The position numbers were made by a program, and so were the translations under genes. From IMG/VR virus record IMGVR_UViG_3300042891_001180: 64,000 bases of DNA; one strand, written 5' to 3'. The DNA is from a virus. Shown piece after piece: positions 1-64,000 of the stretch. A model generated the notes under the pieces. That model made no database searches. It was not told the origin of the DNA and was given only the letters and a program-made list of their open reading frames with translations. Every line of letters begins with the position of its first letter. The stretch's first letter is position 1.

Positions 1-713
1 AGAACCATCTTTTCAGCAATTGTATACAATTGTCCTTTAAGCTCATCGTTCCAAATCTCCGGGTTCTCTTGAATGTATGTTCTGAATAGTTTGATCATTC
101 CTTCGCAATGTTGAGTCTCATCAACAATTGACCAGGTAACAATCTGACCCATCCCCTTCATCTTTCCATGACGAGGGAAGTTTAACAACATAATAAAAGA
201 ACTGAATAGTTGCATTCCTTCCGTGAACGCAGAGAACACAGCAATGTGCTTGGCTGTATTTTCTTTAGTGGAGTTTTGCTGAGAAATATCCAGCACATAA
301 TCGTGCTTCTCTTTCATCTCTGCATACTCAAGAAACTGATTGTACATTGTCTCCGGTAATCCCAGCGTTTCAATTAAGTGTGAGTAAGCAGCAATGTGTA
401 GAGCTTCGCGAGCTGCAAAGCCAAGCAACATCATCCTTACTTCTGGTTGCGGAAAGTAAGGAAGATAGTTATTTACATAGCCGCCTGCAACGTCAATATC
501 CCCCTGAGTAAAGAATCTAAAGATGTGTGTAAGAAACATCTTTTCTTCTTTAGACAATTTACTCTTCCAATCCTTAACATCTTCAACCATTGGTACCTCT
601 GTATGAAGCCAATGACTTTGTTCATGCTTTAACCAGGCGTCGTATGCCCAGGGGTAGTTGAAAGGTTTAAACGAACTGCGCTCATCTGTTAGTTTTGAAT
701 TTATTTTTTTCAT
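1..713 (-). CDS. nrdB: Ribonucleotide reductase class Ia beta subunit (3' end outside window)
   Basis: Not in ORF track. Manual translation from ATG at 713: MKKINSKLTDERSSFKPFNYPWAY...FFTQGDIDVAGGY...AAREALHIAAYS...FTEGMQLFSSF...DETQH, which has the diiron ExxH motifs and radical Tyr. Confidence 0.96.
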   Translation of the reverse strand, partial: MKKINSKLTDERSSFKPFNYPWAYDAWLKHEQSHWLHTEVPMVEDVKDWKSKLSKEEKMFLTHIFRFFTQGDIDVAGGYVNNYLPYFPQPEVRMMLLGFAAREALHIAAYSHLIETLGLPETMYNQFLEYAEMKEKHDYVLDISQQNSTKENTAKHIAVFSAFTEGMQLFSSFIMLLNFPRHGKMKGMGQIVTWSIVDETQHCEGMIKLFRTYIQENPEIWNDELKGQLYTIAEKMV

Positions 714-1249
714 TTTTCTTTTGTTATCCAATCTGCTATTAAATGTACTCTATCTTTATTTCCATGATTTACAACAGCATGGGGTAGCTGGTTGTTAATT
801 TCCCAAATTTCCCCTTGTTTCATATGTTTTTCTTCACCACCTACAGTAAATATAACACCTGTATTTGTAATGACTGGTATATGGTGTCGATGACCAACTG
901 TACCTCCATCAACGTGAGGGGGGATTGTAGAATTAGCTAACATTTTTACTATTAATAATCTAGCAATAAACCCAAAACCGTAAAAAGTTTTAAAAGTATT
1001 TTCTAATTCAGCAACCTCTTGTACAAAAAGATTATATTTTTCTCTACGTGTAATTGTTGTTGTCTCGTTAAAAACTATTGACCTTTCGTCGTAAATCAAG
1101 GGAATAGTTTCTGTATGACGGTGTGCTGCAAAAACCTTTTGCCGCCAGTCATAATCTAACCACTCCTCTCTTGTAAACTCATTTATTTTTGCAAGCCAAT
1201 TTACTGTATCTAAATTTGCAATGTAGTTATAAGCCATAGGTGTAGCCAT
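710..1249 (-). CDS. 2OG-Fe(II) oxygenase, Asp/Asn beta-hydroxylase-like
   Basis: HVD...H iron triad (IPPHVDGG, NQLPHAVVN) and RVHLIAD; lies between nrdA and nrdB. Confidence 0.8.
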   Translation of the reverse strand: MATPMAYNYIANLDTVNWLAKINEFTREEWLDYDWRQKVFAAHRHTETIPLIYDERSIVFNETTTITRREKYNLFVQEVAELENTFKTFYGFGFIARLLIVKMLANSTIPPHVDGGTVGHRHHIPVITNTGVIFTVGGEEKHMKQGEIWEINNQLPHAVVNHGNKDRVHLIADWITKEK

Positions 1250-1258
1250 ATATTACTT

Positions 1259-3064
1259 TCAGCCTTCACATGCCAAGCACACGTCCCCGTCAACTATGGC
1301 TTTCATATCTAACTCTTTAATTACTTCTCGTTCGATACGCTTTGATACTTTATCTGCTTTACCAATTTTCTCACTACGGCAATAGTACAAAGTCTTAAGA
1401 CCAGACTTCCATGCTAGGAAGTGCACAGCATGCAGATACTTAATATTAACATCGGGTCTAAAGAACAGGTTAAGGGACTGGGCTTGATCAATAAACTCTT
1501 GACGATCGGCGGCGTGCTGGACAAGCCATCTCTGGTCTATTTCCATAGACGTTTTAAATACATCTTTCTGCCATTGATCCATCCATTCCAAGTGTTGTAC
1601 TGAACCATCATTAGCGATAATAGATGACCAGATATCATTATAGTCATTTTGATTAATTACATCACCTTCTCCTGAAAGATGTTTTTCAATGACTCTATTC
1701 AACCATTTATTCTTTGTTAAATGAGACCCCGAAAGAGTGTCTTGACGATAGGCATTAGCACGGTATGGCTCGATACTAGGAGAAGTATTACCCATGATAA
1801 TTGAACTAGAAGCATTAGGAGCAATAGCCATAAGGTGGCTAAAGCGCTGCCCTGTCCCCACTGCGTCAAGTGCTTCTCCGCGAAGTCTTCCAAGTTGTTG
1901 ATTAGCTTCATCTAGTTGCTCCCTGATGTGTTTGAAAATCTGTCTATTTCTTCCGACGGCCATAGGCGATTCAAAAGGGATTCCGCATTGTTGGAGATAA
2001 GCATGAAAGCCCAGAGCACCGATGCCAATAGAGCGCTCACGTATGGCAGAGAACCTTGCACGCTCAACGGTGGTAGGGGCATTATCAATAAAATACTGAA
2101 GTACATTATCAAGCATTTCTGCAACATCACGAAGAAATACAGTATCATTTTTCCACTCATCATAGTACTCCAAGTTCAAAGACGATAAACAACATACCGC
2201 AGTTCTCTCCTTATCTGTAGGTAGAATAATTTCTGAACACAGATTAGATTGGCGAATCTTTAAACCAAGCTTCTTTTGAAACTCCGGCATCTTTCTGTTA
2301 CTTGTATCAATAAAATGCAGATATGGTTCCCCGGTCTGCATACGCATATCTAAAACTCGTTGCCAGAGTTCACGAGCAGATACTACCTCTCTTACTACCC
2401 CGTTATGTGGGTCGACCAGGTTCCAGGAATCATCTGCATCTTTATCAATCATACTACGTTCGACCAACTGCATGAACTCATCGGTAATATTAATACCGTG
2501 GTGTAAATTCTGGGTCCTCATATTAGGGTCTCCAGTTGATTTTCTCATCTCTAAAAATAAGAGAATATCAGGGTGGCTAATATCAAGGTATGCAGCATAA
2601 CTACCACGACGAGTCCTACCCTGTCGGTAAGCAAGACTTGAAGCATCATAAGTTCTAAGATGAGGCATAACCCCAACGCTCTTGTCATCTGATGCACGAA
2701 TTCCAATTCCAATTCCAACTCCTCCACCCAGCATGCTGAGCCAATTTACTTCTGATAATGTATTTACTAACCCGGCTGAAGAGTCATCCAGATAAGGAAG
2801 AAAACAACTGATAGGTAAACCCCGGGCAGAACGTCCGAACGAAAGAATCGGGGTGCTGTAACTAAGCCAATGCTTAGAAGAATAATCATATAAACGCTGG
2901 GCATGTGCTTCATCCGTTCCAAATGCTTTTGATACAAACGCAAATCTTTCTTGCGGCGACGTCTCATCATCACGCATATACGATTCTTTAAGACGCAATA
3001 CACCTAATGTATCAAACAAAGCGTCGCGAGAATAGTCTACCGTAATACCATGTATTTTACTCAT
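1259..3064 (-). CDS. nrdA: Ribonucleotide reductase class Ia alpha subunit (short, no obvious ATP-cone)
   Basis: PISCF, SNLCSEI catalytic motif, APNASSS, KTLYY, C-terminal CxxC (CLACEG). Confidence 0.97.
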   Translation of the reverse strand: MSKIHGITVDYSRDALFDTLGVLRLKESYMRDDETSPQERFAFVSKAFGTDEAHAQRLYDYSSKHWLSYSTPILSFGRSARGLPISCFLPYLDDSSAGLVNTLSEVNWLSMLGGGVGIGIGIRASDDKSVGVMPHLRTYDASSLAYRQGRTRRGSYAAYLDISHPDILLFLEMRKSTGDPNMRTQNLHHGINITDEFMQLVERSMIDKDADDSWNLVDPHNGVVREVVSARELWQRVLDMRMQTGEPYLHFIDTSNRKMPEFQKKLGLKIRQSNLCSEIILPTDKERTAVCCLSSLNLEYYDEWKNDTVFLRDVAEMLDNVLQYFIDNAPTTVERARFSAIRERSIGIGALGFHAYLQQCGIPFESPMAVGRNRQIFKHIREQLDEANQQLGRLRGEALDAVGTGQRFSHLMAIAPNASSSIIMGNTSPSIEPYRANAYRQDTLSGSHLTKNKWLNRVIEKHLSGEGDVINQNDYNDIWSSIIANDGSVQHLEWMDQWQKDVFKTSMEIDQRWLVQHAADRQEFIDQAQSLNLFFRPDVNIKYLHAVHFLAWKSGLKTLYYCRSEKIGKADKVSKRIEREVIKELDMKAIVDGDVCLACEG

Positions 3065-3091
3065 AGCTCTTATTTTTCCTACTTGTTGTTT

Positions 3092-3349
3092 TTATTTAAC
3101 TGATTCGAAAATCTTTTTTTGTGATTGATACCATTCAATCCAGGCATCGTGTTTGATCACGCACTCATAATGTAATGTGTAGTTGTATGTAATGTTTTTT
3201 GCAACATCGCTAAGTTTTACCTCTTCATTTAATTGCTTAAGTGCAGGACACCTTTGCAACAATTCGTTTGGTGCTTCAGGAAACTTTGCAGTAACAGGAA
3301 CCGTAGTCGAGCAACCGGTAAGTAGTAAAATGAGTAGTAGGTATTTCAC
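3092..3349 (-). CDS. Lipoprotein, probable o-spanin (Rz1-like)
   Basis: Lipobox LLTG-C, Pro-containing N-region, two further Cys; overlaps upstream membrane gene by 4 nt. Confidence 0.65.
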   Translation of the reverse strand: MKYLLLILLLTGCSTTVPVTAKFPEAPNELLQRCPALKQLNEEVKLSDVAKNITYNYTLHYECVIKHDAWIEWYQSQKKIFESVK

Positions 3350-3774
3350 TTTACTTCCTTGGCTGCATCGTTAACTGCTTTAACGAATTCCTTAGGTATA
3401 ATACAAGTGTTATCGTATTTAGTTATCTCACGGTCAACGTATTTAATTATGTCCTCACCCCGCTCTTTAACTATCTGTTGCTTGACAACAACTTTTTGTA
3501 CAATCTTAATATTCTCTTTCTTACTCTCCGCTTCGGCTGCTGCTACCTTGGCTTCCATTTCTTTTACCCTGGCAACCCACTCTTTATTATTGTAAATTGC
3601 ACCTTCAAAGAAAATACCAAAAGCTAATACTACAAAACCAACAATTCGAATTGGAATGTAGTAGTTATCGACGAAGGGGATTCTTTTGAGAAACATACTG
3701 GCAAGAATCGCCAGTATGCCGACTATACCGAATGCATGAAAGAAGCTGTCAGGAAGGAAGTTAAATATCCACAT
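3346..3774 (-). CDS. Membrane coiled-coil protein, probable i-spanin (Rz-like)
   Basis: N-terminal TM segments, coiled coil, C-terminal Cys; late-type promoter AATAAATA upstream. Confidence 0.6.
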   Translation of the reverse strand: MWIFNFLPDSFFHAFGIVGILAILASMFLKRIPFVDNYYIPIRIVGFVVLAFGIFFEGAIYNNKEWVARVKEMEAKVAAAEAESKKENIKIVQKVVVKQQIVKERGEDIIKYVDREITKYDNTCIIPKEFVKAVNDAAKEVK

Positions 3775-3781
3775 TGTAGGT

Positions 3782-3789
3782 TATTTATT
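3782..3789 (-). promoter_or_regulatory. T4-type late promoter variant AATAAATA
   Basis: One mismatch to TATAAATA, just upstream of spanin-like pair. Confidence 0.45.
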
Positions 3790-3803
3790 ACTCTTGAGAT
3801 TTC

Positions 3804-4817
3804 TTAGCATCTTTTCCATCCAATAAATTTCATTTTAGCAGTTAACCCGGTAAACGTATTATCTTTAATTATCTTCTTAACGTTATGACCGGCCATTACC
3901 ATTTCATTAATATCTTTTTCTGCTATTGTCTGCGGCCATAGAACTACATTATAACCTAGTTCTATATTTTTCTCAATCAACTTGCATACTTCTTTATTAC
4001 GAGGCTGATTATCAAATACCACAATTAGTTTATCTTTATCGAGACCGGTCTCATTAAGCTTTCCAAATGATGTACCGCCTACGGCAATTGCATTGTCTAA
4101 GAACAAGCTATCAATAGGACCCTCTACCACGTATATAGGTTTACTCTTATTTACAGAGTCTATACCGAATAGGAGCGGTACACCGTCCCTAACTTTGACA
4201 GTGAGGTAACGAAGCGCTTCACCACGTAAGGCTCTACAGGTAACCCCAGATAGTTGACCGTCGTTATCGTAAAAAGGGAGCACCAATCGGGGTTCTTCTC
4301 CTTGAATACTTTCTTTATATTTGTCATTTAATTGTACTATATCTTTAATATTATTAATAAAATAAAGCTGTTTTTGCTTTTCTTTAGGTATTTTTCTGCT
4401 ATTACAGAACAAAACCACCTCATGGTCTGCCGGTAGTGTATCTACTCTATCTAATAACCTATCTAGTAGTTTTTCGTTATCGTTTTTAAATACAGGCGCT
4501 TCAAACTTAAACTCAGGAACAACGTTTGCAGACTTATTATGCCCTTCACTGTACTTTTCTAACGAATACTGAGAGTACATTACCGCGTCTTGAGACTTAA
4601 GAAAGTTACCAAAACTTAACGATATGTCACAATTGTAACACTTATATCGTAAGTCGGTTTTATATGCGAAGAAGTAACCTCGCATTTTGCGTCTATTCTT
4701 TTGAGAATCACCGCATATTACGCACCTGCAGTTATAAGTATTATCCTTCTTCTTCTTAAACAGAGGAAGTCGGTTACTTATTAACATAAGATATTTTTGA
4801 TCAAGGAATACGGACAT
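3804..4817 (-). CDS. gp61: DNA primase (T4 gp61-like)
   Basis: Zn-binding CRCVICGDS...CYNC, TOPRIM VVEGPIDSLF, FDNQPRN, KDINEM. Confidence 0.96.
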   Translation of the reverse strand: MSVFLDQKYLMLISNRLPLFKKKKDNTYNCRCVICGDSQKNRRKMRGYFFAYKTDLRYKCYNCDISLSFGNFLKSQDAVMYSQYSLEKYSEGHNKSANVVPEFKFEAPVFKNDNEKLLDRLLDRVDTLPADHEVVLFCNSRKIPKEKQKQLYFINNIKDIVQLNDKYKESIQGEEPRLVLPFYDNDGQLSGVTCRALRGEALRYLTVKVRDGVPLLFGIDSVNKSKPIYVVEGPIDSLFLDNAIAVGGTSFGKLNETGLDKDKLIVVFDNQPRNKEVCKLIEKNIELGYNVVLWPQTIAEKDINEMVMAGHNVKKIIKDNTFTGLTAKMKFIGWKRC

Positions 4818-4845
4818 AATAAAAAAGACCTCTAGAAGAGGCCTT

Positions 4846-4874
4846 ATTATAATATAAAACTATCAAAAAGGCAA
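4846..4874 (-). promoter_or_regulatory. sigma70-like promoter for primase
   Basis: TTGCCT-17 nt-TATAAT. Confidence 0.65.
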
Positions 4875-4875
4875 G

Positions 4876-5232
4876 TTAAATTAGTTTTTCTAACTTAATG
4901 TGTGCCAAAATATAACCCATTACAATTGAACCACCAACCATCATGTAACGCCATTTTTCAATAGAGCTAATCTTTTCAGCTATAGCTTTATGTTGTTCAG
5001 TACTGGCTTTGGTTTGTGCATCCAGTTTATCAATAATTTTTTCGTGCTTGGTATCAATGTCATTACGAAGATCATCTCTCATATCACTAATTCGACTATG
5101 TAACGTTGCATAATTAGAATCAATTTTTTGTTCTAATTTTGTTACGCTACCTGTAATAGAATCGACCTGGGTTTCAAGTACCGATACTCTGGTCTCTGTT
5201 TCCAGATCCGCTTTAGACATTGCTTCTGCCAT
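4876..5232 (-). CDS. Coiled-coil protein with C-terminal TM helix
   Basis: Heptad-rich body then WRYMMVGGSIVMGYILA. Confidence 0.6.
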   Translation of the reverse strand: MAEAMSKADLETETRVSVLETQVDSITGSVTKLEQKIDSNYATLHSRISDMRDDLRNDIDTKHEKIIDKLDAQTKASTEQHKAIAEKISSIEKWRYMMVGGSIVMGYILAHIKLEKLI

Positions 5233-5661
5233 TTACTTCTTTTTTCGAGGTTTAGTCTTCGTTGCTTTTATGGCAGGAGTTGGCTTCTTTTCAGTTGCTG
5301 TCTCTTCGCGCTTAACAAACGTACGTTTTTTCTTAACTTCTGTCTCCAATGGTGCTTCCTTAGGGAATGGCCATATAGTTGGATCAGTAGCAGGAGGTGT
5401 TAACGTAATCGTATCCGATTGCGTATTAACACTTACGTTCATATTATCAGAAATAGAAATAACAACAGTTTCAGGTTTAATTTCTTCTACCACGGGTGCA
5501 GGCTCTATAACTACCGTTTCAGCTACAGGAGCTGGCGCAGGCTCAACTACAGGGATAGGTTCAGGAGCAGGCGCAACCTCTGCCTTATAAGGGCATTCGG
5601 CAGGAGGTGCTTCCTCAACTTTAGGTTTACCGACAAAAAACTCTTTGATTGATTTAAACAT
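5233..5661 (-). CDS. Pro/Glu-rich hypothetical protein with basic tail
   Basis: Tightly packed operon ORF with APAPEP repeats. Confidence 0.65.
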   Translation of the reverse strand: MFKSIKEFFVGKPKVEEAPPAECPYKAEVAPAPEPIPVVEPAPAPVAETVVIEPAPVVEEIKPETVVISISDNMNVSVNTQSDTITLTPPATDPTIWPFPKEAPLETEVKKKRTFVKREETATEKKPTPAIKATKTKPRKKK

Positions 5662-6196
5662 TTTTAATTACCTTCTTTCGCTTCAGTAGTGGGGGTTGTT
5701 TACTTTTAGGTACACCTAGGGTATCAGGTGTGAATCCGGCTACACCAGGTGAGCCAGCATTATTTGCAATAGGGGCTGCTGCATCCTCGGAGTATTGCTT
5801 AAATGTATATATCTTTTTTGTATTAAAATTATCTTGAACGTATTTAATATCTTCGGTTAAATCTGTATGTAGTCTATTTAAGTATTGTAGCTCTAAATCG
5901 ATAGGTTCGCAAGTATTATGGTAATTTTCTTTTATTAATGATAATGCAGCAGCAAATGTAACAATTTTTTTATTATCAACTGGTACCTTCTCAATAATTC
6001 TCTTGATACGGTATACCATTCTGTGAAGGATGGTATAAGCAGCCAGTTCATCACCGGTATGGAGCTGACTCATTTTTTTCAGCTCTTTACCCTTAGCATC
6101 TATAATACCGAGTCTATACGCATCCGTTTCTACAAACGGAATAGTTAGCATTCTAAGAATGCGGTATGCAATAACTGAATCTACTAAACGTCCCAT
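5654..6196 (-). CDS. Conserved T4-like hypothetical (probable head-associated) protein
   Basis: YRILRML...AYRLGIIDAKG...YTILHRMV pattern typical of T4-like phages. Confidence 0.7.
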   Translation of the reverse strand: MGRLVDSVIAYRILRMLTIPFVETDAYRLGIIDAKGKELKKMSQLHTGDELAAYTILHRMVYRIKRIIEKVPVDNKKIVTFAAALSLIKENYHNTCEPIDLELQYLNRLHTDLTEDIKYVQDNFNTKKIYTFKQYSEDAAAPIANNAGSPGVAGFTPDTLGVPKSKQPPLLKRKKVIKNV

Positions 6197-6585
6197 TAAA
6201 TCTTTCCTAGTGCTATGGATACTTTTTCGTCTAAAGGTATTTCATACCCCTCAACAACTATACCTTGTGCCGAAATAGGACCAATAGGCATAAAATTAAG
6301 AAAGACGAGAAAGGTTTTAAGTTGCGGCCAGAATTCTCTTTCTACTTTAAAGAAGAGCATCTTGGTTGCAGCCTCAGCACCAAATAAATTATAAATGACT
6401 ACCAGGTGATTAAGTATTAATCTTTCCTTGAGATCTTTACCGGCAGTATACTTATTAAAAAGTCTCTTAAGGTATCTGAATCTTTTTAAATCATCATTAA
6501 ACTCTGCTATGCCCTTGCATGCGGGGTTATCATAGTGTTTAATTGCATATAATGTAAAGTTCTCTTCAGTCAGATCAAGGTTCAT
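6196..6585 (-). CDS. Conserved T4-like hypothetical protein (start moved to MNLDLTEENF)
   Basis: YAIKHYDNP, DLKRFRYLKRL, ERLILNH motifs. Confidence 0.75.
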   Translation of the reverse strand: MNLDLTEENFTLYAIKHYDNPACKGIAEFNDDLKRFRYLKRLFNKYTAGKDLKERLILNHLVVIYNLFGAEAATKMLFFKVEREFWPQLKTFLVFLNFMPIGPISAQGIVVEGYEIPLDEKVSIALGKI

Positions 6586-6587
6586 AA

Positions 6588-7031
6588 TTAGGCGATGGTA
6601 GCGGTACCTCCGACCATGTGCCACTTACCATTGGTATATAAAAGTTGTGCAGTCTTACCGACAGCACTGAATGTAATAGTTTGAGTATTTGCAATATTCG
6701 CACTAATAGCAAATGAACCACCCGATGTTGATATCATCGTAATATATTTAATCTGGTTAACTGTGCCGGCAGGAATAGCAATAGAGCCTCCTGAAGCGTC
6801 AGCAGCCAGATGGGTCACCGGTTTAGTCAAATCAACCATGGTACCAGCAGAGTTAATAGTCTGGATAGAAGAATCCAGATTAATATTACCTTTTAATGTA
6901 ACGTTAGCGGCATTGGCAAACATAGTTGCCGCAGTCACCTTCTTACTGGTATCTGATTGTACTAGATATAGAAAATCAGCCACCCCGACAGAGGTGGCCG
7001 ATGTTAGTTCACTTACTTTACTATCAGCCAT
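6588..7031 (-). CDS. Putative virion structural protein
   Basis: MADSKVSELTSAT N-terminus typical of fibre/decoration proteins; beta-rich. Confidence 0.6.
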   Translation of the reverse strand: MADSKVSELTSATSVGVADFLYLVQSDTSKKVTAATMFANAANVTLKGNINLDSSIQTINSAGTMVDLTKPVTHLAADASGGSIAIPAGTVNQIKYITMISTSGGSFAISANIANTQTITFSAVGKTAQLLYTNGKWHMVGGTATIA

Positions 7032-7033
7032 AA

Positions 7034-7831
7034 TTAATCAGGGAAGATTGTTTCTTCGTCATCACTTGTAATACCGTTCTTAGAAAGCGCAACTAATACT
7101 TCTTTCTTTTCACGAATCTGACCGTGAGCATCAGTATAGGTAATGTAGCTTACCCAACCGGTGTGGGATGCGTTAGAAGTAGAACCAGAACTAAAGTTAA
7201 TGGTTGCTGTTGCGTTGGTAGTTGGCTGTGATAGACCAGTCGTTGCAATAGTAGCTGTAGTATTAGCTTGAGCGGCCGCAGTGTAACCCTTACCAGGATT
7301 AGTAACCGTGATAGCAGTCAACACGTTGCTTGTAAAAGTCAGAGTAGCGGTTGCATTAGACTGGGGCTGTGAAAGTCCAGTAGTTGCAATTGTGATAGCG
7401 GTATTAGCAGTAATTGCAGTTGCATTTGCCAGTCTCTGATATCCTGCGCCAGTAGCATTAACTGAAATTGAACTAATTGAAGCTGTAATGATCTCTGCAG
7501 CATCTACACCGTAGACGTTCTCAATAGAAAGAACGTTACTTTGTCTAGAAACTGGGTACGTATTACTAGAAAGTACGTTTTTTGGACCTTGCTGAACAAA
7601 AACTACTTTAGAAGTACCAGCTGTTCGTGGTATTGTAGTCAATGTAAGAGCAGTATTAGAGGTAATATCAGCTACCTGATATTTACCTGAAACGCCAGAA
7701 ATAGTTAGATAATCTCCAGCGTTAAGATTTTGTAAAAAGTACGTTGATGCACCAACTAGGTTGGTATTTGCAATGTAATGTGTAACAGTACCTGCAATAG
7801 TTGTATTGTCTGATAGACCCCATGCGGACAT
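7034..7831 (-). CDS. Putative virion structural protein, Thr/Ala-rich with internal repeat
   Basis: Two copies of TIATTGLSQP..NATAT; ITVTNPGKGY motif; HTGWV...EVLVA C-terminus. Confidence 0.65.
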   Translation of the reverse strand: MSAWGLSDNTTIAGTVTHYIANTNLVGASTYFLQNLNAGDYLTISGVSGKYQVADITSNTALTLTTIPRTAGTSKVVFVQQGPKNVLSSNTYPVSRQSNVLSIENVYGVDAAEIITASISSISVNATGAGYQRLANATAITANTAITIATTGLSQPQSNATATLTFTSNVLTAITVTNPGKGYTAAAQANTTATIATTGLSQPTTNATATINFSSGSTSNASHTGWVSYITYTDAHGQIREKKEVLVALSKNGITSDDEETIFPD

Positions 7832-7891
7832 TTATGTCTCCTTGTTTTTCTTTTATTCCATGCCACCGTATAGGTGGCGCCCGTAATATAT

Positions 7892-9013
7892 TTAGGCTTC
7901 AGGACTTTGTGATTGGTCGCTAAACAATGTAATATCTTTGTTTTTAAATGCTTCATTAGCAACTAAAACTGCATCTTCATCAACGTATTTTGCGCGAGCA
8001 GCCTCAAGGTAATCGGCAAATGTATACTCTTCTTGCTCAACTTCTTCCTTAACACCACCTGCTTTAAGCATATCAATACGATCGCGATAGCCAGCGACCC
8101 CGGGTTTAATATCTTTAGCAGCTTTCTTAAGTGCAGGCGAAGCATTAGGAATGTGCTTCATAGTAGTCTTAGCTTGATCAGACATTGCTTCTTTAACTGA
8201 TTTTTTAGCTAAGTCCATTGCAGCACTATAGCCTGGTATGCTAGACATTTTTTTCATGCGAGCAGGATCCTTTGCAGTTTCAGTTCCAGCTGCAGCTAAT
8301 CTTTGCTGGCGCGCCATCATGTCTTTCTTTGATTCACTTTTAGCTTCATCTAAATCTGCATCTTCTTTAACTGGCTTTCTAGTATAGACTGTACCTGTAG
8401 AGATTTTCTTAGAATCAAAACCAGCTGTCTCACCTGGTTTTTTAGGTATTTGACTTTGATAATTTTTATAGTCAAATGGACTAACAGGCTTCTTCTTCTC
8501 TTCTTCTTGTACAGAGTCTTCCTTCATAGGCTTAGGCATCTTACCATCTTTTTTGCCAGCCTTAATTAATGAAATAGCAATAGCAGCTTGTTGAGCAGCT
8601 TTACCAGCTAGCTCTTGTATCTGTTCATCAGTATCTTCTTTTGTTAGACGTTTTACAGCTTTATTTAAACCTGTTTCTCTATTAGTAGCTTTTCTAACAC
8701 TATCTGAATCAGATTCATATTCTTCTGGATCTTCCCCGTGTTGATATGATAGGTCTCTCTGGTCACCAACATTCTTTTTAATATAAGACCCGAGAGTTTT
8801 TTTACTTAATTCATTAACCATCTCAGCTTCTTCTTTAGTAATCTTCCCGTTACTGTCCTTCTTCATTGCACGAAGCTTTTTAAAGTCATGAGCGGTAATC
8901 TCATCCTTCTCTGGCTCATGCACATCAATCTTCTGTTGATTGGGGTGGAGGTTAGCCTCCATCACTGCGCGAATGTCATCTTGTAATTTTTGTGAAATAG
9001 ATTTCATGTCCAT
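7892..9013 (-). CDS. Putative internal head protein with many gp21-type cleavage sites
   Basis: Highly charged; repeated VKED, VKEA, VKEE, LDEA, VNEL junctions. Confidence 0.6.
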   Translation of the reverse strand: MDMKSISQKLQDDIRAVMEANLHPNQQKIDVHEPEKDEITAHDFKKLRAMKKDSNGKITKEEAEMVNELSKKTLGSYIKKNVGDQRDLSYQHGEDPEEYESDSDSVRKATNRETGLNKAVKRLTKEDTDEQIQELAGKAAQQAAIAISLIKAGKKDGKMPKPMKEDSVQEEEKKKPVSPFDYKNYQSQIPKKPGETAGFDSKKISTGTVYTRKPVKEDADLDEAKSESKKDMMARQQRLAAAGTETAKDPARMKKMSSIPGYSAAMDLAKKSVKEAMSDQAKTTMKHIPNASPALKKAAKDIKPGVAGYRDRIDMLKAGGVKEEVEQEEYTFADYLEAARAKYVDEDAVLVANEAFKNKDITLFSDQSQSPEA

Positions 9014-9048
9014 TTTGTTTCCTTTGGTTTCGTATACTTATAAGTTAA

Positions 9049-9897
9049 TTAGCAGTTCCATTTTCTAAGAGCTTTATTAATCCTAGAATCCGGGTCTCTT
9101 GCAGTCTTTGCAGATGTTAGTCTTTTCTTCATACCACCCATGCGCGCACAAAAAGATTTTCTTCTGTTAGCCGCTTTACTACCTGGTTTTAACTTAGATG
9201 GTTTGGTCGTTACAGCCATTTGTAATTTAGAGCCTGGGTTCTCTCTACGGTAAGCTGCAATACCTTTTGCATTCAGACCACCTTCAGGGTTCTTACCTTC
9301 TTTACGCTGCCAGGCTGCAACTTCAACTAACTCTTCATCTGGTATTGATTCTAGATCTTCCCAGATTAATTCAGAGTCAACGTTATTATCTTTTGCAATA
9401 TCTTCTATTACATCTTCAATAAGATCAAATAGTTCTTCTGGTAATAGTTCTTCTTTTATTCTCCAACTACCACCACGTTTTTTGTACCACTTTGCTGCAA
9501 ACCCATTGGCGTAGGCTGAAGGGTAGACATCGAATTTTTGTCTGGCCAGAGACTTAGCTCTCGACCAGAGTTCGGGGTTGGTAGGTTCATTCTTCTCTAC
9601 CAATAGACCTTCTCTTAAATTAGAAAAAGTATTTAATGATTCTGATTTTACCATTACTGGGGCGCCTCCTTTACCAGATCGATCTGCAACCGGGTCTTCT
9701 CTTCTTTTTCTTCTTACTGCGGCTGCCCTATCATCCTTCGACATAGAACGGGCCTTGGCAAGTGGAAGACACTTGGGCTTCCCCTCCCCGGGCTCTCTTG
9801 CACAGTCACCTTTTATATTACCCTTGGTATCCATTCTCACCCAATTACCTTCGGGGTGAGTTTTACTGAACCAATTTCTTAAATTTTCTAGTACCAT
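9049..9897 (-). CDS. Modular basic protein (DUF5872-like plus DUF6321-like modules), putative internal head protein
   Basis: LRNWF...GKPKCLP, FDVYPSAYAN and AAWQRKEGKNPEGGLN...ALRKWNC modules separated by xxE sites. Confidence 0.65.
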   Translation of the reverse strand: MVLENLRNWFSKTHPEGNWVRMDTKGNIKGDCAREPGEGKPKCLPLAKARSMSKDDRAAAVRRKRREDPVADRSGKGGAPVMVKSESLNTFSNLREGLLVEKNEPTNPELWSRAKSLARQKFDVYPSAYANGFAAKWYKKRGGSWRIKEELLPEELFDLIEDVIEDIAKDNNVDSELIWEDLESIPDEELVEVAAWQRKEGKNPEGGLNAKGIAAYRRENPGSKLQMAVTTKPSKLKPGSKAANRRKSFCARMGGMKKRLTSAKTARDPDSRINKALRKWNC

Positions 9898-9922
9898 TAA
9901 GCAAGACCACTAAGTAGGTTTT

Positions 9923-10768
9923 TCACTTACCACCCCTATAATGGGCCAGTCTCTTTTGCTCAATTGAACGCATCTTAGGTACCATTCTGGTAGCAATACT
10001 TGCCTGAATGCTTTTCATACCTTTAACTTGTTGTTCAATTCTATCTTTTTCGGAAGCAGAAAGAGCAGACTTATCCCTACCCCTTAACAATCTTTGATAA
10101 ATTGCACGACGAGCGGCTAGTTGTGCACGCTTCTGGAGTATCTGGGGTGTAGAGGCTCTTCTTAACTTAAGCCCCTTAGCAGTATTTCTTCTAGACCTAC
10201 CTCTTGCAAAACTCTGACTTCTTTTAAGTCTAGATGTTGCAGATATTTTTTCGTCTAATTGCCCTGTCTCTTCTTCAATTAAATCTTCTTCTGAGTATAG
10301 ATCAACAATATCTTCCCACTTAAGACTATCAACCATTTCATTGATATCGTCTTCGCTAATCTCTTCATTTTTTTCTGCAATGAAGTTTGCAAAAGAAGTA
10401 ACCACAGATTCATGTTTACTTGAAACTTTTTTAGATTCATCCATGCCACTAAAGTCTGCAGCAGGCAAATGGGCGTAAGGCATGTCTCCTAAATTATTAT
10501 CATCATCACCAAAAAGTTTACTCATTGTTTCAACATGGCTGGTCATATACTCTTGGTGTTGATCTAAAACACCCAGGGACTGCAATGCCTCATGCGTACG
10601 GGACATGTGATACGTAAAATCATGTATCATCGTTGGGGTAGCTTTATTAGCAGCTACCGCCTGCTTTTCAACACCTAAATAGGCATCAGTAGATTCTAAT
10701 GCTGTCTTTAATAGCTCGTGCTGTATATTTAAATCGTTTATCATTTTAGTATTGACCTTAACATCCAT
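9923..10768 (-). CDS. Hypothetical protein, acidic middle and Arg/Lys-rich C-terminus
   Basis: ORF track; LDEK junction before the basic module. Confidence 0.65.
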   Translation of the reverse strand: MDVKVNTKMINDLNIQHELLKTALESTDAYLGVEKQAVAANKATPTMIHDFTYHMSRTHEALQSLGVLDQHQEYMTSHVETMSKLFGDDDNNLGDMPYAHLPAADFSGMDESKKVSSKHESVVTSFANFIAEKNEEISEDDINEMVDSLKWEDIVDLYSEEDLIEEETGQLDEKISATSRLKRSQSFARGRSRRNTAKGLKLRRASTPQILQKRAQLAARRAIYQRLLRGRDKSALSASEKDRIEQQVKGMKSIQASIATRMVPKMRSIEQKRLAHYRGGK

Positions 10769-11169
10769 GCATGCTTTTCGTGAGCCTGTATTCTATCTTG
10801 AAGAAAATTAGCAATGCCTACTTCACCTGTTGTATCTGCAGTAGTATATGCGGTAAGTAAGGATGCTCTTAAAATATTATTTTCCTGAAGTAACCTGGTC
10901 ATCATAGTCTTTCCATCCGGAACATCATCTGTTTCTTCAATAGATGTTAGTTCTTTCAATCTTGTAAGGGTACCAGGAGCATATGAATCAAGTGTTCTAA
11001 TTAATTCAGCGAATGTATCAACCGATGCAAATACTTCTTGATAAAGATTCTGAAGGAAGTCATGGTATTGAGGGAAGTTAGGTCCTTCAACATTCCAATG
11101 ATAGTAATGTGCCTTTAGGTAAAACGTAAATGCATCCGCATGCACTTTTTTTAATTCATCTATTAACAT
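10741..11169 (-). CDS. dps: Dps-family mini-ferritin
   Basis: KAHYYHWNVEGPNF..HDFL, D..AE ferroxidase residues, HEKHAWML. Confidence 0.93.
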   Translation of the reverse strand: MLIDELKKVHADAFTFYLKAHYYHWNVEGPNFPQYHDFLQNLYQEVFASVDTFAELIRTLDSYAPGTLTRLKELTSIEETDDVPDGKTMMTRLLQENNILRASLLTAYTTADTTGEVGIANFLQDRIQAHEKHAWMLRSILK

Positions 11170-12368
11170 TATAACCCTGTGTATTGTCTAAACTGCATTT
11201 TACGGAGTGTAGATGGCTTAGAGTTAATGCCTGCCACCACATCTTGAACTGCCTTTGATGGCATATTATGACCGGCAGGTTCCCCGATGTGCTCACCTGC
11301 CCTAGCAGTTTCAATTAGTTTCTTAAATTCTTTATATGCACTGGGACATATATCCAGGTTTTTAGTCTGTATACCATCGAACTCTAGTTGATCTTGATCA
11401 ACAGCCTCAAATAATGCCCGCTTTTGATTAGCAGTCATTAATAGAAATGGTAATCTGGTTGCTTCTAATTGCATAGGTTCTACCTCTACGGACTCTTTAA
11501 CTTTGTTATCTGGTACAACCTTGTAAGAGCCACCTGTACCATATTTTGCTGGAATAAAAACTGTCTTTTTAGGACCTGACTGAGCGCTTACTTTAACTCT
11601 CTTCATCATTGACTGAAACTTTTCACCGTAGTCGGCTTCTTTGGCTTCAGCCTTAACTTTACTTTCCCCAGGGGTAATGCGCTTCATCTCTTTAGTTCCT
11701 TCTGGGGTACCCCATTCGTATTTAGAAATCTTTACTTCACCTTGTGAACCAGGTGCTACAGCCTCATGAATACCCATGTGTTGTCTTACATCGTGGTACA
11801 AAGCATCTTTGTGTTCTGGTTTCATCTTGGAAGGTAAAGCGGCATGAAATTTCTTCTTTCTACCTGCCGCCGCATGCTCGCGCATCTTAGTACCGGAGAT
11901 ACCAGAAGTGCCTTCTGCATCAGGATCTCTTTCGCCCGACGAATGCACTTTAATAGATTTAAATTTATAGTTACCGTGTGCGCTCTTTACGCCATTATAC
12001 TTATGAAGTAACTTATGGTACTCTTCTACTCTATCGGAGCCTGCAACAACGTGCAAATGCTTAACACCTTGGCTTGCCATTGCAGCTGCATGATGTAAAA
12101 TAGTGGGGTGCTCTTTAGAAGCCGCTTCAATATTAGTACCCGGAAATGCATGCTGTGCATGCTTTACCTTAACATCGGCAGGTAACGGGTTCTTAGATTT
12201 ATCTTGAGAATGAGATAGAACTACCTTGTGAACGGCATTATGTTCTTTAGCAACTTCATGAACTTTATTAATAACTTGCTCGTGCCCAGTAGTGGGTGGA
12301 TTCATACGACCGTACGCAAGTACTCCGTGTTTTTCCGGTGCTTCTGTTAAGTAGTCTATAAAGTCCAT
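11169..12368 (-). CDS. HIGH-superfamily nucleotidyltransferase (phage 'cytidyltransferase') with C-terminal extension
   Basis: GRMNPPTTGH, KNPL, VAGSDR, SGTKMR motifs. Confidence 0.85.
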   Translation of the reverse strand: MDFIDYLTEAPEKHGVLAYGRMNPPTTGHEQVINKVHEVAKEHNAVHKVVLSHSQDKSKNPLPADVKVKHAQHAFPGTNIEAASKEHPTILHHAAAMASQGVKHLHVVAGSDRVEEYHKLLHKYNGVKSAHGNYKFKSIKVHSSGERDPDAEGTSGISGTKMREHAAAGRKKKFHAALPSKMKPEHKDALYHDVRQHMGIHEAVAPGSQGEVKISKYEWGTPEGTKEMKRITPGESKVKAEAKEADYGEKFQSMMKRVKVSAQSGPKKTVFIPAKYGTGGSYKVVPDNKVKESVEVEPMQLEATRLPFLLMTANQKRALFEAVDQDQLEFDGIQTKNLDICPSAYKEFKKLIETARAGEHIGEPAGHNMPSKAVQDVVAGINSKPSTLRKMQFRQYTGL

Positions 12369-12390
12369 GTGTATTTAATTAGTTAACCGT

Positions 12391-12675
12391 TTATTTATCT
12401 TTCTTTTTACCTAGTGACATATTGATTCTCCAATGCGCTAATTGCTTTTCTCTGGGTGTTGCAGAGCTAGAAGATCTAACTTTCTTCAATTGAGTAATAG
12501 ATTTACCCTTAAGACCGTGTCTGGCCATGTCACCTTTATCTTGAGGGTTACGACCATCTCGGAAGTTTTCAGATACCTTAACGCAGTTGGGTACCATTCT
12601 GTTACCCTTCTTCTTCATGCCTTGTTGAGTCCAGCCATCCCAACATTTTTCTCTTAAATCTTTAAAAGTTTTCAT
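12391..12675 (-). CDS. Small basic protein with CW.G....G.K.K....VPNCV module
   Basis: MKTFKDLRE leader; module recurrent in T4-like aquatic phages. Confidence 0.7.
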   Translation of the reverse strand: MKTFKDLREKCWDGWTQQGMKKKGNRMVPNCVKVSENFRDGRNPQDKGDMARHGLKGKSITQLKKVRSSSSATPREKQLAHWRINMSLGKKKDK

Positions 12676-12724
12676 GGATTTTTAGTTGCCTTGAGTGTAT
12701 AATCTTTATGTGGGCGGTTGAGAA

Positions 12725-13942
12725 TTACCTTGGTCTAGCAGCAAAATTTGCTCTACTAAACTCTGCTCTATCTACAAACTTAGTCGGTCTGTTATTTCTG
12801 ATAACGACAAAGCCTTCGGGTTTAGCTGGCTTACCACCGGTGATCTTAGTTGAACCTGGTGCAGGTATCGAATGTTCAAACTTAGGTTTAGCAGACAACG
12901 AATGAACCAATTGATCTTTGGCAGCCTGTAAGTGATGATGCATATCTAGAATCTTCTGAAACTTATCAGAATGTTTATTTACATGGGCTAGGTCTTCTTG
13001 CATCTTATCGGTCTTAGTACCTACAGCCTTAGCCGTCTTCACTTTAGCTATACCCTTAAGATGTTGATCTCTTAAGTGCTCGGTATAGCCCTGAACTGAT
13101 GGCTTAGTATTCTCTCTCACAGTCTTATTAATATAAGTTTTCAAATGTTCTTGATGGCCTTCAATAGCACCGTAATGTTTTTTATCGGTACTATTGAAAG
13201 CTTTTCTAGCTTGTTCAACATGGTGTTCATATGTATGTGCCTGATTTGTATTAAGATCGGCTTTGTGAACATCGTCAACAGTACTTATAACATGAACATC
13301 AGAGTGTTTAGGGAAGTGAGAAAGATCGGCGCCGTATTGTGCTTTCATTCCTGCCAATGTATTACCTTCGTATGCAGTATGAACGGCTACACCAAATTTA
13401 GAACTGGCAACTTTTTTACCTTCAGCCGAGCTATGAGATGTTGAATAGGTAAGGGTATTAGGTTTGAAGTGATACTTACCACCTTCATTTACAACATCTC
13501 CATGAGGGTTATCTTTTGACTTGATACCCGAGTGCATTACATCACCTTGATAGACACCTGTCTTAGGAGTTACTTTAGGTAGGTGTATAAGAGCTTGTTT
13601 TAACTTCTGAACTAAACCAGGTGCATGCCCGTGATTCTTTTCAACGTCCTCTGGTGTATAGTTTAACTTAGGGTCTGCATTAAACGCCGATTTGGTAGAG
13701 ACAAAAAATGCTCCCGTCTCTGGGTGATGACCAAACACGATAGAAGGGGACCCGTCGTACTTAGTTGCAATCTTAGTACTGTTCTTTTTCCCACCGATCT
13801 GGTCTTTAACGTCTTCTAAGTTATGATAGGCATGGGCAAAGCCTTCCATACCAGAATTAATGACATGGTCTTCTGCATGCTCTAAGTGTTTGAGCTTTTC
13901 TTCTGAAGCAGCTTCAGCGAGATATAGGTTAAATTGCATCAT
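12725..13942 (-). CDS. DUF6267-like protein with ligase/capping-type nucleotidyltransferase motifs
   Basis: HLEHAED, KYDG (motif I), YQGD (III), EGFVV (IV), KFV (V), EFSRANF. Confidence 0.7.
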   Translation of the reverse strand: MMQFNLYLAEAASEEKLKHLEHAEDHVINSGMEGFAHAYHNLEDVKDQIGGKKNSTKIATKYDGSPSIVFGHHPETGAFFVSTKSAFNADPKLNYTPEDVEKNHGHAPGLVQKLKQALIHLPKVTPKTGVYQGDVMHSGIKSKDNPHGDVVNEGGKYHFKPNTLTYSTSHSSAEGKKVASSKFGVAVHTAYEGNTLAGMKAQYGADLSHFPKHSDVHVISTVDDVHKADLNTNQAHTYEHHVEQARKAFNSTDKKHYGAIEGHQEHLKTYINKTVRENTKPSVQGYTEHLRDQHLKGIAKVKTAKAVGTKTDKMQEDLAHVNKHSDKFQKILDMHHHLQAAKDQLVHSLSAKPKFEHSIPAPGSTKITGGKPAKPEGFVVIRNNRPTKFVDRAEFSRANFAARPR

Positions 13943-13946
13943 ACTT

Positions 13947-15008
13947 TTATAGTGTACTTTTAGCAGTACCAGTTTTTTTCATTTTAAATCCAATTCTATT
14001 ATTTACAGGATAGGGGGTACTACTTGGAGATTGAAAAATAAACTCACCATCAGAAAAAGTCTTAACGGTATATTTTAAATTACTTCCTGCTTTATCTAAA
14101 TAAATTTGATTAATAGTTAAAGTGTTAGCCGCTTTGTTAAGTAAGTCTTTAGTATTATTTTTATCTGTATTAAGCCACTTAATTAATTCAGCCGTTATCG
14201 GGTAATGTAATAACCCATATCGTTTTCTAGTATAACCTTTATCTAGAATACGCTTTGTAGTACTTATGTCAATAGTGTTATTATAGCCTGACGCTTCATA
14301 ATAGTCTTTAGTTATATCTCTAAACAAATCATAACCTCCTGCATTTTCCACTGCAGTTTCAAGATGTTTTTCAGTTGGTATACCGCTGACATAACCTGTA
14401 TTAAGTTTTTTTTCTTTTAAAAGCGTAAGTAACTTTTTATAGCCTGGGAGGTCAAGATACTCAGCTGCCTGAAGAGGTCCGAGATATAAGGCATTAGGTT
14501 GTTGTTTACCTAAATGGAAAAGCACCCACGTAGCTTGTTGATATTTGTTATCTAAAGTGCGGTTAGCAACCATTGTTTCAATGATTGGCATAAGAGATAC
14601 AATAGATGGCTTACCACCTTCTCCTGCTTTTGCAGAATATTTTTCGTCTAACCCATCTTTAGTAACCATGTAATAATCAATAAGCTTTTCATTACCAGTA
14701 GGAAACTTAACTGCTTTGTATCTATTGCTTTCTTTTTTTAGTACGTAAGCTGCACCAGATACTTCACCAAAATCTTTTAGAATAATATTAAATTCTTGAT
14801 CAGTCAACTGACCCTTATCTTGAGAAAACAACCCCTTACCGCTAGCAGATTGATCGTAAATATCAATACACGTACTGTATACTGCACTATCTAATTTCAT
14901 ATTCTTAAGCTTAGTTTTAGTGGTACGTGTTAACTCAGGTAATGAAAATTCAGTACCGTCAGCTAAACCAAAGTAACTAGGAATAAGTTGTTTATCTTTT
15001 ACACGCAT
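13947..15008 (-). CDS. Hypothetical protein, possible PD-(D/E)xK nuclease fold
   Basis: DFGE...FP..N..LIDY...YSAK spacing; late-type promoter GATAAATA at 15037-15044. Confidence 0.45.
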   Translation of the reverse strand: MRVKDKQLIPSYFGLADGTEFSLPELTRTTKTKLKNMKLDSAVYSTCIDIYDQSASGKGLFSQDKGQLTDQEFNIILKDFGEVSGAAYVLKKESNRYKAVKFPTGNEKLIDYYMVTKDGLDEKYSAKAGEGGKPSIVSLMPIIETMVANRTLDNKYQQATWVLFHLGKQQPNALYLGPLQAAEYLDLPGYKKLLTLLKEKKLNTGYVSGIPTEKHLETAVENAGGYDLFRDITKDYYEASGYNNTIDISTTKRILDKGYTRKRYGLLHYPITAELIKWLNTDKNNTKDLLNKAANTLTINQIYLDKAGSNLKYTVKTFSDGEFIFQSPSSTPYPVNNRIGFKMKKTGTAKSTL

Positions 15009-15048
15009 GGAGTTAGAGATTATAGTTTTAATAGTATATTTATCTAAT

Positions 15049-15071
15049 AAAAAACCCCAGCAGAACTGGGG
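15049..15071 (-). terminator. Intrinsic terminator
   Basis: CCCCAG-TTCTG-CTGGGG followed by T6 on minus strand. Confidence 0.8.
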
Positions 15072-15091
15072 CTTGATAAAGTAAAAAAACT

Positions 15092-15463
15092 TTAAATAGT
15101 ACTATCGTGATAGTCAACTAATCTCTTATCAGTTTTATCAGATATTTTAATACCATGATCTTCCATTTTTGATCTCATATCCGAATAGTTACTTTCAGTA
15201 GCGTTACGCCCATGGACACCTAGACTTGTAGTCTTACCGGTAGAAGAATTATGGTGAACATATTTAATGCCTCTGTCCTTCTCTGCAGCATAGATGTGAT
15301 GGGGACCTTCTGATACAATGTGGCCTACGTCAGGGTGCTTGGCATTGACACGTTTGGTAACCTCATCATCTTCTTCATTAAGAGCTTGACTTACTTTAGA
15401 AGACGTATCACGTGATAAGAATTCTAAAGCCGCGTCAATTAATGATGTTTTCTTTTGTTCCAT
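15092..15463 (-). CDS. Putative internal protein with shared targeting leader
   Basis: N-terminus MEQKKTSLIDAALEFLSR...LNEE shared with neighbour. Confidence 0.7.
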   Translation of the reverse strand: MEQKKTSLIDAALEFLSRDTSSKVSQALNEEDDEVTKRVNAKHPDVGHIVSEGPHHIYAAEKDRGIKYVHHNSSTGKTTSLGVHGRNATESNYSDMRSKMEDHGIKISDKTDKRLVDYHDSTI

Positions 15464-15475
15464 ACTAACTCCAAG

Positions 15476-15925
15476 TTATTTTACTTTGTGCCCAGCAGCC
15501 TCAACGTCCGCAGGGTGAGCGTAGAAATGTGTCGCATTCTTTTTTAACGTATCTTGAGTTGAAGGACTACGATCGCTCGATTTATTACTGCCCTTAAAAG
15601 TACCCATAGAGCTGGAAGTGTTACCCTTGCTTCCCCCTGATCGAGCTTGCAGTTGATCTAGTGTTTCTCTCTTGCCTCTATACCGTGTACGTACACCAGG
15701 ATACTGTTTCTTGAACTCTGCATGATGTTCGATTGGCATCTTGTTCATAGGATGCTTTTTACCACCAAGAGTAATGGTAGTGTTTTTTGCATCCATAGCT
15801 TCAAAAATCATATCTTTTATGAACTGTAATTCCTCATCATCAGCTTCATTGAGCGGGCTTGTAGATGTACCTCGTGATAGAAATTCTACTGCTGACTCGA
15901 TAAGATTTGTTTTCTTTTGTTCCAT
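15476..15925 (-). CDS. Putative internal protein with shared targeting leader
   Basis: N-terminus MEQKKTNLIESAVEFLSR...LNEA shared with neighbour. Confidence 0.7.
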   Translation of the reverse strand: MEQKKTNLIESAVEFLSRGTSTSPLNEADDEELQFIKDMIFEAMDAKNTTITLGGKKHPMNKMPIEHHAEFKKQYPGVRTRYRGKRETLDQLQARSGGSKGNTSSSMGTFKGSNKSSDRSPSTQDTLKKNATHFYAHPADVEAAGHKVK

Positions 15926-15951
15926 ACTAACTCCGATTGAATATTATGGAT

Positions 15952-15959
15952 TATTTATA
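15952..15959 (-). promoter_or_regulatory. T4-type late promoter TATAAATA
   Basis: Exact consensus 26 nt upstream of ATG at 15925. Confidence 0.75.
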
Positions 15960-15964
15960 TAGAA

Positions 15965-16162
15965 TTAGATCTTTAAGTAGTGATTAATGATCTTATCTTT
16001 AATCATATCAGGAATACTAAGATATGGCCATTGCAATTCGAACGGGCAACCTGGGCTATCCCATTTTCGATTAACTACAAAGTTACGATATTGATCGATA
16101 TGCTTCTTATCGTCAGGGCTAAATCGAACGCGTTGACGTTGTACTTGTGCTAGAACATTCAT
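15965..16162 (-). CDS. Hypothetical protein
   Basis: GCPFELQWPYLSIPDM motif; coupled to upstream ORF. Confidence 0.65.
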   Translation of the reverse strand: MNVLAQVQRQRVRFSPDDKKHIDQYRNFVVNRKWDSPGCPFELQWPYLSIPDMIKDKIINHYLKI

Positions 16163-16461
16163 TCCTTAGTCTCCTTATCATAATTAACCACGTGAATCAA
16201 CTTCTCACCCATCCAGGGCGAACCGGTTTCGGCTTGAAAAGAGGTACCATCACCATGGTCTTCTTCTATAGCTTTATTCATCCTACGAAACTCTTCATAG
16301 GTAATTTCTTTAGTAGTTAGAATACGTTCACCTAAATTCATCTGACTGAACTGCTCGGCTTGATTCATGGTAACAGTATCACCGGCATGTTCGGCTTCTT
16401 TACATTCGATAACGTATCTGATACGAAACATCTGAATAGCATCTACAACAAATAAAGGCAT
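16159..16461 (-). CDS. Hypothetical protein
   Basis: ORF with GGAG RBS. Confidence 0.65.
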   Translation of the reverse strand: MPLFVVDAIQMFRIRYVIECKEAEHAGDTVTMNQAEQFSQMNLGERILTTKEITYEEFRRMNKAIEEDHGDGTSFQAETGSPWMGEKLIHVVNYDKETKE

Positions 16462-16531
16462 AACGACTCCATAATAAATTAATGCCGGTTACGATATCCG
16501 GCGTCCCTTAGGAGAGACCGTTCAAGTCACA

Positions 16532-16780
16532 TCAGTTGAAAACTGTGCTACCCATTGCAGCGTAAGCGGCTGCTACCATCGCGCGTGATGGACGACCCAG
16601 GCGATAGGCCGTTTTTCCATTCTTAGCAGTATTGCTATAGATGGAATAACCCTGAGCGCGGAGCTCAGTGATTCGTGCTGCAACTGAGCCTTCAGTTGAG
16701 CGGAACAAACCAGCCATTTGACCGGCGGTAAATTGTTTACCAGACTGAAGAGTCTTAAGTACAGAAGTTTGCAATGACAT
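16532..16780 (-). CDS. Small winged-helix DNA-binding protein
   Basis: TAGQMA...VAARITELRAQGYSI...YRLG wHTH pattern. Confidence 0.7.
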   Translation of the reverse strand: MSLQTSVLKTLQSGKQFTAGQMAGLFRSTEGSVAARITELRAQGYSIYSNTAKNGKTAYRLGRPSRAMVAAAYAAMGSTVFN

Positions 16781-16856
16781 AATATTTCCTTAATATAGAA
16801 ATGCCCCACCATAAAAAAAGTTACGAGAGCGGTGGTCTCTCTCTCGTAACAGAGAA

Positions 16857-17195
16857 TCAAGCTTCAGCTAGTTCTTTGATTGATTCAAGCTCTAGATCAA
16901 CTACTTCCTCTTTCACAGCCTTAATTATAGGCTGTTTCACAGTTTTCGTCAACTCTTTCTTTCCCAGAATCTCGATAATATCTGATGCATAAGCAACAAA
17001 CTGATCTTGATCCAACAGAAACTGGCACGCTTCTGGTTTGGTCATGGGCTTAGGAAGCTCAATCAAATCGATATCAGTATCGCCCTGCTTTTGCAAGTTC
17101 TTAATTCGAAGAACCTTATCAGAACAGAAACGAACCTTAATCACCCCGTTGTTACGGGAAACACCTGCTACTGTAAACATATCAATGCCTTTCAT
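16857..17195 (-). CDS. Hypothetical protein
   Basis: FTVAGVS...KVRF...LIELP..MTK motif. Confidence 0.6.
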   Translation of the reverse strand: MKGIDMFTVAGVSRNNGVIKVRFCSDKVLRIKNLQKQGDTDIDLIELPKPMTKPEACQFLLDQDQFVAYASDIIEILGKKELTKTVKQPIIKAVKEEVVDLELESIKELAEA

Positions 17196-17211
17196 AATAT
17201 AAAAAATACTA

Positions 17212-17469
17212 TCAAACGCCCAGGCCTTGACCTGCCATCAGATAGTTGGTTACCTTGGTAACCATAACATCCTTAGACGTTGCTCGCTCTAACTCGTAGA
17301 TGAACTTATCTTTGGTTGTACGTTTACCAGAGGACTGCTCAATCAGTTCCTTACAGATTACTCGAAAGCTTTCCAAAGTCGCCGAATGATATTGACTAAA
17401 CAAAAATATCATACCCTCACCACCCACCATATCTTGCTTAACCCGTGCTCGTGAATTAGTTTGAGTCAT
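17212..17469 (-). CDS. Hypothetical protein
   Basis: First ORF after promoter at 17495-17523, AAGGA RBS. Confidence 0.6.
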   Translation of the reverse strand: MTQTNSRARVKQDMVGGEGMIFLFSQYHSATLESFRVICKELIEQSSGKRTTKDKFIYELERATSKDVMVTKVTNYLMAGQGLGV

Positions 17470-17494
17470 AATGTATTCCTTTTAAACATATGTT

Positions 17495-17523
17495 ATTATA
17501 ACCTATTTCAGGGTTACTGGCAA
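17495..17523 (-). promoter_or_regulatory. sigma70-like early promoter
   Basis: TTGCCA-17 nt-TATAAT. Confidence 0.75.
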
Positions 17524-17546
17524 CTTTTGGATGGTCGTTACGTCCA

Positions 17547-17571
17547 TAAAAAAAGAGCCTTATGGCTCTTC
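17547..17571 (-). terminator. Intrinsic terminator
   Basis: AAGAGCC-ATAA-GGCTCTT followed by T-run on minus strand. Confidence 0.7.
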
Positions 17572-17730
17572 TTTCTCTAGTTCCTCTACATCTAGTAGAC
17601 CCCTATCTATTAATTCTGTTACGGTTTCCTCAATACCCTCGTATCTCCCCTTCCAGTAACAGGCGTAACAGGCCGCAAGCATGAGGGCGATCTGAATTAC
17701 ATCTCCCACACTGAGCAGTGCATCGTTCAT
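17560..17730 (-). CDS. Small membrane protein (56 aa)
   Basis: Manual translation MNDALLSVGDVIQIALMLAACYACYWKG...; AAAGG RBS. Confidence 0.6.
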   Translation of the reverse strand: MNDALLSVGDVIQIALMLAACYACYWKGRYEGIEETVTELIDRGLLDVEELEKEEP

Positions 17731-17744
17731 TTAAACCTTTCCGA

Positions 17745-18386
17745 TTATACAGTAACATAAGGCATCCATTGAAAGGTTTTCTTTAGAAGCCTCTTCTTTA
17801 TTCTTGACCAATCATCTCCTTTGTATATCTTTTTATAATAGTTATAAGACCAGAGTTTCTTTCTTTTATCAATGGTTCTTAAAATTTCGTAAGGATCTTT
17901 TTTAGGATAGCAGAACTTAATTTCCATAGCAATATCGTGACCGTAGGCATCTATCTCATCGATGTCCGCAAGGTACTCTTTTTCTTCTGATATTGAACCT
18001 GTTAAGTTACGGAAATCGATTGCACAGGGTTCACCATCTGTCTCCCTATTCTGCCACTGTAACTCATGAATTGTTTCGTGCTGACAAACCTGGGACACTG
18101 CAAATTTAAACTCTCTCCAATTTTCATTGGTAATAGAGTAATGCTTTTGTTCTTTAGGAAAATTAAGTATGATATATTTAACATCTTCTTCCATGTCGTA
18201 AAGACCGGAGACAGATAGATCATCAGGACCGTAATCATCGAATGTTTCGAATCTAAACTTAAACGGTATGCTAGCTCTTTTATAGCCGCGCGTTAAAGTT
18301 CCGGCAATCTGGTAATAAGTAGGACGTCCTAAAAGCTTAGATTTCTTATCTTCTAAAACTTGATCTATGACTGGCGCAAGATACAT
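17745..18386 (-). CDS. Zincin-like HExxH protein
   Basis: HETIHE...EYLA..DEIDAY; late promoter TATAAATA at 18404-18411. Confidence 0.6.
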   Translation of the reverse strand: MYLAPVIDQVLEDKKSKLLGRPTYYQIAGTLTRGYKRASIPFKFRFETFDDYGPDDLSVSGLYDMEEDVKYIILNFPKEQKHYSITNENWREFKFAVSQVCQHETIHELQWQNRETDGEPCAIDFRNLTGSISEEKEYLADIDEIDAYGHDIAMEIKFCYPKKDPYEILRTIDKRKKLWSYNYYKKIYKGDDWSRIKKRLLKKTFQWMPYVTV

Positions 18387-18406
18387 AGGACCTCCTTTTA
18401 ATTTAT

Positions 18407-19801
18407 TTATACCTTTATGCCGGAGAAATCCTTTGTCTTAAACATTTTAGACATACCAAAGTTGCTGTTCTCGTTCTCATCTTGACCGGAATCAGCTAAG
18501 TTACTTTGAGCAATATCCTCTAAGTCATACAGTCGCATCTTCGCACGATCAATACCAATCATAAACCGCTTATATAATGTTGGATCATTATACCGGTTTT
18601 TTAACTGCTTGACCATGATCTGATTGAGACCTTCGAGCTCTTCTGTACTTATTAAGGCAAACATAAAATCTGCCGTGGCGGGTAAACCGAAGGATTCGGA
18701 CGTATCGGTCAGCTCCACATCTGTATTCGAGAACCCCGAACGCGTAGTTTGTGTAGCGGAGACGATAGGTAAATTAAATTCTACAGCTAGACCTCTCAAC
18801 TCTTCAGCAATGGCTTTGATATATGTATAAGAATTGACACCGCCACCGGGCTTGAATCTAGAGGATGCGCAGATGTTCAAGTAATCGATAAAAATAACAT
18901 CTGGCTTAAATGAACGTTTTAGCGATAATTCGTTCAATAAACCCTTAAAGTGACCAACGTGAGCAGAAGCGGTAGGGTATTCTTTGATAATTAACTTACC
19001 ATGAGACTTACCGTTAATCTTACTGATTCTACCTTCGAACATCTGCTTAGGCAAGTTCTTTAACTGATCGATTTCAACGTTTAGTAAGTTAGCATCAACA
19101 CGCTCGGCAATCCTCTCCTCCGCCATCTCCATCGTAATATAGAGAACGTTCTTTCCTAGAGCAAGATTCGCAGCAGCCATGTGACACATGAAAAGAGACT
19201 TACCCACACCAGTACCAGCCAGAGCAATATTAAGCGTCTTGTTTGGTAGGCCTCCATTTGTGATTTTATTGAATAACGAAAGATCAAACGGAAGGCGAGA
19301 CTCCACCCGATTATAAAAATCAAACCGATCAGAAGAATCTTCGAAATAATCGTGACCCACGGAAGAATCAAAGCAGACACCTAGCGCCTCCTGTAACAGT
19401 GATGGTATGCCATCTTTACTAAAGTTTTTATCTCTACCTTCCATGATACCAATCGATTGAAGAATGGCATTATAAACGGCTTTATCTTTACAAAACTTTT
19501 CAGTCTCATCCAACAGCCAATCTTGATTCGGCTTTTCAAATATATCTAACTCTTTTACTAACTCACTCGTCTCTTTAAAAGTACCCTCAGGTAAATTAGA
19601 GTTTTGTAATGTAATACCCAGCGCCTCGGTAGTTGGAGGTTTATTATACTTAACTACAAATTCGCTAATTATCTTATAAACAGTTCTTTCACTCTCATCC
19701 GTAAAGTACTCCGACTTTATAAACGGAAGAACCTTTCGCATGTAGTCTTCATTGTGGACTAGATTCCTTAGAATCGTTGTTTCCAGTCTGCTTGAACTCA
19801 T
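18407..19801 (-). CDS. gp41: Replicative DNA helicase (T4 gp41-like)
   Basis: Walker A AGTGVGKS, IIKEYPT, IDYLNIC, SATQTTR, SESFGLPATAD. Confidence 0.97.
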   Translation of the reverse strand: MSSSRLETTILRNLVHNEDYMRKVLPFIKSEYFTDESERTVYKIISEFVVKYNKPPTTEALGITLQNSNLPEGTFKETSELVKELDIFEKPNQDWLLDETEKFCKDKAVYNAILQSIGIMEGRDKNFSKDGIPSLLQEALGVCFDSSVGHDYFEDSSDRFDFYNRVESRLPFDLSLFNKITNGGLPNKTLNIALAGTGVGKSLFMCHMAAANLALGKNVLYITMEMAEERIAERVDANLLNVEIDQLKNLPKQMFEGRISKINGKSHGKLIIKEYPTASAHVGHFKGLLNELSLKRSFKPDVIFIDYLNICASSRFKPGGGVNSYTYIKAIAEELRGLAVEFNLPIVSATQTTRSGFSNTDVELTDTSESFGLPATADFMFALISTEELEGLNQIMVKQLKNRYNDPTLYKRFMIGIDRAKMRLYDLEDIAQSNLADSGQDENENSNFGMSKMFKTKDFSGIKV

Positions 19802-20057
19802 TAATTGCTTCTCTCAAAATATCATTTATAATTACTTCAATCACTGCTTTGAAGGTATCACTCTTTATGTCTTCATTGGTTATTAATTCTGGCTTGTGAA
19901 CTACGTGATAGTCAAGAGCAAGTTCGTTACTACCTTCGTCAGGCCAATCTAATTTTTCAATCTGAACAGTTACACCATTATACTCCCCGTCGATAATTTC
20001 AAAGCCCCAATCCTTTTCACCAACGAACCAAGGTTTAAATAAATCATTCCTCAACAT
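19749..20057 (-). CDS. Conserved acidic protein between uvsX and gp41 (gp40 position)
   Basis: Synteny; likely start MLRNDLF. Confidence 0.55.
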   Translation of the reverse strand: MLRNDLFKPWFVGEKDWGFEIIDGEYNGVTVQIEKLDWPDEGSNELALDYHVVHKPELITNEDIKSDTFKAVIEVIINDILREAINEFKQTGNNDSKESSPQ

Positions 20058-21108
20058 CAGCATACTCCTTGGTAATATCCTCATCACTCAAGATAGCACC
20101 GTTAGCAACTTGATAGGTGGTCTTTACCCATTCCTGGAATGAAGGCGACTGAAGGATAGGTAACCAGAACTCCTTAGTATCGCATTGTGCAGATCTAAAC
20201 TTCTGCTCTTCTACTTCACCGGTATCTTTATTAACGCGAGAATACCAACCGTTAGAAGGTTTAATAACGTGACCGGATTCTAAAGCCATATCCAGTAAAC
20301 CAGACCAACGACTGATACCACCATCGTGACGAACGGTAACAGGGATCTTAGATTTCTCTCTTACATAACGAGACTTCTCAACGTTAATAATAAAGTTATA
20401 ACCTACAACCTCGGTACCGTCTTTTTCCTGCTGACGACCAAGGATAAAGATATTATCAGCGGCATAATAAGAACCAGTACCACCACCTACCACATCTTTA
20501 GCATACAACTCCATTGTCTTGTAAGTATGGTTAACTACAATCATAGGAATATCTTTAAGAGACAGATGTGGAGTAATCATACGGAACAAAGACTTAATCT
20601 GCTTTGCACGTGACATATCGGCTACCGACTTACCTTCTAAAGCATCTTCGACTTCTTTCTTAGATGCCAAGTTACCAATAGAGTCAATAATAATAATCAG
20701 ATGATCACTTCTTTCAACGCCCTCTAACTGAGTCATTACATCGAACTTTAACTGCTCGATATTAGTCAGAGGCGTATGAATAACGCGCTTAGAATCAATA
20801 CCGAAAGAGTCAAAGTATGACTGAGGAGTACCGAACTCAGAATCATAAAAGAGTAAAGCCGCATCGGGATACTTATCCAGATACGACTTCGCCATCAACA
20901 AAGAGAAAGCAGTCTTAAAGTGCTTCGAAGGTCCAGCCCACATCGTTAAACCAGGCGTTAGACCTCCGTCTAATTTACCTGACAATGCAATATTAATTGC
21001 AGGAATAGAAGTAGGAATCATATCCTTCTTCTGAAAGAATTTCGAATCGGCTAGAATAGCCGTATCCTTAATCGTAGAGTTCTTCTTAATTTTATCAAGT
21101 ATAGACAT
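20044..21108 (-). CDS. uvsX: RecA-like recombinase UvsX
   Basis: AGPSKHFKT, FYDSEFG, DSIGNLASKKE, ADMSRAK. Confidence 0.97.
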   Translation of the reverse strand: MSILDKIKKNSTIKDTAILADSKFFQKKDMIPTSIPAINIALSGKLDGGLTPGLTMWAGPSKHFKTAFSLLMAKSYLDKYPDAALLFYDSEFGTPQSYFDSFGIDSKRVIHTPLTNIEQLKFDVMTQLEGVERSDHLIIIIDSIGNLASKKEVEDALEGKSVADMSRAKQIKSLFRMITPHLSLKDIPMIVVNHTYKTMELYAKDVVGGGTGSYYAADNIFILGRQQEKDGTEVVGYNFIINVEKSRYVREKSKIPVTVRHDGGISRWSGLLDMALESGHVIKPSNGWYSRVNKDTGEVEEQKFRSAQCDTKEFWLPILQSPSFQEWVKTTYQVANGAILSDEDITKEYADVEE

Positions 21109-21132
21109 AGTGTAGTTCCTTATAGATCACTT

Positions 21133-21161
21133 ATTATAATATAGATCAGACGTAATATCAA
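21133..21161 (-). promoter_or_regulatory. sigma70-like promoter for uvsX
   Basis: TTGATA-17 nt-TATAAT. Confidence 0.7.
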
Positions 21162-21165
21162 TCGA

Positions 21166-21606
21166 TTACTGGCACCAGCTTTGCTTAGCGTCACCGTAAT
21201 ATTCACGTGCTAACCCGTTTTGAATTAGTCCTGCCCGAACACTCTGACCGTTAACTAAGATATCTCCAAGTACCCTACCACCAAATTTGTCCCATGCGTA
21301 CAATGTAACTTGTATCTTACCGCCTTGGGCGATTAACTGAGAAGTCCATTTACTGGCTAACTGTGCTCTTTGATCTTCTTGTGGACACTGTGCTCTATGT
21401 CCTTTTTCTGGTGTATCTACTCCGAAGATACGAACTGCTAGTTCTGGTTTAAGTGGAGCAGGCAAGAACGGTGCTGCAATAACAATAGTATCACCATCAC
21501 TTACACGTAAAACTTGTGTATCATAGGTAGCTGAGTTCTTGGGCATCTTTTGAGCAAATGCCTGGGTAACTAATAGCAGCGAGAGAATTGCAATATACTT
21601 TTTCAT
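21166..21606 (-). CDS. Staphylococcal-nuclease (SNase)-like nuclease with signal peptide
   Basis: Sec signal ending AFA; DGDT, VRIFGVDTPE, DKFGGRVLG, GLA motifs. Confidence 0.9.
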   Translation of the reverse strand: MKKYIAILSLLLVTQAFAQKMPKNSATYDTQVLRVSDGDTIVIAAPFLPAPLKPELAVRIFGVDTPEKGHRAQCPQEDQRAQLASKWTSQLIAQGGKIQVTLYAWDKFGGRVLGDILVNGQSVRAGLIQNGLAREYYGDAKQSWCQ

Positions 21607-24113
21607 CCGAATAATCCTTCTAGAGATGCGGTTTCTTTAACTTGCCAGCCAATACAGCTGAGTAAAGAGTTAAGGGGTTCGAGAAAAGACTTCTCAAACA
21701 TTTTATCATAATCAATATACTCACGTATTTTAAATTCAGGAGGAACTTCACCTGCAAATGTAATGACGTGAGTACCAAGGGGATTAGGTTCACGAAGATA
21801 CAAGAACTTAATCTTATCACCCTCTTGAATCAGTTGATACTTCTTCTCCAGTCCCTTACTTGCGACCAGATGATTATATATCAACGCCCCTCTCACATGA
21901 ATAGGGGTACCCTTCCTAAAGATACCATTTGAGTCAGCATACTCCTTGATACCGTTCACACCTCGAGGGAATGCAATATCTTCAGGATCCAAGCTATGCC
22001 ACTTCACCTCTAAGTCAGCTACAAATTGCCTTAACGTCATTTCGTCTTTAGTAAGTGCAATCGATACAGCTTCCTTAAGCGCCTTACGAACCGGAGCAGG
22101 AGTAGAAGACCGAACAATCTCCATACCCAGCACTTTTAGTTTAGGGGGATCGTATGCAACACCTTCAGAGTTATAAACATTTACAGCATACCGTTTCTTA
22201 GCAATCCAGATGCCCCTATCGGCAATAATCTCACGCTTGAACTTAATCTTACGCTGGTAGATATTTAAATAATCCGAGAGAGACTCGCAAGCATCATTAA
22301 TCGTCGGTTCAATCTGAGTTGTACAATACTTGTCGAGGACGTCGACGATTGTATGCTTGTCTTTGTCTTTAAGATTCTTTTCAACAAGAGCACCAAGAGT
22401 AATATAGGTAGAATCGGTATCAGAGTAAAAAGAATAATCAACATCCTTTGTTCCCACTTCCTTATTAACAAACTCGTTTAGTTTTTTAGCCACCGAGCGT
22501 ATCAGTAGCTGACCGGTCATCGTAATACCTTCAGCAATTCTAATATCATAGAATCTAAAGTGAACGTTACCCATTGCACCGTAAAGAGAGTTCATCAAGA
22601 TCTTAGCAGCCATCTGCTTTGAGTTAAGACTAGATATCAGACCAAGGTACTTCTTGTCTTTAGTCTCCTCGTACTTGCTTTGAGCTGCAAGCATTTCCTT
22701 CTTAGCCACTTGACGAGAAGTAAAATAGAAGTCAATTAACTCCGGGAAGATACCTTTCTTCTTACGAGTAAAACATTGACCATTAGCAGTCATAGACCAA
22801 TCGTTCTTAAGTATCTCAGAAGTATTAACTTCGCCGTCAATTAACCGCTGAATACTTTTCTCGTCATCAGCTAAAAACTTCTGACCGTCTACCAGGGTCT
22901 CCGGTGACATATTCCAAGACATAATAATAGAGGGGTAAAGAGAGGTAGCGTCAAAAGATACTACCCAATCATATTGAGTCGGCTTAGGTTCCTTAACATA
23001 CGCACCCATAATAGTTCGATCCATGGCTGGATCGACACCCGGTGGGTTATGAACGATAATATTATTTCTTAACAGCTTATTATATAGAATACAATCCCAC
23101 GTTCTTACAGAAGAAAAGATATCTGTAAAGTTACACTTAGCATCATATGCCATCGTGAGAATCAGAGTAATGATTCGCATCTTATCTTCAAGACGATCAA
23201 CTAACTCTACGTCTCGAATATTATAGTCTACAAACAGTTCCCAGTCCTTGGTATAGAACTCTTTAAACGTAGCATGCGGGTTCTTTAACTTCTGCTCCCC
23301 CAGCTCCTCCATCGCAACGGTATCTAGTTTATAATTCTCAACCATCTTATAAGAGAACTTTTTATAAAGATCCATAAAGTCAAGAATAGAGATACCACAC
23401 CATTCAAAAGCTAACTGAGTACGACCACGCGCAGTAGGTACTTCATACTGCCTTATATAACCCCAGGGTGAGCATTCGTTTAGAGCTTTCTCACCCAGCA
23501 CTTTCATAATACGAGAAGACAGGTAGGCGATATCGAATAACTGACTATTCCAACCAGTCGTTACATCAGGGTAATCAGACTTATGATGGTTGATGAACTG
23601 ACGTAGAAGATCGAATTCATCTTTACACTGAACATATACCGAATTAGGTTTCTTGCTCAGATAAGGACCACAGCCAAACGTAGTAATTACCTTTGTATTA
23701 AAGTCTTGTACAGAAATAAGTGTAACTTGTTCTTGCGCAGTCCTGGGTTCAGGAAAACCGTATTCAGTTGTTGTCTCAATATCGATAGTTACAATCTTCA
23801 TCAATGAAATATCGAATTCGATAGTATCAGGAAACATCTTACTGATGAACTGATAACCATAACTTCTATTACCGAAGATAGGAAAGTTACTTACTTCTTT
23901 ATATTGATCGACAAAAGCTCGAGCCTCTTTGATCGTACTGAACTTAATCTTTTCAAGATTTTCACCCCACAACGATTTAAATTCTGATGGCTTACCAGAA
24001 CGAACATAAAGGGTAGGTTGGAAGGGAATCTTTTGATTTACGCGTTTTCCGTCTTTAAAGCCACGGAAATGCACGTAATCACCGCGCGTATAGATATTGG
24101 TATAGAAGAGCAT
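21603..24113 (-). CDS. gp43: Family B DNA polymerase (T4 gp43-like)
   Basis: ExoI DIET, SFDATSLYPS, KILMNSLYG, YSDTDS, KKRY, C-terminal clamp-binding SLEGLF. Confidence 0.98.
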   Translation of the reverse strand: MLFYTNIYTRGDYVHFRGFKDGKRVNQKIPFQPTLYVRSGKPSEFKSLWGENLEKIKFSTIKEARAFVDQYKEVSNFPIFGNRSYGYQFISKMFPDTIEFDISLMKIVTIDIETTTEYGFPEPRTAQEQVTLISVQDFNTKVITTFGCGPYLSKKPNSVYVQCKDEFDLLRQFINHHKSDYPDVTTGWNSQLFDIAYLSSRIMKVLGEKALNECSPWGYIRQYEVPTARGRTQLAFEWCGISILDFMDLYKKFSYKMVENYKLDTVAMEELGEQKLKNPHATFKEFYTKDWELFVDYNIRDVELVDRLEDKMRIITLILTMAYDAKCNFTDIFSSVRTWDCILYNKLLRNNIIVHNPPGVDPAMDRTIMGAYVKEPKPTQYDWVVSFDATSLYPSIIMSWNMSPETLVDGQKFLADDEKSIQRLIDGEVNTSEILKNDWSMTANGQCFTRKKKGIFPELIDFYFTSRQVAKKEMLAAQSKYEETKDKKYLGLISSLNSKQMAAKILMNSLYGAMGNVHFRFYDIRIAEGITMTGQLLIRSVAKKLNEFVNKEVGTKDVDYSFYSDTDSTYITLGALVEKNLKDKDKHTIVDVLDKYCTTQIEPTINDACESLSDYLNIYQRKIKFKREIIADRGIWIAKKRYAVNVYNSEGVAYDPPKLKVLGMEIVRSSTPAPVRKALKEAVSIALTKDEMTLRQFVADLEVKWHSLDPEDIAFPRGVNGIKEYADSNGIFRKGTPIHVRGALIYNHLVASKGLEKKYQLIQEGDKIKFLYLREPNPLGTHVITFAGEVPPEFKIREYIDYDKMFEKSFLEPLNSLLSCIGWQVKETASLEGLFG

Positions 24114-24119
24114 TTGTCT

Positions 24120-24148
24120 ATTATATATTACCTTGCTAAACGTTGCAA
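24120..24148 (-). promoter_or_regulatory. sigma70-like promoter giving an apparently leaderless gp43 mRNA
   Basis: TTGCAA-17 nt-TATAAT-6 nt-ATG. Confidence 0.7.
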
Positions 24149-24159
24149 GCTCATTCGGT

Positions 24160-24167
24160 CATAAATA
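24160..24167 (+). promoter_or_regulatory. Late-type promoter variant CATAAATA for plus-strand island
   Basis: One mismatch to TATAAATA, upstream of 24239. Confidence 0.45.
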
Positions 24168-24238
24168 ATAACGTAATAATGCCCGTAAATTTGAGTATTA
24201 CCTATATTATGATCGAAAGAAAGAAATAAGGAAAAAAA

Positions 24239-25414
24239 ATGCTCTACAAAAAGATCGCTGCAATAGCGCTTTTTGTTATGTTGTTTGGCAACGTACATGC
24301 TCAAACATTGATAAATCAAGGAACTTACGATAGTAAAACCCTGGTGGACACCAACAGCACTTCTAACAGTGTTAGTACCGTTAATAGTAATAGTACTGCT
24401 AATAGCAACAGTACAGCAACCAGTACCTCGACAGTTAACAGTAATTCTGTAAATACTAACAATAATAATAACGCCAGTACCAGTACAAGTACCAACGTTA
24501 ATACTAACAACAATGTTAACAGCGGAACTCAAACGTTTAATAATAACAACGTTAATTCCGGTACTCTGACGTATAATAATAACAACGTCAATTCTGGTAC
24601 AATGACTAACATTAACCAGAATACTTCTGCTTCTACAAGTAATAATACTAACGTTAATACTAACCACAATATTAACAGTGGTACCCAGACGTTTAATAAT
24701 AATAACGTCAGTACAAGTACTTCAACCAATACCAATATTAATAAAAATGAAAATACTGGTACGATGACGTATAACAATAACAACGTCAGTACATCAACTA
24801 ATAATAACGTCAATACTTCTACTAGCACTAATAATAATGTGAATACTGGTGACATGACTAATCGAAATATTAGTACGTCAACATCACAAAGTGTTAATAC
24901 AAATAATAACGTTAACCAGAATGCTAATATTAACCAGAACATTAACTCTGGTGAAGTAACTAACATTAATAAAAACGAAACCCTTATCACACAAAGAGTC
25001 ATTCAGCCTCCTCCAACAGCGGTTGCTCCTACAATGATGAGTGGGGGTAACAATGACTTGTGTTCTACAGGTTCATCTGGATCAGTTCAAACGCAAGTGT
25101 TTGGTGTTTCATCCGGTGGAACAGTTCGTGATATGAATTGTGAGCGTTTAAAGTTATCTAAGACCCTGTATGACATGGGTATGAAAGTAGCCGCAGTTGC
25201 CGTTATGTGTCAAGATGAACGGGTATTTAACGCAATGATGAATGCTGGTACACCTTGTCCTATTGAAGGTAAGATTGGTGAGCAGGCTAGACTCACATGG
25301 GAAGAAAATAAAGATAAGATCCCAAAACCACCAAAAGAAGACAAATATGAAACTGTTAAAAACGTTGGCTTTGGCTCTTTGCTTGGCGTCCTCGTTCACG
25401 CCGCTTTTAAGTAA
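24239..25414 (+). CDS. Secreted Asn/Thr/Ser-repeat protein with Cys-containing C-terminal domain
   Basis: Signal peptide ending VHA; NNNNVNSGTxTx repeats; PPPTAVAP...C...NCERLKL...MCQD...PCP; hydrophobic C-terminus. Confidence 0.85.
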   Translation: MLYKKIAAIALFVMLFGNVHAQTLINQGTYDSKTLVDTNSTSNSVSTVNSNSTANSNSTATSTSTVNSNSVNTNNNNNASTSTSTNVNTNNNVNSGTQTFNNNNVNSGTLTYNNNNVNSGTMTNINQNTSASTSNNTNVNTNHNINSGTQTFNNNNVSTSTSTNTNINKNENTGTMTYNNNNVSTSTNNNVNTSTSTNNNVNTGDMTNRNISTSTSQSVNTNNNVNQNANINQNINSGEVTNINKNETLITQRVIQPPPTAVAPTMMSGGNNDLCSTGSSGSVQTQVFGVSSGGTVRDMNCERLKLSKTLYDMGMKVAAVAVMCQDERVFNAMMNAGTPCPIEGKIGEQARLTWEENKDKIPKPPKEDKYETVKNVGFGSLLGVLVHAAFK

Positions 25415-27176
25415 AGCCCAGACACTAGTACCAGGTCAAGTCTCTACCACCGGGAATATCGTTCAAGATACTCCCTATGGTGGTCCTACGCCTTGGGTTG
25501 GTGGAGTCTATCAAAACCAACTGACATGTTGGGCGTACGGTGACCCTGGTTATTGCGGACCAAGTCCAATTGTAAGGCCAGGTGGTAACATTAATTTCTC
25601 ATACGGGTCATCATACATATATCAACAACAGCATATCTCTACGTTATTACCTTCATCAACAGGTCTTCAAGTTAATGGTTATAACTTTGGATTTATGGCA
25701 AAAAACGGTAACGGGTGGGATAATGGTGGTACAGATAGTTTGACAGCTTTAGTTCGTTTCTGGGATAATACTAATGGTAGAGCTGCTAATAATTTATTAT
25801 ACGGGGATGCATTTTCGTTAAATTATAAATTTAATTGGACTCAATTTGATTATTCAAAAACCTTTACAACACCGCTTGCAGTACCTTCTATCGGGCAGGT
25901 ACAGTATGGTTTTATAGGTAGAGATAATAATGGGTGGGCAGGACCTTATGGACCGGAAATCTATAATGTTAGTTTTAGTTTAAAATATTCTGTAGACCCA
26001 TGTGCAACAAATGTATTCAGTAGCCCTACATGTCCCGGTTATTCAGATGCTTTGGCTAAATTAGCTCCTAAGACTACTACGACAGAAGCTACAGTATCAG
26101 CGCCACCTCCGCCACCGCCTGAAATGGTTGCAATGGCACCAGGAGCACCGCTACCTCCAGGCAGTCCTCCTCCCCCCGGTAACCCTCCTCCACCTGAAGG
26201 CTCACAACCTCCACCACCTCAACAAAGCGGTCCTGCTCCAGCTGGAGCTCCCGCACCTGGACCAATGCAACAAGCATCGGCTCAACAACCTGCACCAGGG
26301 GGGCAACAGGCGAAGGCTGGGGAGGTAAGTGACTCGTCAGGGTCATCTAAGACTACTGTTTCTTTATCTTCAGTTCTTAGTATGATTAGTTCTAATCAAG
26401 ACAAGACGTCTGCACTAGAAAAGTCTGTTGTACAATCTGCAGATGCACAAGCATTTTCTGCAGGTGAATCAGCTAAGCAACAAGCTGAGAAGATTGCAGG
26501 GGATCAACAATCACAAAGTATGAGTGCGGGGGGTGGGTCAACTAGCACTTCACAGACAGCAAGTTCCCAAGCATCATTTACTACAACACAAAGCTCAATG
26601 GCTTCCTTACAGGGAGGTCAGCAATCAAGTAATGCATCTAATACTGCAAGAGTACAACAATCTATTAACAACAGCGTTAGTTCTCAATCAAGTACTTTAA
26701 ACTTTACTGGTACAACAACTCAACAAAGTAGTTATCAAAATACAACTAGACAAGAAACTAATGTATCTGTGGCTACTCCTACAGTATCTTACAGTCTGGT
26801 TACCCCTATCAGACAGACCATTCAACCTCAAGTTGAATTACCCATGCTTGAGGGTATAAAGTTTGGAGTTAAAAATGCAGTTGACTCGGCAATGGAGTCA
26901 AGACCCTTTGTACCTCAAATGAATGATAATTCTCAACAGAATGACAGTGTAAAGAAAAATGTTGCGAATAACGAATTAGCTGGTAATGTATCGATTGAGT
27001 CAATTGCAAAACAACCTGCAAATTATGCACAATATTTTGTTATGATGCCAGATGTTGCATTTTATGCACCTAAAGAAATTTATAGAAATCAAAGAACTGT
27101 AGATAACGTCAGAGCATTAAGACAAATGAGTTCTGATAGATTACACCAACAAATGGTTGACCAACAATACAAATAA
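25347..27176 (+). CDS. Secreted protein: beta-rich N-domain, Pro-rich linker, Ser/Gln-rich region (start moved to MKLLKTLAL)
   Basis: Signal peptide; CWAYGDPGYC and DPC...SPTCPGY motifs; poly-Pro tract. Confidence 0.8.
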   Translation: MKLLKTLALALCLASSFTPLLSKAQTLVPGQVSTTGNIVQDTPYGGPTPWVGGVYQNQLTCWAYGDPGYCGPSPIVRPGGNINFSYGSSYIYQQQHISTLLPSSTGLQVNGYNFGFMAKNGNGWDNGGTDSLTALVRFWDNTNGRAANNLLYGDAFSLNYKFNWTQFDYSKTFTTPLAVPSIGQVQYGFIGRDNNGWAGPYGPEIYNVSFSLKYSVDPCATNVFSSPTCPGYSDALAKLAPKTTTTEATVSAPPPPPPEMVAMAPGAPLPPGSPPPPGNPPPPEGSQPPPPQQSGPAPAGAPAPGPMQQASAQQPAPGGQQAKAGEVSDSSGSSKTTVSLSSVLSMISSNQDKTSALEKSVVQSADAQAFSAGESAKQQAEKIAGDQQSQSMSAGGGSTSTSQTASSQASFTTTQSSMASLQGGQQSSNASNTARVQQSINNSVSSQSSTLNFTGTTTQQSSYQNTTRQETNVSVATPTVSYSLVTPIRQTIQPQVELPMLEGIKFGVKNAVDSAMESRPFVPQMNDNSQQNDSVKKNVANNELAGNVSIESIAKQPANYAQYFVMMPDVAFYAPKEIYRNQRTVDNVRALRQMSSDRLHQQMVDQQYK

Positions 27177-27185
27177 GGAAGTAAA

Positions 27186-27773
27186 ATGGCAGAAGAAATT
27201 AAAAACGTAAACGCTAAGATTGACGAAGCAGAAGCAGCAGTAAAGAAGTACGCTTCAAAAGATACTGTTATCAGTATTGGTGGTTATGAATTTACCCCAG
27301 CAAAATTAATGGTTGCATTTACTATTGTATCTTCTACACTTGGCGGTCTTTACGGTACTTTTGAAGTATACAAAGACTATCAAGGTATGAAAAAGAAAAT
27401 TGCCTCTTATGAAGCACCGGACCTCTCTGGATTCGATAAAAGGCTGGCTGTTATAGAAGAAAATTCTGGTAAGACGAGTGACTATACACGTGATATTAAG
27501 AATGATCTTAAAAGTGATATTCGCCGAAATGAATCTGTTACCGAACAAGTTGAACGTAGTGTAAAAACAGTACAACGTGAAACAGAATCTGAAATGAGAG
27601 AAATGCGTAAAGCAGTCAGAGAAGACTTAGAGAAAGCTCGTAACGAGGCAAATATTATTCGCAGAGAAATGGCTGATACACGTAAAGAAATTGAACGTGA
27701 AGTCGTTCAGTTGAAGAAAGAAGTCGATACCAAGATTCAAAAAGCAGTTGATAACCCACTGGCGAACAAATAA
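27186..27773 (+). CDS. Single-TM coiled-coil protein
   Basis: TM LMVAFTIVSSTLGGLYG, long coiled coil, ends DNPLANK; AAGGA RBS. Confidence 0.8.
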   Translation: MAEEIKNVNAKIDEAEAAVKKYASKDTVISIGGYEFTPAKLMVAFTIVSSTLGGLYGTFEVYKDYQGMKKKIASYEAPDLSGFDKRLAVIEENSGKTSDYTRDIKNDLKSDIRRNESVTEQVERSVKTVQRETESEMREMRKAVREDLEKARNEANIIRREMADTRKEIEREVVQLKKEVDTKIQKAVDNPLANK

Positions 27774-27913
27774 TGTTTGGAACCGCTCTAGCCCTCTACA
27801 TGTACATTAAACCACCTGAATGTATCAGGTGGACATGGAGTGGGGATGTTTACAACCGAAAAGTAGTCTGTTTAGAGTGGCGTAAAAAAGACAAAGAGGA
27901 GAAGAAGAAATGA
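27773..27913 (+). CDS. Small protein (46 aa) with C.RWTW.GDVYNRKVVCLEW motif
   Basis: Manual translation; translational coupling at both ends (TAATG, ATGA). Confidence 0.6.
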   Translation: MFGTALALYMYIKPPECIRWTWSGDVYNRKVVCLEWRKKDKEEKKK

Positions 27914-28407
27914 TCGATCCAATGACAGCACTTGCAGGTATACAATCTGCAATTAGCATGGTTAAGAAAGCTAGTAAAGTAGCTAACGATCTGGGATCCC
28001 TTGCTCCTATGATCGGTAAAATGTTTGATGCTAAGAGCACTGCCACAAAAGCTTTAATGGAGGCTAAAAAGTCTAAGAAAGGTTCCAACATGGGAACCGC
28101 GCTTCAGATTGAAATGGCTTTAGAACAGGCTAGGGCTTTTGAAGAAGAACTAAAGATGTTGTTTATGCAGACGGGTAAAATAGACGTCTGGAATAAGATT
28201 AAAGCACGTCAAGCAGAAATGGATGCTGATGATGCCAATGATTTAAGAATGTTTAACGATCAAGAGCGTAAACGTAAACAAAAAGAAGCAGAGCTAAATG
28301 AGTGGGCAGTAATATTAGGTGCAAGCGCATTTATTTTATTCATACTGTTTATTGGTGGTTATGAACTGCATCAGTTTTGTCAAACAGGTAATAGGTGCGG
28401 AAGATGA
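27910..28407 (+). CDS. Helical protein with C-terminal TM anchor
   Basis: MIDPMTALAG N-terminus, coiled coil, TM near C-terminus. Confidence 0.75.
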   Translation: MIDPMTALAGIQSAISMVKKASKVANDLGSLAPMIGKMFDAKSTATKALMEAKKSKKGSNMGTALQIEMALEQARAFEEELKMLFMQTGKIDVWNKIKARQAEMDADDANDLRMFNDQERKRKQKEAELNEWAVILGASAFILFILFIGGYELHQFCQTGNRCGR

Positions 28408-28556
28408 ATGAATACCAAAAAACATTTGATATGTGTTTAAAGATATTTGTATATGGCTGCGTAGCGTTATACTTCTTAGGGTTTCTTAAATTTCTTCCAG
28501 ATGACCTGTCTGACAGATTAGTTAATGGTTTAATAGGTAGATTTTTACCTGGTTAA
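28404..28556 (+). CDS. Small membrane protein (50 aa)
   Basis: Manual translation MNEYQKTFD...YFLGFLKFLPDDLS; ATGA overlap. Confidence 0.6.
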   Translation: MNEYQKTFDMCLKIFVYGCVALYFLGFLKFLPDDLSDRLVNGLIGRFLPG

Positions 28557-28579
28557 TAAATATTTTAAAGGAGAAAGTT

Positions 28580-28696
28580 ATGTTAGATATTTTACTTTGG
28601 GTAGCAGTAGGTGCATTTATTGGCTGGAATTTCCCCCAACCATTCTGGGCTAAAATGATGCAAGAAAAAATTCAAGCAATGATTGCTAAAAAATAA
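28580..28696 (+). CDS. Small membrane protein (38 aa)
   Basis: MLDILLWVAVGAFIGWNFPQPFWAK; AAGGAG RBS; AATAAATA at 28555-28562. Confidence 0.65.
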   Translation: MLDILLWVAVGAFIGWNFPQPFWAKMMQEKIQAMIAKK

Positions 28697-28705
28697 GGAG
28701 TACTT

Positions 28706-29254
28706 ATGGCTGAAGAAAAGAAACCTCTAAGTAGGAGTGAGCGTGAAGCTCAGATCAAAGACAAAGCCGGGTGGCTTATTACCGTACTTGCTGCACTTCT
28801 GGCCATTAATACCTATATTGCTTCTGGCAATAGTTCTAAAGTATTAAACAATACTATTAAAGCAAACGATACCTGGGCTTTCTATCAGGCTAAGTCTATT
28901 AAGCAGACCCTGGCTGAAATGGCAAGAGACGATGCAGTTGAGAGAAAACAATTTGATAAAGCAGACAAATTAACTGCTAAGATTAATCGTTACGAATCTG
29001 AACCAGCTACTGGTGAAGGTAAGAAGGAATTAATGGCTAAAGCACGAGCATTAGAAGCCGAGCGCGATCAAGTTCGTAAATCTGGTCCCTGGATGACATT
29101 TGCTGGTTCAGGTTTTCAGATTTCTATCGTTCTATTATCAGCTAGTATATTAGCTGTTGCTCCTGCACTTTACGTTGCAAGTATTGTAGTTGGTGCATTG
29201 TCAGCGTTACTAATGAGTCAAGGAATATGGCTCTGGATACCAATAGTGCTGTAA
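28706..29254 (+). CDS. DUF4337-like membrane protein
   Basis: TM, WAFYQAKSIKQ motif, coiled coil, QISIVL..ASIL TM pair. Confidence 0.8.
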   Translation: MAEEKKPLSRSEREAQIKDKAGWLITVLAALLAINTYIASGNSSKVLNNTIKANDTWAFYQAKSIKQTLAEMARDDAVERKQFDKADKLTAKINRYESEPATGEGKKELMAKARALEAERDQVRKSGPWMTFAGSGFQISIVLLSASILAVAPALYVASIVVGALSALLMSQGIWLWIPIVL

Positions 29255-30018
29255 TGAGCTCAAAAAAGTATCGGAGCATCTTTATCAGTGATGTTCATCT
29301 AGGTACTAATGATTGTAAAGCCAATAAACTAAATAATTTTTTAAAATATAATACCTGTGATACTTTATACCTGGTAGGTGATATAATTGACGCCTGGCGC
29401 ATACAACAAAACAAATGGCGTTGGAAGCAGTCTCATACTAATGTGGTGAGACGGGTTCTAGGTCATGCCAAACGTGGGACCAGGGTAATATATATTGCTG
29501 GTAATCATGATGAATTTTTACGACCAATGATACCTTACGGGTTCAGTTTTGGCTTGATAGAAATTCATAATCAATTCGAACATATTGGTGCAGATGGTAA
29601 ACATTATCTTGTTACACATGGTGACATGTTTGATGGTATTACCAGACTTGCACCCTGGTTAGCATTTTTAGGAGATCGTGCATATGATGTGGTTTTATCG
29701 CTCAATAACAAATTCAATTGGATACGTCATCGCTTTGGCTTTGGGTATTTTAGTCTTAGTCAATATCTCAAAACAAAAGTAAAAAAAGCGGTTGACTTTA
29801 TATTTCACTTTGAAAAAAACTTAGCTGGTTATTGTAAAAAGCGCGGCTACGATGGAGTAATATGTGGTCATATACATCATGCTGAAATAAAAGAGATAGA
29901 CGGTGTAGTATACATGAACGATGGTGACTGGGTAGAGTCTTGTACTGCCTTAGTTGAACACTGGGATGGGCGCTGGGAAATTATTACCTGGACTAAGGAA
30001 ACAGATGAAACTATCTGA
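29254..30018 (+). CDS. Metallophosphoesterase, PlcP/LpxH-like
   Basis: SDVHLG, GDIID, GNHD, HGD, GHIH motifs and GDWVESCTALVE. Confidence 0.88.
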   Translation: MSSKKYRSIFISDVHLGTNDCKANKLNNFLKYNTCDTLYLVGDIIDAWRIQQNKWRWKQSHTNVVRRVLGHAKRGTRVIYIAGNHDEFLRPMIPYGFSFGLIEIHNQFEHIGADGKHYLVTHGDMFDGITRLAPWLAFLGDRAYDVVLSLNNKFNWIRHRFGFGYFSLSQYLKTKVKKAVDFIFHFEKNLAGYCKKRGYDGVICGHIHHAEIKEIDGVVYMNDGDWVESCTALVEHWDGRWEIITWTKETDETI

Positions 30019-30715
30019 TCAAATTACTATCGTTGTACCTTGCAAGAACGAAGAAGATTATATTCACCACTTACTAGATTCTTTCCGTTCTCAAGATATA
30101 GGTGATACTAGAATTATAATTGCTGACTGTTCAACTGATAATACTAGACAAGTCATACAGGATAACAGTCATTCCTTAAATGTAGAAATTATTAAAGGCG
30201 GTCCTGTTTCTGAAGCTAAGAATAATGGAGCTTACCTAACTAAAACACCTTATATTTTATTCATCGATGCTGATGTTCGTTTCTTTGACAATAACGTTAT
30301 TAAGGATGCTGTTAGAGAAATAATAACAAAAGACTTAGATCTTGTTGGGTTAAATATTAAATGCTACGATAATGATGTTAGAGCAGTAATTGGATTTACT
30401 CTTTTTAATATTATAAACCACACCCTAAAGTACTTCTCACCATTTGCAGTTGGTGCATTCATGCTGACTCGTAGAGATAGGTTTGAAGAGTTTGGAGGGT
30501 TCCCTGAAAAGACTGTAACGTCTGAAGACTACTTCCTATCTCGAATGTACAGCCCTAAAAAGTTTAAAATATTAAACCATTACTTCGGACAAGATTCACG
30601 CAGATTTAAAAAGATGGGATACTTTGGTATGGCAACATACCTTGTAAAGAATTTTATTAATCGCAATAACAAGGCGTATTGGGATAACCTAGATTCTTCT
30701 AAATACTGGAATTAA
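30005..30715 (+). CDS. Glycosyltransferase family 2
   Basis: IVVPCKNEE, DCSTDNT, FIDAD, SED. Confidence 0.9.
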   Translation: MKLSDQITIVVPCKNEEDYIHHLLDSFRSQDIGDTRIIIADCSTDNTRQVIQDNSHSLNVEIIKGGPVSEAKNNGAYLTKTPYILFIDADVRFFDNNVIKDAVREIITKDLDLVGLNIKCYDNDVRAVIGFTLFNIINHTLKYFSPFAVGAFMLTRRDRFEEFGGFPEKTVTSEDYFLSRMYSPKKFKILNHYFGQDSRRFKKMGYFGMATYLVKNFINRNNKAYWDNLDSSKYWN

Positions 30716-31419
30716 CTTTGTGAGACAATAAACTCGGCTTCAGGTATTCGTACCTTACCATTCTTACTTCCAAGTACAATAACGATACGGCGTCCAACAT
30801 CCGTATCTACCATCATGACAATGCAGCCACCGGCTGCATTTGTAGTTCCAGTCTTACTAACAATAAAACTATGACGCTTGCCAACGATAGGGTTGGTGTT
30901 ATTGAATGATTGAGATTGCTTACCACTTTTAATAGTAAGTACGGCAGTACGACTGGCTTGAGTTATTTCTGAATAATGACTTGCCTCAAATACCAATCTA
31001 AGTAAGTCTAAGGCAGTACTGATATTCATTGGACTTAGCCCGGTTGGCTCTACAAACTTAGTCCTCAACATCCCCAGGTAAATTGCTTTTTCGTTCATGT
31101 AGCGAATACATTCAAAACGACCGCCTGGAAAATTATCACATAACACTTTAGCAGAATTATTATCTGATTTCACTAAAGCCAGTTGAATGTGTTGCTCTCT
31201 TGTATACTTACCAAGTTTCTGTTGCATGTTTTGATTACTATCAATAACAGCCATTACGGTCATTAACTTGGTAATACTTGCAATAGAACGAACTTCGGTA
31301 ATATTGTACCCCTCAATCAAGTTACCCTGATCATCAGTCTCAAGCCAACTTTGTGCCGTTATATTAACCGCAAATGCATTACTAGCAAATAGTAATACAG
31401 CGAGTATAATCGCTCTCAT
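30712..31419 (-). CDS. D-Ala-D-Ala peptidase (S11, DacC/PBP7-like) with signal peptide
   Basis: SxxK (SITK), SxN (SDN) and KTG motifs intact. Confidence 0.9.
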   Translation of the reverse strand: MRAIILAVLLFASNAFAVNITAQSWLETDDQGNLIEGYNITEVRSIASITKLMTVMAVIDSNQNMQQKLGKYTREQHIQLALVKSDNNSAKVLCDNFPGGRFECIRYMNEKAIYLGMLRTKFVEPTGLSPMNISTALDLLRLVFEASHYSEITQASRTAVLTIKSGKQSQSFNNTNPIVGKRHSFIVSKTGTTNAAGGCIVMMVDTDVGRRIVIVLGSKNGKVRIPEAEFIVSQS

Positions 31420-31460
31420 CAGTTATACCCCAGTATAATATTATGAGGTATAATAATAAA

Positions 31461-31534
31461 GGGTGCAGGGGAAGGAGTCGCACCTACGACCTCTGGATTA
31501 TGAGTCCAGCGCTCTTCTACTGAGCTACCCTGCG
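31461..31534 (-). tRNA. tRNA with CAT anticodon, initiator-like but atypical
   Basis: C1:A72 mismatch, GCAGGG/CCCTGC stem, CTGGA-CTCATAA-TCCAG arm, T-loop TGCGACT, no encoded CCA. Confidence 0.7.
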
Positions 31535-31542
31535 TTATCGGT

Positions 31543-32277
31543 CTACAAGTTCCAGGGAAAACCGCCGGGATAAACTTCCGCTTGTTTGCTGTTCCCGTCA
31601 ATGAAGAATTCGGCTTGAACTGAGCCATCGTTACCCCCTAGCCTGTAGTTAAGTGTGTATTTACCAGAGCATGCATAATTGTCATGCTTGATATGGTCTT
31701 TTAAAATAGTATAAAATCTTCTATCTCCGCCCCACCCGTAATCCCAGATGTGACATACTTGTCGATAGAAGGATGTCTTAAAACAATATGAACTTGTATC
31801 TATTAAATAGGCATCTTTATTTACCCATGCAGGCCACCTACCTAATGACTCACAGTTATCAACTGTAATATAATTTTTATCTTTATCAAAAATCTGTCTG
31901 AGTGAATATGCCCAGTCGAGCTTCTTACTCTCAATAGTATTTATTAAGGAGTCTATATGATCAGTTTCGAACCAATTATCTTGATCTAAGAAGAGAACAT
32001 AATCGTGATTGATAAGATGGCCAAACCCAGCCATGATTCGGTGGCCGTAAAAGCCCCCGCCACCGGTGTTAAACGGTAAATCAATTCGTTTAACTTTTCC
32101 ACCTGTAATGATTCTTGCATCGTTTAATACCTCGTCTACCTTAGATGAAAACTGAACACCGTCTACAACCAGAAGATGTTCAACCTCTTTATTCGTCTGA
32201 TTTAATACTGAGTGTACAGCATCAGCTAATTCTGGTGACCCTATTGTAGGTGTAATAACTAAAATACTCAATCCCAC
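31543..32277 (-). CDS. Glycosyltransferase family 2-like
   Basis: VITPTIG, HLLVVDG, FLDQDN, DTSSY, DRRF. Confidence 0.8.
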   Translation of the reverse strand: MGLSILVITPTIGSPELADAVHSVLNQTNKEVEHLLVVDGVQFSSKVDEVLNDARIITGGKVKRIDLPFNTGGGGFYGHRIMAGFGHLINHDYVLFLDQDNWFETDHIDSLINTIESKKLDWAYSLRQIFDKDKNYITVDNCESLGRWPAWVNKDAYLIDTSSYCFKTSFYRQVCHIWDYGWGGDRRFYTILKDHIKHDNYACSGKYTLNYRLGGNDGSVQAEFFIDGNSKQAEVYPGGFPWNL

Positions 32278-32876
32278 AACCCCTGATAGTATTTACCGAA
32301 TAAACGGAACCCGTTTGCTTTACGATCTTGATGGGCTTTAAGCCCTGGTTGATCGATTTTAATCTTATGAAGATTTTTATTAAAGTCTTTTTCTTTCTCA
32401 TCCCATTCAGCATGATCAAAGAACTTCTCTTCACTGTTAGTATCAAGGTTTTGCTCAAACGCCCAGATCATTTCATTAAGTGCCCAGTCCCATCGCTTAA
32501 AATGATTTTCATCCGTATCATAATCATTTTCTTTAGGAGGTGCAGATGTGCTCTTCAGTTCTTCAGGTACATCTTCATCATCTACGAAGGGTGCACCGTG
32601 TTTTGTTTCCTTAAGCTGTTTAAGCATCGGAACAATAATATGAGAAAGAGTATAATCCATACTCCACGTATCCCATCGATCTATTTTAACGTAATTAATC
32701 TTAGGATGAATGAAGTCCAGAACTTTTTGAATACCTTGACAGATAGGCGTTAGACGATCTGACCATTTATCAATGATAGGTTCATCGTATTCAATTTCAC
32801 GCCAGAAGAAGACTTTTTCCAGTACCGTATATGGACTAATCCAATGGTAGCGGTATTTGCTCAAATATACCTTCAC
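32268..32876 (-). CDS. Conserved phage hypothetical protein
   Basis: KIDRWDTWSMD, FVDDEDVP, EMIWAF, LFGKYYQGLWD. Confidence 0.75.
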   Translation of the reverse strand: MKVYLSKYRYHWISPYTVLEKVFFWREIEYDEPIIDKWSDRLTPICQGIQKVLDFIHPKINYVKIDRWDTWSMDYTLSHIIVPMLKQLKETKHGAPFVDDEDVPEELKSTSAPPKENDYDTDENHFKRWDWALNEMIWAFEQNLDTNSEEKFFDHAEWDEKEKDFNKNLHKIKIDQPGLKAHQDRKANGFRLFGKYYQGLWD

Positions 32877-33045
32877 GTCTATTCCTATCTATATTTGTTA
32901 ACCTAACAGTCTCACCAACTACCTCCATATGGATACGATCGCCTTCACGCCAGTCGTCCTCCTTACAAAAGTCTTCTGGTAATTGAAGGATACCGTCTCC
33001 GGAACCATCTTCGGCATCTAATATTTCAGCAGTATAAGTTTTCAT
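32836..33045 (-). CDS. Small AbrB-like hypothetical protein
   Basis: ILQLPEDF....W.EGD.I pattern; probable start MKTYTAE. Confidence 0.55.
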   Translation of the reverse strand: MKTYTAEILDAEDGSGDGILQLPEDFCKEDDWREGDRIHMEVVGETVRLTNIDRNRREGIFEQIPLPLD

Positions 33046-33049
33046 AATA

Positions 33050-33125
<76 letters not shown>

Positions 33126-33126
33126 G

Positions 33127-33438
33127 TTATTGGTTAACACAAAGCATTACTTCGTTTTTAACGATACGAGTAATAGGGTCGTATACCTGAACCAAACAAT
33201 TGTATGTACTAGTTTGAGGGAACGGTTGTTGAATAATAATTGGTGGTTGTGGTGCTGGTTGGTTAGCGCGTGCAGCATCAGTTAAGATAGCCCCAACAAT
33301 TACACCACCTATAAGAGGGGCAACCCAGTTACCACCACCGTGACGATGACCGTAGTGACCGTGATGGCCATAATGACGATATTGCGCAAAAGCACTAGCT
33401 GAGACTAAAAGTAACAATACTACGAGAAACTTTTTCAT
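33127..33438 (-). CDS. Secreted His/Gly-rich small protein
   Basis: Signal peptide, HYGH repeats, hydrophobic WVAPLIGGVIVGAIL segment. Confidence 0.7.
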   Translation of the reverse strand: MKKFLVVLLLLVSASAFAQYRHYGHHGHYGHRHGGGNWVAPLIGGVIVGAILTDAARANQPAPQPPIIIQQPFPQTSTYNCLVQVYDPITRIVKNEVMLCVNQ

Positions 33439-33461
33439 AACATTCCTTAGTTAATGAGTCT

Positions 33462-33497
33462 ATTATATAGCTATCTCACGTTACTATCAACTGTTAC
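33462..33497 (-). promoter_or_regulatory. sigma70-like promoter with upstream GTAAC box
   Basis: GTAAC-AG-TTGATA-17 nt-TATAAT. Confidence 0.7.
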
Positions 33498-33700
33498 TTC
33501 TTACGTAACGCCTCTTTGCGCATAGATACTGAATGTCTCATGTGAGGTTTACGTACCTTGACATATTCTACACCATCAATGATACGTATATCAGTATAGT
33601 CCTCACATATCCATTCCTCCGAGTTAATCGGATTTACAAGTGTTACGGGTTGAGACTTCTTTTCATTTTTCATAATATTTTGCATTATGACGTGAAACAT
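33494..33700 (-). CDS. Hypothetical protein
   Basis: IDGVEYVKV motif; coupled to upstream ORF. Confidence 0.6.
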   Translation of the reverse strand: MFHVIMQNIMKNEKKSQPVTLVNPINSEEWICEDYTDIRIIDGVEYVKVRKPHMRHSVSMRKEALRKK

Positions 33701-33981
33701 TATAGACCGGCCAGTTGAATGCCTGAACCGAAAGCTGAATTATATTGATTATAGAGTTCTTTGACAGGTTTTGCACTCCAGACAACTCTAGCCCTATCTA
33801 CCTCAATAGAATGATCTTCAGTAAAAGCCGCATAAGGGAACATACCCATCATAGGTTGTTCAGGGTTTTGACGTGATGGGACCATTTGTATTGCACAAGG
33901 CTTACTTAAGGTAAGTATTTCACTACCCGTTACATCTGCAATCAACTCTTCACCTGTAATCAATTTTACAACTTTAATCAT
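33700..33981 (-). CDS. Sm-like-fold conserved T4-like protein
   Basis: KLITGEELIA...P..ELYNQY...FGSGI, typical hsp20 neighbour. Confidence 0.7.
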   Translation of the reverse strand: MIKVVKLITGEELIADVTGSEILTLSKPCAIQMVPSRQNPEQPMMGMFPYAAFTEDHSIEVDRARVVWSAKPVKELYNQYNSAFGSGIQLAGL

Positions 33982-34154
33982 GTTACAACAATCTCTTCTA
34001 TAAATTTAAAAGCACATTCTTCATTATAAAATATTTTAAAGAAATATGCAAGTGTTAACGGGTTGTGAAAAAACACTAATATCTGGTCATCAAAAACACT
34101 GGCCTTAATGACCCAGTTTTTTCTTCTGACAGGTATTAGTGATAGTATAATCAT
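33978..34154 (-). CDS. Hypothetical protein (58 aa)
   Basis: Manual translation, ATGA overlap with next gene. Confidence 0.5.
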   Translation of the reverse strand: MIILSLIPVRRKNWVIKASVFDDQILVFFHNPLTLAYFFKIFYNEECAFKFIEEIVVT

Positions 34155-34233
34155 GATCCTCTGAAACGATTTAAGTGTCTTTTGGCTAATGCCATTCTAG
34201 TTTCGATAATAATATTTAGTAATTTCTTTAACA

Positions 34234-34443
34234 TTATAGCATACCTCTTCTTACCAATGTTCTCGTTCTCGTCTCTAGATCTTTATGATCTACAGAATCG
34301 CTAAGATAACTTTCTATTTCATTTTGGTAAGACGGGGTAAATGTTCTTCCCACCCATGCCCAGAAATCTGATAGTTTAGGGGCGTCGACTCCCCCTAGTG
34401 CTTCTAGTTCTTTATTCATATCTTTTCCTTGTCTTGTGAACAA
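34234..34443 (-). CDS. DUF3563-like small protein
   Basis: ESYLSDSVD..DLE.R.R.L motif. Confidence 0.55.
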   Translation of the reverse strand: MFTRQGKDMNKELEALGGVDAPKLSDFWAWVGRTFTPSYQNEIESYLSDSVDHKDLETRTRTLVRRGML

Positions 34444-34446
34444 TTT

Positions 34447-34466
34447 AAAAAGCCCCCGAAGGGGCC
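34447..34466 (-). terminator. Intrinsic terminator with UUCG loop after hsp20
   Basis: GGCCCC-TTCG-GGGGCT-TTTT. Confidence 0.85.
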
Positions 34467-34471
34467 TTGTC

Positions 34472-34981
34472 TTACAGATCTCGATCTTGTGGATCTTCTG
34501 TAAGTAGTTGGGGTTTAGTTTTTTTAGGTTTAGCTTCTGAAGTATCTTTAACTTCGATCTTCTTTGGCTTTCTATGTTCAGGAATAATACGCTCTAAAAA
34601 TACTTTAAGCATACCATTGAACATCTCGGCATTTTGAACTTCGATTTGATCATCGAGTGCAAAAGAGCGGGTAAATGCGCGATTGGCAATTCCCTTAAAC
34701 AGGAAATTATCTTCGGCTTCGTTTGACTGAACATTGCCCTTGATTAACATCTTACCATCATTAAGTTCAATCTCAATGTCTTGTTTTGAAAAACCGGCCA
34801 CAGCTACTTCAACAACGTAAGTATTATCGCCTGTCTTCTTAATGTTATAAGGGGGATAGTTAGGAATATTTTTCGTCATATCGTCATGCATTTTAGCAAG
34901 ACGGTTAAACTGATCATCAAAGCCAACAAAGAATTTATCCATGTCTTTAAAGCCAGGACCAAATGTAGTTAGTAATGTCAT
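34472..34981 (-). CDS. hsp20: Small heat-shock protein Hsp20/IbpA-like (start MTLLTTF)
   Basis: NYPPYNI, VAVAGF, KGIA.RAF.R.F, NGML.V.L. Confidence 0.95.
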   Translation of the reverse strand: MTLLTTFGPGFKDMDKFFVGFDDQFNRLAKMHDDMTKNIPNYPPYNIKKTGDNTYVVEVAVAGFSKQDIEIELNDGKMLIKGNVQSNEAEDNFLFKGIANRAFTRSFALDDQIEVQNAEMFNGMLKVFLERIIPEHRKPKKIEVKDTSEAKPKKTKPQLLTEDPQDRDL

Positions 34982-34982
34982 A

Positions 34983-35204
34983 TTAAGCTCCCTTTTTTGC
35001 TGTACCTGTAATTGCGTTTGCAAATGTTTCTGAAGCAATGTTCATTACGTCATTTGCAGACTTAAAAATTTGTTTTGTAAAGACACGTTGTGCCTCAACG
35101 AAATCAACTAAAGGTTTTTGAAGGGATTCTTCCTTAACTGTTTGTTTGAGGAAGTTAATTTTGGCGTTTTGAATGGAATCAATAGCCATGTTTGAATAAA
35201 ACAT
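34983..35204 (-). CDS. Phasin-like amphipathic helical protein
   Basis: IDSIQ.AK..F.......L...L..FVEAQ..F.K pattern; AGGAG RBS. Confidence 0.5.
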   Translation of the reverse strand: MFYSNMAIDSIQNAKINFLKQTVKEESLQKPLVDFVEAQRVFTKQIFKSANDVMNIASETFANAITGTAKKGA

Positions 35205-35221
35205 ATAGTTTCTCCTATTAA

Positions 35222-35352
35222 GCGAGTTTAAAATTTGATACCCCTAAGGCGTATCGTTAATCCAGCTTACCGACTACTGGGGTACCTTATCGTTGTACCG
35301 GCTTTAGACGCTCCTAAGGTAGAAGAGCCTATTACGTTCCCATCCCGGGGAT
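35222..35352 (-). ncRNA. Candidate structured RNA leader (four hairpins)
   Basis: GC-richer intergenic segment with stems at 35310-35328, 35281-35299, 35262-35280 and 35237-35255. Confidence 0.55.
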
Positions 35353-35367
35353 ATATTATATATGCTT

Positions 35368-35799
35368 TTACTCGTCAGAATCTATTCTTTTTTTACCAAT
35401 ATTATACTTGGTTTGTAGATCCCATTCGTGCTTATCCTTATGTGCAATTACTTTAATCTGCGATAAAGGAGCAAGCTCAGTAAACTTTGTATTGTCTAAA
35501 ATCTTTACCAGACCCCAATCGGATAGAAGTTTGGCAATTGTATTTCTACGTTCTAAATCGTTATCTGATAAATCGGCTTGCTTCCCATCTAAGGCAAAGA
35601 GCTCTTTAAAGTGAACGATGTAGTATTTTCCTTGTTTATGCAGGATGTGGCAAGATTGATAAAGAATCTTATCTTTACGTGATGCGACACCAATTCTAGT
35701 TAACGTTTCTCTTACTTTTAAAAAATCATCTGGTTGAACAAGAAGGACTTCTAGAGGTGCATATCCAGGCAAGTCAATCTTGAAGTACTCGTTTGACAT
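35368..35799 (-). CDS. regA: Translational repressor RegA
   Basis: DDFLKVRETLTRIGVAS, LYQSCHILHKQG, YYIVHFKELFALDG. Confidence 0.97.
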   Translation of the reverse strand: MSNEYFKIDLPGYAPLEVLLVQPDDFLKVRETLTRIGVASRKDKILYQSCHILHKQGKYYIVHFKELFALDGKQADLSDNDLERRNTIAKLLSDWGLVKILDNTKFTELAPLSQIKVIAHKDKHEWDLQTKYNIGKKRIDSDE

Positions 35800-36229
35800 T
35801 ATTAATTCCACCTTTTTCTAATTTTTGTTTTATCAGGTCAATTTGGGATTGATCTAGAAGGGGAAGTACCTGGCGGGCTTTATCTGTGCTATAACCATAG
35901 TATTGTTTAATTACTTCTATCGACTCAATCTTATCAGCTTTGATCCACTTGTTAAAGCGTTTCTTAGGCCTAATGTTATTTATTAGAAATTGGAATTGGA
36001 GTTTTTTATCTAAATGAGGCCTAGAATTCATCTCATTTGCCTGGATTACGGTATCGGCGCCGTACGAGAGTCCTTTATTAACGATGTATGGGACATACTG
36101 CTTTTCAGCCCAGTCATCTATCATAAGATCGTTCTTATTATAGGTGATTGCATTTATAAAATCGAAAGGTGAAATAGCAGGCACCTTGTAAGGCTCAACA
36201 ACTATCTCTACTTTAGGTTCCCCGAACAT
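35774..36229 (-). CDS. gp62: Clamp loader small subunit (T4 gp62-like)
   Basis: SPFDFINAI, ANEMN, YYGYS..KA, ends KGG; synteny with regA. Confidence 0.9.
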   Translation of the reverse strand: MFGEPKVEIVVEPYKVPAISPFDFINAITYNKNDLMIDDWAEKQYVPYIVNKGLSYGADTVIQANEMNSRPHLDKKLQFQFLINNIRPKKRFNKWIKADKIESIEVIKQYYGYSTDKARQVLPLLDQSQIDLIKQKLEKGGINNVKRVLQD

Positions 36230-36516
36230 CAGAATACCATCCTAATTAAACCGACTGTGTCGATTGTGGTGAGTAGTATATAGTTGGCGAGCATTCCAAA
36301 TGATTTCCTAGTGTAAGCAGCCCAAGCATACAAAGCGCAGCCAGCGATCCAAATAGGATACAAAACAAGAAGCGGTGGAGTAGGGACTGTAGCGGCCATA
36401 GTGATGCTACAACCAATACTAATGCCCCAAGCAAGCAACTCGATAAAAAAGCGTACAGGGTGAGAATTAAAATCATCTTTTATCCATTCAAATGTCGGTC
36501 TTAGTAGGTCGTTCAA
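36229..36516 (-). CDS. Small three-TM membrane protein
   Basis: Three hydrophobic segments. Confidence 0.7.
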   Translation of the reverse strand: MNDLLRPTFEWIKDDFNSHPVRFFIELLAWGISIGCSITMAATVPTPPLLVLYPIWIAGCALYAWAAYTRKSFGMLANYILLTTIDTVGLIRMVF

Positions 36517-37300
36517 TGCCTAGCTCCTTACGAATTTTTGTAGCAGAAATAGAATGAGTAGCCTCATCGAATACTTCTTGTTCAATTTTATATCCAACAT
36601 CTCTGCCATATGTGATATTTACAATGTTAGGAACTACTTGAATCTCGTATTGACCTTGATATAGCATATCAAGATCTCGTTTAATATAATTTTTAACTTG
36701 ATCAATAGCGAATGGATTAGACCCTTGCCATCCTTGACAATCTCTAATCTGAATAATCACCTGACCGGTCTTTGCAATAGATCTTTCAAACAAAGCGCGG
36801 TGTCCGGCATGCCAAGGTTGCCAACGACCAAGCATTTGAACCGTTTCTTTTTTCCAATCAAATATCGGGCGACGACGATTATCTAAAATGTGAGCAGCAA
36901 TAAACTCTCCCCACCTCTCACCACTTTGTTCATTAATCCTAAAGTCATAAACATCTGGTGGTATGAATACTTTGTTTGTATCCTCAAAACGACCTTTATC
37001 GATTGTATCAACCCAGATAGTCCAATCAGCTTTAAAGTTATTACGCATCTCAACAAGAGGAGCAACAAAATCACAAATTACAAAATCACAATCATAACTA
37101 TCAGCCAACTCTCTCATTCGTAAGCTTTGACGAATACGACCTTCATGACTGAAGTCCCAATCATTATACTTCTTGCGTACATCATCGGCATTAAGCCACA
37201 TTACCGTTTTACGCTCATGCTCTAGATGTTCTAAAATGTGTTGTGCAAGATATGTCTTACCTGAGCCAGGTAGCCCCATTACTAAAATACGCTGTGTCAT
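36488..37300 (-). CDS. Adenylylsulfate-kinase-like P-loop domain fused to HIGH nucleotidyltransferase domain
   Basis: GLPGSGKT, NADDVR, DFS..GRIRQ; C-terminal GRWQPWHAGH, NPF, ISATKIR. Confidence 0.8.
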   Translation of the reverse strand: MTQRILVMGLPGSGKTYLAQHILEHLEHERKTVMWLNADDVRKKYNDWDFSHEGRIRQSLRMRELADSYDCDFVICDFVAPLVEMRNNFKADWTIWVDTIDKGRFEDTNKVFIPPDVYDFRINEQSGERWGEFIAAHILDNRRRPIFDWKKETVQMLGRWQPWHAGHRALFERSIAKTGQVIIQIRDCQGWQGSNPFAIDQVKNYIKRDLDMLYQGQYEIQVVPNIVNITYGRDVGYKIEQEVFDEATHSISATKIRKELGIERPTKTDI

Positions 37301-38109
37301 GTATACTGCTCCCAAAAAGACGGAAAATATTGCTGCTGATGCTGAATGGTATGTTTACCTATATATTTTTCATACGCATACCTATTTGATTCAATTATAG
37401 GTCTCAGATCATGCTGGTTGATAAAGTGACCGCCTGCATGTTTATTATGAAAAATTAATTTAGATTGTGGAACATTTTTAAAATCATGATTAAAATATGG
37501 CAAATCTAAAAAATTATAAATTCGCCTCATCTGCTTATCAGGGTCATCACATAACTTATTATAATCTATAAAGAGTAATCTATCACTATAACCTTGAACT
37601 ACATTATCATAAAGATGATTATAGTTTGATCCTAATACCCCCTGAAACCGATTAAAGAATTCAGCGCGTGAACCGATCGTGCTACAACCGTTATCAATTT
37701 CATCAAAGTTACACTCTAAAGGGTTCTCTATTCGCATTTTTTCAAACGACGCAATAATTTCATGCGTTGATCGAACCGATACTATCATTTTTATTTTTTT
37801 TTGAATTAAGCTTTCTAGTAGAGGAATACTTACCCGCGTCCAGTTGTGGTCATTACTAATTACCGCAGATTTATTGCATCCCTTAAAGTAACCATACAGA
37901 AGACCCGCTAAGGCGTCACGCCTAGGAGCTAATTCTTTCATTTCATACTGACTGCTTATTGTATTTAACGCAAAACTACGCCGTGCAGATGAAAGCGCGA
38001 TAACGAGTGCATTAGAAGTATCACAGAAGAAATAATCATTCTGTTCTAGTATACTGGTTAGTAGTGTTGAGCCTGATCTAGGTAACCCACATCTAAAAAA
38101 TATATCCAT
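37297..38109 (-). CDS. Sulfotransferase family protein
   Basis: PAPS-binding GLPRSGSTLL, VR....I..SF, Y..L...P. Confidence 0.85.
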   Translation of the reverse strand: MDIFFRCGLPRSGSTLLTSILEQNDYFFCDTSNALVIALSSARRSFALNTISSQYEMKELAPRRDALAGLLYGYFKGCNKSAVISNDHNWTRVSIPLLESLIQKKIKMIVSVRSTHEIIASFEKMRIENPLECNFDEIDNGCSTIGSRAEFFNRFQGVLGSNYNHLYDNVVQGYSDRLLFIDYNKLCDDPDKQMRRIYNFLDLPYFNHDFKNVPQSKLIFHNKHAGGHFINQHDLRPIIESNRYAYEKYIGKHTIQHQQQYFPSFWEQYT

Positions 38110-38131
38110 ATAGCTTATCTTTTTGTTTATA

Positions 38132-39064
38132 TTACTTTAATTCTACAGATGCCATAATTTCAGTCAAGCATGCAACAAGGTTAATTTCTTGATCAGCAAC
38201 AAATGCAGACTTATACTGATAGTCAGCTATCGTCAGCACCAATTGAGGTACCTGGTTAGTAAGGGGTACGAAAGTATCATATATCTTTCGAAATATGGAA
38301 GCAGGATCGTTATCTAAGTTATTAACTACCCAGGTACGCATCTTTTTCCAGTCTTTATCTTTAATAGCATCGACCAGGTCTTTCATATTAGCTTCACTTA
38401 CACTAACAAGAATACCTTCATCAATAGAACCCGATTGAGAATAGCGCTGAAGTTCGTTTAACGTTCTACGGAAGTCCGGGAAATGCTTTTGTACTACTTT
38501 AGCAATTACCTTCGGATCAAAAGGTATAAGTTCCTGATCCAAAATGCTACATACTCGTCTATAGAAATTTGTAGCAATAGTTGGCTTATCAGCATTAGGA
38601 ATCTTAAACTCAATTACAGCGCACCTAGAATGTAAAGGTGGGATAATACGATTCTTAAAATTACACGTTAAGATGAATCGACAGTTACCTGCAAACTCTT
38701 CGATAAAGCCACGAAGTGCAGGCTGGGTAGAGTTAGGGTTAAGGTAATCTGCCTCATCAAGGATAACTACTTTTGTATTACCTGTAAACGAGACCGTCGA
38801 TGCAAATTGCTTAATCTTTGTACGTAAGACATCAATACCTGACTCTTCTGATCCGTTAATGATCATGTAATCGGTTTGCAGTTCCTCACACAAGGCTCTA
38901 GCAACAGTAGTCTTACCAGTACCAGCAGTACCACATAAAAGCATATTCTGAATCTCACCTTTAGCAACCATTTGCTTAAAGTATTCTTTTTGAGACTCAG
39001 GTAGAATACAATCGTCTATCTTCCTAGGGCGATACTTCTCAACCCAGATAAAATGCTCCGTCAT
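38132..39064 (-). CDS. gp44: Clamp loader large subunit (T4 gp44-like)
   Basis: WVEKYRP, GTAGTGKTT, ILDEAD, SRC. Confidence 0.97.
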   Translation of the reverse strand: MTEHFIWVEKYRPRKIDDCILPESQKEYFKQMVAKGEIQNMLLCGTAGTGKTTVARALCEELQTDYMIINGSEESGIDVLRTKIKQFASTVSFTGNTKVVILDEADYLNPNSTQPALRGFIEEFAGNCRFILTCNFKNRIIPPLHSRCAVIEFKIPNADKPTIATNFYRRVCSILDQELIPFDPKVIAKVVQKHFPDFRRTLNELQRYSQSGSIDEGILVSVSEANMKDLVDAIKDKDWKKMRTWVVNNLDNDPASIFRKIYDTFVPLTNQVPQLVLTIADYQYKSAFVADQEINLVACLTEIMASVELK

Positions 39065-39074
39065 ACTCTACCCC

Positions 39075-39746
39075 TTAAACTACTGAACCAGGCTCGGCAG
39101 CAATCCAGTATTGGAGTTGTCTTGACTCATGTTTAAAGTGAAGAAATTTAGCTTTACCGTTAGGAGTCTTAGCAACAGTAATATCATATGCATCAGGAAT
39201 AACTTTTAAATTCTCAACAGCAATAAAAACATCGAAGTCATCAAAGGAAGTACCAAGACTCTTTTTAAAGTTAGATGCAGTATCGTTTTTACGATCACTT
39301 ACAGATAACATTACAGATTGATTCTTACAAGTTACAGATACAGTAGGAGCACCGGTGATAGCGGCCGCTTTCATAATCATCTGAATGTCTTCGGCAGTTA
39401 CTTTGAACTTATAAACATCCATATGCTCAATTTCTGTAGTAGGCGCGGCAGTTACAATCTCAGGATTCGAATAATAGTATTCAAACTTACCAGCCGGGCT
39501 CGTAATACCAATACACTTATCACCGAATTCAATCTCTTGACTATCAGTCAACGTCCACATAGCCAGAAGAGAGTTTAAATCATAAATTGCAAACTCTTTA
39601 GGTATAGTTTCTTTAATAGTAGCTTTAGCAAAGATATTCTTAGCATTAGATATAGTACTTACTGCATCACCCTCCTTAAATACGATGTTCGTATTAATAG
39701 ATGCAAAGTTCTTCAACAACGCAATAGTTTCACTTCCAATTTTCAT
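39075..39746 (-). CDS. gp45: Sliding clamp (T4 gp45-like)
   Basis: LKNFASIN, FAIYDLN, ENLK..P..Y, YWIA.E. Confidence 0.93.
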   Translation of the reverse strand: MKIGSETIALLKNFASINTNIVFKEGDAVSTISNAKNIFAKATIKETIPKEFAIYDLNSLLAMWTLTDSQEIEFGDKCIGITSPAGKFEYYYSNPEIVTAAPTTEIEHMDVYKFKVTAEDIQMIMKAAAITGAPTVSVTCKNQSVMLSVSDRKNDTASNFKKSLGTSFDDFDVFIAVENLKVIPDAYDITVAKTPNGKAKFLHFKHESRQLQYWIAAEPGSVV

Positions 39747-39777
39747 AATGTAGTCCTCATAATTACATATTATAGTA

Positions 39778-40524
39778 TCATTTCCAGTTCAGTGCTACTT
39801 CTTTCGTTGGCATTGTACCATTATATTTGTCAATACAATATTGTCGTTCTCTTACATCTAATTCTTGAAATTTTGGATCCCGGAAGGCAGAGGAACCATG
39901 TTCCCTAAAACAGACCAAAACATCATCTAGTTTAATTGGGTCACCGTGGTAAAAGTAAGACCGGTAAAAGTATTCCCCGTCTACGATCCAAAGCAAGTCA
40001 TCGTCCATCTCTAAAGCACAGTTGTTTCTAACGGCATAGTTGGATGGGTTACCTGTGGTATTATCCCCATTGACATATTTGTTCTCGTACCAAGGGAGTC
40101 TGGTATCGAAGAACTGTGTTCGATCTTCATTGCTGTGAGTGAACCCTGATATAAACCATTTACCGTCTGGGTTATTATCAAATGCATTAGAGATTTTAAG
40201 TAATGCATCCTGATCTACGAAGTAATCATCCATGTAGAGTAATTTAATTATCTCCCCTGTAGCATGCTTGACTGCATTGTTTACATTATTGGCAGCATTC
40301 TTTTTATTACTTGTATTTTTAATATACTTAATATCCAGAACGTGTGAAAATGTATCACAAATGGTTTTAAGGTTATCACCCTCGCTTTGATCCGATATTA
40401 CAACATCAAAGTCTTTAAGAGTCTGATACATCAGATGTGAAAAATATTCTACTAAGAATCTCTCAGCAGTTTTATTTTTCATTGTGTATACAGGACAACA
40501 AATAGATATTTTAGACATAATCAA
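39778..40524 (-). CDS. Glycosyltransferase family 2
   Basis: ISICCPVY, VISDQS, LYMDD. Confidence 0.82.
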   Translation of the reverse strand: MIMSKISICCPVYTMKNKTAERFLVEYFSHLMYQTLKDFDVVISDQSEGDNLKTICDTFSHVLDIKYIKNTSNKKNAANNVNNAVKHATGEIIKLLYMDDYFVDQDALLKISNAFDNNPDGKWFISGFTHSNEDRTQFFDTRLPWYENKYVNGDNTTGNPSNYAVRNNCALEMDDDLLWIVDGEYFYRSYFYHGDPIKLDDVLVCFREHGSSAFRDPKFQELDVRERQYCIDKYNGTMPTKEVALNWK

Positions 40525-40951
40525 CGCATACCCCGTGTATACCTAATAGTTTATATTTTTCAAAATCTACATTTGGATAAAAATCTAAAAGAACTTGATT
40601 ATAGGAAAATACGTTTTGAGGCTTAGGGTAAGTCCAAACATTTCCTTGAGAAGTCAAAGTATAATCATCTTTATCATGAAAGAAATAATTAAACCCCCTG
40701 TACCTATACAACTCAGTACTTGCTTGGAGATTCTTACAATGTATCCATAATCTTGTCTTCATTGATACCAGATAATCCATAGGGACAGGGTATGTCGGTT
40801 CATCATGCCCAAGATAAAGATCGTTATTATGAACCCAGAGATCAATTTCTATATCGTGCCCTTGACTAATACAATAATCAATTACCTCAGGTTTATTTTC
40901 ATTATCTGGATCAGGTCCAAATGTATTACCTCTATGACAAATAATTTTCAT
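40511..40951 (-). CDS. PLC-like/GDPD-type phosphodiesterase
   Basis: HRGN, EN, EIDLW, LGHD, WIHCKN. Confidence 0.8.
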   Translation of the reverse strand: MKIICHRGNTFGPDPDNENKPEVIDYCISQGHDIEIDLWVHNNDLYLGHDEPTYPVPMDYLVSMKTRLWIHCKNLQASTELYRYRGFNYFFHDKDDYTLTSQGNVWTYPKPQNVFSYNQVLLDFYPNVDFEKYKLLGIHGVCVDYV

Positions 40952-41607
40952 TAGATTAGCTTAGGTGCGCCCAGTGGCTGTACGTTAAGGTACTTCTTCC
41001 AGGGTTGACCTTTATCAACACGCTTAAGTTTAGTAAAACCTTTTTTACGAATAATAATATTATCACCTGGTTCGTACTTACCGTCAATACACTCCTTTAC
41101 CACCTCAGCAACTTGTAGTGTAGAAAGTCTGGTACGCTTATCTTCACCGGGGTAGTCGTTTTCTCTCATCTTAGTATCTACACGCCCAGGGCTAACAGAA
41201 TACGCTTTATAGCCCTCAAAACCTAATGACTGTACGAATGAGATAACACCGGACTTAGATGCAGAGTACCCACTATGTTCTGGTTTACCGTACATACCGG
41301 CAACTGATGCAATAAAGATCATAGTCTTAACATTACAGTTAATAGATGCCCGTGCAATTAAATAACTACCTAACAAGTTAACTTCAATCTCTTCTTGCCA
41401 GTGTTTAATATTCGAATCTTTAACTACTTGTACATGAGAAATGCCAGCGCAGTTAACAATTACGTCAGGTTTATATTTCTCTAGTGTTGCGCAAATAGCA
41501 TTATAATCCCTTACGTCACATTCTTCTTTTGGAATGTTTACAGTATCAGGGTAAAGTTGTTTAATACCTTCACCAATGTCACTCTTACCAAAAATCAATA
41601 CTTTCAT
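40951..41607 (-). CDS. Short-chain dehydrogenase/reductase
   Basis: NCAG, YSASK, SPGRVDT. Confidence 0.88.
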   Translation of the reverse strand: MKVLIFGKSDIGEGIKQLYPDTVNIPKEECDVRDYNAICATLEKYKPDVIVNCAGISHVQVVKDSNIKHWQEEIEVNLLGSYLIARASINCNVKTMIFIASVAGMYGKPEHSGYSASKSGVISFVQSLGFEGYKAYSVSPGRVDTKMRENDYPGEDKRTRLSTLQVAEVVKECIDGKYEPGDNIIIRKKGFTKLKRVDKGQPWKKYLNVQPLGAPKLI

Positions 41608-42329
41608 AATACAACATCCCCGTTTTCAACTTTATCTAAAAATATTTCTAACTCATACGGCGTGCCAAGCATATGCTTTTTGTTAACATCAACTTCATAT
41701 ACCGATACATTGCCTGACCCTGCAATTAACTCATTGTATGCAGGCGCAATATAAAACTCGTTATTAGTTCTGATGTTTTTAGCAACCATCATAACAACAC
41801 TTTCGATATATTCATTACCATGTCGGAAGTAATAGATACCCGCGCAGGCTTTATCGGAAATAACTTTCTTTTCAGCTACTTCTACAACTTGGCCTTTTTT
41901 AACCTTAGCATAACTGTGGTGTGGGTTAGTTGAATTAAACACAACCAAGGAACCATCACGATCTTTAGACTGCTCTAAGTAATCATCAAAATCCCATTCA
42001 AGATATTGATCGCAGTTTGCAATAACCAATGGCTTTGAATTATTAATGTAAGGTAATGCCATCAACGTGGTACACGCAGCACCTTCAGTAACAATATCCA
42101 ATGGAATAATTGTACCCTGTTGCTCCAGAAATTCTTGAAGCCCATTATCTAAATGTTCTTTTAATGCAATAAAAATAAAATTACATTGACTATGTTTCGA
42201 TGTAAGTGAATCAATAACTCTTTTAATCATTGGAACACCAACAACATCAATCATTGGTTTAGGCTTGTCATAACCACTTTCAACAAATCGCTGACCTCTA
42301 CCGGCCATAGGAATAACTACGTTAATCAT
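41604..42329 (-). CDS. Sugar-phosphate nucleotidyltransferase (GT-A fold)
   Basis: IPMAGRGQRF...PKP, TEGAACT, NCDQ, EKK, NNEFY, LGTP. Confidence 0.88.
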   Translation of the reverse strand: MINVVIPMAGRGQRFVESGYDKPKPMIDVVGVPMIKRVIDSLTSKHSQCNFIFIALKEHLDNGLQEFLEQQGTIIPLDIVTEGAACTTLMALPYINNSKPLVIANCDQYLEWDFDDYLEQSKDRDGSLVVFNSTNPHHSYAKVKKGQVVEVAEKKVISDKACAGIYYFRHGNEYIESVVMMVAKNIRTNNEFYIAPAYNELIAGSGNVSVYEVDVNKKHMLGTPYELEIFLDKVENGDVVL

Positions 42330-42340
42330 TTAAATCCTTA

Positions 42341-43009
42341 TTATGGAAATCTAGCTAAGATTTCTTCGTTGATTGGAATCTTACCACGCAGACGATCAGT
42401 ATAATCTTTGGTACATAAACTTGTTAATAGGTGACCGCTCAATTGTGGTTCTTCACTCATAAAGTGAATATTTTCTGCGCCCATGATAGGGGCAAGAATA
42501 GAGTAAAAGTTGTGCATATGATTGGGGTCGAATTTAGCAAGCTCTGCAAACCCTTCAACCACCTGACTATGAAGTCTTTTAGGCCATGCATAAAATGTAT
42601 CGCCTACGAATTGTTGACTCTCCCAGTACCCATTACCCTCGCGGGAAACAAAATTAAATTTATCCCAGTCTAAGTTAAAGTCTTTTAAACTTTTATTGTA
42701 ATGAACATCAAACCTTGACATGACATAAAAGTCAATACGTTCATCATCCCCCGTGAGGGCGATAGCGGCGGCACGGGTAGGGTTTTGTTTACTACCTTCA
42801 AAAGGTATAGAGGCAATTCGTTTAGGGTTAAGGAGTCTTGTAACTTCATCCATTCTATCATTATCATACGTCATGACATATTTGTAGATAGAGTGTTCCT
42901 CCCGAAGAGGTTGAATTAAGTTACGATCAATGTTAGGGAAACAATGATTAAAATCTCTTTCAGATTTATGACCGAATGATATACCTGCAAAAATTAATGC
43001 TATGTTCAT
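42341..43009 (-). CDS. Hypothetical glycan-modifying protein
   Basis: SRFD and GDTF motifs within sugar cluster. Confidence 0.55.
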   Translation of the reverse strand: MNIALIFAGISFGHKSERDFNHCFPNIDRNLIQPLREEHSIYKYVMTYDNDRMDEVTRLLNPKRIASIPFEGSKQNPTRAAAIALTGDDERIDFYVMSRFDVHYNKSLKDFNLDWDKFNFVSREGNGYWESQQFVGDTFYAWPKRLHSQVVEGFAELAKFDPNHMHNFYSILAPIMGAENIHFMSEEPQLSGHLLTSLCTKDYTDRLRGKIPINEEILARFP

Positions 43010-43030
43010 ATTTACCTTATATAATAGTTT

Positions 43031-43038
43031 TATTTATA
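43031..43038 (-). promoter_or_regulatory. T4-type late promoter TATAAATA inside sugar cluster
   Basis: Exact consensus overlapping stop of upstream gene, 21 nt before ATG at 43009. Confidence 0.55.
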
Positions 43039-43747
43039 TTTCAGATTTAAGGTTTACAGCAAAAGGAAAGTAGTCTTTTCTAAATATTTGATTCAACTTA
43101 TTTTCATCAGCAATATGTTGTGAACCAAAGCCTCTTGCCTTGTCTGATTCTGGAATCCTATTTTGTATTTGTAGCTTACGACCCAATGATCTTTTATTGA
43201 ATGGCGACCATCCATACCATAATACTTTAAGTTTATCCGTATTAAAATCAGGGTAATGTCTACCAAGAGGGTAATCTACTCTGGTTTTATTATGAATTAG
43301 TCTAGGTCGTCTTGCTAAAGGGTCTCTACCGTGATAATGAATACCATGGTACTTTTGTTCTATAAGCGGTTTGTTGTAAGAAGGTGAAATCTCTGGTTCT
43401 GCATCTACCATTATAAAACACGGTACCGCAATTTCCTGATTTGGTGTATTATTCATTAAAGAATAATCACCAACCAACAACTCGGTAGTATTAAGGCAAG
43501 TCTTCCAACCGGAAACTGTACTCTCAATATCAGATACTTCGTCATCAATAAGCTTTGCATCAAAGAATTGATTTCTAGAATTTATAACTGTCCAATCTGG
43601 ACATATCTGCTTAATAATACTTAAAGAGTTGTCTGTAGAGGCATAGTTAATCATTATACCATGATTAAAGTATTTCTTATGATGCTCTAACCACCAAGGG
43701 AGTAAATACTCCTCATTATAAAAGTGAGATATTATTGTCTTGTACAT
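43034..43747 (-). CDS. Glycosyltransferase family 2-like
   Basis: HFYNEEYLLPWWL.HH, YASTDNS, GRH. Confidence 0.75.
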   Translation of the reverse strand: MYKTIISHFYNEEYLLPWWLEHHKKYFNHGIMINYASTDNSLSIIKQICPDWTVINSRNQFFDAKLIDDEVSDIESTVSGWKTCLNTTELLVGDYSLMNNTPNQEIAVPCFIMVDAEPEISPSYNKPLIEQKYHGIHYHGRDPLARRPRLIHNKTRVDYPLGRHYPDFNTDKLKVLWYGWSPFNKRSLGRKLQIQNRIPESDKARGFGSQHIADENKLNQIFRKDYFPFAVNLKSEI

Positions 43748-45639
43748 ACTACTTCTGGGAAGTATTTTAAGAAGTTAATTTTATCGGATTTGCGAGAAAG
43801 AACTTTGGATTTAATTTCATCGAAGAAATTCCATGCTAAAGGTACCACGCAAATCTCTCCTTCTTCACCAAATAAAGTATCAGGGTGTAAGATTGGTATT
43901 TTTGAACCAGGGCTAAATTTATTATGCTTTAAATTATTATCATCAACTATATAATCTAAATTAAATTTTGAGAAGTTAAGGAATGTATTACCCTTAGCGG
44001 CAGCCCCGTACCCAATAACTTTAATACCTTGTTTTTGCAATGCTTCAACCATCGCTTTTGTTTCTTTAGCAATACGTATACAGTTACTTGCATACTTAAG
44101 CATAGTACGGTAGGTAAGTGTTTGTTCTTCTGCAATAAACTTTTCAGATTGATCAGGTAAGTCTTTAGATAGTACAAATACAAAACTTGTACCGTGGATA
44201 GGGGTACGAGTTACATCAATAACATTTAACCCTGCCCGATGAGCAAGTGCACAAAAGGACTTAACACTAAAGAATGAAATATGCTCATGGTAAATAGTAT
44301 CAAACTGATTATTTGCCACCATGTCTGCTTGTGATGTCTGAATAAAAATACAACCATTTGTATCCAATGCATCTTTACATGACTCTAAGAACTCTTTAGG
44401 GTATGAATTATGCGCAAACACGTTCTGTGCAGTAATAATATCGAACTTAATATCAAATTGTTCTGCAGACGTAAAGTAATCACATACTATAGAATGATTC
44501 TTAGAGCTTGCAGGGTAAAGGTTTTCAGCTGGATCAATACCGTAAGTTGTAAATCCTTTTGCCTTATAAGAGTCTAATTGCGTACCGTCGTTACACGCAA
44601 TATCAAGCACCTTCTTACCTTCTGTATATTTACCAGTAAAGTCAACAAACCAGTCAAAATAGTCCTTGAGTGTTTTTGTGGTACCACTTACATACAGGTA
44701 GTGTTTAAATAACTTATCTGGATCTACAACATGGGTTAACTGAATATGCGTACAATCCATACAGTAATTAATACCTAATGGGTAAATATGCTCTTCCTCG
44801 TCTGCTGAATCAAGGTAGCTGTTAGCTAAGGGTTGATTATTAAGGTTTAATATATCCTCTAGGTTAGTACCACCACAGCATAAACACTTATCTAGTTTTT
44901 TATAACTGTTATAGTCCAGTGATATAATTTCTTTTATCTCCGTCTTAGATGCTTCATTCCACCGCCTGTGGGAACCAGCAACATAATGTACCCCCATCAT
45001 ATCACCATCATTGTTCCTAAAATAACAGTTACCGTAATCAGTAGCATCTGTCTTCCAGTTTTCCGAAAGAATATTATTCTCAAATATATGCTTACGAATT
45101 CTGTATCCTACTTCTACATAACCACTAGGACGATTTTCATCTAATTCTTTTTCAGTAATGATCCAGGAATGAGATTTAGCTAATTCAGCATCATAGTACG
45201 CACCAAAACAAGCCGGTATGTTTTCAAATGCTTCTGGTTTTTTAGCTACCCAATTTTTAGTATCTTTACCATCGTTATATTCTGTACCGATTGCTTTATA
45301 ACCCTGACTAAACTTTTTATAAACATAATCATGAATATTTTTATTAAGAATAAAATAATCAGAGTCAATAATACCGACGATATCGGACTGCACGTATTTT
45401 AGCCCTTCGTTAATAGCTTTACCATGCGACAATCCATCAAATGTAGGGATACTCTCACACAGTACAAAGTTATCAATAATTGGATCTCTACTAGCCTCAC
45501 TAATACGCTTTTCACTATCAGGTGTATTATCTACTACGATAAGTCGATAATCTTTATTAGGGAAAAGACGTTTAAAGTTCTCTACCTGTAGATCTAGCAG
45601 GTCATAATTTTTATATATGACAATAATGTAATCAATCAT
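43732..45639 (-). CDS. GT2-like domain fused to NDP-sugar C-methyltransferase
   Basis: VVDN, IDSD in N-domain; Zn CxxC..CxxC, DIACNDG, YHEH, YGAAAKG. Confidence 0.88.
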   Translation of the reverse strand: MIDYIIVIYKNYDLLDLQVENFKRLFPNKDYRLIVVDNTPDSEKRISEASRDPIIDNFVLCESIPTFDGLSHGKAINEGLKYVQSDIVGIIDSDYFILNKNIHDYVYKKFSQGYKAIGTEYNDGKDTKNWVAKKPEAFENIPACFGAYYDAELAKSHSWIITEKELDENRPSGYVEVGYRIRKHIFENNILSENWKTDATDYGNCYFRNNDGDMMGVHYVAGSHRRWNEASKTEIKEIISLDYNSYKKLDKCLCCGGTNLEDILNLNNQPLANSYLDSADEEEHIYPLGINYCMDCTHIQLTHVVDPDKLFKHYLYVSGTTKTLKDYFDWFVDFTGKYTEGKKVLDIACNDGTQLDSYKAKGFTTYGIDPAENLYPASSKNHSIVCDYFTSAEQFDIKFDIITAQNVFAHNSYPKEFLESCKDALDTNGCIFIQTSQADMVANNQFDTIYHEHISFFSVKSFCALAHRAGLNVIDVTRTPIHGTSFVFVLSKDLPDQSEKFIAEEQTLTYRTMLKYASNCIRIAKETKAMVEALQKQGIKVIGYGAAAKGNTFLNFSKFNLDYIVDDNNLKHNKFSPGSKIPILHPDTLFGEEGEICVVPLAWNFFDEIKSKVLSRKSDKINFLKYFPEVVCTRQ

Positions 45640-46516
45640 ATTGGAAGTATTCGTTTCTAATTACTATTTCGGGGTTTTTATTTTTATAGCATTCAATTAC
45701 ATTCTCAACTACTGAATGTAAATTATCTTCATAGGTAAAATTACCAAGAACTTTAAATTTTGTATTATCTATTGCAAAGTTATATGCCCCAGGTACATCA
45801 CCGTTATCAGTAATATCAACTTTTGTATAATCGCTAACAATATTTGCAATACTTTCTACAGTTGAATTAAAAGATGCTAAATTAAAAATATTCGATGCAG
45901 CTTTACTTTTAATCATCGTTTCAACAGCTCTCGAAAGATCGCGAACTGATAATATAGGTCTCTTAATATGCTTATTTGTAATCGTAATATGTTTCTCAAA
46001 GAGAGCAGTATATACCATTGAGTTGATCATAAGATCACGTCGTATAACCGGTGAACCACCGTTAACAGTACCAAACCGTAGACCTATAATGTTTCTACCT
46101 TCACCAATATACTTCATTGCGAGTAGATCAAGACTTACCTTAGTAAGATCATAGTTATTAACATAATCAATGCTAATATCTTCTTCTGTATAAAGAGGTT
46201 TCGTATTTTTATCCCCGTACACAGAAGCACTACTTGCATATATGATAGTTTGTCGATTATCAGTCTTTTCAACTAAGTTCTTAAAATTACGAACATTATT
46301 TTTCCAAGGTGATTCAAGCGGGCCTTTACACCGTAGCACGCTTGAGTGGCCAGCTAACAAAACAATGTGGGTAAAAGAACTTAAAAATATTCTTCCAAGA
46401 AGATTGTAATCCAACAGTCTGTTACCAACTGTTTGAACATCTATTCCTTGTTTGAATAGATGATTGAATAGGTATGAACCAACATATCCTTCACCACCAA
46501 TAATTAAAACTTTCAT
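45632..46516 (-). CDS. NAD-dependent sugar epimerase/dehydratase
   Basis: GGEGYVG, ASSASVYG, YDLTK, LRFGTVNG. Confidence 0.9.
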   Translation of the reverse strand: MKVLIIGGEGYVGSYLFNHLFKQGIDVQTVGNRLLDYNLLGRIFLSSFTHIVLLAGHSSVLRCKGPLESPWKNNVRNFKNLVEKTDNRQTIIYASSASVYGDKNTKPLYTEEDISIDYVNNYDLTKVSLDLLAMKYIGEGRNIIGLRFGTVNGGSPVIRRDLMINSMVYTALFEKHITITNKHIKRPILSVRDLSRAVETMIKSKAASNIFNLASFNSTVESIANIVSDYTKVDITDNGDVPGAYNFAIDNTKFKVLGNFTYEDNLHSVVENVIECYKNKNPEIVIRNEYFQYD

Positions 46517-47592
46517 ACACCGGTATAATCGTTAAGTACTCTAATAATATGCTCTTGTTCCAACATAGTGATCCAGAAGCCGTTAGGAATACAAATTTGT
46601 GTATCTGTAAACGCTGTTACACCAGGTAAGTCACCTTCACGGAATTGAGTAATACTACTATACATATCATTTCTAAAATGTACGGGGCTTGAAGCAATAC
46701 CATTATCAGTTAAGTACTTGGTAAAGTGATCTTTAAGACCTGCTTTAACATGCATACTAAACAACCAGTAAGAACAATTAGGGTCCCATTCAGGTAAGGT
46801 CAATAACGGGTTTTTAACCTTGTTAATATATTCTCTAGAATTTCTTCTGCTACAAGTTACAGAGTATTCTGCCTTACTAATATTAGACATACCAATAGCT
46901 GCATTAATATCATTCATGTGGTACTTAAAACCAACCTTAGTAATGTCTTGGGTACATCTGAACGACTCATTCTTAGTTCTATCTAAACCATACCAACGGA
47001 GTGTACGGGCTTCGATCTCTGTCTCAGGAGGACACACTAAAATACCACCATCACCTGTAGTTAAGAATTTAATCGCCTGAAAACTGTAACAAATATAATC
47101 TCCACGCTCTACAATATCAGTTGCATGTACGTCCCAGCAATGAGCAGCATCCTCAATAACAGGTACCCCTGTTGCTTTGAGGGCTTTATAATCACAAAAT
47201 TTACCGGCCCAGTTGACAGCTAGGATAGCTTTCGTTTTAGAGTTGACTAATTTTTTTACCGACTCAGGATCAATTAAACCTGTTAGCGGATTAATATCAG
47301 CCCAGCGGATTCTTGCACCTCGATGTATCGCACCAACGTTAGAGGCAAAGCAAGTCTGAGGAGTTGCAATAACTTCGTCACCAGGCTTAATACCGATGAT
47401 ATCTAGAGATAGGTCAATAGCAGCAGTACAAGAATTAACTGTCACCGGTCTTGTCTTACTACCTAATACTTTCCACAACTCATCCTCAAACTCTTCAACA
47501 ACTGGCCCTTGACCAATAAAACCTGACTTCAAAACTTCTGTAACTTTGTCTGTTGCGTAATCAGACATTCCTACCTTAAATAACGGAATCAT
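46513..47592 (-). CDS. DegT/DnrJ/EryC1/StrS PLP sugar aminotransferase (start MIPLFKV)
   Basis: IEDAAH, SFQAIK, GDGG. Confidence 0.92.
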   Translation of the reverse strand: MIPLFKVGMSDYATDKVTEVLKSGFIGQGPVVEEFEDELWKVLGSKTRPVTVNSCTAAIDLSLDIIGIKPGDEVIATPQTCFASNVGAIHRGARIRWADINPLTGLIDPESVKKLVNSKTKAILAVNWAGKFCDYKALKATGVPVIEDAAHCWDVHATDIVERGDYICYSFQAIKFLTTGDGGILVCPPETEIEARTLRWYGLDRTKNESFRCTQDITKVGFKYHMNDINAAIGMSNISKAEYSVTCSRRNSREYINKVKNPLLTLPEWDPNCSYWLFSMHVKAGLKDHFTKYLTDNGIASSPVHFRNDMYSSITQFREGDLPGVTAFTDTQICIPNGFWITMLEQEHIIRVLNDYTGV

Positions 47593-48040
47593 ATTGATAC
47601 TCCATAAAAAATAATTTTTCGTTCTCACCTGTCGCTTTAAAGTTCAGGCCTTCGTAAGTTTTATATGCACGTGTATTGGTCTTAAGTACTTCAAGCCGAA
47701 TCGGTAATGACTTGTGACATTGGTCGACAAGAAACTTAAAAATAACTTTTCCTAATCCCTTATCTCTATACTCAGGTACTAGACCACCAGTTAAGAGAAA
47801 CTCATCTTCATTTTTATGAACAACACCAAAACCAGCATCGACAATACACACACCATGTTCGATAGCATATGCAATATAAAGGTCGTATTTACGGAACGCA
47901 GTTTTAAACCACTCTTCTTGCTGCTCTGGAGTAATATAGTCTGTACTCCGCGTCATGTACTCACGACACTTATTACGTATAGTACGAAGGATCTCTGCCT
48001 CAGCAGGTGTCGTAACTCTTTTAAAAACTATTTGTGTCAT
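47576..48040 (-). CDS. GNAT N-acetyltransferase (PseH-like)
   Basis: YRDKGLG, N.RA...Y..L.F; adjacent to aminotransferase. Confidence 0.8.
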   Translation of the reverse strand: MTQIVFKRVTTPAEAEILRTIRNKCREYMTRSTDYITPEQQEEWFKTAFRKYDLYIAYAIEHGVCIVDAGFGVVHKNEDEFLLTGGLVPEYRDKGLGKVIFKFLVDQCHKSLPIRLEVLKTNTRAYKTYEGLNFKATGENEKLFFMEYQYDSVI

Positions 48041-48987
48041 ATAAACACCTCTTTAAATTTATTCATTACAGGTACTGGTTTAAATTGCTCTACCCTCTTA
48101 GTCCAGTCTTGCTTAAACTCTGATAGGTTATGGAGCATGTAGTTAAGATGGCTTGCATCATTATATAATAGACCACTACCTTTTAACATATCTAAATGGT
48201 TTAAATCATGACCATTATTCCAGGCAAGGACCGGTTTATTAAGAGATAAGAACTCAGCGATCGATAGACCGAAACTCTCCCCCCTCTCCCTTGCATGTAA
48301 CATTGCATCACAAGTATTAATAAAGTCTGCTTTACGTTGAACGTCATGAATTTCGTTAATGAACTTCACATTAGGGTGAGATACGAAAGGTTCGGTACCC
48401 ATCATAAGAAAAACAAACGTATCATTATCTTGAACTAGCTTAGTAATATAGTCTTTTACAAATTTAATATCAAAGGTAAAATAACCACCAAGTCGACCAA
48501 TAATAATTTGATCAGGTCTAATACCTAATGCTTCTCTATAGTCTTTTTTAGGTTCAGGTAAATCTACAATATGCGGAACAAACGGTAACTTACCGTCTGA
48601 CATTTTATTAGATAACCATTCAGAGATATATGCGTACCGATCACCATGCGGTTCATAATGCTGAAATACTGAATGAATAGCCGTCCTGGTATTAGTTACC
48701 AGATCACCTTCCTTATGACCGGCTCTGATAAAGTAAGCCATATCGACTTTTTCTTTATCTATTAATTTTTGTAATTGACCTTCTTTATAGCATTCGATCT
48801 TGAATCGTTGTTTAAGGTTATGTAGTACAACGGCCTCAGTCCCCATGTCTTTTTCATACCCTAGACTCTCATTATAAACAATTACGCTTTCATTACCTAA
48901 GACTTCTTGATTGTATCTTGCATAGTCGGTAACAGCAACCGTAGTACCCCGAAAGTTTAATGTATTAGCGTGAAATAATATCTTCAT
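48037..48987 (-). CDS. GT-B (GT4-like) glycosyltransferase
   Basis: RGTT.A..DYA, GRLGG, GESFGLSIAE (E-x7-E). Confidence 0.82.
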   Translation of the reverse strand: MKILFHANTLNFRGTTVAVTDYARYNQEVLGNESVIVYNESLGYEKDMGTEAVVLHNLKQRFKIECYKEGQLQKLIDKEKVDMAYFIRAGHKEGDLVTNTRTAIHSVFQHYEPHGDRYAYISEWLSNKMSDGKLPFVPHIVDLPEPKKDYREALGIRPDQIIIGRLGGYFTFDIKFVKDYITKLVQDNDTFVFLMMGTEPFVSHPNVKFINEIHDVQRKADFINTCDAMLHARERGESFGLSIAEFLSLNKPVLAWNNGHDLNHLDMLKGSGLLYNDASHLNYMLHNLSEFKQDWTKRVEQFKPVPVMNKFKEVFI

Positions 48988-49649
48988 AGTTTAAATGTAG
49001 TAGCAGAAGTAAAGAACTCAGTTGTAAATTCGTCTCTAGTAACCTGATTGCAACGTTTAACAAACATCTCGATGTTCTCTGCCATTCGTGATTGATACAG
49101 ATGATAAATTGAATTATCAAATACAGTACCTATACCATAATAGCCAAGATTACTTAAAGGCCAGATTCCTTCCGAAGAAGGCTTTTCAAAATATGTAGGC
49201 ATCAGTGTACGATACTTCATACCCTTTTCTTCAGCCATATAACATATTTCTTCAGCTGTATCTGACCGACGTGTTTCTGTAAATGACGGGCGGCCTAGCT
49301 TATCATATGCTTTCTTAGAGATTGCATAGAAGCCGGGAGCGGCGTAGATATGAGATTTAGGGGGGATATGATTTGAGACTTGAGCAATGCCAACGAACGT
49401 CTCATTCCTATTTGCATACTTAATATACTCTAAGTAGCTCTTATTAAGAGGTATACAATCGGGTTCCATAAACACTATAACATCACTCGATGAATTATTA
49501 ATTACCCATTGCATCCACATACCATGATTATGACCATCACGGTTATCATAATTCATTGGAATCTTGAAATAATCCATAACCCGCTGATGGGCCGACAGCA
49601 TATCTTTGTCTACGTTATTCCAATGTAACGAATTAAATTCAATTTTCAT
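48984..49649 (-). CDS. GT-A-like hypothetical protein
   Basis: HG.W, VIVFMEPDCIPL (DxD variant), DTAE, YHLYQSR. Confidence 0.55.
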   Translation of the reverse strand: MKIEFNSLHWNNVDKDMLSAHQRVMDYFKIPMNYDNRDGHNHGMWMQWVINNSSSDVIVFMEPDCIPLNKSYLEYIKYANRNETFVGIAQVSNHIPPKSHIYAAPGFYAISKKAYDKLGRPSFTETRRSDTAEEICYMAEEKGMKYRTLMPTYFEKPSSEGIWPLSNLGYYGIGTVFDNSIYHLYQSRMAENIEMFVKRCNQVTRDEFTTEFFTSATTFKL

Positions 49650-49684
49650 ATCATACTCCTATCTTATAATTATAATATAAACAA

Positions 49685-49710
49685 AACAAAACCGCCATGG
49701 CGGTTTATTT
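49685..49710. terminator. Hairpin, probable intrinsic terminator
   Basis: AAACCGCC-AT-GGCGGTTT flanked by A/T runs. Confidence 0.6.
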
Positions 49711-49723
49711 ATTACCAAATAAA

Positions 49724-50458
49724 TTAAATACCACAGCTTTGCAAAATTGCACTTAAGGATATCCTAGGTGTAGTTGTAAATGTATCTAATTTCATAAATG
49801 CATTATGATATAATGCTCCTTCATATAAATTTAATTTGTTAAATTTTTGATGTGAAAGATGGTACATCTCCCAATCTTCATTATTAGTTATGGGTGCATA
49901 TCTTGTAAGACTATCTAACTTACTTTTAAAAACAAAATCTCGATTATATCTGTAAATAGAATTATTCATAGGCATGTATTCATTACCTGAATTTTTATTT
50001 CTATAAAAGGCTGTACCAGAGTCTTCCCCTATTTCACTATCATAATTAAGAAAAATGTTAGATGCAAATAAAGCAGGGTCAATGTGTGGAAAATTGGATA
50101 CTCTTCTAATAGCTTCATTGCCATCTATACACTGATAAGTAAGTTTACTTATGGCGTCTTGAGTAAGACTATAATTAAACGCTAGTTTGTAAGCCTTATT
50201 AAGAAATGTATTAAGATCATTTAATTTATACTTTAATTCAATTTGGTACCCGGGGAAAGAATTAATAGAATTAGTAAGATTAATAGATTGTTCAGAAGCA
50301 TATTGAATAGGAACAGCATTTAAGAAGTCACGAACTCGGTCGGGATATTTAAAAAAGTTTTCAACCTCTAACAGTCTATTTTTTTCATTTCCAATTTCTA
50401 ACAATGTAACCGTTAGTCTTTTATTAACTTCAAATATTGTTTTATCAAATTTTATCAT
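49724..50458 (-). CDS. DUF6445-like 2OG-Fe(II) oxygenase
   Basis: FF..PD.VR, FPG, PHID, GTAFY, LYH, PR. Confidence 0.72.
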   Translation of the reverse strand: MIKFDKTIFEVNKRLTVTLLEIGNEKNRLLEVENFFKYPDRVRDFLNAVPIQYASEQSINLTNSINSFPGYQIELKYKLNDLNTFLNKAYKLAFNYSLTQDAISKLTYQCIDGNEAIRRVSNFPHIDPALFASNIFLNYDSEIGEDSGTAFYRNKNSGNEYMPMNNSIYRYNRDFVFKSKLDSLTRYAPITNNEDWEMYHLSHQKFNKLNLYEGALYHNAFMKLDTFTTTPRISLSAILQSCGI

Positions 50459-50461
50459 AAA

Positions 50462-50713
50462 TTATTTTAAATCAAAAAAACTTCGTAATTCCTGTTTTGG
50501 AGGTAATCCTGTTATACGTCTTACTTCTTTATCATCATCAATAAGTATCATAGTAGGTAGTGCGGATATATTATATCTCGCAGCTAACTCTCTATTTGTG
50601 TCAACATTAATTTCTTCAACTGGATAAGTAATTTCAGATTTTATACAATGAATATTAAATGATAGCTTTTTACAAGGTTTACACCAATTTGCAAAAAATT
50701 TTAAAACTTTCAT
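50462..50713 (-). CDS. Thioredoxin
   Basis: WCKPC active site, LPT cis-Pro. Confidence 0.9.
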   Translation of the reverse strand: MKVLKFFANWCKPCKKLSFNIHCIKSEITYPVEEINVDTNRELAARYNISALPTMILIDDDKEVRRITGLPPKQELRSFFDLK

Positions 50714-50773
50714 AAACTTCCTTTATAATGATCTGTTATTTATTAATAAATACCAGGTAACTATTATATAAAA

Positions 50774-51352
50774 ATGAATCCTTATACCGAATTAGATGTG
50801 CCTGTTAATGCTTCGTTAGAAAATATTAAACAACGGTATAGAACACTTGCACAAATGCACCACCCCGATAAAGGTGGTGATGAAGAAGTATTTAAACGTA
50901 TTAAACTTGCGTATGAAATATTAAGTGATCCTGTCAGAAGAAAGCAATACGATATTACGGGTGAGACTACAACTACAAATGCTAAGGATGAAGCAGTAGC
51001 AAATATAGTTCAAATTCTGTTACATGTAGTACCAAACTTTAATGTTGATCAAGACGATCTAATTCTTATTGCTGAAATGGAAACTAGAACCATGCTTGAT
51101 CTTGTTCATAAAGATATAGGTGTTACTGAACGATATATTCTTAATCTTGAAAAAGTATTAAGTAAGTTAAGGATAAAAACTGAAGGTGAAAATTTACTAA
51201 GTAGTTTTATTCTTAATCAAATTCAACAACGAAAGCAAGAACTTGAATCTTTTCAAAGAAGAATACAGATTTGTAATCTCATGTTAGAAATACTTAAAGA
51301 TTATGAATATGGTTTACATAATTTAATATTTGAACCACCTGTACAAGAATAA
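50774..51352 (+). CDS. J-domain (DnaJ-like) protein
   Basis: PY..L, HHPDKGG, AYEILSDP..R..YD. Confidence 0.9.
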   Translation: MNPYTELDVPVNASLENIKQRYRTLAQMHHPDKGGDEEVFKRIKLAYEILSDPVRRKQYDITGETTTTNAKDEAVANIVQILLHVVPNFNVDQDDLILIAEMETRTMLDLVHKDIGVTERYILNLEKVLSKLRIKTEGENLLSSFILNQIQQRKQELESFQRRIQICNLMLEILKDYEYGLHNLIFEPPVQE

Positions 51353-51353
51353 T

Positions 51354-51428
51354 TGGTCCGGCGACCAGGAATCGAACCTGGATTGATAGCTTAGAAGGCT
51401 ACTGTTCTGTCCATTGAACTACCGCCAG
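51354..51428 (-). tRNA. tRNA-Arg (TCT)
   Basis: Cloverleaf, TAGC-CTTCTAA-GCTA, GGTTCGATTCC, CCA end. Confidence 0.92.
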
Positions 51429-51438
51429 CAAACTAGAA

Positions 51439-51510
51439 GCACTCTTGTTTGGATTCGAACCTTGTTCTAGTATTGTCTATCTGCGCTTCCCACAGTGCTG
51501 ACAAGAGTGC
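51439..51510 (-). ncRNA. tRNA-like non-canonical RNA
   Basis: 10-bp terminal stem GCACTCTTGT/ACAAGAGTGC, GGTTCGAATCC T-loop, no proper anticodon arm. Confidence 0.55.
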
Positions 51511-51521
51511 ATGATTATATA

Positions 51522-51595
51522 TGGAGCGGGGTAAGAGAATCGAACTCTCCGCATGAGCTTGGAAGGCTCAGGTATTACCACTATACGAACCCCGC
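51522..51595 (-). tRNA. tRNA-Gly (TCC)
   Basis: TGAGC-CTTCCAA-GCTCA, TTCGATT, CCA end. Confidence 0.93.
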
Positions 51596-51603
51596 AATTA
51601 AAA

Positions 51604-51678
51604 TGGAAGAGCGTAGGAGAATCGAACTCCTCTTCTTAGGATGAAAACCTAATGTCCTAACCGATAGACGAACGCTCC
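51604..51678 (-). tRNA. tRNA-Glu (TTC)
   Basis: TTAGG-TTTTCAT-CCTAA, TTCGATT, CCA end. Confidence 0.92.
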
Positions 51679-51682
51679 AAAA

Positions 51683-51757
51683 TGGCGGTCCCAAGGAGTA
51701 ACGATCTCCTTCTTCTAGCGTGACAAGCTAGCGTGCGTCCGTGAACACTTTGGAACC
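51683..51757 (-). tRNA. tRNA-Asp (GTC), non-canonical T-loop
   Basis: CTAGC-TTGTCAC-GCTAG, T-loop ATCGTTA, GCCA end. Confidence 0.85.
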
Positions 51758-51770
51758 TTATCTAATTAAA

Positions 51771-52745
51771 TCAAGCAGTTTCTGCATACTCAACGGCCAG
51801 GTCAAGGGCACGTTCTTTCTTTACACGATTCAGACCGTACCAAGCGGAAGTCAAACGACTATCGCGCGAACGACCCATCTTATGATCGGTCATATAGGTA
51901 ACGGCATTGAATGCCTGCCACCAACTACCTTCGGCAAAATTTGCACCAGGCTGGGTATGAACAATTGCCATCGCCTCCTCGGCCTGACGGCTGATAGGAA
52001 ATGCAGTATTAGCACGTTTCATCTCATCCTTAGACATAGATGGGAATACACGATTAAAATACTCGACAATCGTTTCCTTATTATACTTCTTCTGCCCCAG
52101 GAACTGGGCCTGCTCTTTATAATGCGACAACTGATCTTTAGCAATACCCAAGGTCTCTTTTACAAGATCGCCATTGAATACAGCACGGTGATTAATCTTA
52201 ACGGCATGCTTTGCAGTACTTCCCAACGCCAGAGTCAAGGTATTGTTACATACAACTCGTACAGGCGTGAAACGAACATCAATAGAGCGACCAAACTCGT
52301 GAGGATTAGAAAATAGTAAGTAACCTTCAACTTTATCTCCTCCAAACAGAGTAAACGAATCTTTAATCTGAGCCATAGCCCAGACCATCTTGCCTCCCTT
52401 AAGGGATCCGGCGGTATGCATCTCCATATCACCGGCATGAACGAAGTCATTAAAGAATTCGAATGCTTCCAGGTTCTGAACTGGGTTCCAATTATCAGAA
52501 ACTACGGTCAATACCTTGTTATCGGTAGAACGTACCAGGGCCTGGGCCGAGGTCGGTACAGGACCACCTTCGGAATTGAAGAATAACTGCTTCTTACTGA
52601 CAGTCCAGTCTAAGTTAGCGGCTTTCAGCATCTGCTGGGGCGAAACGTCGTTAGGAACCCGTTTACCCAGACCATGCCAGGGGGTTTCACCGACGAATGC
52701 CATGTTAGCTTCACCGTTTTTTTGAATTTCAAGTTCATGAGCCAT
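51771..52745 (-). CDS. DUF932 / phage-plasmid TIGR03299-like protein
   Basis: PWHGLG, LDWTV, PVQN, TAGSL..G, TPVRVVCNNTL. Confidence 0.88.
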   Translation of the reverse strand: MAHELEIQKNGEANMAFVGETPWHGLGKRVPNDVSPQQMLKAANLDWTVSKKQLFFNSEGGPVPTSAQALVRSTDNKVLTVVSDNWNPVQNLEAFEFFNDFVHAGDMEMHTAGSLKGGKMVWAMAQIKDSFTLFGGDKVEGYLLFSNPHEFGRSIDVRFTPVRVVCNNTLTLALGSTAKHAVKINHRAVFNGDLVKETLGIAKDQLSHYKEQAQFLGQKKYNKETIVEYFNRVFPSMSKDEMKRANTAFPISRQAEEAMAIVHTQPGANFAEGSWWQAFNAVTYMTDHKMGRSRDSRLTSAWYGLNRVKKERALDLAVEYAETA

Positions 52746-52776
52746 GATATATTACCTTTTAAGTTAAGATGTACTA

Positions 52777-52812
52777 ATTATAACGCGGTTTTATGATAAA
52801 ATCAACTGTTAC
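52777..52812 (-). promoter_or_regulatory. sigma70-like promoter with upstream GTAAC box
   Basis: GTAAC-AG-TTGATT-17 nt-TATAAT. Confidence 0.72.
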
Positions 52813-53062
52813 TTTCAAAGATACGGGAAAATTTCTTTAATTTTTGACGTTTCTGGAAAATATTTTCAAATTTTTGATCAATGGTACAATTTACTACCTG
52901 AAACTCGTACATAATTTCAATCATTGCCTGGAGATCACCAAGTTCCTTGACAAGAGCACTGTGATTTTCAGACATTCCAAATCTCTTTACCTTAGAAACA
53001 GCCTGAATCACCTCAGCACACTCCTCCTGGAGTATAGTCATAATCTCATCATTGCGGTTCAT
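52802..53062 (-). CDS. MazG-like NTP pyrophosphohydrolase
   Basis: EECAEVIQAVSK...ELGD. Confidence 0.78.
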   Translation of the reverse strand: MNRNDEIMTILQEECAEVIQAVSKVKRFGMSENHSALVKELGDLQAMIEIMYEFQVVNCTIDQKFENIFQKRQKLKKFSRIFESNS

Positions 53063-53074
53063 ATTAATTTGCCT

Positions 53075-53860
53075 TTAAAAAGGACACTTTCTCTTACTTC
53101 TTTCTTCACTCTCCTTTTCTAAAACCAGACTTTTACTATATTTTTTATTAAAAAACATATGCATTTTACCATTTCTTTTTTCAAAAATTCTCCACCATTC
53201 TTGTTCTGTAACAGTATGAGTATGAATTTGAATTTTTTTATCTGATTGAGGTATTACATTAACCATTGCTTGACCTGGTTCTAATGAGATATCTTTAAAA
53301 CTTCTTAAATTAAACATAGTATTAATATTAGTAGTACATTGATGTTTAAAACTTGTAGTTCCGGGTAGTATGATCATATCTTCAGGGTTTTTAAAATTCC
53401 ACACATGAGGTACCCATGTCCAGTTAACGTCAGACTTTGTTGTTATAACCCACGGTGACAACATCTTTAAATGGTAATACCTACTATCTAAAAAACCAGG
53501 ATATTGTTCATTAGGATGATGCTGCGCTCCTTCATTCATATTTGGTAATTTAAGTGAGAATTCAAACTTAAAGACTCCATTTTCAGATTTTGCGGCAAAC
53601 GATGACCAAAGAGGTATTGTAAATCCACTACGAAAAAAATCTATAAAGCCACTGCAGTTGAGCATATTTGGTGTCTGAATAAGCTTGTAGTTTTGATCTT
53701 GAGATTTTAAAAACTTAAACGGGGAAAGCTTAAAAGGTGGTATATCTTTCCACCAATCAGGGATAAACTTATGAGAGTAATCAATAGGGGTATATTTATT
53801 AACTGAATCTTTACTTGTAAAGCAGTCAATACTAATTTCTTTATTTTTAAAAATGAACAT
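53075..53860 (-). CDS. Hypothetical beta-rich protein (P.WWK...C.GF.D...GF.IPLW family)
   Basis: ORF track; AT-rich insertion. Confidence 0.6.
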   Translation of the reverse strand: MFIFKNKEISIDCFTSKDSVNKYTPIDYSHKFIPDWWKDIPPFKLSPFKFLKSQDQNYKLIQTPNMLNCSGFIDFFRSGFTIPLWSSFAAKSENGVFKFEFSLKLPNMNEGAQHHPNEQYPGFLDSRYYHLKMLSPWVITTKSDVNWTWVPHVWNFKNPEDMIILPGTTSFKHQCTTNINTMFNLRSFKDISLEPGQAMVNVIPQSDKKIQIHTHTVTEQEWWRIFEKRNGKMHMFFNKKYSKSLVLEKESEERSKRKCPF

Positions 53861-53872
53861 GTTATTCCTAAT

Positions 53873-54358
53873 CTATTTGTATTTTTCTTCAAGTATCGAG
53901 CAGACCGTTTCTGCCAGATACATTTGTCGGTTCCAGGCCTCTTGCTCCCAAGGCTGATCCCGGTAAGCCTTATATGTAGTCCCTTTTTTACCAGGAGTAC
54001 CGTTCCAGTGATGCATCCAGCCTTTTCTCTGTATGTATTTCTTCTTAAGTTTACCAGTATGGTATTGCTCGGCATGCACTAACTCATGGGCAATTACTTC
54101 AAGAGCCTTTGCCCAACCCAGGCGACAGTCGATAGTAGCCAACTTACCCTCTACCTCGTAATAGCCATTGGTATTTTTAGCCTTAATGGGTGCTATACGA
54201 AACCTTACATCACAGGGAAGGTTTAATTGCTTACGAAACTCAGGTAAAGATCTCTTGATCATTAAAGCAATGACCTTAGCCGTTTTAGTATGGGTATAGA
54301 TGGCCGAAAGGGACATATACACATCCTTGGTAACCATCTTATCTGAATCTTTAATCAT
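53873..54358 (-). CDS. HExxH metallopeptidase-like protein
   Basis: AHELVHAEQ...Y..QPWE.EA. Confidence 0.75.
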   Translation of the reverse strand: MIKDSDKMVTKDVYMSLSAIYTHTKTAKVIALMIKRSLPEFRKQLNLPCDVRFRIAPIKAKNTNGYYEVEGKLATIDCRLGWAKALEVIAHELVHAEQYHTGKLKKKYIQRKGWMHHWNGTPGKKGTTYKAYRDQPWEQEAWNRQMYLAETVCSILEEKYK

Positions 54359-54383
54359 AATATAGAACTCCTCTTGATACCCT

Positions 54384-54419
54384 ATTATAGGCGGTCGAGC
54401 GAGAAAATCAAGCAGTTAC
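54384..54419 (-). promoter_or_regulatory. sigma70-like promoter with upstream GTAAC box
   Basis: GTAAC-TGC-TTGATT-16 nt-TATAAT. Confidence 0.65.
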
Positions 54420-54719
54420 CCAATTTACTTTATCCATAACCGTAACAGTTTCGGATCCATCGTATTCATCGATTATGAATTGGGTACCGGTAGGAACCCA
54501 CATAACCTCTAAGTCCTCGGCACCACCGTAATATGACTTAGTACCGTAAACCTCTTGACAGTATAGTTCTATGGTTTCGGCAGAGGTTTTTTCCAGTACC
54601 ATATCTACAACTTTGGGATCAAACAGAAGCTCATCTATACTGTGCCACGAGTACCACCCGGCACCAAAGCCGGGAGAATACAGTACGGCTACCTTTCCAT
54701 CAACGGTCTTTTTTTGCAT
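54408..54719 (-). CDS. Conserved phage hypothetical protein
   Basis: VAVLYSPGFGAGW...F.I.EYDGSE. Confidence 0.75.
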   Translation of the reverse strand: MQKKTVDGKVAVLYSPGFGAGWYSWHSIDELLFDPKVVDMVLEKTSAETIELYCQEVYGTKSYYGGAEDLEVMWVPTGTQFIIDEYDGSETVTVMDKVNWVTA

Positions 54720-54850
54720 ATTCTTTCCTCACAAGTTTAGCAAACTTCTTAAGTTCTTTATCATAGTCACACGACCAATCGATGTTGCCCTTTCCGGGGC
54801 CCCAGGGCGAGTCATCCCATATGACAAAGCCGGCTTTCTTGGCTAGTTTC

Positions 54851-55081
54851 TTAATCTTCTTTTTCATTTTGTTCATCTACAAATCCGAAATGTATCAGTA
54901 AATCTCGACCCAGCAACGGGCCATGCTCCCAGGAAGAGCGTGCATAACGATCACATTCCTCTACAATCATCTGGGCAAACTTTTCAGGATCAATCAACAA
55001 CACCGATTGCATCTGACCATCTACCAGAATAGTCTTATAGGACTTAGATAGTTCGGCAAATTGTTTAATCTTTTGATTCAT
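54851..55081 (-). CDS. Hypothetical protein
   Basis: MNQKIKQFAE...EKFA..IV.EC pattern, related to MNEQFKLL ORF near 59406-59654. Confidence 0.6.
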   Translation of the reverse strand: MNQKIKQFAELSKSYKTILVDGQMQSVLLIDPEKFAQMIVEECDRYARSSWEHGPLLGRDLLIHFGFVDEQNEKED

Positions 55082-55363
55082 ACTTTTCTACTATGGTCAC
55101 AAGAGCCTGTTTTTTAAAGCTTTCCAATATATTACTGGTATAGAAAGACATACCGTAACTACCCTTATAACAGGTATATACCGAACCTGATTCATTCTTA
55201 ATAATATAAGAATCTTCTAACTCTTCTACCTCGGTGATACCGGAGGATAAATGCCAAATATAAGATCCCGTACAACCACCGTACCAGGAAGAAAGGATTC
55301 TCTGAACCACAGTACCTTCCATGGCAATCTCAATCACCACCCATCTATCAGGTGTATATTCAC
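55065..55363 (-). CDS. Conserved phage hypothetical protein
   Basis: Y.PDRWVV...W.GG......W.LSSGI...SGSVY.C; probable GTG start. Confidence 0.6.
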
Positions 55364-55528
55364 TCACCGATATTCTCCATATCAAACCACTCGTAAAGTT
55401 CATGCATGATACTGTCTTTTATAGTACTGGTAATGAACTCTTCCGATGGGTTATCATCATGCTTAAATGCACGGCGATAACCATAGGCTACTCCATTCTC
55501 AATACACATCTCTAATACAGGTAAAAAT

Positions 55529-56053
55529 TTAGGTTTCATAATGACCCCAGATCTGGAGGGTATGGCGGGGGTAGGGGGCAAGGGGGGATACAGTGGTAAC
55601 CATGTGACCGGTTTGATCGGTATTAATGTTAATGCTATTGAAGTGGGGGAAGTTAACCCGAAGAACATTACTATCTTTATAAACAAATAAACCACCCCAA
55701 TTAATACTCCACTCAGGTGTTAAATATATGGTCGCACCAAAAATAGTACCACCATCAGGATGCATATTGATACCGGAGAGGGGGTGCCAGAGGTAGTGCT
55801 GAACGCTGATTTTGTTGCATCCCGGTACATGGGGTTTTATAAGGTTAATGACCCTATCCTTTAGGTCGTCGCTACAAAAGGCATGAGAAACGGTACCTAT
55901 AACGGCTCCCTCAGTCAGTGATTTTGGCCAGTGTAGGTTGCTGGAGCGCCAGGAATTACGTACCTCCATGCTGGTTGAGGATCTTAAATAATCCACCTCA
56001 TTTTTCGCCATATCAATGGTACTGGAATCTAAGAAATTATACAGTGTCTTCAT
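55529..56053 (-). CDS. Prolyl-4-hydroxylase-like 2OG-Fe(II) oxygenase
   Basis: HPD, TIYL...W...WGG, HMV, R.TLQ. Confidence 0.78.
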   Translation of the reverse strand: MKTLYNFLDSSTIDMAKNEVDYLRSSTSMEVRNSWRSSNLHWPKSLTEGAVIGTVSHAFCSDDLKDRVINLIKPHVPGCNKISVQHYLWHPLSGINMHPDGGTIFGATIYLTPEWSINWGGLFVYKDSNVLRVNFPHFNSININTDQTGHMVTTVSPLAPYPRHTLQIWGHYET

Positions 56054-56328
56054 AAGAATGTCTTTATAAAATTATTAACAATATCAGCCACCAGGGCGAA
56101 TACTCATTATAGAGTATAAACGCAATAAAGGCAAGCTTTACTGCCATAACAGAAAGAAGGTAGAGATACTGATTTATCACAACATCTTCCATAGGTGGAG
56201 TAAAAAGGCATAACCAAGCCCTCCAATCAGGAAGAGCATCAAAAGGCCAACGAAGGAGTATACGATGATGAAAAATGTACGCCAGAAAATTTTCCAGATC
56301 AATTCTAAAAAATCTTTTATTTGGTCCA

Positions 56329-56559
56329 TTACTTAAACATCGCTTTATTACGCCTATCAATCTCCCTGTCCATATCCATGATCCACTCTATAATGGTCCT
56401 GGCATTGTACTTGGTATCGTACCCGTTAACGCGGAGTTTACGGCGGCGGTCCTCGGCGTACCCGTGGAGGGTTCTGATGACGTTATGCAGATGGTTGGTC
56501 TCCATCTCTTTGATAGGGATATCGCCATTCTTGGATGGCCATGAAGTTAAACGTGACAT
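56329..56559 (-). CDS. Hypothetical protein
   Basis: W....G...I.EMET.HL.N motif; AAGGA RBS. Confidence 0.6.
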   Translation of the reverse strand: MSRLTSWPSKNGDIPIKEMETNHLHNVIRTLHGYAEDRRRKLRVNGYDTKYNARTIIEWIMDMDREIDRRNKAMFK

Positions 56560-56831
56560 AATAAAGTTCCTTTCTAGGGTTGTTCCACGGGGTTTTCCTA
56601 GCGCAAAAATTTTCTCCGGAGGGAGTTCTAGAGCAAAATTCTAGCGCGCGGAAATTTTTTAACATAGGTATAAGTAACGGTGCCTGAAACCTGGTTGATA
56701 GAGTAACTATACTTTTTTTTGAGAAAGTGAGTACTACTGTTTTTGTATAGGTGGGGCTGGGCCCTATACGGGTAGCCATTTAAACCGGGTTCTCTCTTAA
56801 GCGCTATCTTACCCGGTACCCCTTAATCTTC

Positions 56832-57026
56832 TTATGCTCCGAAATAATCGGCCATATCATCTACATCGGATTCTGTATACGGGACGAATGTAGTATCATT
56901 CCACTGCTCGGCCTGTAAGATAAAGCTATCGGCCGTACTAGGAGGTATACGAAGAATTCTAACGATTTCGTGATCGGTATAGCCTAGAGTCAACATCTCG
57001 GCCGCTTTCTCAATAAGATCTTTCAT
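56832..57026 (-). CDS. Hypothetical protein, possible HTH
   Basis: ORF track; GYTDHEIVRIL. Confidence 0.5.
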   Translation of the reverse strand: MKDLIEKAAEMLTLGYTDHEIVRILRIPPSTADSFILQAEQWNDTTFVPYTESDVDDMADYFGA

Positions 57027-57270
57027 ATTAGGCTTTCATCATAAACAAGAAGTAGAAGAAGATGGGGCCGCCTACTAGAGCAGCCATCAATAGGGCCTGG
57101 CCCAGTTCTTTAGCAAATTCTTTCATTTCAATTCCTTAATAAGAGCCTTAACGAATTCTCTGATGATGGTATCCGTATCCTTCATCTGCTCCATCGGATC
57201 CTTATCTAAGACCAGGACCACATTATCGATGAGCTTATTAACAGCCATCTTATCTATAGTACTACTCATA

Positions 57271-57603
57271 TCAAGCACCTAAAGAGGCAAAGGGGTTACC
57301 TTTAGCAGTCGGGGCATTAGCCAAGAAGGCGTCGATCTCAGCCAGCTTCTGAGCCTTCTTAGTAGAAGAGGTACCTTGAACGCTCTCAGAGACCTTCTTA
57401 TACTGAGGGGATACCTTGCCCATGATCTCGTCCACGTTATTAGCAGAGAACAAGATCTTAGAAGCTTTCGTATGATAGACGAAAGCATTAGAGCGGCTTA
57501 CGCCCAAGATGTTCATGATCTCGGACAAAGCCAGGGCCTTATCAGGAGTATTACGAACGATTGAAACTGCTGTCTCGAGGTTAGTTACTTTTGTCATTTT
57601 CAT
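57271..57603 (-). CDS. Hypothetical early protein
   Basis: Follows promoter 57634-57662 with AAGGA RBS. Confidence 0.65.
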   Translation of the reverse strand: MKMTKVTNLETAVSIVRNTPDKALALSEIMNILGVSRSNAFVYHTKASKILFSANNVDEIMGKVSPQYKKVSESVQGTSSTKKAQKLAEIDAFLANAPTAKGNPFASLGA

Positions 57604-57633
57604 TTCCTTATGTGTGCGTGTTAAGATGTATCT

Positions 57634-57662
57634 ATTATAAGCTATTTCTAATAACCATGCAA
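57634..57662 (-). promoter_or_regulatory. sigma70-like early promoter
   Basis: TTGCAT-17 nt-TATAAT. Confidence 0.72.
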
Positions 57663-58045
57663 CTGGTAGGGTTATTATTTACGGGTAACTATAACTAGTT
57701 ACTTTCCGCTGGCGCCAAAAGGCGTTGGAATCCACGGAGAGCGGTATTAAAGGCACATCTCTCTACAGACCCAAATTCATGTGGATAACGCTTGAAAAGC
57801 TGGAGTGTTTCCAGGATTCCAAGGCCCATCGATTCGGCTTCCTTCTGGACGATATCCAGAGCCTCTTTCTGGGTCATTGTTTCAAACTGCATCATGAGCC
57901 TCCACTTGCTTGAAAACGCGCAAGATTTCGGGACACGCTTCACGCGGCAGACCCTCTTCAACCATCAGATCGATGATGAAGTCTTCATTAAGATCACATG
58001 CAATAGCATCGGTGATAATCATGTGCAGGTTAGACATCTTAGACA

Positions 58046-58294
58046 TTATACAGACTCCTTTTGTTTAGCATCCATTACTTCGCAAAGAATGAACTTTGCA
58101 ACATTCATCTGCTGGCGAACATGCTCTACAGCACGAGGACCAGCACCCATTCCCAACATCTCTTGGCAGTCGGACAAAATGCCCATCACCACCATCTCTT
58201 GACCGGAGAACTTAGCGGTCAAAGATTCCATGTACTGAACACGGATCTGAGCTTCTGTCATTCCGTACATCTTCATTTCTGCGTAAGCTGTCAT
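58046..58294 (-). CDS. Hypothetical early protein
   Basis: MYG...ILSD.QE...RQ..N.AK motif; AAGGA RBS. Confidence 0.65.
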   Translation of the reverse strand: MTAYAEMKMYGMTEAQIRVQYMESLTAKFSGQEMVVMGILSDCQEMLGMGAGPRAVEHVRQQMNVAKFILCEVMDAKQKESV

Positions 58295-58306
58295 CTTAGT
58301 TCCTTA

Positions 58307-58471
58307 TTAATAGAGAGAGGTGATTTTGTTTTCGGCAGTTTCGAGAATGTCGAGAACTTCGTCGGCTAAATTCTGCTCGGAAGGCTCGATTTGAAACTGG
58401 CTAATTGCAGAATCGAGAACTTGGAGGAGGAGAGCGAGTTGCTCTTCTGTAAGCTTGATCGTAGTTTGCAT
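58307..58471 (-). CDS. Hypothetical early protein
   Basis: Probable start MQTTIKL after AAGGG RBS. Confidence 0.55.
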   Translation of the reverse strand: MQTTIKLTEEQLALLLQVLDSAISQFQIEPSEQNLADEVLDILETAENKITSLY

Positions 58472-58497
58472 AATACCCTTTCCGTTGAACATACGTT

Positions 58498-58526
58498 ATT
58501 ATAGTCCAGTTCGGACCAAACGTCAA
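58498..58526 (-). promoter_or_regulatory. sigma70-like early promoter
   Basis: TTGACG-17 nt-TATAAT. Confidence 0.78.
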
Positions 58527-58549
58527 CCTAATACCCTTACGTTACGGTT

Positions 58550-58613
58550 GGGTACTTTGCAGAAGTAACTAGTTAATTTGCATTTCATTCTGCATATATT
58601 ATAGTTACTTTTT
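58550..58613. repeat. 64-bp dispersed repeat copy A with internal inverted repeat
   Basis: Ungapped match to 61387-61450 (51/64 by hand); AAGTAACTA...TAGTTACTT. Confidence 0.8.
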
Positions 58614-58969
58614 AGGGAAAGCGTTTAAGAGGGCAGAAAAATACTATTTTTATTAATATAAATACATACCAATTTAAAATAAATTATAGTAAGTCATCCT
58701 TACTAATTATCTTTGATAATCTCTAATATCATAATCGTCTGGTAATTCTTCTATTCTACTGAATACTATATCGTTATTATCGATTATATCCTCTATCTTA
58801 CTGATCATTATCTCATCCTTTATCCCTCTAGAAGGAGATTCTTTATACGATTTTAGTAATGCTTTTAACTCTTCTTTATCGGTCATATTATTTCCAATCA
58901 CCGTTTCTTTTCATATCCCATAATACCGCCCCTATTACTACCACAATAAAGGTAATGAAGATAGTATCA

Positions 58970-59164
58970 TTATACGTCCACATCTATATACCTGCCTTTA
59001 TCCAAATCTAATCTCATATTTCTTTGTACTCTCTCGGCAATTAACCCATCGAAGTTTCTCTTCTCTACCAATTTCCGATAATCTTCTTCTCTTTTATGTT
59101 GATTATTGGCTCTTTCGGCCCTATCTAATTCGATATTGCGATTGTTTATTCTATCTATTTTCAT
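58970..59164 (-). CDS. Hypothetical protein
   Basis: Ends LDKGRYIDVDV. Confidence 0.55.
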   Translation of the reverse strand: MKIDRINNRNIELDRAERANNQHKREEDYRKLVEKRNFDGLIAERVQRNMRLDLDKGRYIDVDV

Positions 59165-59406
59165 AGCCTGTTCCTATACTTAATAAAGTTATTTAGACCC
59201 TCCTCGGTGCCCATACTATATTCTTTATTATCTGTATTTCTATCGATACCGGCATTAATGTTATAAAGTCTTTCTATTTCATTGGCGGCCTCTTCTAATA
59301 GATCAGATAATCGATCGGGTTGATTATCCTGTACTGATTTCCTAGTCGGTATCTGTCTACGGATTTCCGCCCTTTTTCTTAGCCGATATACTAGGTCTTC
59401 TGACAT
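59161..59406 (-). CDS. Conserved phage hypothetical protein
   Basis: LVYRLRKRAEIRRQI..RKSVQ...PDR..DLLEEAA. Confidence 0.7.
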   Translation of the reverse strand: MSEDLVYRLRKRAEIRRQIPTRKSVQDNQPDRLSDLLEEAANEIERLYNINAGIDRNTDNKEYSMGTEEGLNNFIKYRNRL

Positions 59407-59655
59407 TAATTAACTCCGAAACGTGCATTTAATATTTGAATCTGTTCGTTAATACAGGTATTATATTCACAATCATACAAGTTACCGGTATAGGGGTCAC
59501 CCCTTTTACTTATCTCCAGCTCCTTAATACAATCCTGAATGATTAACTTGCCGAACTTTTCAATCCATATATCGCCAAAGTTCTCACCAAAATTAATATT
59601 CTTGAGAGCGAACTCATGGGCTTCATCGGAAAGTAATTTAAATTGTTCGTTCATA

Positions 59656-59856
59656 TTAATAACTCTGATGTGAATGTCCGATACGGTATATTGGATTACC
59701 TGGAACGATTTCTTCAGTCTCAGGTGTATAGAGTTCCGGTAACATAATATCGGCAAATTCCCCATAACAGTAGTACCCAGACTCGGTTACTACTAATTCT
59801 GCATCTGAAGGCAACTTGCTTAATGCCTCTATCATTTCTTTTACTGTAATAGTCAT
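59656..59856 (-). CDS. Hypothetical protein
   Basis: TVKEMIEAL..LP.D motif. Confidence 0.6.
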   Translation of the reverse strand: MTITVKEMIEALSKLPSDAELVVTESGYYCYGEFADIMLPELYTPETEEIVPGNPIYRIGHSHQSY

Positions 59857-59857
59857 A

Positions 59858-60748
59858 TCAGTTCCCCTGAGTTAAAACGTATTTAGCGAGGTCTTTCCAT
59901 TGAGGATTACCGGTATTGGCAATCTTCGTAACGGCAATCAAGCTACGTAAAGACATATTAGGAATCTTACCTAAATTAGACTTCAGGAAGTCCAGAGCCA
60001 AACCCTTGGCAATAGCATTCACTTCCGGAAGAAACTCGTCGGACTTTGCAATCACTTCCATTCTCTCAAGCTTCTGAGCCTCAGTCATCGATAAGTCAAC
60101 AACTAAAGAACGAGTACGAATTGCCTGATCGATCTTCTCCAAAGCCATATTCGATACGAATACGATAGAGCCGGTAAACTCGAACGAGCGCGGCAGATCA
60201 TCGTCACGCATATCGGCGTTCCAAGAGATATAGCGCTTAGAATAAGAGTCCAAAGCACCCTTCAAGAGATTCTTAGCAACATCGTCTTTCAAGATACTAT
60301 CGCAGTCATCGAACACGATAACCATACCGTTATTCTCAAAAAGCGTACGATACAAGCCCTTAGCGGTCGAGTAACCCTTAACCACCGTATAGGACTTAGC
60401 CTTATTGACCTTTGCACCGATAGCAAAATTAGCCAAATCAGTCAGGTTCGTAAAGCCGTTCTTCTCAAGAGACTTCAAAACCGTATACGATTTACCAAGA
60501 CCGCCTTCACCGGTAATAACGGCCGAGGGCAAAGTCTTCTGAACGATCATATCAACCATCTGCTCAACAAAGCTAAAACGCTGATTGATACCGAACTCCG
60601 AAGCTACGGGAGCAGGAGCCTCTTTGAAAGCCAACTTCTGACCTTCAAGTTGACGCTGAACGTAATACTTACCGGAAGAACGGCAAATGGCTTTACCGTT
60701 AACATAACCTACGTATTTCTCGCCATCAAATTTAATTTCTGTGTGCAT
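59858..60748 (-). CDS. AAA+-like P-loop ATPase
   Basis: Walker A GEGGLGKS, Walker B VIVFDDCD, LLKGALD, sensor/Arg finger AIRTRS. Confidence 0.82.
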   Translation of the reverse strand: MHTEIKFDGEKYVGYVNGKAICRSSGKYYVQRQLEGQKLAFKEAPAPVASEFGINQRFSFVEQMVDMIVQKTLPSAVITGEGGLGKSYTVLKSLEKNGFTNLTDLANFAIGAKVNKAKSYTVVKGYSTAKGLYRTLFENNGMVIVFDDCDSILKDDVAKNLLKGALDSYSKRYISWNADMRDDDLPRSFEFTGSIVFVSNMALEKIDQAIRTRSLVVDLSMTEAQKLERMEVIAKSDEFLPEVNAIAKGLALDFLKSNLGKIPNMSLRSLIAVTKIANTGNPQWKDLAKYVLTQGN

Positions 60749-60773
60749 AATGTGTTCCTTTAAACGATGACCA

Positions 60774-60802
60774 ATTATAAGCTAGTTTCGGCGTTACGGC
60801 AA
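60774..60802 (-). promoter_or_regulatory. sigma70-like early promoter
   Basis: TTGCCG-17 nt-TATAAT. Confidence 0.72.
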
Positions 60803-60803
60803 C

Positions 60804-61031
60804 TTAAGCCGTAACCCTTGCTGAATACCAGCCTTCTTTCTCAATCTTGCGGTTAGCCCGGCGAATGGTGTTATAAGCTTTCTCAACGCCTGGGGTTGAG
60901 AGAGAGGCATGAATTGAACCGTTAGCCTGGAGGAAGGCTACAGCATCGTGCTTGGCTTTATAAGTCTTAAAGGCAATTGCAGGGATTAACATCTCGTAAC
61001 CGCCTGCTGGTGTGAACTTTACTTTATCCAT
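60804..61031 (-). CDS. Hypothetical early protein
   Basis: AGGAG RBS after promoter at 61057-61084. Confidence 0.6.
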   Translation of the reverse strand: MDKVKFTPAGGYEMLIPAIAFKTYKAKHDAVAFLQANGSIHASLSTPGVEKAYNTIRRANRKIEKEGWYSARVTA

Positions 61032-61056
61032 TTTCGTTTTCTCCTGTTGATGCCCT

Positions 61057-61091
61057 ATTATAGCTCAATTTTACGTTTCGTCAACCGTTAC
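61057..61091 (-). promoter_or_regulatory. sigma70-like early promoter with GTAAC box
   Basis: GTAAC-GG-TTGACG-16 nt-TATAAT. Confidence 0.72.
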
Positions 61092-61120
61092 GTAAAGAAC
61101 CCTTACTTTTTAGTAAGGTA

Positions 61121-61312
61121 TTAGGCTTCTACCTCAAAACTCTTACAGATAATCTCATTAATCAAATCTTCATTATAATCTTCTGCTTCTACATTATTAA
61201 CCAGTAATACACATAATGTATCACCATTATCAAATTCTAAACTATATTCGTTATTATCTACATTGCAAGTAATAACATTACCATTAACTACCACATTACT
61301 AATATTAAACAT
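61121..61312 (-). CDS. Hypothetical acidic Asn/Val-rich protein
   Basis: Probable start MFNISNV after AAGGAG RBS. Confidence 0.55.
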   Translation of the reverse strand: MFNISNVVVNGNVITCNVDNNEYSLEFDNGDTLCVLLVNNVEAEDYNEDLINEIICKSFEVEA

Positions 61313-61335
61313 CTTATCTCCTTTAAACATACGTA

Positions 61336-61372
61336 ATTATAGGCTCTTTCGAGCCTATCGTCAAGGAGTTAC
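61336..61372 (-). promoter_or_regulatory. sigma70-like early promoter with perfect spacer hairpin and GTAAC box
   Basis: TTGACG-ATAGGCTC-GAAA-GAGCC-TATAAT. Confidence 0.78.
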
Positions 61373-61386
61373 GTTACTGGGAAGAT

Positions 61387-61450
61387 GGGTATTGTGCAAA
61401 AGTAACTAGATCATTTGCCGTTTAAAATGCATATAAAATAGTTACTTTTT
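61387..61450. repeat. 64-bp dispersed repeat copy B
   Basis: Matches 58550-58613. Confidence 0.8.
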
Positions 61451-62082
61451 TATTGTCTTTCTGTGATTGAATAAAACCAATCATCCCCCGAAGTCCACTT
61501 ACGGGTACCATCTACTGTGTATAAGGTCTGGGCGGCTTTAAAATCAGGAAATTTTGTTACTCCTGAAATTAAACTCTGATCATACCACAAACATCTATTG
61601 TTAGGTTGGCATGCAAACTGACCATTTTCCAATTTTATAAAGTTAAAACTCTTATGCTCTTCCGCAACCTCTGTAAAACCTGTATCAAGATCCATACCAT
61701 CGGCACAGAAATCTACAGTAAACAAATAGTTACCATAATGCCATTCTTTGTCTTTTCCTAAAAATTTTACTCCTAAATTACGAAGACCTATTTTTTCAAC
61801 AATAGTAAAACTATAACCCATACAGTCCCACAACTGTAATGTATCTATTGGCAAGGTTCCGCTGAAGTTCTCTTGCCATACATAGGCATGAATAGGTAGT
61901 TTATCATAAAGAGCACCATAATTGGGTAACAGGCTTTCGATACGAAATACCTGCCCCCTAAGGGCTTTAAGACTGATCCATATAGCAGGTTCTAATTCCC
62001 CATGACCTTTTTCAAAGTTATAAAGAAATTCTCGTTTAACAAAACATTTTATAGGCGGCAATGACCCTATGACATAACTCAT
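61450..62082 (-). CDS. Conserved phage hypothetical protein
   Basis: GALYDKLPIHA, LQLWDC, YLFTVD, EHKSFN, QPNNR. Confidence 0.8.
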   Translation of the reverse strand: MSYVIGSLPPIKCFVKREFLYNFEKGHGELEPAIWISLKALRGQVFRIESLLPNYGALYDKLPIHAYVWQENFSGTLPIDTLQLWDCMGYSFTIVEKIGLRNLGVKFLGKDKEWHYGNYLFTVDFCADGMDLDTGFTEVAEEHKSFNFIKLENGQFACQPNNRCLWYDQSLISGVTKFPDFKAAQTLYTVDGTRKWTSGDDWFYSITERQ

Positions 62083-62102
62083 TATTATCCTTAAAATTTA
62101 CC

Positions 62103-62684
62103 TTATGCTAATAAAAAACCCAGTCGGTCTCCTGAAGGGCTATTATAGAACTCATCCTTCCATACGGGGATGATGGTTGTAGCGTTATGATTGGAGAAAT
62201 CATCGTTATACCTAAAATGCACCTCTATGACCTTATTACCTATCACCTCTACATTGAACCAGGGATACTTGTCTGCTATATCTTGTAATATTTCAGGCAG
62301 ATCAAATATCGTATCGACCTTGGTCCATCGACTGAATCTATCTAGTCGTAATGGATCGTTTCTGAACCCTTCGACAGCAAGTACCTGCTTACCCCAATGA
62401 TAGTCGAAACTAAGATGTCTACCGGTAAATACCTCGCACCAAAAATAGCCATTTGGAATCGTATCTGAATCTAGGTATTGAATCCTGGCTCCCATCGACA
62501 TCATCTTTAGATTCATAATGGGTCTTACCACATACTGGCCAGGATAGGGCGGTACGATACCAGCAGGGCCACATACGTATCCCAGTTTCTTCGAAAGAAT
62601 TAATTTATCTACACACCAGAGATCTTGTAGGGCAATGCTATCAAAGACATCAGCATCTCCTACTAACGGAACCTTATTCTCCAT
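62103..62684 (-). CDS. ATP-grasp-like conserved phage protein
   Basis: YVVRP..N, WCE.F.G.H.S.D, N.E.I...VIE.H.R. Confidence 0.6.
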   Translation of the reverse strand: MENKVPLVGDADVFDSIALQDLWCVDKLILSKKLGYVCGPAGIVPPYPGQYVVRPIMNLKMMSMGARIQYLDSDTIPNGYFWCEVFTGRHLSFDYHWGKQVLAVEGFRNDPLRLDRFSRWTKVDTIFDLPEILQDIADKYPWFNVEVIGNKVIEVHFRYNDDFSNHNATTIIPVWKDEFYNSPSGDRLGFLLA

Positions 62685-62874
62685 CTAACCACTTGGCTAC
62701 ATCTGCCTCGCCAAAGAGAACGAGTTCTTCCATCTCATAGACGAGATAGCAATTATTACAGACCGTTCTATAGTCAACCGCTCTGTTGTTTTCCCTGGTA
62801 TATGCCTTGGTAGAAATCGTCCATCCATCCTCATTATCCTTGGCCTTATGACCACAAGTGAATATAACTGTCAT
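62674..62874 (-). CDS. Small Cys-containing hypothetical protein
   Basis: CGH...CNNC. Confidence 0.55.
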   Translation of the reverse strand: MTVIFTCGHKAKDNEDGWTISTKAYTRENNRAVDYRTVCNNCYLVYEMEELVLFGEADVAKWLDGE

Positions 62875-63354
62875 TGATTAACCTCTATATTTAAATTGTA
62901 GATAGGAGTATTATCCAATTGCGATAGCCACAAGGCAACCCTATCTAAGACGTCTTCCTTATCGTTTGTTTCGTAAACGAAGTCAGAATGAAACTCATCT
63001 GTTACAGTTAACTTAAATAGAGGAATCATTAGAACTGCTCTCCATTCTCGTAAGAACGTAGTCTGCAACTGCAATCGCAAAAGGTCTTAGATCTTCCACC
63101 TTCACCCACTTACCTGAAACGTCAGTAGGAACTTTTTCAATAAGAACGTCTAAAATAGGTCTTTGTGCTTCCATAATCTCCCTCTTTCGCCACATATTAT
63201 TGTTCCATTGGATCGCCAAGTTCGTATTCGGTAATCTCTACCATTTCCCAGTCCAAGCTTTCGCGGTTAAATTGATCTAAGAGCTGAACAGCTAACTCTT
63301 TATTGCGGGCAATGTATCCGTTTTCATCACCAATTTTTCTAATTCGCCACATAT

Positions 63355-63660
63355 TTATTCTTTCTCTTGCATGAAAAACTCATCCAAGTGACCCTGAACT
63401 CGCTCGTCATCTGAAGAGTAGAATACATAGTCTCCAAGCACCGTCACGTGCTCTTCATCCACATACTCAAAGCCGCCATAGTAATCCAGGGTACGACGAT
63501 TATTTTTTCGAATAGCAATATTGTCTTCGTTAATAAAGACATCATAAGCCGCTCTTGAATCTAACCCGATCTCAGTAGGTTTTACTAATCGAAACTCATC
63601 ATCGATCAATTGCTCAACCATCTCGTTCATGAGATTCTTAATAGTATACAGATCAGCCAT
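63355..63660 (-). CDS. Hypothetical protein
   Basis: GLD.R...YYGGFEYVD motif. Confidence 0.65.
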   Translation of the reverse strand: MADLYTIKNLMNEMVEQLIDDEFRLVKPTEIGLDSRAAYDVFINEDNIAIRKNNRRTLDYYGGFEYVDEEHVTVLGDYVFYSSDDERVQGHLDEFFMQEKE

Positions 63661-64000
63661 TATACGTTCTCCAAGTTAACCAACATCATTTCGTTGTAGG
63701 TCTTACGAATAGCAGGGTACATGACCTTACCATCGTACTCCAATTGTGACTGCTCGTAATCAGTCATGAAGTCATCCTCGACCTTCTCGTAGCCAATAAT
63801 ACTGCTACGATAGTAATCGCTAGACTCATCGATGATGAAGCGGAGTTCATCTACGATCATACGGAGTTTCTTATCGGCAAACTCTTCGTTCCAGCGAAAG
63901 CCTTCGACGTCGACGATATAGTCGGTACCGCCCTTGGCTTTCCAATACTGGGGAACCTCCCCCTCGCCATCCCAATCATGGGCGCCGTAGTTCTCTTGAT
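63660..64000 (-). CDS. Conserved phage hypothetical protein (5' end outside window)
   Basis: Frame stays open to the window edge: QENYGAHDWDGEGEVPQYWKAKGG... Confidence 0.7.
   Translation of the reverse strand, partial: QENYGAHDWDGEGEVPQYWKAKGGTDYIVDVEGFRWNEEFADKKLRMIVDELRFIIDESSDYYRSSIIGYEKVEDDFMTDYEQSQLEYDGKVMYPAIRKTYNEMMLVNLENV

Follow-up and report, generated by a model that had tools for sequence, protein, structure and literature searches.

Ligase-fold and HIGH-type nucleotidyltransferases with capsid-targeting-like leaders in a candidate late cargo cassette of a freshwater T4-like phage

Phage T4 loads its internal proteins IPI, IPII and IPIII, together with Alt, into the head by means of an N-terminal capsid-targeting sequence (CTS) that is cleaved after a glutamate (PMC3012670, PMC5694885); these proteins are processed by gp21 and ejected, and their payloads are small inhibitors or an ADP-ribosyltransferase. 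Another described virion protein is the cyanomyophage "cytitidyltransferase" (T4-GC190), also known as an NMNAT-like virion protein, which the available parts of four proteome papers place in virions of S-SM1 (PMC3037559), S-SZBM1 (S-SZBM1_140; PMC9146016), S-SCSM1 (ORF91; PMC9602691) and S-CREM2 (gp154; PMC10665884). Those parts mention neither a targeting leader nor a ligase-fold partner for this protein. The Rnl5/Rnl2 clade of nick-sealing RNA ligases, for its part, includes NgrRnl of Naegleria gruberi, REL1 of T. brucei and Rnl2 of T4.

We analyzed a 64,000-nt window from an uncultured, freshwater (lake-water) T4-like myophage of the Kyanoviridae type. A cassette flanked by the genes for the helicase (gp41) and the primase (gp61) is encoded throughout on the minus strand, in the order 353-aa protein (13947..15008), 405-aa DUF6267 protein (12725..13942), 94-aa protein (12391..12675), 399-aa transferase (11169..12368) and 142-aa Dps (10741..11169). 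The initial annotation had read the 405-, 399- and 142-aa ORFs as a candidate virion-delivered enzyme kit. Its ORFs, motifs, leaders and promoter box were all confirmed, while its interpretation as a whole was partly supported.

The 405-aa protein belongs to DUF6267 (Pfam PF19782, E 4e-93) and carries the ligase-type motifs first noticed in it, namely KYDG (61-64), YQGD (131-134), EGFVV (376-380) and KFV (388-390). An HLEH segment (19-22) precedes motif I (K61-Y-D-G) and a motif III-like Q132-G-D134, and after a helical insert of ~120 residues (about 232-349) come motif IV (E376-G) and motif V (K388...R392). These motifs are nearly invariant: among 77 relatives with 31-57% identity, conservation is 90% or more at each of K61, D63, G64, Q132, G133, D134, E376, G377, K388 and R392, and in one relative (P0243) an intein splits KIDG|SPS exactly. 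In the AF2 model (pLDDT 95.2, pTM 0.91; low pLDDT at residues 1-20), the motif residues occupy strands where motifs I, III, IV and V would be expected. When the model was searched against 48,161 chains, nine of the ten best matches were RNA or tRNA ligases and the remaining one was a putative ATP-dependent DNA ligase, with 5cot (Z 9.3, rmsd 3.7, 183 aligned) and 1xdn (Z 8.9, 192 aligned) at the top; all 50 entries of a re-aligned Foldseek list were likewise ligases, with weak Foldseek E-values (at least 0.07). NgrRnl scored Z 9.1-9.5 over its whole transferase domain (143-339), followed by REL1 (8.8), Trl1 (8.0), Rnl2 (7.8), Rnl1 (7.7) and DNA ligases (at most 6.9). The expectation of a ligase fold was borne out by the predicted structure, where every listed match was a ligase; at the level of sequence, profile searches linked no ligase family to DUF6267, and the hhalign placement of its EGFVV..K on EGYV..K of Rnl1 and Rnl2 was not significant.

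Judged from this model, the DUF6267 core is a polynucleotide-ligase adenylyltransferase domain, closest to nick-sealing RNA ligases. It shares the fold with NgrRnl (Z 9.5), REL1 (8.8) and T4 Rnl2 (7.8) over the whole domain, with 180-194 residues aligned, and has in common with Rnl2 the order of an x-L-E-x strand (HLEH versus SLEN), KxDG/KxHG, acidic motif III, EG motif IV and motif V lysine. Unlike that clade, with which it has no significant sequence similarity, DUF6267 has Asp in place of Glu in motif III, K-x-x-x-R rather than K-x-K in motif V, the helical insert between motifs IIIa and IV, a capsid-targeting-like propeptide and an obligate association or fusion with a HIGH-type transferase, and it lacks an N- or C-terminal nick-sensing domain, neither an OB nor another known one having been found.

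That transferase, the 399-aa protein, was proposed to have HIGH-family motifs of the NMNAT/PPAT type, a claim that Pfam, PHROG and Foldseek all back. Its PPAT/NMNAT-fold domain (residues 11-200) contains T26-T-G-H29 and G156-I-S-G-T-K-M-R163, scores 26.7 bits against Pfam CTP_transf_like (cut-off 21) and matches cytidyltransferase PHROGs at E 7e-59. Foldseek retrieved PPAT (CoaD), NadD and NMNAT at E 6e-6 to 3e-4 (probability 1.0), a fold class that does not tell NMNAT from PPAT. With these enzymes it shares the Rossmann-like HIGH fold and the TxGH and ISxTxxR motifs; it differs in its low identity (12-21%), in substrate-binding parts that are not assignable and in an extra 200-residue C-terminal region, which is conserved yet modelled poorly. 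At the domain boundary stands an [IVLT]-x-E motif whose Glu, E202, is invariant. The cyanomyophage T4-GC190 protein occupies the same locus and is homologous over the N-terminal domain (33-48% identity, residues about 13-205), while the C-terminal halves differ.

The initial annotation had predicted that these genes would co-occur across related phages, and they do: the neighbourhood of the DUF6267 and transferase genes is conserved in relatives, and at least 22 of 150 listed cluster representatives carry the two fused, 20 with DUF6267 first and two in the reverse order. A single PHROG, phrog_455, covers both domains. We propose that the two enzymes work together, since their fusion argues for one joint reaction over two independent rescues. 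This bears directly on the suggestion that they form an anti-defence kit, in which both enzymes are injected, the ligase to reseal tRNAs that anticodon nucleases have cut and the NMNAT-like enzyme to rebuild NAD+ destroyed by NADases. Such a kit would suit a ligase fold nearest RNA ligases, a transferase fold class that takes in NMNAT and NadD, a weak NMNAT PHROG match (E 6.5e-4), the NMNAT-like label used in the available parts of two virion proteome papers (PMC9602691, PMC10665884) and, in HTVC008M, a Zeta-toxin/AAA_33 P-loop kinase (a class that includes polynucleotide kinases) between the two genes. We nevertheless consider it quite improbable, because PPAT scores equal to or above NMNAT, the window's cluster yielded no kinase or phosphatase for end healing and no cyclic phosphodiesterase, no Nampt-type NMN source was seen nearby, and PADLOC models gave no match. 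Resealing of tRNA in particular finds no support, and NAD+ restoration is suggested solely by a fold class that does not separate NMNAT from PPAT.

Both enzymes begin with leaders that had been likened to the T4 CTS, and both leaders are present and conserved in their families: MMQFNLYLAE in the DUF6267 protein (codons 1-10, then A11; 13913..13942, minus strand), within the low-pLDDT residues, where the prohead protease is predicted to cleave after E10, and MDFIDYLTE in the transferase (codons 1-9, then A10; 12342..12368, minus strand). The N-terminal pattern M-x-x-F-x-x-[FY]-[LI]-x-E|A fits only four of the 224 window ORFs of at least 50 aa, these two among them, and the T4 leaders have the same form (MKTYQEFIAEA, cut E|A, in ipII and ipIII; MKTFKEF in ipI). 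It was found in 60 of 113 DUF6267 representatives and 89 of 104 transferase matches, and in 105 of 166 instances the Glu is followed by Ala. As with the T4 internal proteins, the leader is constant and the payload varies among relatives; here the putative payloads are two ~400-aa nucleotidyltransferase-class enzymes. Bearing a T4-type head-loading tag, both enzymes probably enter the host together with the DNA, and packaging of both in this phage is likely.

Virion data bear unequally on the two enzymes. They support the claim of virion proteins for the transferase, whose homologues were recovered from virions of four cyanomyophages, but not for DUF6267, whose homologues are leaderless in all four cultured marine phages examined (S-PM2, S-SZBM1, HTVC008M and S-CREM2), are missing from the available S-SZBM1 and S-CREM2 virion lists, and are never reported in the published virion data available to us. 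Because about half of DUF6267 representatives have no leader, packaging is not intrinsic to that family. We also weighed whether the decapeptide is an amphipathic helix with another role (oligomerisation, membrane or replisome targeting, or translation initiation context) in ordinary late auxiliary metabolic enzymes that co-purify with virions. The accessible text on S-CREM2 does caution that abundant late proteins may co-purify (PMC10665884), and transferase peptides were few, 2-3 in the available proteome data (PMC10665884, PMC9146016). We regard this reading as very improbable, however: residue by residue the leader resembles that of T4 IPII/IPIII, with E|A at its end; fusions keep a single, N-terminal leader and drop it from the downstream domain (a leader-like motif occurs in the linker of one of the 20 DUF6267-first fusions); the adjacent 353-aa family is without it in all but 2 of 118 members; the two virion-found transferases whose sequences were read bear it (MRFRQFIIEA in S-SZBM1_140, MKNFSSFLTEA in S-CREM2 gp154); and four independent proteomes, as far as their accessible parts go, concur.

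The leaderless marine homologues, unlisted in the available virion proteomes, also fit a different function, one the initial annotation did not raise, in which DUF6267 works mainly in the cytoplasm as a ligase for replication or repair, the nick sealer otherwise missing in Kyanoviridae-type phages, and the freshwater leader is a later add-on or serves another purpose; this would be compatible with packaging. The DUF6267 gene is part of the replication module, preceded by gp43, uvsX and gp41 and followed by gp61 and nrdA. S-PM2, Melnitz, HTVC008M and S-SZBM1 have DUF6267 and no match to PF01068, PF01653 or PF09414, the reverse of T4; S-CREM2 has DUF6267 and no PF01068 match; gp30 is counted among non-cyanophage core genes (PMC5349666, PMC2993671); and nearly all of the 466 phage records with DUF6267 (tblastn) are cyanomyophages. 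The two are not strictly exclusive, though, since gp30 has been reported from Stenotrophomonas phage DLP6 (PMC5349666) and one record of a Stenotrophomonas phage has a DUF6267 match. Given further that RNA ligases are the closest structures and DNA ligases score lower, that a known nick-sensing domain is absent, that the gene here lies downstream of a terminator and a late-type promoter and bears a leader, and that the tight link to the transferase would go unexplained, we judge a primarily replicative role unlikely, if a serious candidate.

The late-type promoter box GATAAATA, one mismatch from the T4 box, occurs upstream of each gene pair. The first (15037..15044, minus strand) precedes the 353-aa gene by 28 nt and has a [T/G]ATAAATA equivalent in related contigs L008 and L009. 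The second, reported in the initial annotation (12392..12399, minus strand), lies 23 nt upstream of the transferase ATG, overlaps the stop codon of the 94-aa ORF and is conserved as TATAAATA in L008 and GATAAATA in L009. Of 12 minus-strand NATAAATA sites, six precede the start of an ORF of 80 aa or more by 17-28 nt, where 1.6% of positions qualify by chance (binomial P 1.5e-8). An intrinsic-terminator-like hairpin with a 10-bp stem and a T run (15052..15074, minus strand) closes the upstream small-protein cassette. From these signals we propose that the cassette is late-transcribed.

Late-type promoters and clustering with small, very basic proteins are further likenesses to the T4 internal proteins. 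The 94-aa protein (18% Lys, two Cys) begins MKTFKDLRE (compare MKTFKEF of T4 IPI), its module NF.DGRNPQDKGDMARHGLKGKS is found again in L008 and L009, and by its sequence it is a candidate small internal protein. The 353-aa protein, of unknown family and leaderless, is encoded 4 nt upstream of the DUF6267 gene; D79, E82, D111 and K127, among others, are invariant or nearly so, and a restriction-endonuclease fold is a weak lead. Melnitz_15 and HTVC008M AGE60460 are likewise upstream of DUF6267 and are likened to it by position and similar length alone.

The 142-aa protein is indeed Dps, as annotated (Pfam Ferritin, E 2e-25; best PDB hit, over the full length, to a Dps-type stress protein, 8ff9, E 4e-27), with ferroxidase-type residues H24, H36, D51 and E55 by alignment. 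It differs from Dps (DNA-binding protein from starved cells) in being phage-encoded, in its coupling to the transferase and in having no Lys-rich N-terminal tail. Its inclusion in a virion-delivered kit was not upheld: Dps carries no leader in the window or in the two related contigs, and hence no feature singles it out as virion cargo. The Dps start and the transferase stop share 1 nt, and the pair is kept in L008 and L009; Dps would be co-transcribed and translationally coupled but untagged, and its likeliest role is within the infected cell, in iron sequestration and DNA protection, rather than as cargo.

We favor, with moderate confidence, a late cargo cassette whose two tagged enzymes are packaged, ejected and work together in the next host. 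The propeptides would dock the DUF6267 protein and the transferase on the prohead scaffolding core, and a gp21-type protease would cut after the leader Glu and probably again at the transferase's invariant [IVL]-x-E202 boundary. The mature enzymes would be kept in the DNA-filled head and ejected with the genome into the next host, where the ligase-like enzyme would charge K61 with a nucleotide and seal or modify broken polynucleotide ends, while the transferase may make or recycle its nucleotide cofactor.

The 405-aa protein encoded at 12725-13942 on the minus strand matches Pfam DUF6267 over its full length (E 4e-93), and a Pfam search assigned it to this family alone and to no known ligase family. 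In an alignment of 77 DUF6267 members sharing 31-57% identity, K61, D63, G64, Q132, G133, D134, E376, G377, K388 and R392 were nearly invariant (each at least 90%), as was an N-terminal H19-L-x-H22-x-E24 motif. AlphaFold2 produced a confident model from this alignment (pLDDT 95.2, pTM 0.91), in which only residues 1-20 were uncertain. Foldseek searches with the model listed DNA and RNA ligases first, at weak E values (0.07 or above, with none at or below 0.001), so the fold call rests on an aligner that is independent of Foldseek.

When this aligner was run against 48,161 PDB representatives, nine of the best ten rows were RNA or tRNA ligases and the tenth was a putative ATP-dependent DNA ligase. 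NgrRnl (5cot; Z 9.3, rmsd 3.7, 183 residues) and REL1 (1xdn; Z 8.9, 192 residues) were matched together with T4 Rnl2 (1s68; Z 7.8), Trl1 (Z 7.7) and archaeal Rnl3 (Z 7.5), with T4 Rnl1 (Z 6.9) and DNA ligases (Z 5.2-6.9) lower down, values to be read with the aligner's own warning that a Z of 7-8 is common between unrelated models. Re-alignment of Foldseek's best 1000 chains gave ligases in 50 of 50 rows, and thirteen NgrRnl entries reached Z 9.1-9.5 (best row: rmsd 3.6, 183 residues) over the whole transferase domain (143-338). Since the list is homogeneous, the domain is covered in full and the motifs fall in register, the match is credible, and the model indicates that DUF6267 has the adenylyltransferase domain fold of the ligase-type lysine nucleotidyltransferases.

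The initial annotation had read KYDG, YQGD, EGFVV and KFV in this protein as motifs I, III, IV and V of covalent nucleotidyltransferases. In the model, K61 lies at the end of strand 57-61, QGD on strand 130-137, EGFVV on strand 377-382 and TKF on strand 385-389. Both the conservation of K61, D63 and G64 and the strand-end placement identify a KxDG motif I with K61 at the position expected of the nucleophile, which together with the fold match bears out the ligase-fold claim. E376-G377 and K388 are likewise conserved, although motif III has Asp (D134) in place of Glu and K388-x-x-x-R392 stands where motif V would have K-x-K. The model further differs from known ligases in carrying an internal helical insert of ~120 residues (232-349) and in lacking a nick-sensing domain of either the Rnl2 C-terminal or the Rnl5 N-terminal type; the structural alignments cover only the transferase domain of the target ligases.

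Whereas the structural comparison placed ligases on top, sequence-profile comparison revealed no significant link to any ligase family. Comparison of the DUF6267 alignment with T4 Rnl1 and Rnl2 by hhalign gave a probability of <1% over 16-17 columns near motif IV only, a local and non-significant alignment that sets PEGFVV...K388 over IEGYVA...K240 of Rnl1 and AEGYVL of Rnl2, and phmmer and profile hmmsearch against PDB sequences found no ligase and only chance helical matches. Given these differences, we treat DUF6267 as a separate, new family of the ligase fold, outside Rnl2 and Rnl5. A DUF6267 representative from a metagenomic cluster, P0243 (583 aa), has an intein exactly within motif I (KIDG/C...HN/SPS, continuing SPSIVYG), with Cys1, a terminal His-Asn and a following Ser, and its host protein starts with the leader MKPFSEYLLTE. 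Inteins favour catalytic sites.

Residues 11-200 of the 399-aa protein (11169-12368, minus strand) form a HIGH-type nucleotidyltransferase domain. Pfam PF01467 (CTP_transf_like) matched this protein at 26.7 bits against a cut-off of 21, PHROG "cytidyltransferase" families matched it at E 7e-59, and T26-T-G-H29 and ISGTKMR (157-163; S158...R163) are invariant or nearly so in 43 relatives. The domain was modeled at a pLDDT of ~90 with a Rossmann-like fold, for which Foldseek gave PPAT, NadD and NMNAT as matches (E 6e-6 to 3e-4, probability 1.0); a phmmer search of PDB sequences with the protein returned nothing. The HIGH-family assignment made from the sequence is thus upheld, whereas its narrower "NMNAT/PPAT type" stands as a fold class only: PPAT ranked equal to or above NMNAT, the NMNAT PHROG matched at E 6.5e-4 with no significant stretch, and a modeled fold of the PPAT/NMNAT type does not tell substrates apart. 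The C-terminal half is conserved in sequence and has low pLDDT, and searches with it found no relative and no structure-atlas lead. Where the confident catalytic domain ends, E202 (11763-11765, minus strand) is invariant in the 43 relatives within the motif [IVLT]-x-E-[AVIS]; this resembles a prohead-protease site at a domain boundary and would be a candidate cut freeing the C-terminal half.

The two enzymes are genetically coupled well beyond the window. The first half of phrog_455 (764 columns) matches DUF6267 and the second half the transferase, and among 150 representatives listed we counted at least 20 DUF6267-then-transferase fusions with linkers of 10-40 residues; two others (P0122, P0266) are fused in reverse order. 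S-PM2d138 (591 aa) has DUF6267 at its N-terminus, and in S-SZBM1 the two genes adjoin. In two related lake contigs, L008 and L009 (69% and 58% identity), other genes intervene between them, and both the transferase-Dps pair and the pair formed by DUF6267 and its upstream gene are kept. Co-occurrence across relatives is therefore as had been predicted, the two being fused in either order, adjacent or near each other. DUF6267 has further fusion partners, namely LysM and a Pol-beta-type nucleotidyltransferase.

The 142-aa product of the next gene (10741-11169, minus strand), whose ATG shares 1 nt with the stop codon of the transferase gene, is a genuine Dps, with a Pfam Ferritin match at E 2e-25, the ferroxidase residues present and 30 PDB Dps-family matches (best E 4e-27, residues 4-141). 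The initial annotation had included Dps in a virion-delivered kit; since it lacks a leader in all three genomes (the window, L008 and L009), we do not count it as cargo.

Both enzymes begin with a leader that had been likened to the T4 capsid-targeting sequence. In T4, such sequences dock internal proteins on the scaffolding core and are removed by the gp21 prohead protease, which cuts after Glu (PMC3012670, PMC5694885). The T4 record gives MKTYQEFIAEA as the start of ipII and ipIII and MKTFKEF as that of ipI; the leaders in the window, MMQFNLYLAE in the 405-aa protein and MDFIDYLTE in the transferase, each followed by Ala, end like MKTYQEFIAE-A in [LI]-x-E plus a small residue. Scored as M-x(0-4)-hydrophobic-x-x-hydrophobic-[LIVMFT]-x-E, the leader was found in 60 of 113 representatives of DUF6267 and in 89 of the 104 relatives of the transferase, whereas the 353-aa family encoded directly upstream has it in only 2 of its 118 members. 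In the window, 4 of 224 ORFs fit. The residue after the leader Glu was Ala in 105 and Ser in 24 of 166 cases, and leaderless DUF6267 members mostly begin at the HLEH motif itself. In 20 fusions, the leader, if any, stood at the N-terminus of the polypeptide, one per chain, with a leader-like linker before the transferase domain in a single case; this placement indicates that the decapeptide acts as an N-terminal address and is part of neither fold. The likeness to T4 thus extends from the two proteins to both of their families.

Published proteomics places transferase homologues in the virions of other phages. Virions of S-SM1 contain the homologue T4-GC190, a "cytitidyltransferase" encoded by a cyanophage core gene (PMC3037559), and homologues are reported from virions of S-SZBM1 (gene 140; PMC9146016), S-SCSM1 (named NMNAT by its authors; PMC9602691) and S-CREM2 (gp154; PMC10665884). 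Gene 140 of S-SZBM1 lies directly downstream of DUF6267 gene 141, and in the sequence records S-SZBM1_140 starts MRFRQFIIEA and S-CREM2 gp154 MKNFSSFLTEA. The DUF6267 proteins of the same two phages start MAKNTHLEHLED and MNKATKPLTHIEHPEDE and are leaderless, and they are absent from the S-SZBM1 and S-CREM2 virion lists, a weak negative that fits the reading of the leader as an address label. The proteomics table published by Sullivan et al. yielded no DUF6267 entry. The available portions of the virion papers on S-SM1, S-SZBM1, S-SCSM1 and S-CREM2 mention neither a targeting peptide nor a ligase-fold partner.

The promoter-like signals around the cluster are of the late type. Directly after a strong terminator-like hairpin (15074-15052) comes GATAAATA at 15044-15037, 28 nt ahead of the 353-aa gene, and a second GATAAATA at 12399-12392 lies 23 nt ahead of the transferase gene. 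On the minus strand, 6 of 12 NATAAATA sites fall 17-28 nt upstream of an ORF start, where 1.6% of positions would by chance (P 1.5e-8), and L008 and L009 have [T/G]ATAAATA at both equivalent places. The late-type promoter proposed at 12392-12399 is therefore supported by a box that is positionally enriched and kept in both contigs. Across the window, exact TATAAATA is under-represented (4 copies found versus 9.5 expected from shuffles), and all three minus-strand copies (15959, 18411 and 43038) sit 17-26 nt upstream of gene starts; this scarcity and placement would fit selection confining the late-promoter box to its sites of use.

No comparable minus-strand terminator was predicted from the cluster down to 7800, so the unit may run through Dps and three further genes. 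These three genes (7892-10768, minus strand) encode Lys/Glu-rich products, one of which combines DUF6321 and DUF5872 modules that also occur terminally in long phage polyproteins (phrog_727, phrog_3477). Three lake metatranscriptomes supplied contigs from related strains (90-99% alike) that matched parts of 7800-16000 and are uninformative on starts, timing and strand; within this compared interval, none fell on 14102-15197.

The 353-aa gene (13947-15008, minus strand) ends 4 nt upstream of the ligase-like gene, and genes of similar length occupy its position in Methylophilales phage Melnitz and Pelagibacter phage HTVC008M. Its family has invariant D79, G81, E82, D111, S125 and K127; Pfam, PHROG and PDB-profile searches gave no assignment, and structure-atlas leads were restriction-endonuclease-like and weak (TM 0.26-0.31). 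Melnitz_15 starts MQGFKTFLSEA, although this family is rarely leader-tagged, and homology of the 353-aa protein to the N-terminal extensions of two long fusions (P0191, P0257) was not demonstrable. Between the ligase-like and transferase genes, a basic 94-aa protein with 18% Lys (12391-12675, minus strand) starts MKTFKDLRE, comparable to MKTFKEF of T4 IPI, and contains a CWDGW...VPNC module; its motif NF.DGRNPQDKGDMARHGLKGKS recurs in L008 (9274-9477) and L009 (9653-10273), and from its sequence it looks like a small internal protein. On the far side of the hairpin, two adjoining small genes (123 and 149 aa; 15092-15925, minus strand) share the N-terminus MEQKKT.LI..A.EFLSR and diverge thereafter; TATAAATA (15959-15952) and the terminator at 15074-15052 delimit the pair.

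The window has ~39% G+C, and the cluster genes are all encoded on its minus strand. DNA polymerase gp43 (21603-24113), UvsX (20044-21108) and the gp41 helicase (18407-19801) flank them upstream, and the gp61 primase (3804-4817) and NrdA (1259-3064) downstream, which corresponds to the replication module of Kyanoviridae-type T4-like phages. The gene order is matched in S-PM2, Melnitz, HTVC008M and S-SZBM1. At the DNA level, a megablast query with the 3.2-kb region matched none of 50,697 phage records, so that no close phage record is known among these. Lake-water metagenomes from 21 studies (at least 21 runs) contain the region 10741-15100 nearly whole (more than half of sampled words), indicating that the phage lineage is widespread in lakes. 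The DUF6267 family had 2004 matches in a search of 1.84 billion cluster representatives and occurred by tblastn in 466 deposited phage genomes, cyanomyophages nearly throughout; it received no mention in the literature searched.

The main rival explanation is compatible with packaging: DUF6267 may be the missing sealing enzyme of Kyanoviridae-type phages. The Kyanoviridae genomes S-PM2, Melnitz, HTVC008M, S-SZBM1 and S-CREM2 all have DUF6267, and no ATP-dependent DNA ligase was found in these five genomes (in S-CREM2 by a PF01068 search); searches of the other four for NAD+-dependent DNA ligases and Rnl2-type RNA ligases were likewise negative. T4 shows the reverse pattern, and gp30 is listed among non-cyanophage core genes (PMC5349666, PMC2993671). 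However, the complementarity is not strict, as Stenotrophomonas phage DLP6 is reported to have gp30 (PMC5349666) and a phage record from this host genus also matches DUF6267, so a strict rule of either gp30 or DUF6267 was rejected.

Injection of the enzymes for tRNA repair and NAD+ rescue, as suggested in the initial annotation, is less likely and has little specific support. In HTVC008M, the DUF6267 gene is separated from the transferase gene by one for a Zeta-toxin/AAA_33 P-loop kinase (AGE60463; L003:7724-8386; Pfam E 3e-13 and 4e-11), which could be a polynucleotide or small-molecule kinase partner, but the cluster in the window has no counterpart of it and no end-healing enzyme. A PADLOC search returned nothing meaningful. 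Far from the cluster, a 275-aa protein (36488-37315, minus strand) has an N-terminal Walker A sequence, VMGLPGSGKTY, and is possibly a kinase.

Two folds, intact catalytic motifs, genetic coupling, a T4-type N-terminal address, late-type boxes and the presence of transferase homologues in other virions are established. In the mechanism that we propose, both enzymes would be built into the prohead of the window's phage, cleaved there after E10 of the ligase-like protein and E9 of the transferase, and ejected in trimmed form along with the DNA; the ligase-like enzyme would then form a K61-nucleotide adduct and act on polynucleotide ends, with the transferase supporting its reaction. We consider packaging of the enzymes in the virion fairly probable, regard the chances for and against polynucleotide end-joining chemistry as evenly balanced, and would give any particular substrate a much lower likelihood than that chemistry. 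A bolder proposal, which we think unlikely as a whole, is that DUF6267 is a new polynucleotide ligase family supplying the ligase that Kyanoviridae-type phages miss, and that its HIGH-type partner is an adenylyltransferase for NMN or a similar substrate that regenerates the nucleotide donor on the spot. The pair would then form a self-recharging sealing machine that, in freshwater lineages, is preloaded into the capsid and seals breaks in the incoming genome or in host RNA before phage gene expression. The observation from which this work started is thus confirmed, and its interpretation as a delivered enzyme kit is supported in part, by the folds, the coupling and the leader, with Dps falling outside the cargo.

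What is new here is a ligase-fold family that is coupled to a HIGH-type transferase and bears a T4-type head-targeting address. Cyanomyophages rank among the most abundant marine viruses, and since DUF6267 is a core gene of very abundant phages and lacks a described function, its assignment merits experimental follow-up. The ligase fold gives this core gene a concrete, testable activity, and its product has intact catalytic motifs, a link to a second nucleotidyltransferase and, in many lineages, the T4 head-targeting tag. The targeting peptide also offers an explanation for the recurrence of a "cytidylyltransferase" in virion proteomes, and, with this finding, how phages lacking gp30 seal their DNA becomes a question once more. 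If packaging is true, T4-like injected enzymes would extend beyond ADP-ribosyltransferases and nuclease inhibitors to nucleotidyltransferases acting on nucleic acids or cofactors.
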